Both the position numbers and the translations under genes were made by a program. From an archaeon (GTDB lineage: Archaea; Nanobdellota; Nanobdellia; Pacearchaeales; GW2011-AR1), in contig DAOVXQ010000001.1 of assembly GCA_030636025.1 (NCBI GenBank), positions 24,791 to 88,790 on the forward strand: a DNA stretch of 64,000 nucleotides, in the 5' to 3' direction. Shown piece after piece: positions 1 through 64,000 of this stretch; the first letter of the stretch is position 1, and each line of letters begins with the position of its first letter. The notes under the pieces were generated by a model, which saw only the letters and a program-made list of their open reading frames with translations, made no database searches and was not told where the DNA came from.

Positions 1-1150
1 CATAATTATTCCTTTTTTTATTTTTTCCCATGTTTTTCTTTCAATCATACAGGCATTTGAAAAAATTTCAGTGCACACATTTATTTTTAATATCTTCCAA
101 AATTTTATAAAACTTATTTCACTTTTTTTATTAATCTTAATTGGGGTTAAAACAAATGCAATAATTTTTTCATTTTTACTAGGAATCCTTTCAATGTTTA
201 TTATTTCTTATTTATATTGTAAATATAAATTGCCTCAAATTTTTGGAAAACCCAAATTAAGAAAATCTGAAAAAAGAAAAACCATAAAAAACCTTATATC
301 ATATTCCTGGCCAATTATGTTTCTTGCATTTTTTCTTAATATTTTTAATTTAATAGACTCTTTTTCAATAGGTTATTTTAAGGGAGTATTAGAGGTGGGT
401 TTTTATAATGCCGCCGTGCCCATAGCCACATTATTATCATTAACCAGAACTATTTTTTTGCAGCTTTTTTTCCCTTTAATGACAAAAATGTATGCTTTAA
501 AAAATATGTCTGTAATTAATAGCATAAGTAAACAGGTTGCAAAATGGGTTTTAATTATCAATCTCCCAATATTTGCTCTTTTTTTTATTTTCCCAGGAGT
601 TTTTATCAACTTTTTATTTGGAGCAGAATATCTTGTTGCAGAAAATGCTTTAAGATTTCTTTCAATTAGTGCATTACTTTCTTCAGTATTTATTGTTTCA
701 AATCAACTTTTGTCTATTGCAGGCAAATCTAAACTCATTTTATTAGACATCATAATCGCCTCAGTATTAAATATAATTTTAAATGCAATTCTTGTTCCAA
801 TGCCAAAAATATTTTTTATAGATAATGCATTTGGTATAACTGGCGCAGCAATAGCCACAATGATTTCAACAATTGTATTTAGTTTTCTTTTTTTATTCCA
901 AGCAAAACATTATCTTTCAATAATTCCATTAAAAAGAAAGATGATTAGAATTTTTTTCATAGCAGCAATTTTAGCAATTTTAATAGTTTTTATTAAGCAA
1001 TTTATTATAATTAATTTATTAACTATGACTTTGTTAGGTATATTCTTTTTTTTAGCTTATTTATTATTAATATTTACAACAGGATGTTTAGATGAAAATG
1101 ATTTAATGATTTTGAAATCGATTAAAAATAAATTTACTAAAAATAAATAA
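1..1150 (+). CDS. Polysaccharide-biosynthesis/oligosaccharide flippase (Wzx/MOP-superfamily-like), 5'-partial. The frame stays open back to window position 2.
   Basis: Polytopic hydrophobic protein whose composition is typical of Wzx/MurJ-like exporters. It sits at the edge of the glycan island. The track start at 71 is a GTG and the reading frame is open upstream to the window start. Confidence 0.55.
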   Translation, partial: IIIPFFIFSHVFLSIIQAFEKISVHTFIFNIFQNFIKLISLFLLILIGVKTNAIIFSFLLGILSMFIISYLYCKYKLPQIFGKPKLRKSEKRKTIKNLISYSWPIMFLAFFLNIFNLIDSFSIGYFKGVLEVGFYNAAVPIATLLSLTRTIFLQLFFPLMTKMYALKNMSVINSISKQVAKWVLIINLPIFALFFIFPGVFINFLFGAEYLVAENALRFLSISALLSSVFIVSNQLLSIAGKSKLILLDIIIASVLNIILNAILVPMPKIFFIDNAFGITGAAIATMISTIVFSFLFLFQAKHYLSIIPLKRKMIRIFFIAAILAILIVFIKQFIIINLLTMTLLGIFFFLAYLLLIFTTGCLDENDLMILKSIKNKFTKNK

Positions 1151-1152
1151 TT

Positions 1153-2532
1153 TTATTTTATTATTTTTCCTTTCATATCTTTGGGAATTGGAACATCTAA
1201 TGCATTTAAAATAGTCGGAGCAACATCCAAAATATCAATTTCTCCAAGGTTTCCTTTTTGATTAGATTTATTCATTATAAAAATTCCTTGTTTTGAATGT
1301 GTGGCATCATCACTTCCAATAGCAGTTTGAGGCGACCAGAGAGAAGGATTTCCAATTAAAGAAGTATTAACCCCGTATTCTAAATCATCAAAATAAATAA
1401 CAATATCTGGGGCAATATTCTGGTATTTTCCTTGAAAATCATTTTTTTTGATAAAAAATTTAGTATTGAGGGTTTCTCCTCTATCTCCTGTTATTTTTTT
1501 TAATTCTTCTTTTAATCTATTTATTAAATTATCATAATCTTTTAGTTTTACAATTCCTTGTTCTTCTCTTCCTTCTAAATTAATAAAAATTTGCCCCTCA
1601 TAGGCACCAATTGCCCATGCCTTAGTTTTACCCCAATTTATCATATCCATAGTTAATTTGCATTTTTCTTTTAAAGGCTGTTTTAAAACTAAATATCCCT
1701 TATTAATCAACCAATCACTAAGATTAATTCTATTATGCATCCCCATTATTCCATGGTCAGATACAATAATTATTTTTGTATCCTTGTCTAAAAGTTTTAT
1801 TAATTCCCCTAGTTTTTTATCAACAAATTTATAATAATCTTTCATTGTATTTTTAAATTCAGAATTTGGATCATATTTTCTATGTTTTGAGTCTGCATAT
1901 TTTAGAAAGTTATGATTAATCGAATCACTTTGGGCAATTATCCCAAAAAATAAATCCCATTTTTTATTTTTTGATAAATATTCAATTAATTTAAAATGCA
2001 TTTTAGTAATTTTATATGCACTTTTTATTATTTTTTCTTTTGAAATATCTCTAAAATCATTGTCAACGATCATAAAATTTTCAAATAAAGAATTTATTTC
2101 TTGTTTTATTTCTTTTGGATAAGTATAATCTACATTTGTACTTGGAGTTAATGAAAAACCACTAATGCATATACCTTTTTTAAATGGCTTTATTGGCCAC
2201 GCTAGTGGCATAAGACAAGCAACAGGAATTTTATTATTTTCAGAAACAATCTGCCAAATTGTTTTTTCTTTTAAATTTTTTGAAGAAACTATGTTTGGTT
2301 CATAAAAGTAATTTTTTCTATAAACATATTCAAAAATACCTGTATCTTTAGGTTTTTTTCCAGTCATCATAGAACTCCAGGCAACAACAGATAAAGGGGG
2401 AATAGTGCTATTTAATTTTGCATAACCACCTTGTTCCATTAATTTTTTTATATTCGGCAATTCATCGAGCCAGTCATTAAAGATATATCTTGGTTCAGCT
2501 CCATCAATCCCCAAAACAAATACTTTTGACAT
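1153..2532 (-). CDS. Alkaline-phosphatase-superfamily type I phosphodiesterase / nucleotide pyrophosphatase-like protein
   Basis: N-terminal LGIDGAEP...W..MMTG is the metal-ligand motif of the Phosphodiest/AP family. Length is 459 aa. Confidence 0.55.
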   Translation of the reverse strand: MSKVFVLGIDGAEPRYIFNDWLDELPNIKKLMEQGGYAKLNSTIPPLSVVAWSSMMTGKKPKDTGIFEYVYRKNYFYEPNIVSSKNLKEKTIWQIVSENNKIPVACLMPLAWPIKPFKKGICISGFSLTPSTNVDYTYPKEIKQEINSLFENFMIVDNDFRDISKEKIIKSAYKITKMHFKLIEYLSKNKKWDLFFGIIAQSDSINHNFLKYADSKHRKYDPNSEFKNTMKDYYKFVDKKLGELIKLLDKDTKIIIVSDHGIMGMHNRINLSDWLINKGYLVLKQPLKEKCKLTMDMINWGKTKAWAIGAYEGQIFINLEGREEQGIVKLKDYDNLINRLKEELKKITGDRGETLNTKFFIKKNDFQGKYQNIAPDIVIYFDDLEYGVNTSLIGNPSLWSPQTAIGSDDATHSKQGIFIMNKSNQKGNLGEIDILDVAPTILNALDVPIPKDMKGKIIK

Positions 2533-2720
2533 TTTATTTTTTTACATAATATTAGTAAAATCTGCCCCCCATTAAATAATCTCGTTTAAATTATTTATAA
2601 ATCTTTACTAACTTAGGAGTAATCTATATTAAAAAAGAATAAAGTTTAAATAGGATAATCTCTCAAAATAATTTGATAAATAGATTAAATTTATGTAATT
2701 TTAATATAGATATAATAAAA

Positions 2721-4649
2721 ATGAAGAATGCGGTAATCTTGGTAGCGGGATTGGGGAGTAGATTAAAACCCCTTACTCACGAAGTGCCTAAATGCCTTAC
2801 AGAAATAAATGGAAAACCAATATTAAAAAATACCCTAGAACTATTAAGTAAAAAAGGATTTAAAAGGGCAGTGATAGTAATCGGATTTTTGGGAGAAAGA
2901 GTTAGGGAAGCAATAGGAAAAAAATTTAATGAGATGGACATTATTTATCTTGAAAATCCAACATTTATGGAAACAAATTCTATGTATTCTGCATGGTTAG
3001 CCCGAGAATATATTGAAAAAGGGACCCTTTTAATAGAGGGAGACACTATTTTTGAAGAAGAAATTTTAGAAAGAGTTTTAAAAACAGACAAGGATAAATC
3101 TTTTTGGATTGTAGACAAATTCACAGAACAATTTGACGGATGCATGTCTACTGCTGATGAAAATAACAGGATAATAAAAGTTGAGATAGTAAAAGAAAAA
3201 TTAAAAGAATATAAGAATAATTTTTTTAAATCAACTGGAATACTAAAAATAACCAGCGAGTTTGGAAAAGAATTTTCAAATTGGCTCAATGATGATGTTA
3301 AGGCAGGAAATGTAAATATATACTATGACCTTGTTCTTGCAAAACATATTCATGAAAAACCCCTTTATGTCTACAACATAAGTGATTTAAAATGGTTTGA
3401 AATTGATAATTTTCAGGATGTTAGAAAAGCAGAAAATATATTTCAGTCAACAAAATATGTGATGATAATTATGGATGGTTCTGCTGACCTCCCCTTACCA
3501 GAACTAGAAAACAAAACCCCATTTGAAGCAGCAAAAATTCCAAATATAGATTATTTAACTGAAAATGGGAGAACAGGACTATTACAAACAATGTATCCTG
3601 GACTACCTATTTGTAGCATTGTTGCTAATACAGGGTTATTGGGATATAATCCTGCAAGATATTATCCTATTGGAAGGGCCTCTTTTGAAGCATTAGCTCA
3701 AGATATATTCTTAAATCCTAATGATATTGCGTTTAGATGCAATCTGATTTCCACAGAAAATGAAAAAATTAAAGATTTTACAGCAGGAATGATAGATGAT
3801 GAAAGTGCATCCAAGATAATAAATAATCTTAAAATAGATGACAAAAATATTGAGATCTATTCTGGTCAAAGCTATAGGAATTTATTAATTGCAAGAAATG
3901 CTAATTTTTTTGCCAGTGAAATAATTGCCTTTGAACCCCACGAGAACATTAGTGAAGAAATAAAATCAAAATTATTAAAGCATAAGGGGGGAATACACCC
4001 CTCTATTGAGAAACTAAATTCTATAATGTTAGATTCAATAGAACAAATAAAACTATTAAATCAACAATATAATACAAAAGCAGATATGATTTGGCTTTGG
4101 AGCCCATCAATAACACCAAGAATACCTTCTTTTTCAAGACAATATGGGGTAGATGGTGCTATTGTTGCAGGAATGGACTTTATGAACGGCTTGGGGAGAG
4201 CTATGAGGATGGAAGTGAAAAAAATACCCGAAGCTACAGGCGATTTTGATACTAATTTAAAAGAAAAATTAAAATATGCAAAGAATTATTTAAGGTATAA
4301 TGATATTGTGTTTATACATATAAATTCTCCTGATGAAGAATCTCATGCACGTAATGCTGAAAAAAAAGTAAAAGCCATAGAAAATATTGATAGAGAAATC
4401 ATAGGACCTTTATTAGAATTTTTAAATAAAACCTATCCAAATAATTTCAGAATTGCTGCAATGCCAGATCATTATACATTTGTTAAAAATGGAAAACATG
4501 ATGAAAGATCCGTCCCTTATTTTATATGTGGGAAAAATATAAAAAAGAATGATGTTAAAAAATTTACAGAAAAAGAAATTTTTGAAGATAACAAGATAAC
4601 TTTAAAAAGCTATGATTTTATCAATCTTTTGCTAAATGAAGGAATATGA
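2721..4649 (+). CDS. Fusion protein: N-terminal sugar-phosphate nucleotidyltransferase domain plus C-terminal archaeal cofactor-independent phosphoglycerate-mutase-like (ApgM/metalloenzyme) domain
   Basis: The N-terminus MKNAVILVAGLGSRLKPLTHEVPKCL is the GxGxR NTP-transferase motif. The C-terminal ~400 aa align by eye with archaeal iPGM (IIMDGSAD, IAFRCN, ATGDFDTN, IVFIHINSPDEESH, PDHYT). The probable start is the internal ATG at 2721; the track gives 2673. Confidence 0.65.
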   Translation: MKNAVILVAGLGSRLKPLTHEVPKCLTEINGKPILKNTLELLSKKGFKRAVIVIGFLGERVREAIGKKFNEMDIIYLENPTFMETNSMYSAWLAREYIEKGTLLIEGDTIFEEEILERVLKTDKDKSFWIVDKFTEQFDGCMSTADENNRIIKVEIVKEKLKEYKNNFFKSTGILKITSEFGKEFSNWLNDDVKAGNVNIYYDLVLAKHIHEKPLYVYNISDLKWFEIDNFQDVRKAENIFQSTKYVMIIMDGSADLPLPELENKTPFEAAKIPNIDYLTENGRTGLLQTMYPGLPICSIVANTGLLGYNPARYYPIGRASFEALAQDIFLNPNDIAFRCNLISTENEKIKDFTAGMIDDESASKIINNLKIDDKNIEIYSGQSYRNLLIARNANFFASEIIAFEPHENISEEIKSKLLKHKGGIHPSIEKLNSIMLDSIEQIKLLNQQYNTKADMIWLWSPSITPRIPSFSRQYGVDGAIVAGMDFMNGLGRAMRMEVKKIPEATGDFDTNLKEKLKYAKNYLRYNDIVFIHINSPDEESHARNAEKKVKAIENIDREIIGPLLEFLNKTYPNNFRIAAMPDHYTFVKNGKHDERSVPYFICGKNIKKNDVKKFTEKEIFEDNKITLKSYDFINLLLNEGI

Positions 4650-6100
4650 AAACTAAAAAGAAAATTTTGTTAATTAACCCAAGATTAAATGTATCAAAAG
4701 GCTCAATTAGAAGGCTACCAACCCCCCTTGGTTTAATGTATCTTGGAAATGTTTTAGAAAAGGGAGGACATGAAGTTTCAATACTTGATAGTGCTTGTGA
4801 GGGATATAATAATATTACTATAAAAGATGATATTGAAACATATGGATTAAGTGATGAAGAAATAACTAAAAGAATTAGAGAAGAAAATCCAGATTTTGTT
4901 GGTGTAACCTGTCTTTTTTCAAAAATAGAAGAAGAAGTAAAAACTGCCTGTAGAATAGCTAAATCCGTAAATCCAAATATATCAACAGTTATTGGAGGAA
5001 TTCATCCAACATTATTTGCAGAAAAATTAATGAAGGAAAATCCGGAAATAGATTTCATTATTCAAAAAGAAGGTGAAAGTCGCCTTTTAGATTTAGTAAA
5101 TAATTTTCAAGACTATAAATCTATAGATGGTCTTGTTTTTAGAAAAGATGAAAAAGTAATAATAAACCCTCCAACCAGAATTGAAGATATTAATAAACTA
5201 CCTTTGCCTGCAAGACATTTAATAGACATGGAAAAATATATTGATGTGGGATTATTTAGCAACCCCTTTCCTAAAAAAGAGAGGGTTGCACAAGTTTTAG
5301 CATCAAGAGGGTGCATTTATCATTGTGATTTTTGTTCAACTCCAAAGTTTTGGGGAAAATTTAGAAGAAGAGATGCAGAGAATATTCTTGAAGAAATTAT
5401 TCATTTAAAAGATGAATATGGCATACAAGAAATACAATTTAGAGACGATAATCTTACTATAGACAGAGAAAATGCACTTAAACTTTTTAGACTTATGAAG
5501 CCATTAAAAATAGTTTGGTGCTCTGGTGTAATGCTTCAAGCACTTAACGAAAAAATGGTAAAAGCCATGGCAGAATCTGGATGTTATAAATTAACAATCT
5601 CTCCTGAATCAGGTAGTGAAAGGATTTTAAGAGAATTGATGCACAAACCTCTTCAATTAGAGCAAGTTAAACCAAAAGTAGATTTACTACATAAGTATGG
5701 AATAAGTACACATAGTGACTTTATCATAGGATATCCTGGAGAAACAAGAGAAGAAATATACCAAACATTTGAATTTGCTAAAGAAATTCAAACTAATTCT
5801 GCATCTTTTTTTATAGCAGGACCTTGTCCAGGAAGTCCATTATATGAAAGATGTAAAAAAAAGGGATGGTTAGATCAGGGTTGGAGGGGAGATTATAAAT
5901 CCTCAGGAATTCATATAAAAAAAACAGATTCAGAGTATGTTATGTCTGAAAAAGAACTTATAGAATTAACTGAAAAAAATACCCGCGAATTTAATGAATT
6001 AACTAAAAATAATGATCCTCAAGCATGGATAGAAAAATACAAAATTTTCTTAGAAAAACACCCCGAACAAACAGAAAAAATAATGGGAAGAGTTGTTTAA
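4646..6100 (+). CDS. B12-binding-domain radical SAM enzyme (class B, methyltransferase-like)
   Basis: An N-terminal Rossmann-like B12-binding region is followed by ASRGCIYHCDFC (CxxxCxxC). Its ATGA start overlaps the preceding gene, indicating translational coupling. Confidence 0.7.
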   Translation: MKTKKKILLINPRLNVSKGSIRRLPTPLGLMYLGNVLEKGGHEVSILDSACEGYNNITIKDDIETYGLSDEEITKRIREENPDFVGVTCLFSKIEEEVKTACRIAKSVNPNISTVIGGIHPTLFAEKLMKENPEIDFIIQKEGESRLLDLVNNFQDYKSIDGLVFRKDEKVIINPPTRIEDINKLPLPARHLIDMEKYIDVGLFSNPFPKKERVAQVLASRGCIYHCDFCSTPKFWGKFRRRDAENILEEIIHLKDEYGIQEIQFRDDNLTIDRENALKLFRLMKPLKIVWCSGVMLQALNEKMVKAMAESGCYKLTISPESGSERILRELMHKPLQLEQVKPKVDLLHKYGISTHSDFIIGYPGETREEIYQTFEFAKEIQTNSASFFIAGPCPGSPLYERCKKKGWLDQGWRGDYKSSGIHIKKTDSEYVMSEKELIELTEKNTREFNELTKNNDPQAWIEKYKIFLEKHPEQTEKIMGRVV

Positions 6101-6150
6101 ATATAATTTTCCTAGCGAAGATTTATAAATCGTCTCAGATTCTCACTTAA

Positions 6151-7569
6151 ATGGAATCCAAAAAACCAAATATAATTTTTATAATGGCCGACGCAGTTAG
6201 AGCGAGAAACCTTGGTTGTTATGGTTATCATAGAAATACTTCTCCAAATATAGATTCTTTAGCTAAAAAAGGAGTTTTATTTGAAAATGTTTTTTCATCA
6301 AATAATGTAAGTAATAAACAATTTTTATCTATTCTTGGCGGAAAAAGAGTTATAGCAGAGGGACCTTTAATAAATTATGTTAGTAAAAAAGAAATTCAAG
6401 GTTTCTTTGAAACCGGGGGAGTTCTTTTTCCAGAAATGCTCAAAAAACAAGGATATAAAACCTATTTTTTAAAAGACATATATGGTTGGCAAAAAAAAGG
6501 TTTTGATTATTATTTTAAATGTGCATCTAAGGAGGACAAATCAAATGTAAAATGGAGATTAATTAATTTTTCAAAAAAATTTCCCATATTCTATAAAACT
6601 TTAAAATATTCTTTTCACAATTTAGTTTCAAAAAAACTTGCAAATAAGATAAGAGAAAGAAAAGAATCCGAAAAAGTTACAAGAGAAGCTATTGAAATAA
6701 TTAAAAAATCAAAAAAAAATCCTTTTTTTATGTGGCTTTATTATGGAGATACACATTTACCTTATAATGTTCCATCAAAATTTAATAATAAGTTTATTGC
6801 AAATAAAAAAAGTAAAAACTTATTTAAGGAAATATCTAATAAAGGCATGGATAAACGTATTGTAGATTTTCTGAAAGTCTCATTTAGTCGAGGAGATACT
6901 ATTGAAGATGCTATTGCACAATACGATTGTGCCATCGCCTATGTAGATTCATTAGTCAAAAGAGTGGTAAATGCTCTTGAAAAAAAGAATATCCTTGAGA
7001 ATACTATCATTTTTATTTTTGCAGATCATGGGGAAAGCCATGCAGAACATAACATATACTTTAATCATTATGGGCCTTATGGGACGGTATACCAGGTCCC
7101 ATTAATAATTTTCGGAAAAGGAATTCCAAAAAATAAAAGAATAAAAAGCTTTATTCAACACGAAGATCTTGCCCCAACTATTTTTAATATATTAAATATA
7201 AATCATAGTCCAACTCTTTTTGATGGGGGCAGTTTAATTCCCCTTATGAATGGAGAAAAAGAGAAGATTAGAGATCATGCTTTTATGGTAGAAAATTCTT
7301 CTATTAGAAAAAAGATAATCAGAACAAAAAAATATTCTTATATGGAATCTGCTTCAAAAGAAGATGCCACTTGTAAAGTTTGTAATAAAATCCACCAAGG
7401 AGTTATTGAATTATATGATTTGGAAAATGATCCTGGAGAAAATATAAATATTGCTAAAAAAAATAAAAAAGCTTTAATTGAAATGAAATTAAAATTAAAT
7501 AAAACAATTAAAGATTTGAAAAATTTAAATGAGAAAAGAAGAATAAACCAAGTTTTATCAAAGATTTAA
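6151..7569 (+). CDS. Sulfatase-fold (alkaline phosphatase superfamily) protein lacking the C/S-x-P-x-R formylglycine motif; candidate phospho-substituent transferase or hydrolase
   Basis: NIIFIMADAVRARNLGCYG...SPNIDSLAKKGVLFENVF has the sulfatase N-terminal architecture. The position where CxPxR is expected reads FSSNNVSNKQF instead. Confidence 0.5.
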   Translation: MESKKPNIIFIMADAVRARNLGCYGYHRNTSPNIDSLAKKGVLFENVFSSNNVSNKQFLSILGGKRVIAEGPLINYVSKKEIQGFFETGGVLFPEMLKKQGYKTYFLKDIYGWQKKGFDYYFKCASKEDKSNVKWRLINFSKKFPIFYKTLKYSFHNLVSKKLANKIRERKESEKVTREAIEIIKKSKKNPFFMWLYYGDTHLPYNVPSKFNNKFIANKKSKNLFKEISNKGMDKRIVDFLKVSFSRGDTIEDAIAQYDCAIAYVDSLVKRVVNALEKKNILENTIIFIFADHGESHAEHNIYFNHYGPYGTVYQVPLIIFGKGIPKNKRIKSFIQHEDLAPTIFNILNINHSPTLFDGGSLIPLMNGEKEKIRDHAFMVENSSIRKKIIRTKKYSYMESASKEDATCKVCNKIHQGVIELYDLENDPGENINIAKKNKKALIEMKLKLNKTIKDLKNLNEKRRINQVLSKI

Positions 7570-7694
7570 TTTATCCAATTTAAATATAAAAATTTATAAA
7601 CCCAAAAATAAATCAGAAGAATGAGGGGGAACTAGAGGGTTTATGCTCTAACTAATAAAAAATACCTCCTTAACAGAAAAAAGAATACTTTAAA

Positions 7695-8015
7695 ATGGCT
7701 GATAAAAATATAAAACTTTCAAAAGAATTAATAGAAAAATTACAAAGAAAAATAAAAGAAACAGATTTTGCATCAATACAAGATTATGTGATTTATGTAT
7801 TAAATCAATTAGTTGTTTCTGAAGAAAATCAAGAAGAGGCTAGCAAAGATGAATCAGTTAATTATTCTCCAGGAGAAGAATATGGCTCAATAGAGGAGAG
7901 GTATAAAAAATACTTGGAAGAAAGTAAGAAAATGTGTTGGAAAATTGATAGTTTTGAGGAATGGTCCAGAAGGGTTGAAAATGATTCATTAGGGGAAAAT
8001 GAAATAATTAAATAA
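7695..8015 (+). CDS. Small ribbon-helix-helix-like (CopG/Arc-type) protein, copy A, 106 aa
   Basis: It has a predicted beta-strand (IKLSKEL) followed by two helices. It is a paralog of the next gene. Its last codons derive from the duplicated sulfatase-like 3' sequence. Confidence 0.4.
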   Translation: MADKNIKLSKELIEKLQRKIKETDFASIQDYVIYVLNQLVVSEENQEEASKDESVNYSPGEEYGSIEERYKKYLEESKKMCWKIDSFEEWSRRVENDSLGENEIIK

Positions 8016-8135
8016 AACAATTAAAGATTTAAAAAATCTAAATGAAAAAAGAAGAATAAACCAATTTTGATCAAAGATTTAAATTATTCAATTTAAACAA
8101 AAATATTTATAAACTAAAAAATAAATTTAATTAAT

Positions 8136-8360
8136 ATGACAAACATTATAACTCTACCAAAAGAATTAGCAGAAAAATTACAAAAAAAAATAAAGGAAAC
8201 AGATTTTGCATCAATACAAGATTATGTGATTTATGCATTAAATCAATTAGTTGTTTCTGAAGAAAATAAAGAAGAGATTAGTAAGGAAGAAGAAGTAGCA
8301 TACACTCCTGAAGAAGAAGAAGAACTGAAAAAAAGATTAACAGAGCAGGGTTATATTTAG
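8136..8360 (+). CDS. Small ribbon-helix-helix-like protein, copy B, 74 aa, with an acidic C-terminus
   Basis: The N-terminal 45 aa are near-identical to copy A. Confidence 0.4.
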   Translation: MTNIITLPKELAEKLQKKIKETDFASIQDYVIYALNQLVVSEENKEEISKEEEVAYTPEEEEELKKRLTEQGYI

Positions 8361-8364
8361 ATTT

Positions 8365-8865
8365 TTAATAATTTAATGAGTTATCTTCAGATAAGTTATT
8401 TTCATTAGATTCTGATTCACTTGTTTGATTAAATTCTTTTTCATCTTCCCAAATTCTCCAATCATAACCCATATTTTTACAAGTTTCTGCAGCCAAACAA
8501 TCTAATTTTAAATCTACTCTCTCACCAATTTCTTGGCTTATAACATTTTTAGACATATTCCTAACACCATTTACAGCATGAGTGAATTTTAAAAGCTTAT
8601 CCTGAGAATCCCCTCCCTCTCTTGCCTTTGACTCATTAGCCCAGATAGTCTCATTTGATATTGAATTAACTTGGATTGCCCGTATCATCTGCCCTGTTAA
8701 TCGCACATCTTTTTCTTTAATTATCAAATCAATATCATGCATAATCTCTTGCGCCTCTTTTTCATATTCTTTTTTATGTTCGGGAATTTTAATAGATTTT
8801 AAAGTAACAATGCATAACCTATCTATCAATTCAGCAAATGTTGGCATGTATTTTCTTTCAGACAT
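8365..8865 (-). CDS. Hypothetical protein with an acidic Ser/Glu/Asn-rich C-terminal tail
   Basis: 166 aa with no motif I recognise. It is the last gene of a ten-gene minus-strand operon running to 15597, is the 3'-most gene of the operon and overlaps the gmd-like stop by 8 nt. Confidence 0.35.
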   Translation of the reverse strand: MSERKYMPTFAELIDRLCIVTLKSIKIPEHKKEYEKEAQEIMHDIDLIIKEKDVRLTGQMIRAIQVNSISNETIWANESKAREGGDSQDKLLKFTHAVNGVRNMSKNVISQEIGERVDLKLDCLAAETCKNMGYDWRIWEDEKEFNQTSESESNENNLSEDNSLNY

Positions 8866-9832
8866 TTTCTCTCCACCAGTTTAATAAATCTTGCATGGTT
8901 TGCTCAAAGCTATATTTTGGAACCCATCCTGTTTTGTTTAAGAACTTACTGCAATCAGGTATTTGTAATGTTACATCATAGGGCCGTAATAATTCTGGAT
9001 CTTCTTCTTTTTTTATATCTTTGTCACTTAAGTCAATTAGATGGTCTAACATTTCTCCTATTGTATTTGTTGTATTCCCCCCAATATTATATGCTTCTCC
9101 TGGCTCACATTTTCTAACTAATGAATGATACGCTCCTACTGCATCCCTTACATCTGCCCAAGTTCTTACACTATCGAGATTCCCATGTTTTAAGATTGGT
9201 TCTTGTTTATCTTTTTCTATTAAAGCAATTTGTTTTGCAAAATTACATTCAGCACTCATCATTGTTCTTCTTGGACCTGTATGTGTAAACATTCTTGTCC
9301 TAATTGTTTTTATTTTATAATTTGTCCAATATAAAAGTGCCACCATATCTGCTCCAACTTTCCCTACAGCATATGGATTAGACGGATTAAAAGGACAATC
9401 TTCTTTAATTGGAACTAAATCTTTTGTTACCAGCCCATAAACTTCTGAACTAGAACAGACATGCACTATTGGATCATATCCTGTTTTTTCCTTAGTCATC
9501 CTGACTGCCTCCAATAATCGTAAGGTTCCTATCGTATTTGTTTGAATTGTAATATCTGGATTTGAATAAGAATCCCCAACATAACTTTGTGCGGCTAAAT
9601 GAAAAATATAATCAGGCCTATGTTTATCAATTACTCTTAAACAAGCAGACTGGTCTAACAAATCCATAGGAACCATCTTTATTTTTCCGTCTAAGTGTTT
9701 AATTCTATTCAAATCTTCTGTCCACCTATATGTTCCTATAACTTCCTCTTCTTTTTTAACTAACAAATCCTCTAAATGACTTGCGACAAAACCTCCTGCA
9801 CCTGTAATTAAATTAGTTACCATTTTTTTCAT
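8858..9832 (-). CDS. gmd: GDP-mannose 4,6-dehydratase family (Gmd/Rmd-like) NDP-sugar dehydratase
   Basis: Rossmann motif TGAGGFVASHL. Extended SDR blocks TIGTLRLLEAVR, SSSEVYG, NPYAVGK, HTGPRR and GNLDSVRTWADVRD match Gmd (GTLRLLEA, STSELYG, SPYAVAK, HESPRRG, GNMDSLRDWGHAKD). Confidence 0.55.
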   Translation of the reverse strand: MKKMVTNLITGAGGFVASHLEDLLVKKEEEVIGTYRWTEDLNRIKHLDGKIKMVPMDLLDQSACLRVIDKHRPDYIFHLAAQSYVGDSYSNPDITIQTNTIGTLRLLEAVRMTKEKTGYDPIVHVCSSSEVYGLVTKDLVPIKEDCPFNPSNPYAVGKVGADMVALLYWTNYKIKTIRTRMFTHTGPRRTMMSAECNFAKQIALIEKDKQEPILKHGNLDSVRTWADVRDAVGAYHSLVRKCEPGEAYNIGGNTTNTIGEMLDHLIDLSDKDIKKEEDPELLRPYDVTLQIPDCSKFLNKTGWVPKYSFEQTMQDLLNWWRENV

Positions 9833-10214
9833 AAAAATTTATTAAAGTTTCTAAATCAACATTATTTATTTTAATATCATTTAGTTCGGTTTTATCTATT
9901 AGGGCAAATCCTGCCCCTTCTTTTAATGATATTTTTGAAATATCATTAATACTCGCAGTATATATTTTTATGTTTCCTTTATATTTATCTCCTAAATTAT
10001 AATTCTTAGAACCATAAAATTTTGGATTTATTGTTATTCCTGTTTCTTCAAAAATCTCTCTAACAACTGCTTCTTTAGGTTTTTCATTATTTTCTATTTC
10101 TCCTCCAAAAATTCCCCACGCTCCCCGAGTTGAGGGATAATCTAATGTTTTCTTCTGCAAAAGAACCTCATTTCTATCATTCAATATTATACATTCCACC
10201 ACATTTCTATCCAT
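9813..10214 (-). CDS. NUDIX hydrolase (GDP-sugar hydrolase Gmm/WcaH-like by context)
   Basis: Nudix box GGEIENNEKPKEAVVREIFEETGI. It is adjacent to and co-oriented with the gmd-like gene. Confidence 0.65.
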   Translation of the reverse strand: MDRNVVECIILNDRNEVLLQKKTLDYPSTRGAWGIFGGEIENNEKPKEAVVREIFEETGITINPKFYGSKNYNLGDKYKGNIKIYTASINDISKISLKEGAGFALIDKTELNDIKINNVDLETLINFYEKNGN

Positions 10215-10584
10215 TTATCACATACTCCTTATCATTTACTTCTTTTGAAATATAAGGCCATTGTGTGCATTCTATCATCACAGTATCTTCTAAAAATTTT
10301 GCCTTATGTGCAATTCTTGGCTCAATAGTTATCCTCTGACCTTTTTTTAAATTTATTTCCTGCCTTTCCTTTGTATCAATATTTTCAAAAATATATTCTG
10401 CTTCCCCATGTAATAAATAAAAAGTTTCACTATAATTGTGATAATGATTTCCAAGTATAGAACCCTCTTTTATTTTAAGTAATTTTAATTGCAAGGCAGT
10501 AAAATCCCCATTAAAAATAGGTGTCAGACTTCTTCTTTCATCTTCATGTGCTGGTTCAATTTCTTTATAATCTAATCCTTTCAT
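10207..10584 (-). CDS. Cupin-domain protein (possible NDP-keto-sugar epimerase/isomerase)
   Basis: HYHNYSETFYLLHGEA...H is a cupin two-His motif. 125 aa, lying inside the sugar operon. Confidence 0.45.
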   Translation of the reverse strand: MKGLDYKEIEPAHEDERRSLTPIFNGDFTALQLKLLKIKEGSILGNHYHNYSETFYLLHGEAEYIFENIDTKERQEINLKKGQRITIEPRIAHKAKFLEDTVMIECTQWPYISKEVNDKEYVING

Positions 10585-11138
10585 TTTAATTCTGCATATT
10601 TTTCTATTTGTGCTTTTGTTCCTCCTGTAGGCACTTCAACTAAAATTGTAGACTTATCATTATACAATGCATTTTTGTAAACAGGGATAACGTCCTCTGC
10701 CTTTCTTATTTTAATAACCTCTATGTTTTTACATATGATTTCTAAGGCATTTGTATAATCTGAACAATGTTGAATTCCAGGATATAATGGTTTTGTGTTT
10801 CCTATCTGAGTTCTCATAATCACCTTGGGATTATATTCCCCATGGCTCATTTCTTTAATTTTATCTAGGTGGTTTACTAATTGATTCATCCCACATATTA
10901 AAAAATCTATTCTTGGATAAATACTTATTGGAATATATCCCTTTAAACTTAGTCCTATTGAAATCCCCATCTGCATATCCTCTGCCACAGGCATTTCTAT
11001 TTTCTTTTCTAAAGGAACATTTTCAAGACTCATATGCATTGGACTGCCAGGATACAAAACTGTCTGACCCATAAAAATTGTTCTTTTATCTTCTGCAAGA
11101 ATTTCCATTGCTTTTTTTGTTTGTTTTTTATAATCCAT
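10581..11138 (-). CDS. Truncated TPP-enzyme E1-beta-like subunit (transketolase-like pyrimidine-binding domain only)
   Basis: MGQTVLYPGSP...PVAEDMQMGISIGLSLKGYIPI resembles E1-beta/transketolase PF02779. At 185 aa it is far shorter than canonical E1-beta (~325 aa). Confidence 0.55.
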   Translation of the reverse strand: MDYKKQTKKAMEILAEDKRTIFMGQTVLYPGSPMHMSLENVPLEKKIEMPVAEDMQMGISIGLSLKGYIPISIYPRIDFLICGMNQLVNHLDKIKEMSHGEYNPKVIMRTQIGNTKPLYPGIQHCSDYTNALEIICKNIEVIKIRKAEDVIPVYKNALYNDKSTILVEVPTGGTKAQIEKYAELK

Positions 11139-11139
11139 T

Positions 11140-11748
11140 TTAAAAATCCACCCATTTACCTATTCCATAATGGGGATATCTCCTCTCATATTCATATTTT
11201 ATTATATCTGCCCTTCCATTTTTCCAGACCTCATTTGTAGGAGTATAAACTCCAATTCCATTATCTTCGACTACAAAAGTTATTGGTAAATCTTGCCCCC
11301 CTGCATATTGCGTACATTCACTAAATGCTCCCATCTTTGAAGCCATATCTCCAACAAAACACCAAACATGCTCTCCCGAATTTTTTTGCCTTATTCCCAT
11401 TGCAGTTCCAACTGCGATAGGCAGAATCCCCCCAACAATTGCTGATGAAAATATTTTGTATTGATTGCTATTTGCATGTATGCTCCTATCTTCTAAAATT
11501 TCATTTTTTAACCACTCCGGATTTTTGCTTTTTAATAAAGCATGATAATGGCTTCTCCATGTCGAAAAAACCCAATCTTCATCTTTTACATTTTTAAAAA
11601 TTTCAATTAATTGGTCTTCATTTCCACCAGAAAGATGAATCGGACTATGTATTTTTCCAGCCTCATATAAATCCACTATTTCTTTTTCAAAATTCATCAA
11701 ATATTCTTTATCTATACTAACTTTTTCAATTAAATCTTGTTTATCCAT
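11140..11748 (-). CDS. Truncated TPP-binding E1-alpha-like subunit
   Basis: HLSGGNE, the SIHANS region (compare GGSMH) and CFVGDMASKMGAFSE...VVEDNGIG (the GDG...N TPP-binding motif). 202 aa against ~330 aa for canonical E1-alpha. Confidence 0.6.
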   Translation of the reverse strand: MDKQDLIEKVSIDKEYLMNFEKEIVDLYEAGKIHSPIHLSGGNEDQLIEIFKNVKDEDWVFSTWRSHYHALLKSKNPEWLKNEILEDRSIHANSNQYKIFSSAIVGGILPIAVGTAMGIRQKNSGEHVWCFVGDMASKMGAFSECTQYAGGQDLPITFVVEDNGIGVYTPTNEVWKNGRADIIKYEYERRYPHYGIGKWVDF

Positions 11749-11757
11749 TTTTATTAA

Positions 11758-12714
11758 TTATTTTATATTTTTTTGATACCAATTCATTGTTTTTCTTATT
11801 CCTTCTTCTAAACTAACTTTGGGTGTCCATCCAAAATCATTTTTAGCTTTAGTGCAATCAAAACATAAACTCGTTTTTATTGTCGGTTTTGAAGTATCAT
11901 ATTCTATATTAATATTCTTGCCTGAAATGTCAATCATTTTTTTAACAAGATTACTAACAGAAACAGCTTCTCCAGAACCAACATTATATAACTCATAACC
12001 TGTTTGTTGATCATCTACAGCCATACTAACAAAATCAACTAAGTCATCAATATACAAAAAATCTCTTTTTTCTTTTCCATCTCCCCAAACAACTAATTTT
12101 TCATTTTTATTATTCATAACTTTAGTAATTGTTGCTCCAAAAACATGAGATTTTTCTAAGTCAAATTTATCATAAGGCCCATAAACATTTGCCTGCCTTA
12201 TTACAGTATGTTTGGTTTTTCCTAATCTTGAAAAAAATTCACACATCTTTTCAATATAAATTTTAGTATGTCCAACCCCAAAATAATTTGGAAGAAGTTC
12301 CTGGTTGGGATTAAAATCAGTCTCCTTTAAAGGTTTTTCACTTGGTTGATACATCACAGTAGAACTTGGAAAAATAAAATGTTCAACATTATTATCAAAT
12401 GCAGACCTTAATAATAATGAGTTCATTACCGCATTATCTGTTACATGGATATAAGGTTTTGTAACAATATCTTTTGAACCAGAAGTTGTAGAAGCATCTT
12501 GGATAATTATATTTTTTCCAGCAACAATCCCTTGAACATCTTTAGAATCAAGAAGATTTGCATGAACCATCTCAACATTATCTATTTTTGGAGGTTTAGA
12601 TTTAAAATAAGTCCCAGTAACTTCAAAATTTTCTCTTTTTCCAAATCTTTCTGCAACATTTCTGCCAATAAATCCTGTTGCACCACAAACTAAAACCTTT
12701 TTTTTACTATTCAT
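11758..12714 (-). CDS. NAD-dependent epimerase/dehydratase (GDP-fucose-synthase/UDP-Glc-4-epimerase-like SDR)
   Basis: VLVCGATGFIGRNV Rossmann motif; extended SDR, 318 aa. Confidence 0.65.
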   Translation of the reverse strand: MNSKKKVLVCGATGFIGRNVAERFGKRENFEVTGTYFKSKPPKIDNVEMVHANLLDSKDVQGIVAGKNIIIQDASTTSGSKDIVTKPYIHVTDNAVMNSLLLRSAFDNNVEHFIFPSSTVMYQPSEKPLKETDFNPNQELLPNYFGVGHTKIYIEKMCEFFSRLGKTKHTVIRQANVYGPYDKFDLEKSHVFGATITKVMNNKNEKLVVWGDGKEKRDFLYIDDLVDFVSMAVDDQQTGYELYNVGSGEAVSVSNLVKKMIDISGKNINIEYDTSKPTIKTSLCFDCTKAKNDFGWTPKVSLEEGIRKTMNWYQKNIK

Positions 12715-14186
12715 TTTTTATCTCCAAGAAGTTTTCTTTTAAGATTAATTTTTGTCATCTCTTCTAAATGGGTCCTGCCCTCTTTTCCAAATTTATCTTC
12801 AATTAGTTTAAGATATCTCGGATTTTTATAGTAAGTATCAAAAGCATAATCTCTAAATTCAAGAACTTCTGCAGGACTAAGATTATCTGTTGGAAGAGGT
12901 AAAAAATTATAACCATGCTGAGAAAAATCAACCCACCTTTTAGGTAGTTCTATTCCTTGTTTAACAGAATTATCATAAAGAGGAGACCCCGGATAAGCAG
13001 TAGTGCAATACATTGTTTGCCATTCACAATTTAATTCCATTGCAAAATTAAGATTCCTTTGCATACTATCATAATTATCTCCAGGCAAACCAAACATACA
13101 GTGTCCAATAATATTTATCCCCTCATCTTTTGTTTGTTGAACCACTCGCCGTATATCTTCTTTTGTAAATTGACCTTTATTAACTTTCGCCCTGCTTTTA
13201 TCATCTCCTGTTTCTGTTCCATAAGCAAGCCAATTGAAACCTGCCTTTTTTAATTTACTTAAATATTCTTTCTTAGTTGTATCTATTCTTCCATAAGACC
13301 AGATATTTAAATCATAATTTCTTTCTATAAGCCCCTCTGCAATAGGAACAAAATGGTTTGGATTAATAATAAATAATTCATCAATAATTTTTAAATTTTT
13401 TACATCGTATTTATTTACTAAAGTATCTATTTGATCAAGAACCCATTCTGGTTTCCAATTTCTTTGTTTTCTTTCACCAAAGGTAGACCAAATTGCACAA
13501 AAATCACATGAAAAAGGACAACCCAAACTTGTAGAAATAGAAGCATAATTTGCTCTGGAATCAAAGTTTCCTAAACATTGCCAGTTGTGTGCCAAATATT
13601 TATCCATTGGTAAAAGATTCCAGGAAACTTCTCCTAACTCTTGTGTTAAGTTTTCAATATTCTTTGGTCTGGGATTTCCCCTTATTTCTTGGTTGTCTCT
13701 CCACCAAAGTCCAGGTATCTTTTTCAATGGTGCTTTTTCTAATAATCCTTGTAATGTAAGAAATCCTTCTCCTTGTCCAACATAATCACATACTTCTTCA
13801 TCCATAGTTCTTCTTGGAAGAGCAGAAGGATGCAATCCTGTAAGAATAACTTTTGTTTTAGGTGCTTCTTCCTTAATCTTTGTGCAAAGTTCACCAACCG
13901 CAGTCATTAATTGTGTTGATGCAGCGGGTTGTTGACCATATACTATGATATTAGTTAATTTAGGATTTATTAACAAAATCTTTTCAGCTGTTTCAGTATG
14001 TGTAAGATTTTCAGCATTTGCATCAATAATATTCACTCCAAAACCTTTTTTTTTAATAAATCCTGCAGTTAATGCTGCCCAAAAAGGAGGTTCAATTGCA
14101 GAATATGTTTTGCTTAAATCTTGATAAACATCTTTTTTAATTCCCCCACCAACATTTACAAGGGTTAAATCTATCTGTCTATTCAT
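12711..14186 (-). CDS. B12-binding-domain radical SAM enzyme (class B)
   Basis: N-terminal B12-binding-like domain followed by SLGCPFSCDFC (CxxxCxxC). 491 aa. Confidence 0.7.
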   Translation of the reverse strand: MNRQIDLTLVNVGGGIKKDVYQDLSKTYSAIEPPFWAALTAGFIKKKGFGVNIIDANAENLTHTETAEKILLINPKLTNIIVYGQQPAASTQLMTAVGELCTKIKEEAPKTKVILTGLHPSALPRRTMDEEVCDYVGQGEGFLTLQGLLEKAPLKKIPGLWWRDNQEIRGNPRPKNIENLTQELGEVSWNLLPMDKYLAHNWQCLGNFDSRANYASISTSLGCPFSCDFCAIWSTFGERKQRNWKPEWVLDQIDTLVNKYDVKNLKIIDELFIINPNHFVPIAEGLIERNYDLNIWSYGRIDTTKKEYLSKLKKAGFNWLAYGTETGDDKSRAKVNKGQFTKEDIRRVVQQTKDEGINIIGHCMFGLPGDNYDSMQRNLNFAMELNCEWQTMYCTTAYPGSPLYDNSVKQGIELPKRWVDFSQHGYNFLPLPTDNLSPAEVLEFRDYAFDTYYKNPRYLKLIEDKFGKEGRTHLEEMTKINLKRKLLGDKK

Positions 14187-14281
14187 TTTATTATCCCTTT
14201 TTTAATATAATTCATAATCATTTTTAATAATTCTTATTTTTAAAGATTTAGTAGTTTAAAAATATAGTATTCCTATATTAG

Positions 14282-14905
14282 TTAAAAACTTTTACTTTCT
14301 CCTCCATCTACAGTAATGCATGAACCATTAATGTGTTTGGCCTTATTTGAACATAAAAAAGTAACTATTCCTGCAACATCTTCTGGCTTTCCTTTTCCAG
14401 AGTAATTTTTTGTTCCAATATCTATTGGTCCTGGTGCTATAGTATTAAAAGTAATTCCTTCATATTTCCCAGCAAGGCATTTCATTAAACTTATTTCTGC
14501 AGCTTTAGCCATATTAAACCAGGGTTTTCCTCCAGATTCTTTTCCATAAATAGAAGCGATAGTAATTACTCTCCCCCATTTTTGCTTTTTCATATAGGGA
14601 AGACATTTCATAGTTAGTTTTCTGGCAACTCCTGCATTTTTTTCATAAACTTCTTCCCATTCATCAAATTTTTCATAATTTTCACTTCCCCATCTTCCAC
14701 CACCTCCAACATTGTTTATTAAAATATCATAGTTTCCATTAATCTTGGTTAAATCATCTTTTAAAACATCTACTATAATTCCTTTAGTTCTTGAACAAAT
14801 ATCAACTAAGCACCCCTCTTTTTTTAGTTCTTCTGCTATTGCTTTTCCAATTCCCTTGCTTCCACCAGTAACAAGCGCATATTTTCCTTCAAGATTTAAT
14901 TCCAT
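14282..14905 (-). CDS. Short-chain dehydrogenase/reductase (classical SDR)
   Basis: ALVTGGSKGIGKAIA glycine-rich motif. 207 aa. Confidence 0.7.
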   Translation of the reverse strand: MELNLEGKYALVTGGSKGIGKAIAEELKKEGCLVDICSRTKGIIVDVLKDDLTKINGNYDILINNVGGGGRWGSENYEKFDEWEEVYEKNAGVARKLTMKCLPYMKKQKWGRVITIASIYGKESGGKPWFNMAKAAEISLMKCLAGKYEGITFNTIAPGPIDIGTKNYSGKGKPEDVAGIVTFLCSNKAKHINGSCITVDGGESKSF

Positions 14906-15597
14906 TTTTTTAAATCATATTTATTTAAATCAAGAGGTTTAGGGGTACAGTATAAAATCCCCCGATAAGTAAGTCGAGGGGTTGAATGAGCATACATTAT
15001 ATTATCCAAGGTTTCGGTATCAGAAGATAATCCTTTTATACTTTTAACATCCCTCTCTTCTATTATGTCGCAGGTTGCCAATTCATTTGTATAAAAATTA
15101 AAATTAGGATTCACTTTTTTTAAAAGACCCCCAACAACATTCATTCCAAGGGGCTCTCCATCATAATTACAATGTCCTAGTCCATTATCAAAATCATGTA
15201 TGCAGACTACACAATTTTCAAAACCCTCTAATGATTTTAATTCTCCTTGAACCACCCATTTATCTTCTTTTGGTAATAAAGGATCATAAAAATGTGCATC
15301 TAAATACATAAACACAGTATCTTTTCTTCCAGTTTTTTTATAATTCTTAATAAAATCTTTTAAAAACTTTGGACTAGACTTTTTTTCAATAAATACATTA
15401 TTTAACTTTTTGATTTTTTCCATAGCTATCTTTAAATATTCCTCTTTTATATCACAAGACAGCACATCTTTAAAATTATGAGAATGAAATTTAGCATTTA
15501 TCCCCATAAATGCTCCTGTTTCAATAAATGTAGAAATATTAAATTCATCTCTTAATTTAATTATTTGCTTAATTGCCGTTCTGTCTAACCAACACAT
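14896..15597 (-). CDS. Putative class I SAM-dependent methyltransferase (CmcI/TylF/FkbM-like)
   Basis: FIETGAFMGINA resembles the methyltransferase motif I. 233 aa. The call is weak. Confidence 0.35.
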   Translation of the reverse strand: MCWLDRTAIKQIIKLRDEFNISTFIETGAFMGINAKFHSHNFKDVLSCDIKEEYLKIAMEKIKKLNNVFIEKKSSPKFLKDFIKNYKKTGRKDTVFMYLDAHFYDPLLPKEDKWVVQGELKSLEGFENCVVCIHDFDNGLGHCNYDGEPLGMNVVGGLLKKVNPNFNFYTNELATCDIIEERDVKSIKGLSSDTETLDNIMYAHSTPRLTYRGILYCTPKPLDLNKYDLKKWN

Positions 15598-15715
15598 AAG
15601 AAATTGTTGTAGAGATCATTTTTAAGTTTTTATATAGTTAAAAAGAATAGTAATCCTACTTATTTGTTAAATTAAAAATACATAATTTTTATAAGGCAAA
15701 AAAAACTAAATATCT
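15598..15715. promoter_or_regulatory. Divergent intergenic region with TATA-like boxes (tttttatatag; aatttttataagg) serving the minus-strand sugar operon and the plus-strand GT gene
   Basis: 118-bp AT-rich spacer between divergently oriented genes. The boxes are recognised only by archaeal TATA consensus resemblance. Confidence 0.25.
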
Positions 15716-17395
15716 ATGTCAAAACAGAACAGAAAACCCAAACCAAAAACACCTAAAATAAACAAAATACTTTTTGCAGAAACAGAAAATAAATATTTTT
15801 TTCTTTATCATCATTGGTATCTCCCATTAAAAAAAAGATGTAATAAGTTAATTTCATTTGATTGGAGATATAATCTCCTTATATATGGAAAAAAGGAAAT
15901 GAATAAAAGATTTCTTAAGATTATAGAAAAAGAAAAACCAGATTATGTTTTTTCATGGGCAAGGGGAGATGACACAGAACTTGAAATGTTATTAAAAATA
16001 AGAGAAATTTCTCCAAAAACAAAAACAATTCTTTTTTCAGGTGATGAAGACACGACTTTTGAAACTTTTTCAAGATATTTTATATTATTCTATGATTACG
16101 GACTAATATCTCCAAACCCTGAAAAATATATCCCAAAATATAATAAAGATGGAATAAAAAATATTTTCCCAATCATTGGAGCATTAAACACAGATTTTTT
16201 TAAACCAATAAATACTAAAAAAAAATATGATGTTACATTCATTGGTGCTTCGAGAGGAAAATTATCTAAAAGATATGAATATATTAAATTTTTAAAAGAT
16301 AATGGAATAAAAATAAAAGTATTTGGGTGGGGTTGGGACAAATATCCTAAATTAAAAGAGATTTATGGGGGCCCCTTAGAATCAGAAGAATTAGTAAAAG
16401 TCCTAAATCAAAGTAAGATAAGTTTATGTTTTTCAAAAGATGATTTTGGGAAAACAGAAGTAAAAGGAAAGCATTTTGAAACAGCAGCATGCAAAACATT
16501 TAGTTTAACAGAGTATTCTAAGGGATATTTAAAATATTTTAAGCAAAAAAAAGAGATTATTCTGTTTAAAGATAAAGAAGATTTATTAAAAAAAATAAAA
16601 TATTATCTTAAGCACAAAAAAGAAAGAGAAAGAATTGCAGAAGTAGCTTATAAAAAAATTATTAAAAATTATAATTTAGATATAGATTTAAAGAAGCTTT
16701 TTAAGGTGCAATCAAAAAAAGATTTTACTCATAAAAAACTTCCAAAAATAAATAAAAAAATTACCTCTTTATCTAAAAATGACTTAAATTTAAGTTTAGA
16801 AAAACTTAAAAACAAATTAAAAAATAAAGATTATATTATTTTAACGGATAGAAAATGTAAAAACCTCCCTTATAGAAAATATTTGCAGGCCTATTCCTTA
16901 GAAAAAACAAGAAAACCAATGAGTTGTTGTAATTATTATGTCCACTCTAAAATTTTAGGAGATTATCTGTATTTTATTACAAAAGATGCCTTTAAAAATC
17001 TCAATAAAGAAAATTTTAGTTCATTTTTAAATATAAATCAGTTTATGGTAACTAAAGATTATCTTTTAAACAATTTACAAAATTTTAAGAAAATTTTAAA
17101 TGGAAAAAAAATAGATTTTATAACTGAAAAAAATACTGCAATAATCGCCCTCCCATTGATAAGAATTAATAAAACTAAGATTAAAGATTATGAAACTATG
17201 AAAAAAGCATTTATTTTTTATTTTTTGTATAAATTATTTTCTTTAAAAATAAGAAAAAAGCCCGCCCTATTCTATTATATTTTTGCACTTTCCTTAGAAA
17301 TTCTTAGGGGAAAAAGATTTATCTTAGGGGCATTAATGAAAATATTAAAAGATAAGGATAAAAAAAATAAATTAAATAGTTATAAGAAAAAATAA
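15716..17395 (+). CDS. CgeB-like/GT1-fold glycosyltransferase with a C-terminal extension
   Basis: ISLCFSKDDFG...KHFETAACKTFSLTE...EDLLKKIKYYLKHKKERERIAEVAYKK matches the CgeB/Glyco_trans_1 C-terminal region. Confidence 0.45.
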   Translation: MSKQNRKPKPKTPKINKILFAETENKYFFLYHHWYLPLKKRCNKLISFDWRYNLLIYGKKEMNKRFLKIIEKEKPDYVFSWARGDDTELEMLLKIREISPKTKTILFSGDEDTTFETFSRYFILFYDYGLISPNPEKYIPKYNKDGIKNIFPIIGALNTDFFKPINTKKKYDVTFIGASRGKLSKRYEYIKFLKDNGIKIKVFGWGWDKYPKLKEIYGGPLESEELVKVLNQSKISLCFSKDDFGKTEVKGKHFETAACKTFSLTEYSKGYLKYFKQKKEIILFKDKEDLLKKIKYYLKHKKERERIAEVAYKKIIKNYNLDIDLKKLFKVQSKKDFTHKKLPKINKKITSLSKNDLNLSLEKLKNKLKNKDYIILTDRKCKNLPYRKYLQAYSLEKTRKPMSCCNYYVHSKILGDYLYFITKDAFKNLNKENFSSFLNINQFMVTKDYLLNNLQNFKKILNGKKIDFITEKNTAIIALPLIRINKTKIKDYETMKKAFIFYFLYKLFSLKIRKKPALFYYIFALSLEILRGKRFILGALMKILKDKDKKNKLNSYKKK

Positions 17396-18557
17396 TTTTA
17401 TTTTTTTGATGTTTTAAATTTACAATTTTTTTATAAAAATCCTCTAATTTTTTTATATTTTTACTCAATCTAAATTTTTCCTGAGCTTTTTTAACATTTT
17501 GTTGTAATTTTTCATAATTCTGTTGTTGAATAATTTTCTTAAGATTTTTTAAGTCAGAATAATCTATCAAAATACCAATTTTATTCTCTTTCACAATATC
17601 TGACATAACCTCACTCTGTCTATTTATAATTGTAGGCAATCCTGCCTCAATATAATTAAACATTTTCCCGGCCATAGATGTTTTAGGCCATATGGGATTT
17701 ATTATTGTGGCATCATAAAAATCAGGAAATATACCATAATTATATTTTGAAATTTTTTTGTTTAATTCTTCTGGTTTTTCCCTTTTATGAAAATGAAAAT
17801 ATTTATTTATTTTTTCTTCATTAAAAAACAAATTATTGTCCTTTTCCTGAACACAAGGACCATATGTATGGAAATGAATTTTTTGCGAGGTAACAGTTTT
17901 TACAATTTTTATAAATGGAATTCTACCTTCTTCAGAAGTTAAAGGCCCTCCAGGATAAATTACATGTAATTCTTTTTTTCTTTTTCCCCTTTTCGGAGGA
18001 TAAATCCATTCATCTAAACAATCTGGAGTGATTGCTAAATCTGGAACCCCTATTTTATATCTTAAAAAATTAAGTTCTCCAGAGGGACCTTTATGTAAAA
18101 CACCGTGAGCTTTTTTAAAAGATATTTTTTCAAAAATTTTCTGAAAAATCTTTTTCATCCTAAAACCTCCCGTGGTTCCTGTAGAAAATTCCCAGATATC
18201 ATAAGCAAAATATATTTTCGGCCTTTCTTTTTTTATTAAAAACATAAAAATCATAGTAAATAAATCCGGACCAGTAATATGAAAAACATAAGGATTTAAC
18301 TTCCTAATTTTCTTTAAAAAAATCCTGGCTTCTTTACTCGAAATTTTTTTAAAAAATTGAATTATCTTTTTTGGATGTATTTTATGCTCCAATTCAAAAA
18401 TAAGAATTTTATCAAATGCTTTTTTATAAAGATTTTCATCAACTTTAGAGAATGAAATAAGTGTTGTTTTATATTTCCCAGTTAATTTTAGGGCTCGTGC
18501 AAATTTTAAATTGACTATGCTTGGAACACGTTCCACAAAAACTATTTCTTTCTTCAT
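17319..18557 (-). CDS. Glycosyltransferase (GT1/GT4-fold-like)
   Basis: The C-terminal YIEAGLPTIINRQSEVMSDIVKENKIGILID is the GT-B donor-binding motif region. The start is uncertain. The gene converges on and overlaps the previous gene. Confidence 0.4.
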   Translation of the reverse strand: MKKEIVFVERVPSIVNLKFARALKLTGKYKTTLISFSKVDENLYKKAFDKILIFELEHKIHPKKIIQFFKKISSKEARIFLKKIRKLNPYVFHITGPDLFTMIFMFLIKKERPKIYFAYDIWEFSTGTTGGFRMKKIFQKIFEKISFKKAHGVLHKGPSGELNFLRYKIGVPDLAITPDCLDEWIYPPKRGKRKKELHVIYPGGPLTSEEGRIPFIKIVKTVTSQKIHFHTYGPCVQEKDNNLFFNEEKINKYFHFHKREKPEELNKKISKYNYGIFPDFYDATIINPIWPKTSMAGKMFNYIEAGLPTIINRQSEVMSDIVKENKIGILIDYSDLKNLKKIIQQQNYEKLQQNVKKAQEKFRLSKNIKKLEDFYKKIVNLKHQKNKIIFSYNYLIYFFYPYLLIFSLMPLR

Positions 18558-19465
18558 TTTACATCTCTTATTTCTACAAGGGTTGTTCCTAATTCTTCTT
18601 TATTATTTGTTTTAACCTTTACATCGCAAGGATGACATTCCCCATATTTATTACAATGCCTAAAAATATCTTCTATTTGAAAAGAAGAGTTTAATAAGTT
18701 CCCCACAGGATTTTCACTCAATAATAAATCTCTTTGACATTTATAAACCTCCCCACAAGGATTAATCAAAAGATTTGAAGTTTTGCACATACACTCTAAA
18801 TTTTTTTCACTAGAAACAGCTTCAGGATATCTAGAAGAATTTCCATGAGTTATTGCAAATTCTCTATCCAGATTGTCTTTTCCTCCATAAACACCAATAA
18901 ATGATTTTGGCCTAAAACTAATCTCTTCTTTTTTACATCTTAGTGCCATCCTTTCTAAAGATTCTAATTGAGCAGGGGAAGGATACATTATACATTCTAT
19001 TCCTATATCAAAACCTGCTTTTTTTAGTTTACTTGTATTTTCTACTAATTTTTCTCCTTCACCCATTTGTTCTGGGTGATAACTAACTCTAATTGATGGA
19101 AAAGGCGAATGATTATTTATTCTTTCTGGAGAAACTTTTTCAATAAAATTATTAATTTTAACTTTATTCCACCAAAGATTTGTAACAATGTCGATTCCCA
19201 ATTCTGGTTTAATGTTATTGATTATATAGATAAAATCTTTATGTAATGATGGCTCTCCTCCAACTAAAGACATAGGGATTTCTTTTGGAGCTTCAATTCT
19301 ATTTATTGCTCTCACCCATTGTTCTCCAGAAATTTCATTGAATTTATCTCTGTAAAAATTATTACTTGACGCCTTATTAACACAAAAACTGCAATTAAGA
19401 TTGCACCGAAAAGTAAGAAATGCAGACATATAATTATATGATTTGGGCAATGTGATTTTTCCCAT
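18554..19465 (-). CDS. Radical SAM enzyme with a C-terminal SPASM/twitch-like Cys-rich domain
   Basis: FRCNLNCSFC (CxxxCxxC) near the N-terminus. The C-terminus reads NPCGEVYKC...GNLLNSSFQIEDIF..C....C.PC. Confidence 0.6.
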   Translation of the reverse strand: MGKITLPKSYNYMSAFLTFRCNLNCSFCVNKASSNNFYRDKFNEISGEQWVRAINRIEAPKEIPMSLVGGEPSLHKDFIYIINNIKPELGIDIVTNLWWNKVKINNFIEKVSPERINNHSPFPSIRVSYHPEQMGEGEKLVENTSKLKKAGFDIGIECIMYPSPAQLESLERMALRCKKEEISFRPKSFIGVYGGKDNLDREFAITHGNSSRYPEAVSSEKNLECMCKTSNLLINPCGEVYKCQRDLLLSENPVGNLLNSSFQIEDIFRHCNKYGECHPCDVKVKTNNKEELGTTLVEIRDVK

Positions 19466-19466
19466 T

Positions 19467-20522
19467 TTAAGTAAAATTATCGTGAGGCAAAGGATATTTT
19501 ATTCTATGAAGATATCTATTTCCGGCATCACACCTGCATCCAGCCCTACAATTTTCAACCCCCTTTTCTCTTAATTTTTGTAATACTTCTTTTCTTTTAT
19601 CTCCTTCCCAAATTTCATTAAAAGAATTTTCATAAAGGTTTCCATAGGCAAATTCTGTATTTTCATAGAATAAATTACAAGGGAGAACATTTCCTTTTGA
19701 ATCAATCAAACTTATAAAGGGTAGACCATAGCATTCTGGGTAAGTAGTTTCTTCTTGTATTCTTTCCATAGTTGCTTCTCTAAATAAAACTTTAAAATCA
19801 TTATTTGAATACTTAGTCACAAGAGGTTTTAATTTATTATAGTCATCAGGATTAACAATCAAATCATTTTTACTTAATGGATGGTGAGAATAAGGTTTTA
19901 TAACTAAATAATCTGGTTTTATTTTACTTAATTTTCTTGTTAATTCTTCTGCAGTGTCTAAACTCTGAGGGATAACAAGAAATTGAGTCCCAATTGTAGC
20001 TTCTAATCCTTTTTCTTTTTTTAAATTAACAGATTCTTTTATATTATTCATTAATTTATCAAAATCTTGTTTTTTTGTTCCATGAGATTTAGAATAAACT
20101 TCTGAGTTTCCTGCATCTACACTAAATTTAACCCAAGAAAGATATGGAAGAATTTTTTCTCTTTTATCTTTATTAAAAAAAACTCCATTACTTGTTAAAG
20201 CTACATCCATTCCATATTCTTTTGACTTTTGAATAAATGTGGTTATGTCTTTATGTAGTAAGGGTTCTCCTTCCCCTCCAAACATAACAGACCTAATTTC
20301 ATGTTTTGCCATATCTTCCAGGGCATTTAACATTACATTAGAATCGATATCTGTTTTATGTTCAACCCAGTCTAATGCACAGAAAACACATTTTTGATTG
20401 CATCTGGCGGTTGCTCCAATCTCAATAGTTATCGGATAACAATCTCCAGTTTTATCCCATTGATTTACTTTATCTGGATGAAGATAAATTTTATGTCCAT
20501 CAATATCAGTTTTTGCCTTCAT
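19467..20522 (-). CDS. Radical SAM/SPASM-domain enzyme, paralog of the 22252-23376 gene
   Basis: ARCNQKCVFC. The C-terminus has PCNLF...GNLYENSFNEIWEG...C..GC.C, a SPASM-type motif. Confidence 0.6.
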   Translation of the reverse strand: MKAKTDIDGHKIYLHPDKVNQWDKTGDCYPITIEIGATARCNQKCVFCALDWVEHKTDIDSNVMLNALEDMAKHEIRSVMFGGEGEPLLHKDITTFIQKSKEYGMDVALTSNGVFFNKDKREKILPYLSWVKFSVDAGNSEVYSKSHGTKKQDFDKLMNNIKESVNLKKEKGLEATIGTQFLVIPQSLDTAEELTRKLSKIKPDYLVIKPYSHHPLSKNDLIVNPDDYNKLKPLVTKYSNNDFKVLFREATMERIQEETTYPECYGLPFISLIDSKGNVLPCNLFYENTEFAYGNLYENSFNEIWEGDKRKEVLQKLREKGVENCRAGCRCDAGNRYLHRIKYPLPHDNFT

Positions 20523-20620
20523 TTTTAATTAGTTTATAATAAATTTTTCTAACTTACCTTTTTTTATATAAGCACCATAAGCAAATGATTTAAAAAGATT
20601 ATGAAATTAAGATACATGTT

Positions 20621-21124
20621 TTAAGAAAAAATTTTTTCCTTATTGTAATTTATAAACTCTTTAACAAAATCACTTAAATTTATGTTTCTTAATTCATCTA
20701 ATCTAAAATAGCCTGCTTTTTGGCCCTCTGTTATTTTTTTATTTATATGATCTATATTCTCAAGTATCCTGCCTTTGAAAAATTGGATTTCTTCCAAAGG
20801 ACCTTTAATTCTTTTTAATTCATATGGGCCATTTATCCAGTAGTTAGCTATCCTCAAATTTCTTATTTCAACAAATCCTTTTCCTATCTGTTTTATAGAT
20901 TTAATTAGACAGCCAGGCAATTCTTCATCCAGTTCCCTTTCAATTCCTGCAAAAATATTTTCTCCTTTTTCTATGCCCCCTCCAAATAAATCCCAAGTCC
21001 CAGGTTCAATTACTTTAGGTTTATTGTCTCTTAATTGAAGTAGAAATTGGTTTTTGTTATTTAGTAATATTATTTTAGCTACATTTTTCATTTTACTCTT
21101 TGTCATATAAATCTCTCCTTTCAA
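20621..21124 (-). CDS. NUDIX hydrolase
   Basis: GGGIEKGENIFAGIERELDEELPG Nudix box. Confidence 0.6.
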   Translation of the reverse strand: MKGEIYMTKSKMKNVAKIILLNNKNQFLLQLRDNKPKVIEPGTWDLFGGGIEKGENIFAGIERELDEELPGCLIKSIKQIGKGFVEIRNLRIANYWINGPYELKRIKGPLEEIQFFKGRILENIDHINKKITEGQKAGYFRLDELRNINLSDFVKEFINYNKEKIFS

Positions 21125-21617
21125 TAATCATACAAGGTTCTTTAAATTTTTTTGCATACTCATAGGAATGTTTTAATTCATAAGTATTTTTAGGATCATA
21201 AACTGGAAAATTAAATCTTGCTTTAAAAAAATCTGAAAAATCTTGTGAATGTTGTGGTCCGGGATTAATTGGATTCATTGAGCCTATTACTGCCCTTATT
21301 ATCATTGGGGCATTATATTGTTGATTTGATAAAATAGGCAATTTATCTAAATAATTAACTAAGGAATCTAAAGCATTTAACATAAAATCATGCCTCTCAA
21401 AAATTAAAACAGGTTTAAATCCTTCTATAGCCATCCCAGTTGCTAAACCTGTCATTAAATTTTCTGCCACAGGGGATTCTAAAATTTTTGATTTTGGAAT
21501 ATCTTTTAATGAACCATATCCTTTTGAACCATGTTTTAGATTATATCCAATAAAAATTGCTTTTTCGTCCTTAGCTATTTCTTCCATCGAATTTTTTATA
21601 ATATCTTTATATTTCAT
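21093..21617 (-). CDS. Truncated E1-beta-like TPP-enzyme subunit, paralog of 10581-11138
   Basis: ESPVAENLMTGLATGMAIEGFKPVL. 174 aa. Confidence 0.55.
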   Translation of the reverse strand: MKYKDIIKNSMEEIAKDEKAIFIGYNLKHGSKGYGSLKDIPKSKILESPVAENLMTGLATGMAIEGFKPVLIFERHDFMLNALDSLVNYLDKLPILSNQQYNAPMIIRAVIGSMNPINPGPQHSQDFSDFFKARFNFPVYDPKNTYELKHSYEYAKKFKEPCMIIERRDLYDKE

Positions 21618-22241
21618 TTACATTGTACTCCCTATTTTACCTTTTGAAAAATTAACAAATTTATCTGTTCCTGCATGAAGTGTTGTTGGATTATAGTGGT
21701 ATCTTCTTACACAAGATGGCCAATTTATCTGACAAGTTCCATATCTTTCAATTTTAGTGGTTTCAACAGACCTATCATTATCCTCAATAATAAATGTGCA
21801 GGGAAGATTATGTCCTTCAACATATCTTACTGCTTCATAAAAATGCCCCTCATCCTCTGCACCATCTCCTACAAAACACCAAACTTTACTTTCACTTTTC
21901 TTTCTTTTTAATGCCCAAGCAATTCCTGTTGCAACTGCAGGAGTTCCAGCAACAATTGCAGAAGAAAGAAAGTTTATGGCTTTATTATGGGGATGCATAC
22001 TTTCTCCTTTTAATATCTTTTCTTCTAATTCTTTTGGAGACCCTCCTTTTAATAAATAATGATAATGTGAACGATGTGTAGAAAAAACATAATCTTCTGG
22101 TTGAATTTCTTTAAATATTTCTATTAATTGATTTTCATTACCTCCAGAAAGGTGAATATAATAAGGTATTTTTGCATCTTCCCATAATGTTTTTATATGT
22201 TTTTCAAAATCGATTAATTCTTGTTTAGTGACGTGTTCCAT
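21618..22241 (-). CDS. Truncated E1-alpha-like TPP-binding subunit, paralog of 11140-11748
   Basis: HLSGGNENQLIEIF, ESMHPH (compare GGSMH), CFVGDGAEDEGHFYEA...IIEDNDRS. Confidence 0.6.
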   Translation of the reverse strand: MEHVTKQELIDFEKHIKTLWEDAKIPYYIHLSGGNENQLIEIFKEIQPEDYVFSTHRSHYHYLLKGGSPKELEEKILKGESMHPHNKAINFLSSAIVAGTPAVATGIAWALKRKKSESKVWCFVGDGAEDEGHFYEAVRYVEGHNLPCTFIIEDNDRSVETTKIERYGTCQINWPSCVRRYHYNPTTLHAGTDKFVNFSKGKIGSTM

Positions 22242-22251
22242 TTTTATATTT

Positions 22252-23376
22252 TTAGATAAAATTAATGTGTTGAGGGGGTTTGCCCTCAGGTTTTGTTATG
22301 TTTAAATTATTTTCTTTTATGTCCCAAAGATATTCATTAACTTTATGTTGAAGGCAAAGGGTTCCACACATTTTTTTTGCATCAAATTTAGATGAAGAAA
22401 TTAAATCCATAACTTTATCATATCTTTTACTTTGCCAAATATCTTTAAAAGAATTTTCAGCGATATTTCCAATGTGATATTTTTTATATTTATCATTAAA
22501 TAACATCCCACAAGGAGCAACTAATCCAGAACCAGACATTTGCAATATAAATCGAGGACCATAGCATTTAGAATATTTTCTTTCCCCTCCACTCATTATT
22601 TTAGACCATTTTGCTTTAACAAGATAATCTTTTGTAGAATTAGATTCTGCTACCTGTAATATCTCCTTAAGTTCATAATATTTATTATAATCAATACCCA
22701 AGGTCCCATCTTCATCATCGCTACAATGTTTAATAACTAAATAATCTACTTTTAACTCTTTTCCTAAATTAACAAGAGGGATTATTTGATCTTTAAATTC
22801 TGGCATTAGGACCATTTGTAATCCTATTGTTGTCTCTAATTTTTTCTCTTTTTTTAATTTTGTAGTTTCTTTTACAATGTTTTTAAATTTATAAAAATCA
22901 TTTTCCCTACAACCATGAATTTCTTTATATCTTTGTGGCTCCCCGGCAGAAACATTAAACCTTAAATAAGTAAGTGCAGGAAGAATCTCCTCTAATTTTT
23001 CTTTTTTTAAAAGAACCCCATTTGTTCCTAATGCCATATCAAGCCCATTTTTTTTACCATGAATTATTGCATCATAAAGATAAGGAGAACAAGTACTTTC
23101 ACCATCACTAACAAAACTTATTGCTTTTACACCAATCTCTGCAACATCATCTAAAAATCTAAAAATTACATCCCTAGTCATTCTTTTTTCATCATTTGCC
23201 TGTAATTGCCCATAACAATAAACACATTTATAATTGCATTTTCGGGTTAATGCACAATCAATTGTTATTGGGGCTATTTTTTCTCCTTTTAACCAAGCAT
23301 TAACCCTATCTGAATGCCAGGCTAATTTTTGCCCATCTAATATTAATCCTTTTTCTTGTTCAAATTTATTTTCCAT
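22252..23376 (-). CDS. Radical SAM/SPASM-domain enzyme
   Basis: TRKCNYKCVYC. The C-terminus has PCGMLF...GNIAENSFKDIW...C..LC. Confidence 0.6.
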   Translation of the reverse strand: MENKFEQEKGLILDGQKLAWHSDRVNAWLKGEKIAPITIDCALTRKCNYKCVYCYGQLQANDEKRMTRDVIFRFLDDVAEIGVKAISFVSDGESTCSPYLYDAIIHGKKNGLDMALGTNGVLLKKEKLEEILPALTYLRFNVSAGEPQRYKEIHGCRENDFYKFKNIVKETTKLKKEKKLETTIGLQMVLMPEFKDQIIPLVNLGKELKVDYLVIKHCSDDEDGTLGIDYNKYYELKEILQVAESNSTKDYLVKAKWSKIMSGGERKYSKCYGPRFILQMSGSGLVAPCGMLFNDKYKKYHIGNIAENSFKDIWQSKRYDKVMDLISSSKFDAKKMCGTLCLQHKVNEYLWDIKENNLNITKPEGKPPQHINFI

Positions 23377-23415
23377 AGATTTTCCTATTCATTTTTATTT
23401 TTAAAGATTATTGAG

Positions 23416-24393
23416 TTATATTAGGGGCTTTTCAATATATTCAAGTAATTTATTGTGAACATCATTAATACTTATTTGATTTATACAATCTCCCTCATTT
23501 TCACAAAACTCTTTAAAACAAGGGGCGCAAGAAGGATAGGGGTTTGGTAAAAGTGCCTGCCCCCTACCATAAAATTCAATCTCTAAATGAGGGGTGGGTC
23601 CAAATAAACCTAACGTTCTTTTTTTTAATGCAATTCCTAGATGTAATCCTAAACTATCATTACTAATAATTACATTACATGAATTAATCCAATCAATATA
23701 TTTTTCAAGGTTTTTTAAAACTTCTTTTGATTGTTTATTCTGCCTGGTTACCTTAAACCCTTCTTTTTTTAGTCTAATTTCTAATTTATCCCAGTTTTGA
23801 TTAGACCATGCTTTAGTTGGCCATTTTTGTCCAACCAATACATTAAGGCCTATATCATATTTTTCATTTGTTTTCGGAGAATATCCTAAAATATATTCCT
23901 CATCCTTCCAGGTCTGCCCCACCATTTCAAATAATAATTTTTGAGTTGTTTTTTTATTTATTTTTTTAGCATCTGGGTTTGAACTAACTGCAAGAACTTC
24001 TGAGGCCCGATCATATGCTTCAGCCATATTAGTTTTTTTATCAAATCTAAACCCATATTTTTTCCATGCATCAATCTTGCCAGAGAATTTACAAATATCA
24101 GGATTTTTTTCAAGATTTATAAGAGTATCAAAAGATTCTTCTAATAACTGCATTGCATATGTAAAATCAAGAGGAATCAATCTGTCAATGTGGGGATTTC
24201 TTTTAAGTAATGGCATTGCCTCCAAATCTGTAATCCATGTAACTTCCTCATTTTTATATAGATGTAACAACGGGGTTGTTCTTAGAACATCCCCTAAGCT
24301 TACTCTTCTTACTTCAGTTTTATTATCTAAAAATTCAGAATACCCTGTTTTAATTATCAACACCTTATGCCTTAACATTAATATAATTTTCAA
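23416..24393 (-). CDS. GT9-family (heptosyltransferase-like) glycosyltransferase
   Basis: KVLIIKTGYSEFLD...SLGDVLRTTPLL matches the GT9 N-terminal motif (LGDV...TP). Confidence 0.5.
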   Translation of the reverse strand: MKIILMLRHKVLIIKTGYSEFLDNKTEVRRVSLGDVLRTTPLLHLYKNEEVTWITDLEAMPLLKRNPHIDRLIPLDFTYAMQLLEESFDTLINLEKNPDICKFSGKIDAWKKYGFRFDKKTNMAEAYDRASEVLAVSSNPDAKKINKKTTQKLLFEMVGQTWKDEEYILGYSPKTNEKYDIGLNVLVGQKWPTKAWSNQNWDKLEIRLKKEGFKVTRQNKQSKEVLKNLEKYIDWINSCNVIISNDSLGLHLGIALKKRTLGLFGPTPHLEIEFYGRGQALLPNPYPSCAPCFKEFCENEGDCINQISINDVHNKLLEYIEKPLI

Positions 24394-24479
24394 TTTTACT
24401 TTATAAAAATTATGTATTTCTCATAACTATTATATTTTACATTAGATAAGATTTTAAATGATAAAATATCCTTAAACCC

Positions 24480-25022
24480 ATGAAAAAGAATCCAATTAAA
24501 CTTAATCTCGGGGGCGGAAAAAAAAAGATTCCAGGATTTCTTAATGTAGATTTGGTCAAAACATCTAAAACAGATGTAGTTCATGATTTGAATATTTTTC
24601 CATGGCCATTTAAAGATAACTCTGTAGATGCAATAGTTATGAATAATATTTTAGAACACTTGAAAGATATAACCTCTGTGATGAAAGAATTATGGAGAAT
24701 TTCTAAAAATAAAACAAAAATAAAAATTAATGTGCCCCATTTTGCAAGTTTAGGTGCTTATGTGGACCCAACACATTACCATTTTTTTACATATTATTCT
24801 TTTGAAGTTTATACTAACGAAAGCTGTAAAAAAAGTTTTGATATTTTTGATTATTATACAGATAAAGAAAAATTTAAGATTTTAAAAAGAAAAATCACTT
24901 ACCCAAAAGGGCTAATTTTATTTGAATGGATAGCAAATAAATATCCCAAATTACATGAAACTTTATTAAGAAAATTTTTACCAGTTAGAAATCTAGAATT
25001 TGATTTGGAGGTAGAAAAATGA
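24480..25022 (+). CDS. Class I SAM-dependent methyltransferase (Methyltransf_11-like)
   Basis: LNLGGGKKKIPGFLNVD...VDAIVMNNILEHL. Confidence 0.6.
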   Translation: MKKNPIKLNLGGGKKKIPGFLNVDLVKTSKTDVVHDLNIFPWPFKDNSVDAIVMNNILEHLKDITSVMKELWRISKNKTKIKINVPHFASLGAYVDPTHYHFFTYYSFEVYTNESCKKSFDIFDYYTDKEKFKILKRKITYPKGLILFEWIANKYPKLHETLLRKFLPVRNLEFDLEVEK

Positions 25023-25073
25023 AAATTAAAAATAATTTTCAGTTATTTATCTTAAGAGGCAAAACTTCATAAA

Positions 25074-26165
25074 ATGAAAAAGAAAATTTTAATATTATCA
25101 AATTATTCTGCAGGGATTTGTGGGGTGTGGCAAAGGGCAAAAGTAGAGGCAGCAGAATTTAAAAAAAGAGGATATGAAGTTTATATTTTTTCTAGTAATG
25201 CTATAAAGGGCAACAATAAATTAGCCAAACCAGTAGATTTTTATGAAGGAGTTAAAATAAAAAGATTTCCATTTAAGATGCTTGGAGGAGAAAGTTATAT
25301 GAAATGGAATTTTGAAAAACAAGCAATAAAATTAAAGCCAGATATAATTCTCGCGCATAATTATAGGCATATTCATACAAAAAAAGCTCTTAAGGTAGCT
25401 AAAAAAATAAATGCCAAATGTTTTTTGATAACTCATGCCCCATTTGTGAAAAATAGGTCCTTTCTTCCAAAGATAATTATTAAATTAAAAGATTTTTTTA
25501 ATAATTTAAATAAATTTGATAAAGTGGTTACAATTAGTAAATGGGAAATCCCGATTTTATTAAAATTAGGGTGTAAAAAAAGCAAAATAGTTCACATTCC
25601 TAATTCAATTCCAAATGAATTTTTCACTCAAAAAAAAGCAAAACAGCAAAAAAAGATTTTATATCTTGGACGAATTCATCCAAGAAAAGATTTAGCAACC
25701 TTAATGAAGGGATTTAAAAATTCTAATCTGGAAAAAGATTATGAATTAGAGATAGTTGGATTAAAAGAAGAAAATTATTATAAACAGCTTCTTAACCTTA
25801 AAAATAATTTAAATTTAAATGTAACATTTACAGAGCCAATTTTTGATTTAAGAGAAAAAATCAAAAAATTTGATTCTGCAGAAATTATGGTTTTACCTTC
25901 AAGATTTGAACCATTTGGAATAGTTTTTTTAGAATCAATGGCAAGAGGGAAAATAACTATTGCATCAAACACGCAAGGAGCAAAAGAATTAATTCAAAAT
26001 GAAAAAGAGGGTTTTATTTTTGAGGTAGGAGATTATATTAAATTAAGAGAAATTTTAAATAATGTGGCAGGCAAAAAATTAGATACCATTAAAAAACAGG
26101 CAATAATTTCTACAAAGAAATTTCATGTTTCTAATATTATTAATAAATGGGAAGAATTATTTTAA
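25074..26165 (+). CDS. GT4-family glycosyltransferase
   Basis: LPSRFEPFGIVFLESMARGK...KEGFIF is the canonical GT4 E-x7-E region. Confidence 0.7.
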   Translation: MKKKILILSNYSAGICGVWQRAKVEAAEFKKRGYEVYIFSSNAIKGNNKLAKPVDFYEGVKIKRFPFKMLGGESYMKWNFEKQAIKLKPDIILAHNYRHIHTKKALKVAKKINAKCFLITHAPFVKNRSFLPKIIIKLKDFFNNLNKFDKVVTISKWEIPILLKLGCKKSKIVHIPNSIPNEFFTQKKAKQQKKILYLGRIHPRKDLATLMKGFKNSNLEKDYELEIVGLKEENYYKQLLNLKNNLNLNVTFTEPIFDLREKIKKFDSAEIMVLPSRFEPFGIVFLESMARGKITIASNTQGAKELIQNEKEGFIFEVGDYIKLREILNNVAGKKLDTIKKQAIISTKKFHVSNIINKWEELF

Positions 26166-26166
26166 A

Positions 26167-27024
26167 CTATGATTTTTTTAAGGTTAGGAAAATGCTTTCT
26201 CCAGGAATAATTTTGCCAAATAAGATTATATCTAAATAAGAAATAAAACTCAAGATTCCAAAAAAAAGTTGAAATAAAAATTTCGGTTTTTTAATTCTTT
26301 TTAATTTATCTTTTATTACCTGCCCTTCCCTCGTAGCCTTTTTTCCGGAAATTTTATCTATTATTTTAGATGATTCATCTTTCATAAAATCAGTTAACTG
26401 CTGGAATATCACACTGTAATGATAATAATTTTCAATTTCTAATCCATTATTTTTTATTAATTTTTTCATTGCACTAAATTTTAATCTGTTCAAATGACCT
26501 TCTTTAGCCTCTAATTCCATAAGATTTTTATTTTCTTTTTGCATTTTTCCAAAAATTCTGTTTATGCTTAAACGCACACCCTGCCCATATTGGGATGTGA
26601 AAATTATTATTCTCCCATCTTTTTTTAAAACTCTTTTAAGTTCACTAAGTAATTTATTTAAGTCCTCTGGGGATATATGCTCAAAAACATCAGCAAGAAG
26701 AATGCAATCTACAGAATCTGAGTTTAAGGGAATTTCAGTTACAGAACCTTGCTTTTTGATTATTTCCTTTTCAGGAATTCTTTTTAATGCCTCATTTGAG
26801 ATATCTAAAACAATAACTTTTTTAAAATTCTTTAAAAAATAAAAAGCCCAGTTACCAACTCCCCCTCCAGCATCAAGAAAAACTTCTTTGTTTTTTACTT
26901 TTGAAGCTTCTTTTTTAAATATTTTTAATTTTACATAATTACTAAACCACTTATATTCAGAACGATTAATTGTCCAAAAATCTTCCTTATACTTGCCATC
27001 ATTGTATTTTTTATAATCAAACAT
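26167..27024 (-). CDS. Class I SAM-dependent methyltransferase
   Basis: VFLDAGGGVGNW...VLDIS...ILLADVFEHI...DGRIIIF. Confidence 0.6.
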   Translation of the reverse strand: MFDYKKYNDGKYKEDFWTINRSEYKWFSNYVKLKIFKKEASKVKNKEVFLDAGGGVGNWAFYFLKNFKKVIVLDISNEALKRIPEKEIIKKQGSVTEIPLNSDSVDCILLADVFEHISPEDLNKLLSELKRVLKKDGRIIIFTSQYGQGVRLSINRIFGKMQKENKNLMELEAKEGHLNRLKFSAMKKLIKNNGLEIENYYHYSVIFQQLTDFMKDESSKIIDKISGKKATREGQVIKDKLKRIKKPKFLFQLFFGILSFISYLDIILFGKIIPGESIFLTLKKS

Positions 27025-27072
27025 CTTTTTTATTATAAAATAGATTTTATAAATTTTGTTATTAAAAACAAA

Positions 27073-27498
27073 TTATTCTGAGGCATGATTAACCTTAACA
27101 TCTAAATATCCAATTCCAATCGCCCGAACAATATCACTTTTTATCCCAACCCTTTTACCATTAAGTTCCCTTATAGAAATAGCTCTTTTTCCAACATCTT
27201 CTAAACTTAAATTTTCTAGTTGTCCTTTTCTAATATCCGATTCTAAATCCCAAATTTTTCCATTTATTTCATATAAATCATTATGCCATTTTAATGTTTG
27301 TTCTTCTGAACAAATTTGTTGCCCAATATAAACACCTATTTCTTGACTATAATCCATTATTTCCCTAGAAAGGCGATGCTTTGTATCTAAATCTGGAATC
27401 CGTTCTACTTTTAATTGAATAATAGAACGCTTATCAAGCAATTCATCTAATGGATATCTCATTTTTATATAGGACACCTTAATTATATTTAAAAGCAT
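27073..27498 (-). CDS. Hypothetical protein
   Basis: 141-aa ORF with no recognised motif. Called only because it is a long ORF in a gene-dense context. Confidence 0.3.
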   Translation of the reverse strand: MLLNIIKVSYIKMRYPLDELLDKRSIIQLKVERIPDLDTKHRLSREIMDYSQEIGVYIGQQICSEEQTLKWHNDLYEINGKIWDLESDIRKGQLENLSLEDVGKRAISIRELNGKRVGIKSDIVRAIGIGYLDVKVNHASE

Positions 27499-27516
27499 TA
27501 TGAAGGTTAGATATTA

Positions 27517-28404
27517 ATGATTTCAATAATCATAACTGCATTTAAAGAACCAGAGACAATTAGAAAATCAATTGAATCAGCCCTTAATCAAAAAACAAAT
27601 TATAAATATGAAATTTTAGTTTCTGCACCAGATGAGGAAACATTAAATATTGCTAAAAAATATGAAAAAAAAGATAAAAGATTAAAAGTTTTCCAAGACC
27701 CTGGAAAAGGTAAAAGTTATGCTTTAAATTTAATTTTCCAAAAAATAAAAACAGACATATTAATTTTGACAGACGGAGATGTTATTATGTCTAATAATTC
27801 TGTAGACGAGATAGCAAATTTATTTTTAAATCCAGAAATTGGATGTGTAGCCGGAAGACCTATTTCAATTGAAGATCAAAAAACAAAATATGGTTTTTGG
27901 GCTAATTTTTTATTTAATGCAGCACATAAATTAAGAAAACAATCTTTTAAATCAAATTCTTTTATTGAATGTTCTGGATATTTATTTGCATTCAGAAAAA
28001 ACAAAATCAAACAAATTCCATTAGATGTAGCAGAAGATGCAGTAATCCCTTATATGTTTTGGGAAAAAGGATATAAAATTGGTTATGCAGAAAATGCAAA
28101 AGTTTATGTTAAAAATGTTGATAACTGGAATGATTGGATAAAACAAAAAACAAGAACTTCCAAGGCGCATGAAACTTTACATAAGTATGTAGATATAAAA
28201 TCAACACCACGGATTAAATCATTTAAAACAGAAACAAAAGGAATTTTTGATGTTTTGAAATATCCAAAAACTCCAAAAGAGGTTTTCTGGACATTTCAAT
28301 TAATTTTAGCAAGATTATATATGTGGATTAGTGTATTTAAGGATACAAAATTAAAAAATAAGCACTATGAGGATGCTTGGGAAAGGGCTGAATCAACAAA
28401 ATAA
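27517..28404 (+). CDS. GT2-family glycosyltransferase
   Basis: ISIIITAFKEPETIRKSIESALNQ...TDGDV shows the GT2 N-terminal and DxD features. Confidence 0.65.
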   Translation: MISIIITAFKEPETIRKSIESALNQKTNYKYEILVSAPDEETLNIAKKYEKKDKRLKVFQDPGKGKSYALNLIFQKIKTDILILTDGDVIMSNNSVDEIANLFLNPEIGCVAGRPISIEDQKTKYGFWANFLFNAAHKLRKQSFKSNSFIECSGYLFAFRKNKIKQIPLDVAEDAVIPYMFWEKGYKIGYAENAKVYVKNVDNWNDWIKQKTRTSKAHETLHKYVDIKSTPRIKSFKTETKGIFDVLKYPKTPKEVFWTFQLILARLYMWISVFKDTKLKNKHYEDAWERAESTK

Positions 28405-28418
28405 AAAGGAACTAAATA

Positions 28419-29087
28419 ATGAAAAAACAAATAATCCATTTTAATAATTTTAATCTTGTAAGGGCAGATAAGAATTGTAATGTTCCTTTAATTTCTGATA
28501 AAGAGAAAGAAAAATATATCAAAAAATTCAAACAAAATAATTGGCATAATGGGGAATTATCCACTGCAGATAATTATGATTTTAGGGACGATAAAATATA
28601 CTATGGGAAATCAAATTTTTACGATTTTCTTATATGCCATGAAATAAAACAAAATATTTCACCAATTATTTCTTTAAATGCAATTATAGAGGTAGGAGAT
28701 AATATTATTTTAATAAAACGTCCAAATAATGTTTCAAGTTATGCAGGGTGGTGGGATTTTCCTGCAGGAATGGTTTATTTCAAGGACAATTCACTAAAAG
28801 AAAGATTATATAATAGAATAATGGATGATACAAAAATAAAAAAACACGAACTAGACATAAAAAAAAGAATCGCTCCTGCGATTACATTAGATGGGATGGC
28901 TCTTAATTTTTTTTATGTTTTAAAATATAAAAAATCAAAAACAGAGTTAGAATCTTTTTTCAAAGATAATTTTAAAGAAGATAGGCCAATTATTCTAAAA
29001 AAATCAAAAATCAATGAATTTTTGAATAATAATCCTGTAGTTTTTTCAGAAATTTTAGATAAAGAATTTATTTCTCACATAGAATAA
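28419..29087 (+). CDS. Hypothetical protein (possible degenerate Nudix-fold)
   Basis: IIEVGDNIILIKRP...WDFPAGMV loosely resembles a Nudix fold but lacks the canonical Nudix box. Confidence 0.25.
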   Translation: MKKQIIHFNNFNLVRADKNCNVPLISDKEKEKYIKKFKQNNWHNGELSTADNYDFRDDKIYYGKSNFYDFLICHEIKQNISPIISLNAIIEVGDNIILIKRPNNVSSYAGWWDFPAGMVYFKDNSLKERLYNRIMDDTKIKKHELDIKKRIAPAITLDGMALNFFYVLKYKKSKTELESFFKDNFKEDRPIILKKSKINEFLNNNPVVFSEILDKEFISHIE

Positions 29088-30013
29088 TCTTTCCTTGCCC
29101 ATTCAATTGTTTGTTTTAATCCTTCTTTTAAACAATATTTTGGAGTCCAATCTAAAAATTTTTTAGTTTTTTTCATATCTGCGACCCAAATCTTAGAATC
29201 ATAATCTCTTTTTTTATATGCCCCCAAATTAATTTTACTTTTTGAATTTGTAATTTCTATCACATTTTTAACAACTTCTAAAACTCTTGTCTGAATCCCA
29301 ACCCCCACATTAAAAATTTCCCCCCTAAATTCATTTGCTTTTTCAATAGAGTTTAAATACAAATCCATAACATCTTCAATAAAAACAAAATCCCGCCCAA
29401 AGTCTTGATTTACAATATCAATATCCTGATGTTTCAATGCTTTTGAAATAACTGTAGGTATTAATCTATTTTTATAATCAAAAGGCCCATAAGGAGAAAA
29501 TAATCTTAAGGAAACTATTGGTTTGTTTTTTGTTTTAACCATCATTTGCCCATATTTTGTAGCAGCATTTTTTGTTATTCCATACATATTTATTGGAATA
29601 CAGACATCATCTTCTTTCATTGGTTTATTTTTTATACCATATTCCGAAGAACTCCCAGTATTGACAAAACAAGAATAATCCACAGAATTACAAGAATCAA
29701 TTAAGTTTTTAGTGCCTATAAAATTTGTTTTGAATAAATTTTCATCACTGGCCTGAACCCCCCCATATATTCCTTGTGTTGCTAAATGAAAAATAATATT
29801 TGGTTTAATTTCTTTGACAATGTAAGATAATTTTTCTTTCTCTTTTAAATCTACAACATATTCATTTAATTTTGATAAAATATTTTCTAATCTCCATTTA
29901 TTAGATGTTTTTCGAGTTAAAATATGAATCTCATAATCATTAATTAATTTTCTCACAAGATTTGAACCAACAAATCCTGTTGCTCCCGTAACAAGTATTC
30001 TTTCAATTTTCAT
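29075..30013 (-). CDS. NAD-dependent epimerase/dehydratase (extended SDR)
   Basis: ILVTGATGFVGSNLVRKL. 312 aa. Stop and start overlap the neighbouring genes. Confidence 0.65.
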   Translation of the reverse strand: MKIERILVTGATGFVGSNLVRKLINDYEIHILTRKTSNKWRLENILSKLNEYVVDLKEKEKLSYIVKEIKPNIIFHLATQGIYGGVQASDENLFKTNFIGTKNLIDSCNSVDYSCFVNTGSSSEYGIKNKPMKEDDVCIPINMYGITKNAATKYGQMMVKTKNKPIVSLRLFSPYGPFDYKNRLIPTVISKALKHQDIDIVNQDFGRDFVFIEDVMDLYLNSIEKANEFRGEIFNVGVGIQTRVLEVVKNVIEITNSKSKINLGAYKKRDYDSKIWVADMKKTKKFLDWTPKYCLKEGLKQTIEWARKDYSM

Positions 30014-31773
30014 ATTTTCTTGATTGGTGAGACAACCATATTTTCCCTAAATTCTTTCCTATCTAACAATGGTGAAGAATCTTCAATTGGTTTTCCAAAT
30101 TCAAGTTTAGGAATAACCTTAGCATTAGGTTCTAATTCTAAATTACATAATGCTGGGCCCTTGTAATTAAGAACATCATCAATTTTGTTTAAAGCTAGAT
30201 GATTTTCTATTTGAAAAGTTTTTATTCCATATGCCTGAGCTACTTTTGATAAATCAGTATTCCCAAGGCCTCCATCAATGGAACTGGCCTTATAATTAGA
30301 TTTAAACCAAACATCTTGAAATTGTTTAATCATACCATATCCGTGATTATTAAATAAAAAAATTTTTATTGGAAGGTTATGTTTTACAATGGTTTCAAGT
30401 TCATTAATATTCATTTTTAATCCTCCATCACCGGTAATACAAATCACAGGTTTTTTATTCATAGCAAAACAAGCACCAATACTTGCAGGCAAAGCATACC
30501 CCATTGAAGCATGCCCTAAATCAGAAAATAATCTTTGATCCTTCTTGATTCTAAATCCTTGCATTGTCCACGACAAATTATTTCCAGTATCAACAGCAAT
30601 TATATCTCCTTCCTTTAACTTATTTGAAAGAACATCAATAAAAACATAGGGATTTACTTTATCTTTTTGTTCAAAATATTCTGGAAGACAAGCAGGATAC
30701 TTCTCTTTCCAAATTTCAATTTTATTTTTCCAAAAAGATAAATTTTGTGTTTCAATTTTTTTATCTTTAATATTATTAAGAAAATCCCTCATACCATAAT
30801 TTAAACTTACATCAATTTTTATTCCGCGGTTTTTATATAATTCTTTATAGTTAATATCTAAAATTACTTTTTTCGCTCCTCTTGCAAAAGTTTTTGGGCA
30901 ATTTCCAATCTGTCTTGTATCTAATCTTGAGCCAAGACTAATAATCAAATCAGAATTTTGAACTGCAAAATTTCCAGGCCTAGTTGACGAAACCCCAAAC
31001 TCCCCGATTCTTAAAGGATGGTCATATTGAAGTATATCTATCCCCCCCCAAGATAATGCAACAGGAATCCCTAATCTTTCAATAAGATTTTTTGTTTCTG
31101 TTTCAGCATCTCCAATTTTAACTCCTGCACCCAAAATAACAACAGGCCTTTCTGCTTTTTCAATCAAATCAATTGTTTGATTTACTTTTTTATCCAACAA
31201 AGAATAATCAATCTCTTTTTTCTTAGGAATATAGTTCCTTAATTTATCAGACTTAATTTCTGCTAATTGAACATCAATTGGCAAATCTAATAAAACAGGC
31301 CCAGGCCTTCCAGATTTAGCAATATGAATTGCCTTATCTAAAAAATATTTTATTTTTTCAGGATTATCAACTTGGTAAGAAAATTTAGTAATTGGTTTAA
31401 CCATATCAACAATATTTGTTTCCTGAAATCCTCTCTGCCTTGGGCCTTTTTTCCCTGCGAATTCTTTTGTATTTACTTGTCCAGTAATATATAATGTAGG
31501 AATAGAATCAAAATATGCACAAGCAATTCCGGTTATAAGATTAGTTGCACCAGGTCCGCTAGTTGCAATCGCAACCCCAATGTTTTTTGTAATTCTTGAA
31601 TAGGCTTCTGCAGCCATAGCTGCTCCTTGCTCTTGAGTAGTGCAAATATATTCCAAATTTTTATCTTTACCCAAAGAATTTACTAACGGAGAAATAAATC
31701 CACCTATAACCAAAAAGGCATGATTAACATTTTTTTCTTTTAAATAGCCCACAATATAATCTGAAGTTTTCAT
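30010..31773 (-). CDS. TPP-dependent enzyme of the acetolactate-synthase-large-subunit family (YerE-like candidate branched-chain-sugar synthase)
   Basis: 587 aa. N-terminal pyrimidine domain GAAMAAEAYSRITKNIGVAIATSGPGATNL. Central and C-terminal TPP domain CITGDGGLKMN...NN with a GDG...N motif. Confidence 0.65.
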   Translation of the reverse strand: MKTSDYIVGYLKEKNVNHAFLVIGGFISPLVNSLGKDKNLEYICTTQEQGAAMAAEAYSRITKNIGVAIATSGPGATNLITGIACAYFDSIPTLYITGQVNTKEFAGKKGPRQRGFQETNIVDMVKPITKFSYQVDNPEKIKYFLDKAIHIAKSGRPGPVLLDLPIDVQLAEIKSDKLRNYIPKKKEIDYSLLDKKVNQTIDLIEKAERPVVILGAGVKIGDAETETKNLIERLGIPVALSWGGIDILQYDHPLRIGEFGVSSTRPGNFAVQNSDLIISLGSRLDTRQIGNCPKTFARGAKKVILDINYKELYKNRGIKIDVSLNYGMRDFLNNIKDKKIETQNLSFWKNKIEIWKEKYPACLPEYFEQKDKVNPYVFIDVLSNKLKEGDIIAVDTGNNLSWTMQGFRIKKDQRLFSDLGHASMGYALPASIGACFAMNKKPVICITGDGGLKMNINELETIVKHNLPIKIFLFNNHGYGMIKQFQDVWFKSNYKASSIDGGLGNTDLSKVAQAYGIKTFQIENHLALNKIDDVLNYKGPALCNLELEPNAKVIPKLEFGKPIEDSSPLLDRKEFRENMVVSPIKKI

Positions 31774-31805
31774 CTAAAATCTCCCATTAAATCGCATTTA
31801 TAAAA

Positions 31806-32471
31806 TTAATTATACTTTAGAAATCTCCAAACCATCCAGATAATTCTTTTTGGAGTCATTTTACTAATTCCATCAGACCTTTCATAATGATTCACCCTAA
31901 TTCCTTTAATCTCATAATCTTTGTCTTTTATTTTTCTTAATAAATCAATATTAAATAGCCATCCTGTTTGAAGGTTTGTAATGCCCTCATAAATTTCCCT
32001 TTTAAAATAAACAGGATATCCATTAATGTCTTTTAAGTGTACTCTAAATCTTATTTGACTCCATACATTAAATATTTTTGAAATAATATCTCTCCCCACC
32101 CCATCCTTCCTTCTTTTTCTTATGGCTTTTATAACCCCTGAATTTCCCCTTTCAGAGTACACCTTAACAATATCTTTTACACTAACTTCTCCATCCCCAC
32201 AAGTAAAACCTAAAATTTTTCCTTTAGCTACATCCAATCCAGTCATTATTGCCCCCCCATAATCTTTATTTTTTTTATTGTGCATTACTTTAATCCTTGT
32301 TTCTTTTAATGAATTTAATTCGTCAGAGGTAGAGTCTTTACTACAATCATCAACTAAAATAATCTCATAATTAATTCCTTTTAATTCTTTTTTTAATTTT
32401 TTTACAAAAGGTATTGGACATCCAGCATCATTATAAAAAGGGATAACAATACTTAATTCAGGTTTTTTCAT
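31806..32471 (-). CDS. Short GT2 glycosyltransferase (GtrB/Dol-P-sugar-synthase-like)
   Basis: LSIVIPFYNDAG...ILVDDCSKDST. 221 aa. Confidence 0.55.
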   Translation of the reverse strand: MKKPELSIVIPFYNDAGCPIPFVKKLKKELKGINYEIILVDDCSKDSTSDELNSLKETRIKVMHNKKNKDYGGAIMTGLDVAKGKILGFTCGDGEVSVKDIVKVYSERGNSGVIKAIRKRRKDGVGRDIISKIFNVWSQIRFRVHLKDINGYPVYFKREIYEGITNLQTGWLFNIDLLRKIKDKDYEIKGIRVNHYERSDGISKMTPKRIIWMVWRFLKYN

Positions 32472-32582
32472 ATTATTTTTCTAATTTGGGCATTTATAAG
32501 ATTTATGTAATTCTTAATAAGTTAACTAATAAATAGATTTAAGGACATAAATCCTTTTAAACCAATTCAAGTATATTTTTTT

Positions 32583-33869
32583 ATGAAAAAAGATTTGTTA
32601 GAGGGGGTTCATAACGCCATACAAGAATTAGTAAAAATAAATCCCCCATCTTTTTTAAAGACTTCTTTTATCAGCACAGGTCTAGCTATTTATGGTGCCG
32701 AGGAAATTAATGCGATTGTAGATACAGTATTAGAAGGAAAATTAGGATTAGCAACAAAAGGATATGAATTTGAAAAAGAATTTTCAAAATATATTGGTGC
32801 AAAAAAAACCTTGCTTGTAAATTCAGGTTCATCAGCGAGTTTGTTAGCTATGGAGGGAGTTAAAAAATATTTTGATATTAACGAAGGAGAAATAATAACA
32901 ACTGCTTGCGGATTTCCAACAACGTTAAATCCAATAATTCAATTAGGATTTAAACCAGTTTTTGTTGATGTTGACGAAACTTATAATATGACTCCCGAAA
33001 ATATTGAAAATGCATTAAGTAATAAAACCAAGGGAATTGTTTTCGCCCATACTCTTGGAAATCCTGCAAAAATAGATGAAATAATGAATATTGCTAAGAA
33101 AAATAATCTCTTTGTTTTAGAGGATTGTTGTGATGCATATGGTTCAAAATACAACGGGAAAATGTGCGGTTCATTTGGAACCGTTTCGACATTTAGTTTT
33201 TATCCAGCACACAATATAACCCTTGCAGGAGAGGGGGGGGCAGTAGCTTCAGATAATTTAGAAATTGATAAAATCATGAAAAGTTTTAGAGATTGGGGAA
33301 GAGATTGTTTTTGCAATGCAGGACAAGACAATAAATGTGGGAAAAGATTTGATTTTAAGATTGGGGACATCCCCTATGACCATAAATATGTTTATTCTCA
33401 GATAGGATATAATTTAAAACCAACTGAAATACAAGCAGCAATGGGGATAGTGCAATTAAAAAAAATCAAAGGATTTAATAAAAAAAGAAAACAAAATTAT
33501 CAAGATTTTAAAGAAATTTTTTCAAATTTAGAACATCATTTTGAACTTCCAAAAATAAATCCTAAAGCAGACCCTGTTTTTTTTGGGTTGCCTTTGACAA
33601 TTAAAAATCCAAAAATTCAAAGGCAAGATTTAGTCAAATTCTTAAATCAAAATGGAATTGGAACGCGATATGTTTTTGGAGGAAATTTACTTTACCATCC
33701 TGCATATAAAAATATAAACCATAAAATATGTGGGGAATTAGAACAGACAGACAAAATTTTTAAAAATTCACTTTGGATGGGAATTCATCCAGGAATAAAT
33801 AAAGAAAAAATAGATTATATTGGCTCTAAGTTCAATGAGTATATAAAATCAATAGACAAAGCCCGGTGA
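32583..33869 (+). CDS. NDP-4-keto-6-deoxyhexose 3-dehydratase (RfbH/DdhC E1 or ColD family of the DegT aminotransferase fold)
   Basis: NSGSSASLLAMEG, CGFPTTLNPI, HTLGNP, EDCCDA, FSFYPAHNIT, RDWGRDCFCNAGQDNKCGKRF, DHKYVYSQIGYNLKPTE, GTRYVFGGN. By recollection these match E1 block for block. Confidence 0.7.
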   Translation: MKKDLLEGVHNAIQELVKINPPSFLKTSFISTGLAIYGAEEINAIVDTVLEGKLGLATKGYEFEKEFSKYIGAKKTLLVNSGSSASLLAMEGVKKYFDINEGEIITTACGFPTTLNPIIQLGFKPVFVDVDETYNMTPENIENALSNKTKGIVFAHTLGNPAKIDEIMNIAKKNNLFVLEDCCDAYGSKYNGKMCGSFGTVSTFSFYPAHNITLAGEGGAVASDNLEIDKIMKSFRDWGRDCFCNAGQDNKCGKRFDFKIGDIPYDHKYVYSQIGYNLKPTEIQAAMGIVQLKKIKGFNKKRKQNYQDFKEIFSNLEHHFELPKINPKADPVFFGLPLTIKNPKIQRQDLVKFLNQNGIGTRYVFGGNLLYHPAYKNINHKICGELEQTDKIFKNSLWMGIHPGINKEKIDYIGSKFNEYIKSIDKAR

Positions 33870-33912
33870 TATTTATAAAAACAATTAAAAACTTGTTTTT
33901 TCTTATTTTGTT

Positions 33913-35421
33913 ATGGAAGATTTGGATAATATAATTGAAAAAAGGAAGGAAAAAACCCTTAACTGGGCTAAAAATCCCTATAATTTTACATTAATTTTAA
34001 TTCTCCTTTTTACAATAATAATTAGATTATATTATTTTATTTTAATTAAGGGTCAGGCATTATGGTGGGATGAGGCAGAATATATGTTGGTTGCAAAATC
34101 TTTTTCTGGAATTGCCCAGCATGTAAATTATACTTTTGACCCAGTAAGGCAAGTTTTAAATCCATTTTTAATGTCTTTATCTTTCAGGATTATTGGTGCA
34201 AGTGAATTCTTGCCAAGAGTATTTTTATTAATCTTATCAATAGCATCTGTTTTAGGTATGTATTATCTTGGAAAAGAGTTATACGACAAAAAAGTAGGAT
34301 TATTGTCGTCCTTTTTTATGTCCTTTTTTTGGTTAAATTTATTTTTTAGTTATCGGATTATAGTGGACATACATTCATTAACTTTTTTTATTTTTTCTGC
34401 ATTTTTCTTTTACAAATATTTTAAAACTGGATCTAATAAGGCACTTTATTTGGCAACGATTTTAATTTCAGTAGGAACTTTATTTAAATTATCCACTGCA
34501 TTTTTATTGCCTGCAATTTTATTATATCTTTTGATAACCGAAAAATTAAATTTCTTAAGAAAAAAAGAAATATGGTTCGCTACCTTAATCTTCACATTAA
34601 TACAGGTTCCATATATTATTTGGGGATACATCAAATTTAATGGATTTATTTTTACCCAGGCCTCGGGAGTAGTTTCTCCAGATAATCCAATAATACATGG
34701 AACAAGAATGTTTATTAGTTATTTGAATTTATTTCCAACTTATCTTTCATGGCTTTTTGTAATTATTTTTATCTTAGGATTATTTTCAATGTATAAATTA
34801 TTTTTAGGATTAGATATTTTAATAAAAAAAGGAGACAAAAATCTAAAAAGAGATTTATATTTATTATTAATCTTATTAATGCCAATAATTTTTGTTAGTG
34901 TAATGATAAATCATGCAGAAAACAGATATATAATTAATATTTTTCCAGCAGTGTTTATAATTTCTAGTGCATTTATTTTTTCAGTTTTTAAGTTTATTAA
35001 AAAGAAAAACAAAGTTTTCGCAATTATCTTTATTATTTTATTATTGGGATTTGCAATGAATTATCAAATAAAATATGCAGACAATATGATTAAAAATAAA
35101 AAAGACTCATTTATGCAGGTAAAAAGGGCAGGATTATGGTTAAAAGAAAATACTGAGGTTACAGATGTAATTGTATCCCATAGCCCCCCTCAGATGAAAC
35201 ATTATGCAGAAAGAGAAATATTTGTTTTTCCTCAGAAAAAAGAAGAATTTGAATCAAGGTTATCCTCAGATACCAACCTCAAATTTTTTGTAATTTCTGT
35301 ATTTGAGAATGCTGCAGAATGGTCATATTCTTATCCTGCAGAAAATAATTTAACCCCTGTTAAGACATATTATCTAGATTCCTCTAACCAGCAACCCGCA
35401 TTAATTATTTATGAATTATGA
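33913..35421 (+). CDS. GT-C fold glycosyltransferase (GT39/GT83, ArnT/PMT-like)
   Basis: Polytopic membrane protein, 502 aa. N-terminal ...RLYYF..IKGQALWWDEAEY is the ArnT-like loop motif. Confidence 0.55.
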   Translation: MEDLDNIIEKRKEKTLNWAKNPYNFTLILILLFTIIIRLYYFILIKGQALWWDEAEYMLVAKSFSGIAQHVNYTFDPVRQVLNPFLMSLSFRIIGASEFLPRVFLLILSIASVLGMYYLGKELYDKKVGLLSSFFMSFFWLNLFFSYRIIVDIHSLTFFIFSAFFFYKYFKTGSNKALYLATILISVGTLFKLSTAFLLPAILLYLLITEKLNFLRKKEIWFATLIFTLIQVPYIIWGYIKFNGFIFTQASGVVSPDNPIIHGTRMFISYLNLFPTYLSWLFVIIFILGLFSMYKLFLGLDILIKKGDKNLKRDLYLLLILLMPIIFVSVMINHAENRYIINIFPAVFIISSAFIFSVFKFIKKKNKVFAIIFIILLLGFAMNYQIKYADNMIKNKKDSFMQVKRAGLWLKENTEVTDVIVSHSPPQMKHYAEREIFVFPQKKEEFESRLSSDTNLKFFVISVFENAAEWSYSYPAENNLTPVKTYYLDSSNQQPALIIYEL

Positions 35422-35840
35422 TTTATTGGCTTATCTTTTTTAAAAACCCAAAGTAATGAACCTAAAAAACTAATTGGAATGCTCATTGCAATCCCTCCAA
35501 TAGCCGCAATATTTTCTTGAAGCATTCCTGTCCCAAAAAGATTTTTTAAGATTAATGCAGTCATAAAATTAACACTTATTGCAATGATATAAACAATAAA
35601 AAAACGCACTATTTGTTTTTTAACTGGATGCCCTCTTGCAGAAAAAGTAACATTCCGGTTCATAGAAAAATTATAAATTATTGAAATAAATGTTCCAAAA
35701 AATAATGCTAAAATAAAACTAACTTCTATCCAAAATCTAAAAACATTAAAAAATATCATATGAACTAATGCTGAACTTCCTCCAACAATACTAAATATTA
35801 TAAATTTAATAAAATGATTTTTAATAAATTGGATTATCAT
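35409..35840 (-). CDS. GtrA-family small membrane protein (candidate lipid-linked sugar flippase)
   Basis: 143 aa with four TM segments. FIIFSIVGGSSALVHMIFFNV is GtrA-like. Confidence 0.55.
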   Translation of the reverse strand: MIIQFIKNHFIKFIIFSIVGGSSALVHMIFFNVFRFWIEVSFILALFFGTFISIIYNFSMNRNVTFSARGHPVKKQIVRFFIVYIIAISVNFMTALILKNLFGTGMLQENIAAIGGIAMSIPISFLGSLLWVFKKDKPINHNS

Positions 35841-36853
35841 GAAAACAAACTCTCCTTAAAAATTATCAAAGCTAACAAACAAATTATAATTTGCATTATA
35901 AAAATAAAATAAATTACATCGGTTTCATAAACCTTTTTCTTAAATTTTTTAAGTATGAATAATGATAAATGAGTCAGGCTATAAATTTTGTTATAAGGCA
36001 TTTCTAAACTTCCATCTTTATTTGGATTTGCAAAAGAATATTTTTTTAATTTACCTCTTAATTTTAATATTGTTTCTAAGATATAAAGAATAAAAACAAA
36101 AACAGCAATTTTTTCAAAATTACCTAAGATTGCCATGATAGCAATTAAGGCCCCAATAGCCCAGGTTAAAGAATCTCCTGGAAAAACTTTCGCAGGATAT
36201 TTGTTATATAAATAAAAAACAATTAATGAAGATACCATTATTAATCCCATTAATGAAATCCATGAAGAACCAGTAATATATGCAATTAATGAAAGAAATG
36301 TTAGAATAATGATCCCCTGCCCTGCTTCAAGCCCATTAAACCCTGCTAAAAAATTATAAGTGATTGTCGCTCCAGCAATTCCTAATGGAATAAGAATTAA
36401 GGGATATAGAAATCCTAATTCAATGGGGCCTAAAAAAATGCAGTTAATGGTTGTGGTCCCAGCATTAATTACTGCCAAAGGAATTGATGCCATGAATGCT
36501 AAAAAAATTCTAAACCTTACAGATAATCCTTCGTGTTTCCAACCTAATAAATCATCAATTAAACCAATAATTGCTAAAATTAGAATAACACTTATTAATG
36601 CAAAAATTTCAAGAGTAATCCCATTAACAGAATCTATAAAAAATGTCCTAATTGCGATATAAGACAAGACACCAATTATAAATGATAAAACTACAATAAC
36701 TCCTCCAGAAGAAACAACATTTTTGGGATGCCCTGGTTTATTCATATCTTCCCATAAAAGATTAGCTTGTTTACATTTTTTAATCCATTTAGGGAGAACT
36801 AATAAGGTTAATATTAGACTTATAAAAATCGAAATAAATAATATGGCTTCCAT
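35837..36853 (-). CDS. MraY/WecA-family (Glycos_transf_4) polyprenyl-phosphate sugar-1-phosphate transferase, AglH-like
   Basis: Polytopic protein. IIGLIDDLLGW is the family's conserved DD-loop. Confidence 0.6.
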   Translation of the reverse strand: MEAILFISIFISLILTLLVLPKWIKKCKQANLLWEDMNKPGHPKNVVSSGGVIVVLSFIIGVLSYIAIRTFFIDSVNGITLEIFALISVILILAIIGLIDDLLGWKHEGLSVRFRIFLAFMASIPLAVINAGTTTINCIFLGPIELGFLYPLILIPLGIAGATITYNFLAGFNGLEAGQGIIILTFLSLIAYITGSSWISLMGLIMVSSLIVFYLYNKYPAKVFPGDSLTWAIGALIAIMAILGNFEKIAVFVFILYILETILKLRGKLKKYSFANPNKDGSLEMPYNKIYSLTHLSLFILKKFKKKVYETDVIYFIFIMQIIICLLALIIFKESLFS

Positions 36854-36895
36854 AATTACCTTAAAAATTATCTATTTTTAAATATTGCTAAGGGA

Positions 36896-39694
36896 TTATA
36901 GTTTCCAATCCAAATATTTAGTAGCATCCTTATCTATATATTTTTCTTTAATCTTTTCCTTCCCTGTATATTCAATTTCCCAGATTTTTATTGGTCCCTG
37001 AATTCCTTGATAATAAACAAAGTCAGGAAGATTCATTCCTTGTGCATTTAAATCACCTATAATAAAATTAGGCTCAGTATGAATTAATTTAAAATTAGGA
37101 AAATTATCCAACGGGTCATTTAAAATGTACTTTTGCACCATCATTCCTCTCATTAACCTTGTACTTAAAAACATTGCAGCCCCAATAGAATTTTGAGTTA
37201 ACCCTTGATTGTTTTGATTTATTCTTGGAAAGATATACGCGGCCCCCTCAATTCCAGAACCAAAATCAATAAATTCATTGCCAATAGAAGCATACCTTAG
37301 ATTTTGTTGATATTGCTTGCCATTGTAAACTAAAATAATATACGGCTGTTGAAATGAAATAGCTTCAGTATCTTCTTTTATTGCGGGAAGGATTATTGCA
37401 CCAATACCTGTTTGTTGACCTGGCAACAAAACTTCTTTTCCATTTTCATTTATTATTAGGTCTTCATCTAATGCAATTCCTCCCGGATAAACATAAAGTG
37501 TTTTGTTTTGAGTTTCTTGAGTTTGCTTTTCATCTAATAAAAATGTTCCAATCCAAGAATATTTATCGTAATTTTCATCACTCCCAATACTTGAATAGGC
37601 ACCATATTTTCCAATATCCGAAGAATCAATCAAAAAGTGAGTTGTATTATGATTATATAAAAATTCTAGAGCATCCTCTTGATTATCTCCTGTTAAAACC
37701 TTCCTGCCCATTAAATAATTCCAATAAGTTATTGCATTTCCTCCATCTAAAACAGTAGCCCTATTTCCAATACTTTGCACCCAATACCCATAATCCCACC
37801 AATGACCAAATACTGCATCCTGAGGGGTATCTGTCCTAACCCAATCCATTGCTTTTTGCCATTGCTGATTATAATGGGAAGGAACCATATTATATGCCTG
37901 AATCTTATTTGTTTGATAAAAAGTCCAAAAACTAAATAAACTAGATAATAAAACTAAAATTACAAAAACACCAAGGATAATTTTAATTGTCTCATCTTTA
38001 GTTTTCATAAATTTTTTAATAGAGCCTACAATTAAATAACCAACAAAAATTGAAGCAATAGGCCCTAAAACCATAATTAATCTTACTCCTCCTCTCGCAG
38101 TAAAAACCGTAAATGAAAATAAAACTAACAACAATAAATATTCAAATTTTATTTTTTCAAAGCTTTTATCCTGTTTTTTATAATGCTGAATATAATAATA
38201 GATTAAACCACCAATCAATAATGATGAAGTGCCATAGTAAACAAATTTACTAACAAAATTTTCTCCATTTAAAATACTTGAAGCAGAGTATCTTGAGAAA
38301 ATTAATCCAGATAAAAATAATACGTAAAATCCTGTTAAAATCCAAGCATCTCTATTTTTTATCTTATTAATCATTTTTTTAAACAAAATTACCGAACCAA
38401 TAAAAAACATCCAAAACATTAAGGGAATATTTTTTACAAAAGGTCCAAAACTTGCCCCCCATTCAGTAAAGTAAGGTTGCCTGTTTTCAGCAACAGTAGT
38501 ACTCCATCTACCAGTAATTGGTTTAAAGATTATTCGATGAATTACTTTTACTTTTTCAATAAGAAATCCCGGACCAAAAATTATGGAAGATAAAATAATT
38601 AATAAAATCATTGCAATTATAATTGATATAATATTCTTCGGAAGGTTTATTTTTTCCAAAAATTTATTTTTTGATATTTTTGTATTCCAAATTAGAATGT
38701 GGATTAAAAAAATAAATAAAACTAAAAAGGAAAGACCCGTGTTTAATGAAGTTAACATCCCTTTTAATGTAAATCTATTAGAAAAAATTAACATCATCCC
38801 AAAAGAAAACAAAACCCACAAAGAATAAATAATAAACTCTTTTTTCTTAATTTTATTCAACAAAAAAGCAATTAAACAAGTAATAGATATGGGAATGAAT
38901 AAATAAATAACTAATCCAGAAATCAGCCCCATAAATGCAGTAGTAATTCCCGCCAAAACCCCAAAAATTATTGCAATTTTTAAATTTTTAGATTTCCAAG
39001 CTTTCAAAAATAAATAAAATGTAAGAAACATAAAGAAGAAAGCAGCAGATTCTTTTTCAGGAATTCCTGCAATAGTTCTCGATAAAAAAACTGGAATTAC
39101 AATCATAAAAAAAGTTGAAATTAATGCAATAATGTTTCCTTTAATCTTGCTTTTTTTGGATTTTCTAACAAAAATTTCTCTAACAAAAAGAAAAAATGCT
39201 AGAATTGTTAATGCAAACATTATAACTGGAAAAATTGCTCCTGAAAATTCAATAGGATAATCTCCAAATAAATTAAAAAAATAATGAGTATATGCAATCA
39301 TATAGGGGAGTAGCATAGTTTCTATCGTATTGTCAAATCCAAGTGGAACATTTCTCATAGTATCTATTTTAGGGATTGAACCTGTTTCTACAATACTTTT
39401 AGCTGTCCTTAAAAACAACCACGGGTCTAAATCAGGACCTAATGTCCATGTATTTGTTGTGATGTCCCACAAGCCAGGATTCCCTCCATGGTCGTGCATT
39501 GGCATACTTCGAATATAAACTCCTAAAATAATCGCAATAATCAAAAATCCAATAACCCAAACCCAGGGTTTTTTAACAAATTTCAAAAATTTTTCTTTTC
39601 TTTCCTGAATCAAATCCTCTGTTTTTTCAATATTACTTTCTGTAGAAATATCTTTAACAATCCCAAAATCATTATTTATATTATTTTCTTCCAT
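36896..39694 (-). CDS. aglB: Archaeal oligosaccharyltransferase AglB (STT3 family)
   Basis: 932 aa with an N-terminal multi-TM domain. WWDYGYW matches the WWDYG catalytic motif. Confidence 0.85.
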   Translation of the reverse strand: MEENNINNDFGIVKDISTESNIEKTEDLIQERKEKFLKFVKKPWVWVIGFLIIAIILGVYIRSMPMHDHGGNPGLWDITTNTWTLGPDLDPWLFLRTAKSIVETGSIPKIDTMRNVPLGFDNTIETMLLPYMIAYTHYFFNLFGDYPIEFSGAIFPVIMFALTILAFFLFVREIFVRKSKKSKIKGNIIALISTFFMIVIPVFLSRTIAGIPEKESAAFFFMFLTFYLFLKAWKSKNLKIAIIFGVLAGITTAFMGLISGLVIYLFIPISITCLIAFLLNKIKKKEFIIYSLWVLFSFGMMLIFSNRFTLKGMLTSLNTGLSFLVLFIFLIHILIWNTKISKNKFLEKINLPKNIISIIIAMILLIILSSIIFGPGFLIEKVKVIHRIIFKPITGRWSTTVAENRQPYFTEWGASFGPFVKNIPLMFWMFFIGSVILFKKMINKIKNRDAWILTGFYVLFLSGLIFSRYSASSILNGENFVSKFVYYGTSSLLIGGLIYYYIQHYKKQDKSFEKIKFEYLLLLVLFSFTVFTARGGVRLIMVLGPIASIFVGYLIVGSIKKFMKTKDETIKIILGVFVILVLLSSLFSFWTFYQTNKIQAYNMVPSHYNQQWQKAMDWVRTDTPQDAVFGHWWDYGYWVQSIGNRATVLDGGNAITYWNYLMGRKVLTGDNQEDALEFLYNHNTTHFLIDSSDIGKYGAYSSIGSDENYDKYSWIGTFLLDEKQTQETQNKTLYVYPGGIALDEDLIINENGKEVLLPGQQTGIGAIILPAIKEDTEAISFQQPYIILVYNGKQYQQNLRYASIGNEFIDFGSGIEGAAYIFPRINQNNQGLTQNSIGAAMFLSTRLMRGMMVQKYILNDPLDNFPNFKLIHTEPNFIIGDLNAQGMNLPDFVYYQGIQGPIKIWEIEYTGKEKIKEKYIDKDATKYLDWKL

Positions 39695-39696
39695 AA

Positions 39697-39843
39697 TTAA
39701 TTCTCCAACAACCTTCCAACTTCCTCTAACAACTCAGAAGCATTTTTTTCTTTTATAAGAGTTTCCATGCCACAATACGGACAATCCTTAGGATTCTCAG
39801 TTTCAAATCTATAATTACAGTTTGTGCATATCCACTTTTTCAT
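39697..39843 (-). CDS. Small zinc-ribbon protein (48 aa, two CxxC pairs), not in the supplied ORF track
   Basis: Reverse-strand ORF MKKWICTNCNYRFETENPKDCPYCGMETLIKEKNASELLEEVGRLLEN. It ends 2 nt before the aglB start. Confidence 0.35.
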   Translation of the reverse strand: MKKWICTNCNYRFETENPKDCPYCGMETLIKEKNASELLEEVGRLLEN

Positions 39844-39883
39844 ATTCTTTTTAAATTTTAATAGGTTTTAAAGCTTTTTGTAT

Positions 39884-40750
39884 TTAAAACAACACCGGCG
39901 TAACAAAGACTTCTATGAGTGCAGCAACAAATAATAACACTACTGCAACAATAACTAAATTTAATGAATCCTGAAGTATGACCCAAAACTTTTCCGAGTG
40001 AACATCATGTTTAATTACAGCAATGCTAATAATTCCTCCGGCTAATGCTCCTGCAAAATAAGAACCAATTTCAGGAATTCCATGTATCATGTAACGGGCA
40101 AGCCCTAAAGGAAGATTTGCTAAATTAGATTTTGAGAAAATTCCGATTGCGGCCGCGATTACACTTGCATTCCATGCCAAAATAAAAATCGCTCCTGCCC
40201 CAAAAATCAATGAAAAGACAAGGGTAAAAATCAAGACATAAATATTATTTGCGAAGATATTCACAATTTTTTCTTTTGCAGTCAAAAAAGCAGTTGTCCT
40301 TGAAACATGCTCCACACCATATTCCGTAACACACTCGTCAAAAAAAGCCGGCTTATTTATCATACAATAAGTTTCAATCTGGGCGATAAAATTCTGATTT
40401 CCCGACGGGAACACAATATACCAAAATGAAAATGCAACAACCAACCCTAAAAACAAAAACATAAATGAATAAATAGCTTTATTGTGCTCTAATAAAAGTC
40501 TTTTAAATCCTTGAATCTGTAAATCTTTTTCCTCTTCAAATTTTAAAGTATAATAAATAAATGGGATTGTAAACATAACACAAAAAGTAACAACCAAAAT
40601 CCCTGAATATTTTGAAAGAACAGGGTCCCCTGAAAAAATCCATTTAACTAAAAGCAACGAGATAGTTCCATAAAACGCTCCAACAAAAAACATCTCCCAC
40701 GGATTTTTTTCAGCCTTTGCAGGGTTAATCAACATTTCTAACATAAACAA
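39884..40750 (-). CDS. Integral membrane protein, function unknown
   Basis: 288 aa with multiple hydrophobic segments. Confidence 0.35.
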   Translation of the reverse strand: MFMLEMLINPAKAEKNPWEMFFVGAFYGTISLLLVKWIFSGDPVLSKYSGILVVTFCVMFTIPFIYYTLKFEEEKDLQIQGFKRLLLEHNKAIYSFMFLFLGLVVAFSFWYIVFPSGNQNFIAQIETYCMINKPAFFDECVTEYGVEHVSRTTAFLTAKEKIVNIFANNIYVLIFTLVFSLIFGAGAIFILAWNASVIAAAIGIFSKSNLANLPLGLARYMIHGIPEIGSYFAGALAGGIISIAVIKHDVHSEKFWVILQDSLNLVIVAVVLLFVAALIEVFVTPVLF

Positions 40751-40859
40751 TACCTCTCTAACATTCTTTTTTCCTCATTATAAAAATGAATTTATCTTTT
40801 TTAAATATATAGATTTCAACACATTTTTATACTATTTAAACCTATTAATAAAAAAGATA

Positions 40860-41678
40860 ATGGACAAACAAAAACAATTCAATAAAATTTGTAAAGACAT
40901 TAAATCTATAAAAATTCAGGGAGCTAAAAATGTCGCAATAGCTGGTTTTAAGGCATACAAATTAATTCCAACAAAAAAATCAAAACAAAAAATTATTTCT
41001 CTCAGACCAACAGAACCAATGCTGATTAATCTTTTAAATAATGCAGACAAATTATCTCATCAGCAAATTCTCAATCACTTAAACAAAACTCAAAAAACAA
41101 TCAACAAAGAAGTTTTAAAATTAATTAAAAATAATTATGTAATTTTTACTCACTGTCATTCTTCATCGGTTGTTCAGGCATTAATTAATGCAAAGAAAAA
41201 AAAGAAATTTGAAGTTTACAACACAGAAACTCGCCCATTATATCAGGGAAGAAAAACTGCAAGAGAATTAAAAAAAGCAGGAATTAAAGTTACTAATTTT
41301 ATTGATTCTGCATTAAATATAGCATTAACTAAATCTCAGAAAACAAAAGATGTAAACATTATTTTTCTTGGAGCCGACGCTGTTTTGAAAAAAGGAGTGA
41401 TAAATAAAATCGGCAGTGGACTAATTGGCAAACTTGCAAAATTAGAAAAAATACCTGTTTACATTTTGGCCAACTCTTGGAAATATTTTCCAAAAAATAT
41501 AAAAATAGAACAAAGAAATTTTAAAGAAGTTTGGGAAAATGCACCAAAAAATATTAAGATAAAAAATCCCGCATTTGAATTAATTAAAAAGAAATATATT
41601 AGGGGAATTATTTCAGAATTTGGAATTTTATCTTACAAAGATTTTTTAAAACAAGTTAAAAAAAGAAAGATTGAATAA
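40860..41678 (+). CDS. eIF-2B alpha/beta/delta-family protein (aIF-2BI / candidate ribose-1,5-bisphosphate isomerase)
   Basis: VIFTHCHSSSV...IIFLGADAVLKKGVINKIGSG...IPVYILANSWK shows the IF-2B family architecture. 272 aa. Confidence 0.55.
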   Translation: MDKQKQFNKICKDIKSIKIQGAKNVAIAGFKAYKLIPTKKSKQKIISLRPTEPMLINLLNNADKLSHQQILNHLNKTQKTINKEVLKLIKNNYVIFTHCHSSSVVQALINAKKKKKFEVYNTETRPLYQGRKTARELKKAGIKVTNFIDSALNIALTKSQKTKDVNIIFLGADAVLKKGVINKIGSGLIGKLAKLEKIPVYILANSWKYFPKNIKIEQRNFKEVWENAPKNIKIKNPAFELIKKKYIRGIISEFGILSYKDFLKQVKKRKIE

Positions 41679-42071
41679 TTAATTCTTTTTCATAAGCACA
41701 TTACTCATCTCAGTTTGCAAAATTTCAACCCTGCCAAGAATTTCCTGTTTGGCAACAATTAGTTTTTTTACCTGCTCATCAATTATTTCTTTCGCTTCAG
41801 GAATAGTTTTTTTAACCAAATTTTTATTTCCAATTTCCACTAAAAGTTCTTTATTTTTAATTTCCGCAGGAATATAAATTCCCTTGCCAATATTCGCAAG
41901 AATTTCTTTATTCTCTGATTTTTCTAATTCATCCAAACCACTCTTCAACTGTTCCATATCTTCAAGATGCTGCGTAATTAATTGCAATTGTTGTTCCAAC
42001 TGGCGTGCTTCCTGCTCCATCATCTGCAATTGTATCAAATGCTCTTGATTTTCTTCTACCATATTAAACAA
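41679..42071 (-). CDS. pfdA: Prefoldin alpha subunit
   Basis: 130 aa. A coiled-coil is followed by two beta-hairpins (GKGIYIPAEI ... LLVEIGNKNLV) and a second coiled-coil. Confidence 0.5.
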   Translation of the reverse strand: MFNMVEENQEHLIQLQMMEQEARQLEQQLQLITQHLEDMEQLKSGLDELEKSENKEILANIGKGIYIPAEIKNKELLVEIGNKNLVKKTIPEAKEIIDEQVKKLIVAKQEILGRVEILQTEMSNVLMKKN

Positions 42072-42112
42072 AAAAATAAAAGCTTTTTAAACTTATTTGT
42101 TATTAAAATTCA

Positions 42113-42541
42113 ATGCTAAAAAAGACAATCTCTCTTTTTGAGAAACATAATAAACTTTCATGGGCAATAACCATCTTAATAGCAATAACAATCTTTTATA
42201 TCTCTTCAATTACTTTTGAGTTTAGTGAAGTTCAAACATTGAACATAAAATCTTATCTTTATCACTTTTTCGCATTTTTCTTTCTCTGTTTTTTTCTTTT
42301 AATCTCAATGATAAAGGGAAATGAAAACAAAAAATTAATTATTTTAGGGATTATATTAGCGATTTTATATGGAATCTCCGACGAGATTCATCAATTTTTT
42401 GTTTCAGGAAGAGCTTGTTGTTTGGAAGATGTTTTAACAAATTCTATGGGAATTTTATTAGCTGGAGGATTTTATTTATTTAGGTTAAGAAAAAATAATT
42501 CACTGCAACTTGAAAACCTTTCTCAAAACAATGCTAAATAA
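42113..42541 (+). CDS. VanZ-like membrane protein
   Basis: GISDEIHQFFVSGRACCLED resembles the VanZ signature D-E-x-H-Q. Confidence 0.45.
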   Translation: MLKKTISLFEKHNKLSWAITILIAITIFYISSITFEFSEVQTLNIKSYLYHFFAFFFLCFFLLISMIKGNENKKLIILGIILAILYGISDEIHQFFVSGRACCLEDVLTNSMGILLAGGFYLFRLRKNNSLQLENLSQNNAK

Positions 42542-42898
42542 CATTGAAAATCCAATATAATACCATATCCAGTGAGGGAGAATATCTACAAATGTCCCTC
42601 TCAACCATTTAAATAAAATCAACAAAGGAATAATCGTAATAATCATTGGTTTAAAGGATTGCTTCATTTGTTCAGGCAAGTCCTCCATCATCTGTTTATT
42701 CAGTTCCATAACTTTCTGCGGATTGTCCTTGCATTTTTTCATTTCCCCTCTGAGAAATTTCTGCTTATCCTTTAATTCCTTCATCCTTTTTTTATCAGTC
42801 ATAAAATGTGTAACAATTGTTATAAAAAGAGTTACAAAAAAAGATAGAATCATAAGTCCAACAAGAGGATTATTTTGAATAAAATTTGTGATGTCCAT
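42500..42898 (-). CDS. DUF106/archaeal Oxa1-YidC-like membrane insertase homolog
   Basis: A TM segment is followed by a charged coiled-coil (KELKDKQKFLRGEMKKCKD...) and further TM segments. It occupies the conserved position downstream of secY. Confidence 0.45.
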   Translation of the reverse strand: MDITNFIQNNPLVGLMILSFFVTLFITIVTHFMTDKKRMKELKDKQKFLRGEMKKCKDNPQKVMELNKQMMEDLPEQMKQSFKPMIITIIPLLILFKWLRGTFVDILPHWIWYYIGFSMLFSIVLRKVFKLQ

Positions 42899-42934
42899 TT
42901 TATTATCAATCTTTTTTAGTTTTTAAATCTATTT

Positions 42935-44308
42935 TTAAACACCCATCATTTTTTTCATAGCTGGATTCATATCCATTTGATGTTGTTCAACGATTTTTTG
43001 ATAAAACTGGAATATAATCATAATTCCTAATAATAATGAAGTCCCGCCTGTCAAAGTTCCAAGAACATTTGCAGAAGACGCCAGCAACCCAATAGCCAAA
43101 CCACCCATTACAGTTAAAGGCAAAACATATCTTGCTAAAATTGATTCTAAAATTCTTTCATCTTTTCTAAATCCAGGAATCTGCAACCCTGATTTCAAAA
43201 TATTTTGTGCCTGACTTGATGCATCCATCCCCGAAGTTTTAACCCAGAATATTGAAAAAACTGCAGCTAAAAACATGTAAAAGAGAATATGCCCTAATGT
43301 CTGAAACAAATACACCCATCTCCAACTACCACTTATTATTGCCCCAACAATATTTGTTGAAGAAATCCAAAACAAAAATCCAGAAACAGGCCTCCCATTA
43401 ACAACTTCTCCTAAAAAACTTGGATGCCCTAACCAATTCTGTAACAAACCCCCAAACAATTGCAAATTAGCAACTAATGCTGCAACTAAAATAACCGGAA
43501 TTACCGACGCATAAAAAAACTGCAAAGGCCATTTCATTGTATATCCTCTTAATCTATCGTAACTTAATGGAATTTCAATTTTCAATGACTGAGCCCACAC
43601 AACTGCTAAAAATAATATAACTGTTGCAAGAATTGCTGCCAATGCCAACATTGCTCCTTGAGAATCTGCATGCATTATACTAACAACAAAAGCCCAAACC
43701 TTTCCTGTTGGTTGCAATCCTCCTGCAATCCCTTCTGTCCCTAAAAATCCAAATCCTGCAGTAAACAATCTCCAACCAACTCCTGCGGCAATAAACAAAC
43801 TAACACCAGAACCAAACCCCCATTTGTTACATAATTCATCCATAAATAATATCACCAGCCCACCTAAAATTAATTGCACAATAACTATCCCTGTAAAACC
43901 TACATTAGCTTTAATTCCGCCCATTAAAACATAAATCAATGCTTCAAAAATTATAAAAAAGAAAACTAATAATTTCTGCAAACCCTGAAAAAATTTTTTC
44001 CCTTCTTCAGTAGATGTGTCAATATCTAAAATCTTGCTTCCAACTAATAATTGCAAAATAATAGAAGCCATTACAATCGGTCCAATACCCAGCGAGATTA
44101 TAGAACCAAAACTCGTCCCCATAATTACAGCCAAATATTCAAATTGGTCTAAAAATCCCGGGTCAGCCCCGTAAAGTGCAATATTTGACAAAACAAAAAA
44201 CGAAACAAGAACAATCAGAGTCCATTTTAATTTAATATTAAATCCCAGCTTCTTTTCAACAGGTCCTTTCACTTCAGGAAGATTTTTTAATATGTCTCTA
44301 AATTCCAT
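42935..44308 (-). CDS. secY: Preprotein translocase subunit SecY
   Basis: 457 aa with 10 TM segments, directly downstream of uL15. Confidence 0.9.
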   Translation of the reverse strand: MEFRDILKNLPEVKGPVEKKLGFNIKLKWTLIVLVSFFVLSNIALYGADPGFLDQFEYLAVIMGTSFGSIISLGIGPIVMASIILQLLVGSKILDIDTSTEEGKKFFQGLQKLLVFFFIIFEALIYVLMGGIKANVGFTGIVIVQLILGGLVILFMDELCNKWGFGSGVSLFIAAGVGWRLFTAGFGFLGTEGIAGGLQPTGKVWAFVVSIMHADSQGAMLALAAILATVILFLAVVWAQSLKIEIPLSYDRLRGYTMKWPLQFFYASVIPVILVAALVANLQLFGGLLQNWLGHPSFLGEVVNGRPVSGFLFWISSTNIVGAIISGSWRWVYLFQTLGHILFYMFLAAVFSIFWVKTSGMDASSQAQNILKSGLQIPGFRKDERILESILARYVLPLTVMGGLAIGLLASSANVLGTLTGGTSLLLGIMIIFQFYQKIVEQHQMDMNPAMKKMMGV

Positions 44309-44350
44309 TTTTATTTATCGAGATTTAACTTTTTAAAACCAATGAAGAAA

Positions 44351-44818
44351 TTATTTTTCATTTTCAACTTTCCCCTTTTTCTGATTACCTTTAATTTTAA
44401 AAATAATTGCCTGCCCCCCTGCTTTTTCAATTTTCTCTTTAGCAGATTTTGTAAATCCTTGAGCAGTAATATTTAATTTCTCCTTAATCTCTCCTTCTCC
44501 AAGAATTTTTTTATCCTTAAGAATAACTTCTCCTTTCTTCGCCAATTGTTTAATATTTTTTTGAATATCTCTCAAATTAACCACCGGAATTTTCTTTTTC
44601 TTAGCATGCAAACTTGTAATTCCTTTTTTCCCAAAATATTTGTTTCCATATTTTTTAATAATTAATGATTTTTTATGGTCTGCCCTTTTACCTGTTCCAG
44701 CCATTCCTTTTCCACCCTTATGTCCTTTCCCCATATGTTTTTTTCTTGCACCCCAACCATGATTAGTTTGCCCTCGCTGTCCTACAGATTTTTTAGTTTT
44801 TTTAGTTCTAACTACCAT
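44351..44818 (-). CDS. rpl15: Ribosomal protein uL15
   Basis: Gly/Lys-rich N-terminus KGHKGGKGMAGTGKR. Confidence 0.85.
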   Translation of the reverse strand: MVVRTKKTKKSVGQRGQTNHGWGARKKHMGKGHKGGKGMAGTGKRADHKKSLIIKKYGNKYFGKKGITSLHAKKKKIPVVNLRDIQKNIKQLAKKGEVILKDKKILGEGEIKEKLNITAQGFTKSAKEKIEKAGGQAIIFKIKGNQKKGKVENEK

Positions 44819-44819
44819 A

Positions 44820-45161
44820 TTATACTCTTGCCATTTTTAATTGTTTATTTAAATCTGAATAATTTTCATTTTCTTTTGTATAAATATGCATCCCCAAAGA
44901 TTTTTGTTCAAAAAGGCCTGTTTGGAGATTATATTCGTCTTTTCCCCTATAAACTCTCTCTATAGTTTCTCCACTTCTTCTTAAAGTTGTTATACCTCCA
45001 CAAAAATCTACTACTTTTACTACTAATTCATCTCCTTCCTTAAAATTATTTTGTTCATTTAATACTAATATGTCTCCTTCAATTATTTCTACTAATGAAA
45101 TATTTGGAGCTAATTTAATTCTTTTAGGCTGGGTTCGTTTTTGATGTTTAATTTTTTTCAT
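44820..45161 (-). CDS. Hypothetical 113-aa protein inserted between uL30 and uL15
   Basis: Tightly packed ORF whose stop and start abut the neighbouring genes. It has a basic N-terminus. No family recognised. Confidence 0.35.
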   Translation of the reverse strand: MKKIKHQKRTQPKRIKLAPNISLVEIIEGDILVLNEQNNFKEGDELVVKVVDFCGGITTLRRSGETIERVYRGKDEYNLQTGLFEQKSLGMHIYTKENENYSDLNKQLKMARV

Positions 45162-45613
45162 TATAGCATCCTCCCAACTAATTTATTTATATCTTTTTTA
45201 TTATTTCCTAAAACACCTTTAGGATATTGCAATTTGCTTTTAATCCCCTTACGAGGTGGGTGCAATCTAAAAAAGGGCTTTAATCCTAAATCTTTTAATG
45301 TCTTTCCAGCAATCAAACTCTCTGCAATCTTTTCTGCTCCTTCAATTTTCTTCCCTCCAATTTTTAATCCCCGAGCCTTTAATAATTCAACAAGAGTTTT
45401 TTCATCTATTTCTCCATATGCAATATAATATTTTACTTTTTTAATAAACCCGAGAATATCTTTCGTTGGTTTCACGATAACACAAGAATATTTTCGCCTT
45501 AATTTTAATCTATAAAGGGCATTTTCAATATCTTCATTTACCTTTACCATCCCTGAAATTCTAATTATAACAATCAAATTTTCATTTTTTGTTTCTTTAT
45601 TTTTCTCTGCCAT
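45161..45613 (-). CDS. rpl30: Ribosomal protein uL30
   Basis: LIVIIRISGMVKV...L is L30-like. The probable start is MAEKN at 45613; the track extends it to 45658. Confidence 0.8.
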   Translation of the reverse strand: MAEKNKETKNENLIVIIRISGMVKVNEDIENALYRLKLRRKYSCVIVKPTKDILGFIKKVKYYIAYGEIDEKTLVELLKARGLKIGGKKIEGAEKIAESLIAGKTLKDLGLKPFFRLHPPRKGIKSKLQYPKGVLGNNKKDINKLVGRML

Positions 45614-45647
45614 TTTGTTTTTTATTATTTTTCTAGGAGATAGTTTT

Positions 45648-46391
45648 TTACATATCATTAGTTTTATTTAAAGCATTCATACAAGCTTTTGCTAAATTGA
45701 ATGTTGTTCTTATCTTGCCATTAGTAACACTATAAACATCTTTAATACCTGCGGCCTTTAAAATTTTTTTGCATTCATTTCCAATAACTAATCCCGTTCC
45801 CTGGGGTGCAGGCATTAATTTTACTTTACAACTCCCTGATTTTCCTTCGACAATAAACGGAACAGTATGTTCCTCCCCGCAAGTGCAGTCAAAACTCCCA
45901 CATCCCATTTTAATTTTATGAACATTTAATTTTGCTTTTCTTAATGCCTTGGCTCTTGCAGGCAAAGTCTCTTTTGCCTTTCCAGAATCAAGCCCAACAT
46001 ATCCCTTGCCATTTCCAACAACAACCATGCACGAAAATTTAGGAACATTTCCCTCTTTTGTTTTCTTTTGAGTTTGTCTCCACGCCCTTCTTTTTCCCCC
46101 GCCAAATTTCCCCTTCGCCTGTCCAATATTAAGCACATCGGATTTCAGATTCAAAATAGTATCAATTATTTCAGATTCAAGAACCTTGAACTTCAAAATT
46201 TCATCTATATTTTTAATTTTTCCAGCCATAACAAGTTTTCCTAATTTTGTCTTCGGATTCCATTTTGCAAGATGGTCTGCATGTTCCTGAGCAAGCCGTT
46301 CCTCTCTGGCTTTTTCTATCTCTGCCTTTGTTCTCTTTTGGAATTTTTTCTGAAATGTTCTTTGTTCTCTTGCCATTTTATTTTGATTCAA
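45648..46391 (-). CDS. rps5: Ribosomal protein uS5
   Basis: S5 dsRBD and C-terminal domain motifs (VVVGNGKGYVGLDSGKA). Confidence 0.9.
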   Translation of the reverse strand: MNQNKMAREQRTFQKKFQKRTKAEIEKAREERLAQEHADHLAKWNPKTKLGKLVMAGKIKNIDEILKFKVLESEIIDTILNLKSDVLNIGQAKGKFGGGKRRAWRQTQKKTKEGNVPKFSCMVVVGNGKGYVGLDSGKAKETLPARAKALRKAKLNVHKIKMGCGSFDCTCGEEHTVPFIVEGKSGSCKVKLMPAPQGTGLVIGNECKKILKAAGIKDVYSVTNGKIRTTFNLAKACMNALNKTNDM

Positions 46392-46863
46392 TCTCCTTCT
46401 TTACTTTCTCAAAAATATCTTTAACATTAGTATTTTCACCAGCAATTCTTTCCTCAGAGGGAATCACACCCTCCCCATATTTTATATTTATCCCTGCATC
46501 TGCAACACCTTTAACAACAGCATAAATCCTCGAACCTTTTGTATTTGGAATTAATCCACTATCTAAAATAACTTTCTCTTTCAGACCTTTTGCTTTTTTT
46601 CCTAATAATAGCCCTCCAAGATAAGCCGCAGGCAAAGATTTTAAACTTCCTTTTTTATCTTCAGACCAGCCATATTTTGACAACTCTTTTGTATTAACCG
46701 AATATTTCACAAAATCCTGCGCATGTTTGCTCCCAACAATTTGAACTATCAAATATTTATTAGTTTTTCTAACAACTAATCTCAGATTTCCGCCTTTAAG
46801 TAAAATCAATCTTTTAGTATAATTCGTCTTACTTTGCAATCTTCGTTTTTTGTCTAGTTTCAT
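46378..46863 (-). CDS. rpl18: Ribosomal protein uL18
   Basis: RRLQSKTNYTKRLILLKGGNLRLVVRKTNKYLIVQIV. Confidence 0.85.
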   Translation of the reverse strand: MKLDKKRRLQSKTNYTKRLILLKGGNLRLVVRKTNKYLIVQIVGSKHAQDFVKYSVNTKELSKYGWSEDKKGSLKSLPAAYLGGLLLGKKAKGLKEKVILDSGLIPNTKGSRIYAVVKGVADAGINIKYGEGVIPSEERIAGENTNVKDIFEKVKKEIESK

Positions 46864-47267
46864 TTTATTTTTTCTCCTAAATATTCTTTAAGGTGCATTT
46901 TGCTTCTAAAATTTCTCATCCTTATTTTTTTCCTTAATTCTTTATAATCTTTATTTTCTAATTTGCCCAAATTCTTCAAAACTTTAATATATCCTCTTAA
47001 TTTTCTCGTAATTTTAACATAAACCTGTTTTCTATTTCTAATTTTCTTTTTAATTTTCCCAGGACCTCGCCTTGTTTTTCTTCTAACAACCTTTTTCCTT
47101 CCTTTAACCGGCTTAATTCCTATAACTCCCTCGGCAAACAAGTCTTTAATATCTTGCTTTGTAATCGCTTCTTTTATTTCCGGAAGTTTTTTACTATCAA
47201 AAATAATTCTGTTTTTTCCAACTTTCAAAGTTTTTGATGCAAGGATTTTCTTTTTACTTAAGTTCAT
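46860..47267 (-). CDS. rpl19e: Ribosomal protein eL19
   Basis: LASKTLKVGKNRIIFD...RRKTRRGPG. Confidence 0.85.
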   Translation of the reverse strand: MNLSKKKILASKTLKVGKNRIIFDSKKLPEIKEAITKQDIKDLFAEGVIGIKPVKGRKKVVRRKTRRGPGKIKKKIRNRKQVYVKITRKLRGYIKVLKNLGKLENKDYKELRKKIRMRNFRSKMHLKEYLGEKIK

Positions 47268-47857
47268 TTGCCCCTCCCATAATTATTTGTTTTAATTTCT
47301 TTCTTAGTTTCTTTTTGTTTTTCTGTTTTAATTTTCGGTTTGTCCTTTTCAATTTCCTTAGATTTTTTCTCTTCACTTTTTTTCTTTTCTTCTTTCTCTT
47401 TTTTCTCCGCTTCTTTTTTAGCTTTTTTATCCTTATCTAATTTTGTTTTCTTCCTTTTTTCTGCAATCTCTTTCTTTTCCTTAGATTGAATTTCAAGTTT
47501 TCTCAAAAACTTTTTAGGATTTAAATTCATTAAAACAATTTTTTCTTTTTGAATATATTCTGCAATTTCTTTTCTTTTCTTATTTCCAATCTTAGCAACA
47601 ATTCCAATTTCATTTTTTTCTAAACTTTTTAATTCTTTTAAATTATGAATTAACACAGGTTTCAACCCATTAACTAATCCTCTTTCTTTTTTCGCACCCC
47701 TAAATCCGGCCGAAACATTTCTAATGTGCCCTTTCATTTTCAATCTGATTTTATTATCTCTTCCCTTTGCCTTCCTATATTTAACCTTATTTTTTCTTCT
47801 AACTCCTAACTTTGAATATTTTCTTACATCTGTTCTTTGAAATTTTTTTGTTCTCAT
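47264..47857 (-). CDS. rpl32e: Ribosomal protein eL32 with a ~70-aa Lys/Glu-rich C-terminal extension
   Basis: N-terminal eL32 core (FQRTDVRKYSKLG..WR...G) followed by a KEKK...EKKEKEEKKKSEEKK low-complexity tail. Confidence 0.8.
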   Translation of the reverse strand: MRTKKFQRTDVRKYSKLGVRRKNKVKYRKAKGRDNKIRLKMKGHIRNVSAGFRGAKKERGLVNGLKPVLIHNLKELKSLEKNEIGIVAKIGNKKRKEIAEYIQKEKIVLMNLNPKKFLRKLEIQSKEKKEIAEKRKKTKLDKDKKAKKEAEKKEKEEKKKSEEKKSKEIEKDKPKIKTEKQKETKKEIKTNNYGRGK

Positions 47858-48429
47858 AAAAACTTCCTCCCAGGTTTTTCAATAATATAAATTCCATCCT
47901 GAAAAATTCTTCTGTCTTTATTTTTCGGTTTTGCACCCTTTTCAATATTCGCCGCACACTGTCCAGTTTTCTCTCTGTCAATACCCTCGACTTCAATAAA
48001 TTCTTTATCTACCTTAACAGAAACTCCTGGAACAAGTTTTATCCTTCTATCTATCTTCTCACCTAAAAAATTATTAATCAACAATTCATTTTTAGCTTCA
48101 TCTATTTTAACAGTCATCGGAAAATGAACATTTGCAATTTGCAATTTATATTTAAATTTTTTATTCAAACCAGTAATCATATTCTGAATATGTGCTTTCA
48201 TTGTCCCAAACATTTTCTTTTCATTTTTCCTCGCATTTTTAACCCCTAAAATTATTTTATCTCCCTCAATTTTAGTATCAATAACCGAACTTAATTTCCT
48301 TCTAAGCTCATCACCACCTTTTTTTAAAATTATCTCTTTGCCTTCGATAACTCCCTGAATTCCTTCTGTGATTTCAATTTCTTGTTTTAAATCTTTTCTT
48401 TCCATTAAAATATATATGCAACTAAGCAT
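47854..48429 (-). CDS. rpl6: Ribosomal protein uL6
   Basis: Two-domain L6 pattern, in the canonical position. Confidence 0.85.
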   Translation of the reverse strand: MLSCIYILMERKDLKQEIEITEGIQGVIEGKEIILKKGGDELRRKLSSVIDTKIEGDKIILGVKNARKNEKKMFGTMKAHIQNMITGLNKKFKYKLQIANVHFPMTVKIDEAKNELLINNFLGEKIDRRIKLVPGVSVKVDKEFIEVEGIDREKTGQCAANIEKGAKPKNKDRRIFQDGIYIIEKPGRKFL

Positions 48430-48776
48430 CCTCCCTGATTATTTTCTTCAGCATCATTATGTTTCATTAGCCCTTTATTTGTCGAAACAATTACAAGCCC
48501 AAAATCTTTCGCAGGCAAAAATCTCCGAACATATTTATTAATATTTTTAACAGACACAGTATATCTTGGTTTAATCGCCATGATTTTATTTACCTTTTTA
48601 ATTTCAACCTTGAGTTTAGTCCCGTCAACACTATAATCCAAATAACCAGATTCCCTCGCTATATCTAAGATATTTCTCAATAACTTTGAATGTTTATTCA
48701 AAACCACAGATTCCTTTCTGGCTTTTTTCGCATTCATTATCTGATTCAATCCGTCTGCAACAATATCTTGACTCAT
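48405..48776 (-). CDS. rps8: Ribosomal protein uS8
   Basis: MSQDIVADGLNQIMNA matches the S8 N-terminus and ...GGCLVAYIF the C-terminus. The start is set at the internal Met. Confidence 0.85.
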   Translation of the reverse strand: MSQDIVADGLNQIMNAKKARKESVVLNKHSKLLRNILDIARESGYLDYSVDGTKLKVEIKKVNKIMAIKPRYTVSVKNINKYVRRFLPAKDFGLVIVSTNKGLMKHNDAEENNQGGCLVAYIF

Positions 48777-48777
48777 T

Positions 48778-49008
48778 TTAACTGTATTTTTTAAACCCAA
48801 TTTCCTCCGCAATTTCTCTGAAACAATGTCTGCATAAATTCAGCCCATATCTATTTATCATGGCACCAAATCTCCCGCATCTTTCACATTTCTTCTGAGT
48901 TATTCCAGTGGTTCTTTCCTTGGGTTTATTATGTTTAATAAATTTAGCTCTGACTGCTGGTTTTCTCGCAAATTGCTTCAACATTTTTCTCCAATCACTT
49001 GCAGTCAT
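48778..49008 (-). CDS. rps14: Ribosomal protein uS14 (zinc-binding type)
   Basis: C.RCGR...[12 protein letters not shown]. The true start may be the internal Met at 48984. Confidence 0.8.
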
Positions 49009-49574
49009 TATATAACCTCCACTCCAAAATTTTGAGTTAAAAATTCAACAATCTTTTCCTTGTCAACCCTTTGTCTTTTAGGAAACTTTCCCTTTTTTAT
49101 TTTCTTAAAAACTACTCTTTTCCCTTTTTTCTTGAAAACAATAGTTATATCAAATCCCAACATTCCAATATCCCGATTATATTCCAGCCCTGGAATTTCG
49201 ATATATTCATGAATTCCAAACGAAAATTGATTTTCAACAATTTTCTTTTTCGAAATTTCATTGTCAATCGCCGCAAAAAATCTTTTCAATAAATCATTAA
49301 TCTGTTCTTTATTTCTTAATGTAACTTTGCATCCAGATTCTTTGTTAGGGCTAATCCCAAATGCAGGAATCCTCCTCGTAGATTTTGTTTTCAGAATTGT
49401 TTTTCCAGTTATCATTTTAAGCAACACAACAGATTTCTCAAGTTTATCTCCTGTTCCACCGCAATTCAAAACCATTTTTTCTATTTCAATTTCCTGCATC
49501 TTTGAATCTGCCTTTTTAATTTCCTGAGATTCTTCAATTTCCATTGTTTTATTTTCTGTTTCCATTTTATTCAA
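49008..49574 (-). CDS. rpl5: Ribosomal protein uL5
   Basis: [13 protein letters not shown]...GMLGFDI. The start is uncertain; an internal Met lies at 49499. Confidence 0.85.
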
Positions 49575-50217
49575 TTACAATTATATTTTTTATCCAGACA
49601 TTTATTTTATCTCCATCAAGAGAAATTTTAGCAAGATGTTTTCCACCCCTATCCATAATTTCCATAATTTTCCCGCTAACCCCAATGTGTTTTCCCTTCA
49701 CTACAAATGCATTTTTCCCTTTTTCCATTGGAATCACCTTCGCTATTTTATTATCCTTTAAATTTAAAATAATAGAATCTCCAGTTTTCACTTTTTCATC
49801 TGAAATAATATTTATCCCTCCACTCAAATTCAACTGAACTTTTTTCTTTGCCAAAATTTTCTTATCTAAAATCTTAAAAACTTTTATCTCAGCGTCTTTA
49901 TTTGAAATTTCCTCAAAACTCATTTTTTTATTTTCAGACAATTTCGCCCGGTAATTTTTAGAACCAATACAAATAACATCAAATAATCCAATAGGATAAT
50001 TTGTCTCTCTAATTTGCTTATGATTAATTAAAATTTGTTTTTCATTCAATAATCTTTGCAATTCTTTTTTATTTCTTACAGACTTCAAAATATCCCTAAC
50101 AACAACAACTAATGGAATCGACTCTGTTTTATTATGCGTCGCTACAGCTAAATATTTCGTTCCCTTTTTTGGTATTGCCCAAAATTTCTTAATGTTTTGT
50201 CTTTTCAAATATGTCAT
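49567..50217 (-). CDS. rps4e: Ribosomal protein eS4
   Basis: HLKR...P (MTYLKRQNIKKFWAIPKKG) and a KOW-containing core. Confidence 0.85.
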   Translation of the reverse strand: MTYLKRQNIKKFWAIPKKGTKYLAVATHNKTESIPLVVVVRDILKSVRNKKELQRLLNEKQILINHKQIRETNYPIGLFDVICIGSKNYRAKLSENKKMSFEEISNKDAEIKVFKILDKKILAKKKVQLNLSGGINIISDEKVKTGDSIILNLKDNKIAKVIPMEKGKNAFVVKGKHIGVSGKIMEIMDRGGKHLAKISLDGDKINVWIKNIIVIE

Positions 50218-50684
50218 TATTTTTTCTCCCCCGTTTTAATTTCTGTCTTCGGTAATTTCTTAAATACAATTTCTTTCTTAACCTCTTCAGTTTTATTTTT
50301 TCTATTTTTCATAATCGCACTCAATCTTTTTTTATCTTCTAAATTTAATTCCTGAATCAATAAATTCGACGGGTCAAACCAAACATTAACTTTTGAGCCA
50401 TCTTTTTTAAGTCTTTGGATTCCCTCAATAGCAACTTTCAATTTCGTATTATTAATCACATTAATTTTCCCAGTTTTACCCTTAAATTCCCCATTCATAA
50501 TCTTCACCTTATCATCTTTTTTCAACGGAAAACTTCTTCTCTCATATTTTTTCTTTAAATCTTCACTCAAATGTGCAGACATAAATTTACGTCTAATATG
50601 CAACGGAGCATTCGCTCTGTATTTTCTCTGTTTCCTTGGCTGTTTACTTGCCTTCCATTTAGTTGAAAATTTCTGTTTCATTTT
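50217..50684 (-). CDS. rpl24: Ribosomal protein uL24 with a C-terminal Lys-rich extension
   Basis: SKQPRKQRKYRANAPLH and KOW motif KKDDKVKIMNGEFKGKTGKI. The start is set at the internal Met. Confidence 0.8.
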   Translation of the reverse strand, partial: KMKQKFSTKWKASKQPRKQRKYRANAPLHIRRKFMSAHLSEDLKKKYERRSFPLKKDDKVKIMNGEFKGKTGKINVINNTKLKVAIEGIQRLKKDGSKVNVWFDPSNLLIQELNLEDKKRLSAIMKNRKNKTEEVKKEIVFKKLPKTEIKTGEKK

Positions 50685-51084
50685 ATACCACAAACTTGCA
50701 TATCTTGCTAAGAAATTGCCACCTGTCTGCAACTTCTCTTGATATTGGTCCTTTAATTTGAGTTCCCTTTGGATTTCCTTTAATATCTTTCAATAATACA
50801 ACTGCATTATCTGTGAACGCAACTCTTTCTCCAGTGTTTCTTCTAAAAGGTTTTCTTTGCCTTACAACAACTGCGTCAAAAACCTCTCCCTTCATTTTGT
50901 AATCACCTTTTCTAACTGAAACTTTTACCCAGTCCCCGATTTTCGCATATTGCTGTCTTCCTTTTTTTGTTTTCCCGTGTTTAACACTAACTATTTTAAC
51001 AATTCTTGCCCCACTATTGTCTGCAGCAAGAACTAAGCTTCCAATATTCAAACTTTTAGTTAGTTTAGCACATACGCCTTTCAT
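50683..51084 (-). CDS. rpl14: Ribosomal protein uL14
   Basis: LAADNSGAR...V...R. Confidence 0.9.
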   Translation of the reverse strand: MKGVCAKLTKSLNIGSLVLAADNSGARIVKIVSVKHGKTKKGRQQYAKIGDWVKVSVRKGDYKMKGEVFDAVVVRQRKPFRRNTGERVAFTDNAVVLLKDIKGNPKGTQIKGPISREVADRWQFLSKICKFVV

Positions 51085-51428
51085 TTTTCCCCTCCCCGAA
51101 TTTTCTTTATAACAATAAAATGAACTATCTTACTAATTGGTCTGCATTCTTTAATTTCAATATAATCTCCGATTTGAATTTCACTAAACATACATTCAGG
51201 CAATCGCGCGTGAAGTTTTGTTTTCCTTTTAGCATATCTTTCATATTTTTTAATATAAAGAGTTCGTTCAAATTCAATTGTAACTCTCTTCGGGAATTTT
51301 CTTATAACTTTTCCCTTGAAACTTCTGCCTCTAATACTAATCTGTCCATGAACCGGACAAAATTTATCAGCACAGCTAACTTTTTCTTTCATTTTCTTTG
51401 TCTGTTTTTTTATTTTTACTTCTACCAT
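51081..51428 (-). CDS. rps17: Ribosomal protein uS17
   Basis: CPVHGQISIRGR...GKV OB-fold pattern. Confidence 0.85.
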   Translation of the reverse strand: MVEVKIKKQTKKMKEKVSCADKFCPVHGQISIRGRSFKGKVIRKFPKRVTIEFERTLYIKKYERYAKRKTKLHARLPECMFSEIQIGDYIEIKECRPISKIVHFIVIKKIRGGEK

Positions 51429-51475
51429 GTTTATCTTTATCTAGGTCTGTCCTAGTTCTCCTCTATTTTTAACCT

Positions 51476-51769
51476 TTACTCAATTGCGTTTTCTGAAAAT
51501 CCAAGTTTTACCAAGGCCTGTTTAGCTGTTCTGGAATGATTTCCCTGCAGTTCAATAGTGTTCTCTTTCACTGTTCCACCGCAAGCCAGTTCCTGCTTTA
51601 AACCTTTTGCAAGAGTTTTCAAGTCTATCCCTTGAAAACCCTGGATTATTGTCATAATCTTACCGAACCTTTTCTTTTCAGTTGTTATCTGAATTCTTTG
51701 TTCAGTCCTCGCAATTTCCTCACAAACACAAGCTTGTAAAGGCAATCCGCACTTTGGGCATATATCCAT
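51476..51769 (-). CDS. Translation initiation factor aSUI1 (eIF1 homolog)
   Basis: CPKCGLP..CVC zinc ribbon, then KRFGKIMTIIQGF...ACGGTVK SUI1 domain. Confidence 0.85.
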   Translation of the reverse strand: MDICPKCGLPLQACVCEEIARTEQRIQITTEKKRFGKIMTIIQGFQGIDLKTLAKGLKQELACGGTVKENTIELQGNHSRTAKQALVKLGFSENAIE

Positions 51770-51771
51770 GT

Positions 51772-51972
51772 TTATTTGTCAATAGATTCCTTATTTAATC
51801 TATTGAATGTAAGCAACCTTGCAATCGTCTTTTTAATTTCATTTATTTTAACTTTCCCAGATTTATTCGCCGAAATCGTGCTCTTCACTAATTCCATTTT
51901 CAATTCTTTAAGTTTTTCTTTCCTTTCCTTTTCAGGCATTTTCGCTATTTCCTTTGATTTTAATATTGCCAT
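51772..51972 (-). CDS. rpl29: Ribosomal protein uL29
   Basis: 66-aa helical protein with EL..EL motifs, in the canonical position. Confidence 0.8.
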   Translation of the reverse strand: MAILKSKEIAKMPEKERKEKLKELKMELVKSTISANKSGKVKINEIKKTIARLLTFNRLNKESIDK

Positions 51973-52046
51973 ATTGATTTTGACTTAACTTTTCCGAGAA
52001 AAGTTATTTTTTTGTTCAAACTTGTTTTTCCAAAAAAGTTTGCCAT

Positions 52047-52724
52047 TTATTTTGATTTCTTTTTCTTAGATTTAATTTCCTTGGGTTTAATTTCTTCAAT
52101 TTCAGGTTCTACGTTTATTTTTTTCAACATTTCTTCATTAATATCAATTCTATCATAAATTTTTGCATCAGGGGCCATTATCGCAACTTTAACTCCAATA
52201 ATCCCTGTCTTAGTAAGTGCTGTTGCTTCTGCCCTATTAACTTCCTTTCTTGATTCTCCTGCCTTTTTTAAATAACCTTGTGCAAATCTCCAAAGTCTTG
52301 CCCTTTCGCTCGGCAGTTTTCCGCCTAACCGAATTTCACATCCAAGAGCCCCACTTTTAATAATTTCTTGCAATTTCCTATATGCGATTACTTTAAATTT
52401 CAAATTCCCCATTCTTTCCAATGCCATTGCAATTTCATCTGCAACTAATTGTGCATCAAATATCGGGTTTCCAATTTCCTGAATTTCAATATGAGGATTC
52501 TCTAATTTAAACCTTCTTGTCAAAATCCTTGTCAACTCTTCTATTTTTTCCCCTCTCCGCCCAATAACTAACCCTGGCTTGCTCGTATGAACAATTATTT
52601 TTTCCCCAACCGGCGTATATTCAATATCTAACTTACTAATTTTGCCCTTGCCTAAATTTCTCCGAATATATTCTTTAATTCCGAATTCTTCTTTCTTAAG
52701 TTGTATAAATTTTCTTTGTTCCAT
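52047..52724 (-). CDS. rps3: Ribosomal protein uS3
   Basis: KH domain (VIGRRGEKIEEL) followed by the S3 C-terminal domain. Confidence 0.9.
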   Translation of the reverse strand: MEQRKFIQLKKEEFGIKEYIRRNLGKGKISKLDIEYTPVGEKIIVHTSKPGLVIGRRGEKIEELTRILTRRFKLENPHIEIQEIGNPIFDAQLVADEIAMALERMGNLKFKVIAYRKLQEIIKSGALGCEIRLGGKLPSERARLWRFAQGYLKKAGESRKEVNRAEATALTKTGIIGVKVAIMAPDAKIYDRIDINEEMLKKINVEPEIEEIKPKEIKSKKKKSK

Positions 52725-52727
52725 TTT

Positions 52728-53294
52728 TTATTTTCTCTTCGCCCTCGCCTTTTTCTTAACAGACAAAATTAATTTAATTATAACATTTGTTCTTTTGAAT
52801 CTCCCCTTTCCAAATCTCCGATAAGGTCGCGCAGCAACATCTGCCTTGCAATACAAAACATATTTTTCCAACTCCAGTTCATTGACAATCGCATTTGCTT
52901 TCAAACTTTTAAGTAATTTAATAAATTCAGTCACTGCTTTAATCGGATATCTCCCGCTCATTATTTTTCCTTTTCTGTGAGGCAATTCTCCCTTCATCGG
53001 AACTGCTTTTTTGTAAGTCAAAATTTCAGAAAGCATATCAATTGCCTTCTCAATATTTTTCCTTCTAATATAATCACAAATCGCAATAGAGTGTTTTGTC
53101 GAAATTTTCAAATCCTTCCCGCAAACAATCGCCTCTGTCTTCGATAATTTCTTTTCTTCAGTTTTTTTAGCAACTTCTTTTTTCTCAGATTTAATTTTCT
53201 CAACAGGCTTAACTATCTCTTTAGTAACTTTCTCAACAGGTTTAACTATCTCTGCTTTCTTTGTTTCATTTATTGTTTTATTTTCTGTTTCCAT
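52728..53294 (-). CDS. rpl22: Ribosomal protein uL22 with an N-terminal repeat-containing extension
   Basis: The L22 core is KHSIAICDYIRRKNIEKAI.... The N-terminal ~60 aa contain the direct repeat VKPVEKVTKEI / VKPVEKIKSEK. Confidence 0.85.
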   Translation of the reverse strand: METENKTINETKKAEIVKPVEKVTKEIVKPVEKIKSEKKEVAKKTEEKKLSKTEAIVCGKDLKISTKHSIAICDYIRRKNIEKAIDMLSEILTYKKAVPMKGELPHRKGKIMSGRYPIKAVTEFIKLLKSLKANAIVNELELEKYVLYCKADVAARPYRRFGKGRFKRTNVIIKLILSVKKKARAKRK

Positions 53295-53295
53295 T

Positions 53296-53709
53296 TTATT
53301 TTACAGACCTCGAAGCACTTGACCTTGTTGCACCAATTCCTGCAGCCCCGTGCTTAACTTTATTTCTGGTAATTGCAAGTTCGCCTAATCTATGCCCCAA
53401 CATTTCCCCGACAATTTCAATAGGAACAAATTCCTTTCCATTATGAATGCCAATTGTCAATCCAACCATTTGCGGGACAATTATAAGATATCTCGAATGA
53501 GTTTTAATCCTTTTATTTTCATTTATTTTTTTATTGCATCTTAAAACAAATTTTTGTATCTCGTCAGACTGCCTAAAAATAGTCCGCCTTTCATTTGCCT
53601 TTAATAATTTTGAAAATTCCCTTAAATCCATTTCTTTTAATTCTTCAATAGTTTTCCCCCTATATGTGAATGTTTTTCTTTCAAGTTTGTTTATTTTTTG
53701 TTCTGCCAT
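53296..53709 (-). CDS. rps19: Ribosomal protein uS19
   Basis: ...[25 protein letters not shown]...HG. The start is set at MAEQK; the track extends it to 53880, overlapping uL2. Confidence 0.85.
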
Positions 53710-53710
53710 A

Positions 53711-54406
53711 TTATTTCTTTCCAGTTCTACTAGGTCTAATATGCCCAACCTTTTTTCCAGGAGGAGCATTTCTCTTAGCGATTTTACTTTTAATTCTTTT
53801 TCCCCGCCCCCCACCAAACGGATGGTCAACAGCATTAACCTTAACAGGCGAAGTCCGATGCCATTTTCTTCCTTTTGCAAGCATCATATAGTGTTTTTTA
53901 CCTGCTTTAATAAGGGGTTTCATTAATCTCCCTTCCCCAGCAACAATTCCAATAGTCGCCCTGCAATTTTGATTTAATTTTATTTTTCGTTTATTTTTAA
54001 TTGCAATTTCAATTCTTTTCAAATCTTTCCCACTAATCACTGCAGAACTCCCAGCAGTCCTCATATACAACGGCCCTTTCCCAGGAACATTTTCAATGCA
54101 ACTTACCCGGGTCCCAATTGGAATATCTTTCAATTTTAAAATATTACCATCCTTTACAGCTCCTTTAATTTCTATTTCTTGCCCCTCATAAATTCCACTA
54201 ATTGCAGGACTATAAAAACTCTCCTTATCAATTAAAATTTTCACAAGCGGAGCAGAATGTCCGGCAGAATTAAACAACTTAACAATTTTCGCCTTTCCTT
54301 CTGCCCGCAATTTAGGATAGCTCACTTTATATCTGTAAGCTCGTTTTCTAATCTTAAATGCAGGTCCGCCCTTTCCCCGTGCCTGTTGTGTTATTCTTTT
54401 TCCCAT
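53711..54406 (-). CDS. rpl2: Ribosomal protein uL2
   Basis: ...HPFGGGRGK... in the conserved C-terminal domain. Confidence 0.9.
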
Positions 54407-54407
54407 T

Positions 54408-54878
54408 TTATAATTTTGCCCCCATTAACGCTTGATTAAATTCATTATATTTTTTTAAATTAAAATATTCCTTATCTTCTTTATTCTGAGTAATAAGCCT
54501 TACCCCGGGGTTAAACAACCCATCCTGAGTTTTATTTTGATTTTTAACTAACATTTTTCCAATTTCTTCATCACTGTATCCTTCATCTTTTAGTGAATAA
54601 AATTGAGCATCACTGATCTGTATCATTGCGTTAAATGGATCTATGTTGAAATGTCCGCCCTCAACAATTAAATTGTCTTTATGTTCGAAAATTACACCAA
54701 CATATCCTTCCCTACCTGTTTCCTTAAATCTACTAAGAAAGAATAATTCTCCTTCTTTTAATCCCTGATAACCATAACATAGACATTCTTCATTCCAAAC
54801 TCCAAATCTAACAACATCTCCTGCTACAATTCTTGTTAAATCTTCTTTACTTAATAATTTTTTAATTTCAGTTACCAT
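54408..54878 (-). CDS. Hypothetical 156-aa protein inserted between uL23 and uL2
   Basis: Tightly packed ORF between two universally adjacent ribosomal-protein genes. No family recognised. Confidence 0.35.
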   Translation of the reverse strand: MVTEIKKLLSKEDLTRIVAGDVVRFGVWNEECLCYGYQGLKEGELFFLSRFKETGREGYVGVIFEHKDNLIVEGGHFNIDPFNAMIQISDAQFYSLKDEGYSDEEIGKMLVKNQNKTQDGLFNPGVRLITQNKEDKEYFNLKKYNEFNQALMGAKL

Positions 54879-55126
54879 TAAATCATCCCCAGTTTCGTCG
54901 CAATATCAATCGCAGGATTACTTTTATTTAATTTAACATAAGCAAATTTTTTATTATCTCTTATTAATGTATTAATAGAATCAATTTTCACCTTAAACAT
55001 TTTTTCAATTTCTTCTTTAATTTTAGTTTTAGAACTTTGTCTATCTGTTTCAACCACCAAAGTATTTTCTATTTCAAGCAATCTTACTGCTTTTTCACTT
55101 GATATTACTTTCATTTTTGCCCCCAA
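54878..55126 (-). CDS. rpl23: Ribosomal protein uL23
   Basis: ...KFAYVKL....A......G.. Confidence 0.85.
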   Translation of the reverse strand: MGAKMKVISSEKAVRLLEIENTLVVETDRQSSKTKIKEEIEKMFKVKIDSINTLIRDNKKFAYVKLNKSNPAIDIATKLGMI

Positions 55127-55925
55127 AAATTAAATTTAAATCTTTAATCGCATCCTCGCTGAAAATTGTCAATCTCGCGCCATTATCTGCCAAATCACAA
55201 ACCTGCAATTCATTAACTTTCAAAACATCAATCCCTAAAATTTTCTTATCCTCACTTTTCCCAATTACAAACAACAATCCTGCATTTTGCTTATTTTTTC
55301 TCCCCCTTAATTTGCCAATTCCTGCCCTCTTTGTTTTTTTCTGAATTGCAACACAATACAAATCCCCAAGAATTTTCTTTAAAGAAATTAAAAATTCCCT
55401 TGTCTTCAATTTCAAAAATTTATTTTCAACAATAATTGGCAACTTGGTTTCAATTTTCTTGTCATTTAATGAAGCATATTTTTTCTTTAATTCATCAACA
55501 GAATTTGTATAAGCTAATGCAGACAATAAAGCTTTTTTTAATTCTTTTTTATTTATTTTTTTTAATTTTCCCAGTCCTTTTGGGGGATGTGCTCTTCTAC
55601 CGCCGACAGTTGACGGAATAATCGCACCAACCCATGAAAACTGAGTTCCTCTCCTCCACATCGTTTTTTTCGGAACCCTTGCCATTCCTTTTCCTATTCG
55701 CGTCTTCCAAACCCCTTTCGCATTTCGAACACTGCCCGACGCAGACCTATCCATTCCCGCCCGATATTTCGGCGCATAAGGAGATTTCATCTTCTCAGAT
55801 TCGATAACCTTAAAAATAATATCTTCCCTGATTGGTTCTTCAAATAAGTTTGTAGTTATTTCTTTTACTTTCTTGCCGTTTGTGTCCAATATTTGTGCCT
55901 TTGTCATTTTATAATTTTCCTGCAA
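55095..55925 (-). CDS. rpl4: Ribosomal protein uL4
   Basis: ...RAGMDRSASGSVRNAKGVWKTRIGKGMARVPKKT... is the L4/L1e family pattern. Confidence 0.85.
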   Translation of the reverse strand: MQENYKMTKAQILDTNGKKVKEITTNLFEEPIREDIIFKVIESEKMKSPYAPKYRAGMDRSASGSVRNAKGVWKTRIGKGMARVPKKTMWRRGTQFSWVGAIIPSTVGGRRAHPPKGLGKLKKINKKELKKALLSALAYTNSVDELKKKYASLNDKKIETKLPIIVENKFLKLKTREFLISLKKILGDLYCVAIQKKTKRAGIGKLRGRKNKQNAGLLFVIGKSEDKKILGIDVLKVNELQVCDLADNGARLTIFSEDAIKDLNLIFGGKNESNIK

Positions 55926-56412
55926 TTTTTGATTCTAAATATTCTCTTTTATCTGATTCTGTTCTTGAAGATTTTAAAAATGCCTTCCATGCTTTCATTT
56001 CATGGTTAACTATTCCTAATTCCCAAATACAAAAGCAACCTTCTTTATTTATATCTAAATCAAAATAATCTATTGGAGTGTAATTGCGATTATCCATTTC
56101 ATCAGAATTATTAAATCCATATCCATAAATTTGATTTTTGAGAACTATCGGATACTTTGTATCCCATCTGGCTACATTTAATATATCTTTTGATAAAATC
56201 GCAAACCCCATTCCTGTCAAGGGATTTATCTTCTTTTCTAAAATTTCTTTTTTTAAAAAAGTTTTAGTCTCCTCAATGGGGTTGGGTTTTGTTTGTTCTG
56301 TAAACAGATCATATAGCTTAAGAACTAATGAAGGAGAGGTAATCAACCCCGCAGGCATTACCTTTTTTGGTTCATGTTCATAAGCTAAATTTCCTATATT
56401 ATTTAAATCCAT
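55909..56412 (-). CDS. Hypothetical 167-aa protein inserted between uL3 and uL4
   Basis: Tightly packed ORF; its stop overlaps the uL4 start region. No family recognised. Confidence 0.35.
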   Translation of the reverse strand: MDLNNIGNLAYEHEPKKVMPAGLITSPSLVLKLYDLFTEQTKPNPIEETKTFLKKEILEKKINPLTGMGFAILSKDILNVARWDTKYPIVLKNQIYGYGFNNSDEMDNRNYTPIDYFDLDINKEGCFCIWELGIVNHEMKAWKAFLKSSRTESDKREYLESKIAGKL

Positions 56413-56413
56413 T

Positions 56414-57361
56414 TTATCTCAATTCAATAAATTCATAACTCCTTTTTAATTGTTTTTTACTTTCTCTTAATGGCGAGCTAATTAATAATTGTCTTTTTAC
56501 AGGTCCCTGGATGCTTCCAAAAACAATAATATAATCTGATTTTATTTTGCCAAAATGCTTAAATCCTTTTTTAAGATTAATATCTTTTTCAGAAATGCTT
56601 CCAATTTCAACAAGGTTATTATTATAAATCACCCTCGTGAAATATCCCATTTGTCCCATTTTAGGTTCTCTAAATGTAACTCTTGCTGGATGCCACGGAC
56701 CACCACTCCCAGGCCCCCTCCGCCCTTTTTCTGATTTATGACTTCTTAATGCTAATCCAAATCTTTTCATAGGCCCCTGAGTCCCCTTGCCTTTTGTAAC
56801 TCCTCGAACATCAACCAGCCCCCCAGAAAAAACATCTTTAACAGAAATTTCTTTTTTCAAATTCTCCTTAACAAAATTCAATTTCACCTCAAAATTTCCA
56901 GCAAGTCCAATCTCAGACACATCAGGCTTTCTTTTAATTCCAGTTTTTTTAACCTGCGAATAAACAATAATCCGAACATCGTCGGCATCATTTTCAAAAT
57001 CACTAATTTTCTTCTCTACCTTTTTAGGCAACTTAACTTTTTTCTTCATTTCTTTATCAACATTTTCATTTAAAACCTCGCCAAGAACAACCCCGTTTTT
57101 ATAAAACCTAACTGAAAAAATTTTCATTGTCGGGCATTCAATAATTGTAACTGGAATTGTAATCTTCTGACTTTTAGTTAATGAATGCGCCCCATTATCC
57201 TTCACAAAAGCCGACATCATCCCGACTTTGTATCCGATAAATCCAAACAATCCAGAATCCTTTTTCAAATTCGTCCAGCTAACTCTAGGCAAAATTTTCT
57301 TTGCCCTTACTCGCGGATAAAACTGCAAGCTTCCCTTTCTTGGAGCACGATGTTTTGACAT
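56414..57361 (-). CDS. rpl3: Ribosomal protein uL3
   Basis: MSKHRAPRKGSLQFYPRVRA...GYKVGMM.. The start is set at the internal Met; the track extends it to 57448. Confidence 0.9.
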   Translation of the reverse strand: MSKHRAPRKGSLQFYPRVRAKKILPRVSWTNLKKDSGLFGFIGYKVGMMSAFVKDNGAHSLTKSQKITIPVTIIECPTMKIFSVRFYKNGVVLGEVLNENVDKEMKKKVKLPKKVEKKISDFENDADDVRIIVYSQVKKTGIKRKPDVSEIGLAGNFEVKLNFVKENLKKEISVKDVFSGGLVDVRGVTKGKGTQGPMKRFGLALRSHKSEKGRRGPGSGGPWHPARVTFREPKMGQMGYFTRVIYNNNLVEIGSISEKDINLKKGFKHFGKIKSDYIIVFGSIQGPVKRQLLISSPLRESKKQLKRSYEFIELR

Positions 57362-57488
57362 TTTATTTATACTTAGAAAAAACTCAAAGAGCCGTTTCTG
57401 AGCCTGAAAGTAAAAACTTTCTGCTATCAAAAATAGCATATTAAACACTAATATGATAATTTAGTGAGAAAATCTGGGTTTTTAAAGG

Positions 57489-58208
57489 TTATGCCTCAAC
57501 CTCAACTTCTTTCCTAAATTCCCTGCCATCAATATCCAAAAATCTCTCAATCTTCCCAGCCCGTTTAGCCATCTCTCTTATTTTAGCAAAATCCTTTTCA
57601 TCTGTTTCAGGCATAATTATCCCCTCAATTATAAAATTATGTTTTATCTCAATTTTCTTAAAATCCTTAGCTTCGTCATCAAAAATTAAACTATCAACTA
57701 ATCCCTTGTCTGTTGTCTTGATTTTTATAAAATTAATTTTCGCCTTTGCATCTTCTTTTTTTTGACTCCCTGCTCCCTTAGCAGATTTCGGAGATTTTAC
57801 CCGAATTTTCAAATCTGTTTTATCAGTCTTAAAAGACAAAGCAAAAAAAACCTTATCAAATTTATTGCACAAATCCAAAATTTCATCTCCGCTCATTTCT
57901 TTATCATAAATCATATATTTTCTAACCCCCATTGCCATTTTTTTCTCATTATATTCAAACCCCTCCAAATCCAATGCAGAAATTAATGCACCATCAACAC
58001 TAACTTTTTCACTACCTAATTGTTCTGCAAGATACATAATTATCTCCTTAGCATATTCAGAAGTTGTAGCAAGTGTATATTTTCTCTGAGTATTTCTACA
58101 TCTAATCATCGCCCGATTTTCAAAAATCCCCTTACTAAATTTAATAAATTGAGAATGAACTAATTCGTCGACATTTTCCTCAAAAATTTTTTTAATAAAA
58201 CTATCCAT
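57489..58208 (-). CDS. Hypothetical 239-aa protein upstream of the ribosomal-protein cluster
   Basis: Long ORF with a Lys/Asp-rich C-terminal half. No motif recognised. Confidence 0.3.
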   Translation of the reverse strand: MDSFIKKIFEENVDELVHSQFIKFSKGIFENRAMIRCRNTQRKYTLATTSEYAKEIIMYLAEQLGSEKVSVDGALISALDLEGFEYNEKKMAMGVRKYMIYDKEMSGDEILDLCNKFDKVFFALSFKTDKTDLKIRVKSPKSAKGAGSQKKEDAKAKINFIKIKTTDKGLVDSLIFDDEAKDFKKIEIKHNFIIEGIIMPETDEKDFAKIREMAKRAGKIERFLDIDGREFRKEVEVEA

Positions 58209-58297
58209 CTTAAAAATTATTTTTATATATTTATAAATGTTTAGTTGAAAATAACTTTTCTAACAACATTTATAAAGATTTATCGTCATATATTTCC

Positions 58298-59344
58298 ATG
58301 TTAAACGAAAAACTTTTTAGAAACATAATCTTGATTGTATTAATTACCGGACTATTTATATTAGCCGCATTAATTATAAGACCAATAATTATTCCAATAA
58401 TTTTCGGCATATTATTAACATATATTTTTTATTCTTCTTATGAATTTGTATTAAGCAAAATCAAAAACGAAAGTCTGTCTGCATTAGCAGTTTGCATTGC
58501 TCTTTTGTTAATTATATTAATCCCTCTGATTTTAATTTTTAAAGCATTAGTAAATCAAGCAATTGCACTTTATCTTGCAATGCAAAATATAAGTTTAGCC
58601 ACAATCTTTGAAGGAATCCTCCCAACCTTTTTATCTCAATCAGAAATGTCTGCAACTTTTTCAAACTCTTTAAATAATCTCATAACACAAATTCTTACAT
58701 CCGGCATCCAGAGTTTCACTAATTTTATTCTCAATCTTCCTGTAAATTTACTTAAATTATTTGTTGTTATATTTGTCTTTTTCTTTGGTTTAAGAGATGG
58801 AAAAAAAGTCTTACTTTATCTTCGGTCATTATCTCCATTAAGTAGTGGTACTGAAAAACAATTTTCCAAACAATTCAAAGATGTAACTTATTCTGTTTTA
58901 GTTGGGCAAATTATAATCGGGCTTATTCAAGGAGTTGTCGCAGGAATCGGATATTTTATTTTCGGAGTTCCAAATGCACTTCTTTTAGCATTATTAACTG
59001 CCTTAGTTGGTGTAATCCCGTTAATTGGTCCGTGGTTGGTCTGGGTTCCAATAGATGCATACTTATTTGCAACAGGCAAAACAGGGCCAGGAATTGGGCT
59101 ATTAATTTACGGACTAATTGTGATTTCATGGTTAGATACAATAATCCGCCCTTTAATCGTATCCAAAAAAACAAAAATAAACTCTGCAATTGTGATTATT
59201 GGAATGATTGGAGGATTATTTGTCTTCGGAGTTTTAGGACTTATAATCGGTCCCTTAGTTTTAGCCTATATTCTTTTAATACTCGAAATCTATAGAAAAA
59301 GCAAAACAACAAAGAACATTCTTTTTGAACCAGTAAAAAAATAA
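58298..59344 (+). CDS. AI-2E family (UPF0118/PerM-like) transporter
   Basis: 348 aa with ~8 TM segments and the family's architecture. Confidence 0.65.
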   Translation: MLNEKLFRNIILIVLITGLFILAALIIRPIIIPIIFGILLTYIFYSSYEFVLSKIKNESLSALAVCIALLLIILIPLILIFKALVNQAIALYLAMQNISLATIFEGILPTFLSQSEMSATFSNSLNNLITQILTSGIQSFTNFILNLPVNLLKLFVVIFVFFFGLRDGKKVLLYLRSLSPLSSGTEKQFSKQFKDVTYSVLVGQIIIGLIQGVVAGIGYFIFGVPNALLLALLTALVGVIPLIGPWLVWVPIDAYLFATGKTGPGIGLLIYGLIVISWLDTIIRPLIVSKKTKINSAIVIIGMIGGLFVFGVLGLIIGPLVLAYILLILEIYRKSKTTKNILFEPVKK

Positions 59345-59345
59345 A

Positions 59346-60818
59346 ATGAGGTTAAAAGTAAAAATATTAAAATTTTTAGCAGGAAAACCGATATGCATAA
59401 TTCATGAAAAAACCGCAAAAAAAATGAGTTTGCATGTTAATAATAGAATTTCTATTAAGATAGGCCATAAGAATTTAATCTCTGCCATTGACACTGCAGA
59501 AGGGATATTAAACCCAAATGAAATCGCTGTTTCTAATGAAATTGTAAAACACTTAAAATTAAAAAAAGGAAACAAAGTAAATGTTCAAATTGCCTCCCCG
59601 CCAAAAAGTGCAGGGTTTATTAAAAAGAAATTAAATGGAGAACCATTAGAAAAAAAAGAAATTAACGAAATAATCAAAGATATAGCAAACAATCATTTAA
59701 CAGAAATTGAAATAGCATTTTTTATCTCAGGAGTTTATAATTTTGGGATGTCTTTAAATGAAACGAAAAATATGATTCAGGCAATGGTTAAAACAGGAAA
59801 GGTGATTAAGCTAAAAGGTAAAATTGTTGATAAGCATTGTATTGGGGGAATTGCAGGCAACCGGACAACGCCCCTAGTGGTTTCTATTTGCGCTGCTGCA
59901 GGATTAAAAATGCCAAAAACTTCTTCAAGAGCAATAACAAGTGCTGCTGGAACAGCAGATGTTATCGAAACTCTGGCAAATGTTAATTTTCCAATTAAAA
60001 AAATAAAAAAAATAATCAATAAAACAAATGCCTGCATGGTTTGGGGCGGGGCATTAGGATTAGCCCCAACAGACTCAAAAATAATAAAAATAGAAAGAAG
60101 AATCCACATAGATTCAAGTGCTTTAATGTTGTCGAGCATTATCTCAAAAAAACTTTCAGTCGGGAGCAAATATGTTTTAATTGATATTCCTTATGGAAAA
60201 TCTGCAAAGGTGTCCAAAAAACAAGCAGAAATTTTAAAAGAGAAATTTATCAAACTTTCTAAAAAATTTGATTTAAAATTAAAAGTAGTTTTAACAGACG
60301 GAAAAGGACCAATTGGAAATGGAATCGGCCCTGTTTTAGAAATGAATGATGTTTTATCTGTCCTTAAAAGAGAAAATCCCCCAATGGATTTAGAAGAAAA
60401 ATCAATCATGCTTGCAGGAAACTTATTGGAAATGGCAAAGAAAACAAAAAAAGGACAAGGAGAAAAATTAGCAAAACAAATTTTAGATTCAGGAAAGGCA
60501 CTCAAAAAATTTCAACAAATAATTAAAGCCCAGCAGGGAAAAATTAAAAAACTAAAACTCGGAAAATTTTCTCATACAATTTATGCAAAAAGAAAAACTA
60601 AAATAAAACATTTAGATAATAAACTAATAAATTATCTCGCAAGATTTACAGGTTGCCCCGAGGATAAATCCGCAGGAATTTATCTTTATAAAAAAGCAGG
60701 AGATACTGCAGAAAAGAGAGAGAAGATTATGACAATTTATGCACAATCAAAAGAAAAACTAAAAAATGCAGAAAAATTTTATAATAAAAATAAAAAAGAG
60801 ATGATTGTGGTTGGGTAA
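59346..60818 (+). CDS. Thymidine/AMP phosphorylase family enzyme (archaeal AMP phosphorylase-like, ~490 aa)
   Basis: HCIGGIAGNRTTPLVVSICAAAGLKMPKTSSRAITSAAGTADVIE matches the pyrimidine-nucleoside phosphorylase core. An N-terminal extension is typical of archaeal AMPpase. Confidence 0.65.
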   Translation: MRLKVKILKFLAGKPICIIHEKTAKKMSLHVNNRISIKIGHKNLISAIDTAEGILNPNEIAVSNEIVKHLKLKKGNKVNVQIASPPKSAGFIKKKLNGEPLEKKEINEIIKDIANNHLTEIEIAFFISGVYNFGMSLNETKNMIQAMVKTGKVIKLKGKIVDKHCIGGIAGNRTTPLVVSICAAAGLKMPKTSSRAITSAAGTADVIETLANVNFPIKKIKKIINKTNACMVWGGALGLAPTDSKIIKIERRIHIDSSALMLSSIISKKLSVGSKYVLIDIPYGKSAKVSKKQAEILKEKFIKLSKKFDLKLKVVLTDGKGPIGNGIGPVLEMNDVLSVLKRENPPMDLEEKSIMLAGNLLEMAKKTKKGQGEKLAKQILDSGKALKKFQQIIKAQQGKIKKLKLGKFSHTIYAKRKTKIKHLDNKLINYLARFTGCPEDKSAGIYLYKKAGDTAEKREKIMTIYAQSKEKLKNAEKFYNKNKKEMIVVG

Positions 60819-60908
60819 ATTTTCCCAAACCTTAAATAAAAAACCCCACAAAATTTTTCCCTTAAACCTTATCAAAATGTTTTTATATACCCAATCCTAA
60901 TTTTAAAT

Positions 60909-62267
60909 ATGGAAAAAAAGAAAAGAGGAGAGAGAACTAGCAAAAACACAGAAGGACCAATTTCTCCAATACATCCAAAACATTTTTATGATAAAATTCA
61001 TATCTTAGTAAAGAACAAACTCTGGTTGCAAGTTTTCATTGCATTAGTTTTAGGTATTTTCATTGGTTTTTTAATCGGCCCAACCTTTGGTTTTTTAGAT
61101 ATTGAAACTTCTAAATTAATCGGGGAATGGGCATCACTGCCAGGGATTATATTTTTAAAAGTAATACAAATGGTTGTCGTCCCCCTGATATTTGTATCAA
61201 TAATTATCGGGATAACTGGCGCAAAAAATTTAAGACAACTCAAACGAATGGGTTTAACCCTCGCTGTTTATTTCATATTCACAACAATCATCGCAGTAAT
61301 AATCGCAATCTTGCTTGCTTCAATAATCCAGCCAGGAAATTATATTTCTAAAGAATCAATTAATTTAGCCAATAACGGAAACACATCTGTTTCACAAATT
61401 AATTCTTTCTCAATTCCAGATTTTTCAGAGATTCCCTCTTTTGTAGAAGCAATTTTCCCAACGAATTTATTTGGCTCAATCGTCCATGGCGAATTACTTG
61501 CAATAGTTTTTTTTGCAATAATTTTTGGAATCGCTTTAATTTGTATTAATGCAAAAAAATCAAGGCCCCTAATTTCTTTATTTAGTTCTGTTCAAAGTAT
61601 CTGCATGACTGTAATAAAATGGGCAATGTTGTTAGCCCCTATCGCTGTTTTCGGAATGATGATAAAACTAACAACTGATTTTGGCCTGTCAACATTATTG
61701 GGCTTAGGCACCTATGTTTTAACAGTTTTAGCAGGTTTATTAATTTTAATAATTTTTTATTTTATTATAGTTTTTATTTTCGCAAAAAAAACTCCCTTTG
61801 AATTTTTCAGGCAAATAAGAGATGCTCAGTTACTGGCCTTTTCAACCTCAAGTTCTGCAGCAGTAATGCCTCTGTCTATGAAAGTTTCTGAAGAAAAATT
61901 AAAAGTAAGACCTGCCGTAGCACAATTTGTTATTCCAACAGGCGCGGTTATCAACATGGACGGAACAGCACTCTATCAGGTAATTGCAACAATGTTTTTG
62001 GCACAAGTATTTGGAATCCCCCTCGGGATAACTGCCTTATTAATTTTAGTTGTTACTGTTGTCGGAGCATCTATCGGAACCCCTTCAACACCAGGAGCAG
62101 GAATCGCAATCCTAGCAATGATTTTAACAGGATTAGGAATCCCATTAACAGGAATCGCCCTCATCCTCGGTGTTGACAGAATCCTTGATATGAGCAGAAC
62201 AACAATTAATGTAACAGGAGATTTAACAGCCAGTGTATTTATTGATAAAGTTGTAAAAGAAGTTTGA
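60909..62267 (+). CDS. Dicarboxylate/amino-acid:cation symporter (GltP/DAACS family)
   Basis: 452 aa, a polytopic protein with the SDF-family re-entrant loop composition (...AAVMPLS...). Confidence 0.7.
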   Translation: MEKKKRGERTSKNTEGPISPIHPKHFYDKIHILVKNKLWLQVFIALVLGIFIGFLIGPTFGFLDIETSKLIGEWASLPGIIFLKVIQMVVVPLIFVSIIIGITGAKNLRQLKRMGLTLAVYFIFTTIIAVIIAILLASIIQPGNYISKESINLANNGNTSVSQINSFSIPDFSEIPSFVEAIFPTNLFGSIVHGELLAIVFFAIIFGIALICINAKKSRPLISLFSSVQSICMTVIKWAMLLAPIAVFGMMIKLTTDFGLSTLLGLGTYVLTVLAGLLILIIFYFIIVFIFAKKTPFEFFRQIRDAQLLAFSTSSSAAVMPLSMKVSEEKLKVRPAVAQFVIPTGAVINMDGTALYQVIATMFLAQVFGIPLGITALLILVVTVVGASIGTPSTPGAGIAILAMILTGLGIPLTGIALILGVDRILDMSRTTINVTGDLTASVFIDKVVKEV

Positions 62268-62315
62268 TAGAGTTTTTTAGATGTAGATTATATTTTCCAA
62301 TAAGAATTTTTTCAT

Positions 62316-64000
62316 TTACCGATTCTTCTCAGCCCGAGGGTGTTCATACCCTAATCCTCTTCTTACTCTTAATTGTTTAATATGCTTCTTTTTTTCTTTT
62401 AAGAATTTATCTATATCCAATTTATATTCGTCAATCATTCTTGAAGCATGACTCCCCCCTAAAAAATGAGGCATGATAACATAAGTCGCTCCCTTTTCAT
62501 ACAAAACATTCGCCTCCTCAATATTATGTGAAATAACTATAATAATCGCCTCTTTATTTATTTGTTTAACTTTATTAATCAATAATAAATTTGTTTCAAA
62601 CTCTGGAATTGTTGAAACAATCATTTTTGTTTTAATTAAATTTAATTCACTTAAAAATTCTTCATCATCTACATCCCCATATCTACAGTCAATTTTTTTC
62701 TTAGATAATTCAAACATTGTTTCAGGATTATAATCCACAACCAAAAATTTCTTTTTTAATTTTTTAAATGATTCTAAAAGGTCATAGCCAATTCGGTTAT
62801 ACCCAAATAAAACAATATCATAATCCTTGAACTCCTGCTCGCCTTCCCGAACTTTTTTTCTTTCAAATATAGAAAGATATTTAGATAAATAAGGATAAAT
62901 TTTATTAGAGTATAAAATTAAATATGTCGAGCCAGAAATAGTTATTATCCCGACAATTGTAACAAGTGACAATATTTCATTAGTTAGATGTCCTGCACTA
63001 ACACCTAATGCTATAAGAATTAAAGAAAATTCACTTATCTGAGCCACTGTAAGCCCGGCCTGGAATCCGGTTTTTTTCTTATATCCAAGCAAACCCATTA
63101 AAATCATAACAATTAAAGGATTCCCAATAAGGATAAACAAAGAGAAAATTATCGCCGGGACAATTAAATCATTTATGTTTCCAAAAACCATTTGAGAGCC
63201 AAGGAGTATAAAAAATAAAATAATAAAGAAGTCTCTTAAGGGTCTCATTTTTGAGCTGATTTCATAATGGAAAGGAGACATGGAAAGTGCAATACCTGCA
63301 ACTAAAGCACCGATTTCCATTGAAAAGCCCATATAATGGAATAATGCTGCCAGACCCAACCCCCACCCAATTGAAAACAAAAATAGGAATTCCTGTGATT
63401 TGGCAAAGAAGTTTGATAAACTCGGCAGAACATAAATACTAATTAAAACAAATCCCCCGATTAATAAAACTCCGCTCAAAATATTTCCAAGAGATAAACT
63501 GTCCATACTTAAGTTGCCTGAAAAAGAAGAAATCACCATCAGGAGAATTATCACAAAAATATCCTGCACCAATAAAAAACCAATTGAAATTTTCCCGTAT
63601 AATTTTTCTAAATCTTTTTTATCAGACAACAGCTTCATAATTATAATCGTGCTACTGAATGTTAAGGCGATTGCAATATAAAACGAAACAATTACTGAAA
63701 ATCCTAATAGTCTGCTTATCAAAAAACCAAACAAAGATGTAAAAACAATTTGGCCAATTCCAGTTATCAGGGAAACCTTTCCAACTTCTTTTATAACTTT
63801 TGGGCTTAAACTTAGACCAACAATAAAAAGAAGCAATGCCACACCGATTTGAGAAAAAACTTTCAGTGTCTCAGTTGATTGCACAATATTCAAAAAATAA
63901 GGGCTGACAATTATTCCAGTAAGAATATAACCAATTATCAAAGGTTGCTTCAACAACCGCGTTATTCCTGCAATCAAAACAGTTATCGCAATGATTATAC
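62316..64000 (-). CDS. CPA2-family cation/proton antiporter with a C-terminal RCK/TrkA-N domain; the N-terminus runs off the window (partial)
   Basis: Kef-type TM core (GYILTGIIVSP) plus C-terminal DIVLFGYNRIGYDL (Rossmann/RCK). The frame stays open beyond the TTG at 63977 to the window edge. Confidence 0.7.
   Translation of the reverse strand, partial: IIIAITVLIAGITRLLKQPLIIGYILTGIIVSPYFLNIVQSTETLKVFSQIGVALLLFIVGLSLSPKVIKEVGKVSLITGIGQIVFTSLFGFLISRLLGFSVIVSFYIAIALTFSSTIIIMKLLSDKKDLEKLYGKISIGFLLVQDIFVIILLMVISSFSGNLSMDSLSLGNILSGVLLIGGFVLISIYVLPSLSNFFAKSQEFLFLFSIGWGLGLAALFHYMGFSMEIGALVAGIALSMSPFHYEISSKMRPLRDFFIILFFILLGSQMVFGNINDLIVPAIIFSLFILIGNPLIVMILMGLLGYKKKTGFQAGLTVAQISEFSLILIALGVSAGHLTNEILSLVTIVGIITISGSTYLILYSNKIYPYLSKYLSIFERKKVREGEQEFKDYDIVLFGYNRIGYDLLESFKKLKKKFLVVDYNPETMFELSKKKIDCRYGDVDDEEFLSELNLIKTKMIVSTIPEFETNLLLINKVKQINKEAIIIVISHNIEEANVLYEKGATYVIMPHFLGGSHASRMIDEYKLDIDKFLKEKKKHIKQLRVRRGLGYEHPRAEKNR

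Follow-up and report, generated by a model that had tools for sequence, protein, structure and literature searches.

A probable module for a C4-acyl-branched 3,6-dideoxyhexose in an AglB-anchored glycan island of a DPANN-type archaeon

To our knowledge, no carbon-branched 3,6-dideoxy sugar has so far been reported from any archaeon. The locus described here, on a 64-kb stretch of DNA (hereinafter the window, i.e., the whole stretch that was analysed), raises the question of whether such a sugar is made in a small-genome (DPANN-type) archaeon by enzymes of known kinds set beside its protein-glycosylation genes. The initial annotation had read three ORFs as a yersiniose-like pathway; these exist at exactly 29075-30013, 30010-31773 and 32583-33869 (312, 587 and 428 aa), and that reading is supported, with neither a generic lysine aminotransferase nor a housekeeping acetohydroxyacid synthase (AHAS) emerging from the analysis. 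They are part of six genes at 29075-35840, namely E1, a YerE-like TPP enzyme, an SDR, a GT2, a PMT_2 GT-C and a GtrA protein, whose ORFs are all uninterrupted and complete, catalytic residues included. We posit that this module probably makes a C4-acyl-branched 3,6-dideoxyhexose and installs it on the cell surface. Direct reading of the locus and its relatives shows, as far as sequence tells, that E1 bears its catalytic signatures, that the ThDP enzyme is affiliated to YerE-like proteins, that the SDR has an intact catalytic set, and that the gene order is conserved. The features are:

8858..9832, minus strand: GDP-sugar-type 4,6-dehydratase-like SDR (PF16363, 238 bits)
29075..30013, minus strand: extended SDR, 312 aa, proposed YerF-like branch-carbonyl reductase (PF01370, motifs, synteny)
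30010..31773, minus strand: YerE-like ThDP-dependent carboligase, 587 aa (TPP domains, PDB matches, tree, synteny)
31806..32471, minus strand: GT2, 221 aa, with a polyprenyl-phosphate sugar synthase-type catalytic domain (PF00535)
32472..32582, no strand: divergent intergenic region, 111 bp, AT-rich (read from the sequence)
32583..33869, plus strand: E1/RfbH/DdhC-type PMP-dependent [2Fe-2S] NDP-4-keto-6-deoxyhexose 3-dehydrase, 428 aa (profiles, structure matches, residues)
33913..35421, plus strand: PMT_2/ArnT-like GT-C glycosyltransferase, 502 aa (PF13231, 69 bits; PF03901)
35409..35840, minus strand: GtrA/DPMS-TM family membrane protein, 143 aa (PF04138, 66 bits)
35837..36853, minus strand: Glycos_transf_4 (AglH/GPT-like) phospho-sugar transferase, context gene (PF00953, 101 bits)
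36896..39694, minus strand: AglB oligosaccharyltransferase, 932 aa, island anchor (PF02516 STT3, PF21436, TIGR04154)

The 428-aa protein is a member of the DegT family (PF01041, 296 bits) that exceeds the cut-off of the NCBIfam RfbH equivalog PRK15407 (505 versus 423 bits) and matches the Yersinia E1 structure (3bcx) with 393 bits at 46.8% identity, as against about 160 bits for ColD, bearing out its earlier RfbH/DdhC-type assignment. Its His210 aligns with His220 of Yersinia E1 in place of the PLP lysine, which rules out a lysine-bearing DegT aminotransferase, and all four cysteines, Cys183/242/244/252, align with the [2Fe-2S] ligands C193/C251/C253/C261, the C-X-C-X7-C spacing being exactly that of E1 and C183 lying X58 upstream as compared to X57. 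Outside the module, the nearest relatives of E1 (57–61% identical; L032, L034 and L035) lack a YerE-like gene and are accompanied by RmlA/RmlB-like or GMD genes; thus, the enzyme could also serve unbranched pathways and its nucleotide is uncertain. The absence of an E3 from the window, as noted in the initial annotation, holds: there are no Fer2, FAD_binding_6 or NAD_binding_1 domains among ORFs of at least 90 aa between 71 and 44308, and the CX4CX2C plant-type 2Fe-2S motif is missing from all ORFs of the window. SpnQ, the TDP-4-keto-2,6-dideoxyglucose 3-dehydrase of the spinosyn forosamine pathway, is an E1 homologue without a dedicated E3 in its cluster and partners with general ferredoxin or flavodoxin reductases; it offers a precedent for an E3-less E1, though a bacterial, dTDP-linked one from secondary metabolism.

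The 587-aa protein contains all three TPP_enzyme domains (N, M and C), with Glu48 and the GDG448...NN476 motif present. It shares the three-domain decarboxylase-superfamily fold, catalytic glutamate and GDG...NN ThDP motif with AHAS (IlvB/IlvG/IlvI), and differs in having a YerE-type insertion (aa 98–127, with 5 residues after GQV) that is absent from AHAS, in its glycosylation operon setting, and in the lack of an adjoining small-subunit or KARI gene. Its best PDB matches are 5ahk (362 bits), which we take to be PpYerE, and 8rph (339 bits), i.e., the characterised YerE-like enzyme JanthE, the second-best solved relative, while true AHAS reach at most 273 bits. In a neighbour-joining tree with 200 bootstraps, comprising this protein, the E. 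coli and Arabidopsis AHAS and 23 other YerE-like sequences (21 from the fetched loci, most of them in deoxysugar clusters, plus two solved enzymes), the AHAS split from all the others in 200/200 bootstraps, and the DPANN clade containing the 587-aa protein has 100% support. Its designation as YerE-like hence stands, and it is predicted to put an acyl branch on the C4 keto group of a 3,6-dideoxy-4-keto sugar.

The 312-aa protein, which had been called an extended SDR, is indeed one (PF01370, 152 bits; no equivalog cut-off reached), with an intact set of a GxxGxxG at aa 10, an SSSEYG serine motif and Y144xxxK. The TDE dyad of RmlB-type 4,6-dehydratases is absent, and since L005 has a separate 4,6-dehydratase, the SDR is not that enzyme. 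Its start overlaps the TPP stop codon by 4 nt, indicating translational coupling, and its orthologues adjoin the TPP gene in L005 (60%), L030 (62%), L031 (73%) and L008 (37%). The coupling together with the missing TDE motif fits a YerF-like role as side-chain reductase.

The remaining genes suggest delivery outside the cell via a lipid-phosphate carrier. The GT2, first gene of a GT2-TPP-SDR unit, has weak NCBIfam matches to ArnC, PpgS and AglJ, and its best PDB matches, weak (35–37 bits) yet covering the full catalytic domain, are the Pyrococcus furiosus dolichol-phosphate mannose synthase 5mlz and ArnC; it is likewise conserved at the side of the TPP gene, at 62–63% in L030 and L031 and at 41% in L005. 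Since it has 221 aa without a membrane segment, we suppose a split DPMS of GT2 plus GtrA, the matches being weak. The GtrA protein, with 4 hydrophobic segments and a 55% orthologue at the same place in L030, is proposed to serve the lipid-linked sugar as a flippase or membrane partner. The GT-C, directly 3′ of E1 and with about 9 hydrophobic segments, has no PDB sequence match; L030 has a 55% orthologue at the same place and a PMT_2 gene adjoins the L005 operon. Such a trio of GT2, GtrA-family and PMT_2/ArnT-like GT-C proteins, conserved here with sugar genes, recalls the GtrA/GtrB/GtrC system of O-antigen glucosylation, ArnC/ArnT, and archaeal DPMS with a GT-C (Haloferax AglS). The region at 32472-32582, between the GT2-TPP-SDR and E1-GT-C units, contains TTTATAA-type boxes and probably functions as a promoter region.

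The island extends from a flippase (71-1150) at its left end, with SecDF beyond, to AglB, which had been named as its anchor and is confirmed by profiles and a WWDYG motif at residues 632–636; the SpoIIM-GT4-AglB arrangement is common to the window and L008. The gmd-like 4,6-dehydratase reported elsewhere in the island is the gene at 8858-9832, the only 4,6-dehydratase-like SDR there, which lies in a separate sub-cluster 23 kb from the module. Its best PDB matches are the GDP-D-glycero-D-manno-heptose 4,6-dehydratase 7us5 (251 bits) and Rmd 2pk3 (196 bits), and it may furnish the module with its NDP-4-keto-6-deoxy sugar. Across the window and a further 10 kb on the left, there is neither a sugar-1-phosphate cytidylyl- or thymidylyltransferase nor a CDP- or dTDP-glucose 4,6-dehydratase.

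All six module genes recur in the same order in L030 (55–78% identity), and four of the six are kept in L031; with the order shared by these relatives (74–79% identity), the adjacency is not due to chance. In the archaeal L005, the TPP orthologue (75% identical) is in an operon of cytidylyltransferase, 4,6-dehydratase, TPP, SDR and GT2, with RfbH nearby (624 bits); the first two score 296 bits as a G1P-cytidylyltransferase and 222 bits as a CDP-glucose-4,6-dehydratase-like gene. In the Micrarchaeota locus L014, TPP, cytidylyltransferase (306 bits; cut-off, 300), 4,6-dehydratase and E1 are consecutive genes. Overall, of the 21 genome loci in which a TPP homologue occurs, about 16 have E1-like and glucose-1-phosphate cytidylyltransferase-like genes within 10 kb, and most of these also a CDP-glucose 4,6-dehydratase-like gene within that distance.

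We infer the following order of steps. An NDP-4-keto-6-deoxyhexose, supplied by enzymes encoded outside the module and carried on CDP, GDP or dTDP, would be the substrate of the E1-type enzyme (32583-33869), which would remove the C3 oxygen using PMP and [2Fe-2S]; with no dedicated E3 gene close by, a general ferredoxin-type donor is proposed as the electron source. The YerE-like enzyme (30010-31773) would then decarboxylate a 2-oxo acid and attach the resulting activated acyl unit at C4, converting the ketone there to an acyl-branched tertiary alcohol. A two-carbon branch derived from pyruvate is taken as the default, since neither an aldolase nor any other gene for making a donor is found in the module, though the branch may be of another length. 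The coupled SDR (29075-30013) would reduce the branch carbonyl as YerF does. The DPMS/ArnC-like GT2 (31806-32471) and the GtrA-family protein (35409-35840) might load the sugar on dolichyl phosphate and carry it across the membrane, where the PMT_2-type GT-C (33913-35421) could transfer it on the outer face to a glycan or protein.

In the yersiniose scheme, YerE and then YerF act on CDP-3,6-dideoxy-4-keto-glucose (PMC9306805, PMC12247030). The yersiniose A pathway of Yersinia pseudotuberculosis O:VI comprises DdhA, DdhB, E1/DdhC, E3/DdhD, YerE and YerF, and has in common with the module an E1-type PMP/[2Fe-2S] 3-dehydrase with His replacing Lys, an AHAS-like YerE-type ThDP enzyme and an NAD(P)-dependent reductase gene adjoining the ThDP gene, as well as the logic of 3-deoxygenation, C4 acyl addition and side-chain reduction (PMC9306805, PMC12247030). 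In contrast, the host here is an archaeon, the window lacks DdhA, DdhB and E3, the carrier could be CDP, GDP or dTDP, identity between the ThDP enzyme and PpYerE amounts to just 36%, the SDR is only a candidate YerF-like enzyme, and the product, instead of entering an O-antigen, is likely destined for a surface glycan linked to dolichol. Other enzymes of the same YerE-like subclass, namely ErwE/ErwF (erwiniose), MMAR_2332 (caryophyllose), MygE and JanthE, are likewise paired with a reductase and deoxy-keto-sugar genes and use C4–C8 functionalised 2-oxo acids from clustered aldolases.

Several alternative readings bear on these assignments. A housekeeping role for the 587-aa protein, as an acetolactate/acetohydroxyacid synthase large subunit placed in the island by coincidence, is barely conceivable. 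In its favour, every one of the top NCBIfam names for the protein is that of an AHAS large subunit (best match TIGR00118, 422 bits), JGI calls its homologues acetolactate synthase, and its identity to AHAS (31–32%) is only slightly below that to PpYerE. However, it scores under every AHAS equivalog cut-off (538 for TIGR00118), its neighbours are the GT2 and SDR with no ilvN or ilvC beside it, and, besides the structural and tree affinities to YerE-like enzymes, its synteny with sugar genes is conserved; moreover, in P0033 a member of its TPP family is fused to a sugar 4,6-dehydratase that shares 65% identity with that of L005. We regard as very improbable that the 428-aa protein acts as an aminotransferase or as a ColD-like reductase-independent 3-dehydratase, which would explain the missing E3. 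ColD (GDP-4-keto-6-deoxymannose 3-dehydratase of colitose synthesis) is also a DegT-fold PMP enzyme with His for Lys, no E3 gene was found in the window or any related locus, and in the archaeal L006 and L008 ColD-like proteins, with the His present and the cysteines absent, lie beside YerE-like genes and GMD. Unlike ColD, the 428-aa protein retains the four cysteines at E1 spacing and is far more similar to E1. As both chemistries yield the same 3,6-dideoxy-4-keto sugar, the downstream model is unchanged under either.

A further reading, which we consider unlikely, is that the product of E1 and the SDR is an unbranched 3,6-dideoxyhexose; the SDR would then be an abequose/paratose synthase-type C4 ketoreductase, and the ThDP enzyme would branch another ketone or a keto-sugar originating elsewhere in the island. 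Consistent with it, the E1 homologues of L032, L034 and L035 occur with SDRs and no ThDP enzyme, the PDB matches of the 312-aa SDR include CDP-tyvelose 2-epimerase, and the YerE-like genes of L006 and L008 pair with dehydratases other than Fe-S E1 enzymes. Yet the E1 of L032, L034 and L035 is coupled to a different SDR, whereas the present SDR overlaps the TPP stop and accompanies that gene in four loci, and E1, TPP and SDR are kept together in three relatives at 60–79% identity. It is quite improbable that the module is a partial leftover of horizontal acquisition without a product: the nucleotidyltransferase, matching 4,6-dehydratase and E3 are indeed missing from the window and its left flank, but the six ORFs with their catalytic residues and their order remain intact despite divergence to 55–79% protein identity, suggesting selection on the module. 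The branched sugar remains our preferred reading. YerE-like plus E1 clusters are widespread across bacteria and DPANN metagenome genomes, and some relatives of the ThDP enzyme carry a fused class-I aminotransferase (P0028), a hint at other donors or a transaminated branch.

The three open reading frames in which the initial annotation saw a possible yersiniose-like pathway (a 3-dehydratase, a TPP enzyme and a reductase) were recovered at exactly the same coordinates, and belong to a module of six genes:

29075-30013(-), a 312-aa extended SDR
30010-31773(-), a 587-aa ThDP-dependent enzyme
31806-32471(-), a 221-aa GT2 protein
32583-33869(+), a 428-aa 3-dehydrase (hereinafter E1)
33913-35421(+), a GT-C protein
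35409-35840(-), a GtrA protein

The minus-strand GT2, ThDP and SDR genes run away from the divergent plus-strand genes for E1 and GT-C, which are adjoined by the GtrA gene. One related locus (L030) retains all six genes in order, with identities of 62% for the SDR, 74% for the ThDP enzyme, 63% for GT2, 78% for E1 and 55% each for GT-C and GtrA, and another (L031) retains the SDR, ThDP, GT2 and E1. The catalytic signatures, family affiliations and conserved synteny of the module can be taken as established at the sequence level. The AT-rich spacers at 31774-31805 (before the ThDP gene), 32472-32582 (between the divergent GT2 and E1 genes) and 33870-33912 (before the GT-C gene) contain ATTTATAA-type boxes, which are possible archaeal TATA elements.

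The 428-aa product of 32583-33869(+) belongs to the DegT family, within which a generic aminotransferase and a ColD-type Fe-S-independent 3-dehydratase are the alternatives to an E1-type enzyme. It scores 505 bits against the NCBIfam RfbH profile NF011936 (cut-off 423; PseC is next at 178), and in a PDB sequence search it matches the Yersinia pseudotuberculosis E1 (3bcx) with 393 bits and 46.8% identity, as against about 160 bits for ColD and no more than 165 bits for any of the solved structures of ColD and the sugar aminotransferases. With the H220K mutant structure 3bb8 marking the Lys/His column of the alignment, its His210 falls in the column of E1 His220, where a PLP-binding lysine would stand, while Cys183, Cys242, Cys244 and Cys252 correspond column for column to C193, C251, C253 and C261 of E1. 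The C-X-C-X7-C spacing is exact and the first interval is X58 as compared to X57 in E1; the reference [2Fe-2S] motif, C-X57-C-X-C-X7-C, follows a numbering that we take to be that of Agnihotri et al. 2004, and agrees with the positions in 3bcx. On the histidine and the four cysteines together we reject both a generic DegT aminotransferase and a ColD-type enzyme, the latter also on the lower ColD score. Since the RfbH score, the 3bcx match, His210 and the aligned cysteines concur, the RfbH-versus-ColD, Fe-S cysteine and His-versus-Lys comparisons all resolve in favor of an E1-type, PMP-dependent and Fe-S-containing 3-dehydrase, which is predicted to deoxygenate C3.

The 587-aa enzyme displays the PYR, central and PP domains (PF02776, PF00205 and PF02775) and keeps the catalytic Glu48 and a GDG448...NN476 motif of the GDG-X-NN type. 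Its top NCBIfam names are AHAS large subunits, as would befit a housekeeping AHAS; however, none attains its cut-off (TIGR00118 gives 422 bits against 538), and the remaining AHAS models fall far under theirs. Among solved structures the two closest relatives are 5ahk (362 bits), which we take to be PpYerE from Pseudomonas protegens, and 8rph (339 bits), with the best AHAS at 273. The latter structure belongs to JanthE, one of the characterised YerE-like enzymes (PMC12188165), and its chain carries a CDG motif, an oddity of JanthE. Of the YerE-like enzymes, it is PpYerE and JanthE for which structures have been solved (PMC12247030). A 5-residue insertion after GQV (aa 98-127) is common to the 587-aa enzyme, 5ahk and 8rph and absent from the Escherichia coli and Arabidopsis AHAS. 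A neighbour-joining tree (26 sequences, 200 bootstraps) splits the two AHAS from all other members in 200/200 replicates and places the 587-aa enzyme with 100% support in a DPANN clade, among enzymes most of whose genes lie in deoxysugar clusters. As its identities to PpYerE (36%), JanthE (34%) and AHAS (31–32%) are close, the YerE-like assignment depends on the scores, indel, tree and gene context taken together: E1 lies 0.8 kb away, GT2 and the SDR are the neighbours, the SDR start overlapping the ThDP stop by 4 nt, and no IlvN/IlvC partner lies beside it. These lines of evidence agree on a YerE-like enzyme, as initially proposed, and exclude a true housekeeping AHAS. The enzyme is, by sequence, closer to the characterised YerE-like enzymes than to AHAS, and its predicted acceptor is a ketone, namely that at sugar C4.

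The ThDP family is abundant: 8,000 candidates were scored in our search, with 7,980 at E<=1e-50, and the best 120 of these 7,980 share 51–96% identity, the few with a named source being from DPANN or CPR. The best homologue in the scan of genome contigs comes from a Nanoarchaeota MAG (65%). The homologues that bear a source name belong to MAGs of Nanoarchaeota, Woesearchaeota and Pacearchaeota, and on these and the archaeal housekeeping genes we regard the host as a DPANN-type archaeon. Across 21 genome loci with a ThDP homologue (34–65% identity), about 16 have both E1-like and cytidylyltransferase-like genes within 10 kb, mostly along with a 4,6-dehydratase-like gene; they are spread over Alpha- and Gammaproteobacteria, Lachnospiraceae, Omnitrophota, Planctomycetota and others. 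The related locus L005, whose ThDP enzyme is 75% identical to that of the window, has an operon coding for a G1P-cytidylyltransferase (TIGR02623, 296 bits against a cut-off of 300), a CDP-glucose-4,6-dehydratase-like protein (222 bits), the ThDP enzyme, an SDR and a GT2; within 7 kb there are also an RfbH gene scoring 624 bits and a PMT_2 gene. In a Micrarchaeota locus (L014), consecutive genes code for the ThDP enzyme, a cytidylyltransferase (306 bits), a 4,6-dehydratase and E1.

Natural fusions point to similar associations. P0033 combines an N-terminal 4,6-dehydratase, 65% identical to the L005 enzyme, with a ThDP-family domain. In P0089 (969 aa) a YerE-like N-terminal half (54% identical to the window's) is joined to a radical-SAM/SPASM C-terminal half that is 67% identical to the product of 22252-23376(-), and P0095 has the same architecture. 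These fusions suggest that the target of the 22252-23376 radical-SAM enzyme is either the substrate or the product of the ThDP-dependent branching step. P0028 (1015 aa) fuses a class-I (aspartate-type) aminotransferase to a YerE-like module 63% identical to the window's; this aminotransferase could either convert an amino acid into the 2-oxo-acid donor or introduce an amino group at the branch carbonyl. In two other archaeal islands (L006 and L008), the DegT proteins encoded beside YerE-like genes (198-1370 and 11820-13040, respectively) keep the histidine of PMP-dependent dehydratases but only one of the four E1 cysteines, and are thus ColD-like. Both have a GMD near the YerE-like gene (in L008 scoring 425 bits against a cut-off of 415), and they probably represent GDP-linked, Fe-S-independent versions of the branching pathway.

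The 312-aa SDR has an intact catalytic set, with a GATGFVG Rossmann motif, the serine of SSSEYG and Y144GITK. We considered it for the missing 4,6-dehydratase; it reaches no equivalog cut-off, its best 4,6-dehydratase score being 121 bits (NCBIfam cut-off 365), and its SSE motif differs from the RmlB-type Thr-Asp-Glu (TDE). An S/T-S-E motif is also found in GMD-type dehydratases, and the motif alone cannot rule that type out. Hence, it is the low scores and the L005 locus, which holds both an SDR orthologue and a separate 4,6-dehydratase, that carry the rejection of this candidate. Orthologues of the SDR lie beside the ThDP gene in L005 (60%), L030 (62%), L031 (73%) and L008 (37%). After a YerE-type addition C4 would be a tertiary alcohol and the sole ketone would lie in the branch; thus, the simplest inference is a putative YerF-like role for the SDR as side-chain ketoreductase.

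Neither a CDP-glucose synthase or other hexose-1-phosphate nucleotidyltransferase nor a matching 4,6-dehydratase was found in the window or its left flank. L005, L014 and most of the bacterial loci do have genes for a CDP-glucose synthase and a CDP-glucose 4,6-dehydratase in their clusters. The gmd-like dehydratase that the initial annotation placed elsewhere in the island is indeed there, at 8858-9832(-), and is the island's sole 4,6-dehydratase-like gene; it lies in a separate sub-cluster 23 kb from the module, and the best matches of its product are GDP-D-glycero-D-manno-heptose 4,6-dehydratase, at 251 bits, and Rmd, at 196 bits. An NTP_transferase-ApgM fusion (2673-4649) was considered for the nucleotidyltransferase step, a role that finds no support: its C-terminal domain passes the phosphoglycerate-mutase cut-off and its neighbours are of the phosphodiesterase/sulfatase type. 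The nearest relatives of the window E1 outside the module (57–61% identical) give a mixed signal on nucleotide specificity: L032 has RmlA/RmlB-like genes, L035 a GMD and L034 neither, and in L032 and L035 they occur without a YerE-like ThDP gene. Because the relatives' neighbours thus differ (cytidylyltransferase, RmlA/RmlB-like or GMD), the carrier nucleotide may be CDP, GDP or dTDP.

An E3 reductase of the AscD/DdhD type was initially reported as lacking in the window, and this holds: there are no Fer2 or FNR domains (Pfam) in ORFs of at least 90 aa between 71 and 44308, and a Cys-motif regex finds no plant-type 2Fe-2S motif (CX4CX2C) in any window ORF, the only related hits being radical-SAM CX3CX2C motifs. 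Neither an E3-type gene nor the CX4CX2C motif was found in the related loci scanned (L005–L032), bacterial or archaeal. Absence of an adjacent E3 is therefore the rule in this sample and weak evidence against function.

Following the logic of yersiniose and erwiniose biosynthesis (PMC9306805), we propose that an NDP-4-keto-6-deoxyhexose would be the starting substrate, from which E1 would remove the C3 oxygen using PMP and its [2Fe-2S] cluster, with electrons from a general ferredoxin-type donor. The YerE-like enzyme would then add a 2-oxo-acid-derived group at C4, with pyruvate as the default donor, and the SDR would reduce the branch carbonyl. GT2 and GtrA would load the finished sugar on dolichyl phosphate and flip the resulting Dol-P-sugar across the membrane for transfer by GT-C outside the cell. 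In this scheme we infer the substrate nucleotide, donor acid, electron source, SDR regiochemistry, carrier lipid and acceptor.

The delivery steps are suggested by gene layout. The GtrA (PF04138) and PMT_2 (PF13231) assignments are clear and the GT2/GtrA/GT-C trio is kept in L030. GT2 has no membrane segment, and its top solved relatives, the Pyrococcus dolichol-phosphate mannose synthase and ArnC, are weak matches (35–37 bits); GT-C has no match in the PDB sequence search. The trio resembles the lipid-phosphate delivery systems Gtr, ArnC/ArnT and archaeal DPMS with GT-C, and we therefore propose a dolichyl-phosphate route, by which the sugar need not go via AglB.

We tentatively entertain, as a possibility short of an even chance, that the surface glycoproteins of a DPANN archaeon carry a C-acyl-branched 3,6-dideoxyhexose. 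A YerE-like enzyme and a ferredoxin-driven E1 that needs no E3 would make this sugar, with GDP rather than CDP as a possible carrier, and it would be installed outside the cell via dolichyl phosphate and GT-C. DPANN cells live attached to hosts, and their surface glycans are, to our knowledge, essentially uncharacterised. ThDP-dependent C-branching of sugars has so far, as far as we know, been limited to O-antigens of bacteria and antibiotics of actinomycetes. Our literature searches found no archaeal 3,6-dideoxy or C-branched sugar, and none is listed in a 2024 review of archaeal N-glycans (PMC11407970). The enzymes are from known families, and the novelty is the archaeal setting. In silico prediction has already yielded over 200 YerE-like clusters (PMC12247030), bacterial, CPR and DPANN MAGs commonly contain the gene combination, and archaeal homologues already bear the NCBI labels 'RfbH' and 'thiamine pyrophosphate-binding protein'; thus, the finding refines annotation rather than revealing a new mechanism. 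If the proposed role of the module is correct, it would extend yersiniose-type sugar chemistry to archaea and provide a natural test case for the reduction of an E1-type dehydrase without E3. It would also offer YerE-like carboligases that differ thermally and phylogenetically from the known ones; such enzymes are in demand as biocatalysts for tertiary alcohols (PMC12247030).

The module lies in a glycosylation island extending from 71 to about 39700 in a window of about 29% G+C, with a Polysacc_synt flippase at its left end (and SecDF beyond) and a GT4-family phosphosugar transferase and AglB at its right end. To the right follow IF-2B, prefoldin, SecY and the archaeal ribosomal-protein operon. 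An Rfam search of the window found no RNA gene, and the identical sequence also occurs on the 91-kb metagenome scaffold ENA ERZ23498475 and on an NCBI contig 162,868 bp long. AglB (932 aa; PF02516, PF21436 and TIGR04154) has WWDYG at 632-636 and 12 hydrophobic segments. Directly upstream of it, 39697-39843(-) codes for a 48-aa protein with CTNC...CPYC, of zinc-ribbon or rubredoxin-like type; the gene calls of the ENA scaffold include it, with a weak RUBY_RBDX match. The island also includes the following:

1153-7569, left sub-cluster of four genes: NTP-transferase fusion, B12-binding radical-SAM, type I phosphodiesterase, sulfatase/LtaS-like
8858-14905(-), second deoxysugar operon
10581-11748(-) and 21093-22241(-), split PDH-E1alpha/beta-like ThDP pairs, minimal, of short adjacent genes
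9813-10214(-), 20621-21124(-) and 28419-29087(+), NUDIX or NUDIX-like genes, one per sugar sub-cluster

The ThDP pairs consist of PDH-E1 alpha-like PP domain proteins of 202 and 207 aa and PDH-E1 beta-like PYR domain proteins of 185 and 174 aa, and neither pair contains a transketolase-C domain. In the Woesearchaeota locus L032 both halves occur in one 395-aa protein, 60% identical to the product of 21618-22241 and 49% to that of 21093-21617. Enzymes of this E1alpha/beta type (alphaKADH2) add C2 sugar branches in aldgamycin, kibdelomycin and avilamycin (PMC12247030), and on this precedent the island may hold three ThDP-dependent sugar-branching systems. The radical-SAM/SPASM gene at 22252-23376(-) lies just upstream of one pair, and there are five radical-SAM genes in the island, two of them B12-dependent. 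If the split pairs and these five enzymes act on sugars, a single archaeal island would combine three ThDP-dependent C-branching systems.

The second deoxysugar operon codes in order for a short-chain SDR, a B12-radical-SAM, an Fcl-like SDR, an E1alpha/beta-like ThDP pair, a WbuC-type cupin, a NUDIX protein, the GDP-heptose/mannose-4,6-dehydratase-like SDR and a 166-aa protein of unknown type. This gene set has the look of a self-contained route to a further modified 6-deoxy sugar, possibly C-branched or C-methylated. The island as a whole may code for several unusual sugars. In the left sub-cluster, the 658-aa fusion links a sugar/alcohol-phosphate nucleotidyltransferase to a cofactor-independent phosphoglycerate mutase (TIGR00306, 359 bits against a cut-off of 320), and the sub-cluster may add phospho-glycerate or a related phospho-alcohol to the glycan. 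The 222-aa product of 28419-29087 has no Pfam match and shows a degenerate NUDIX-like GWWDFPAG stretch; NDP-sugar hydrolysis, proofreading and nucleotide swapping are possible roles, and a homologue with 34% identity directly follows the ColD-like gene in L008.
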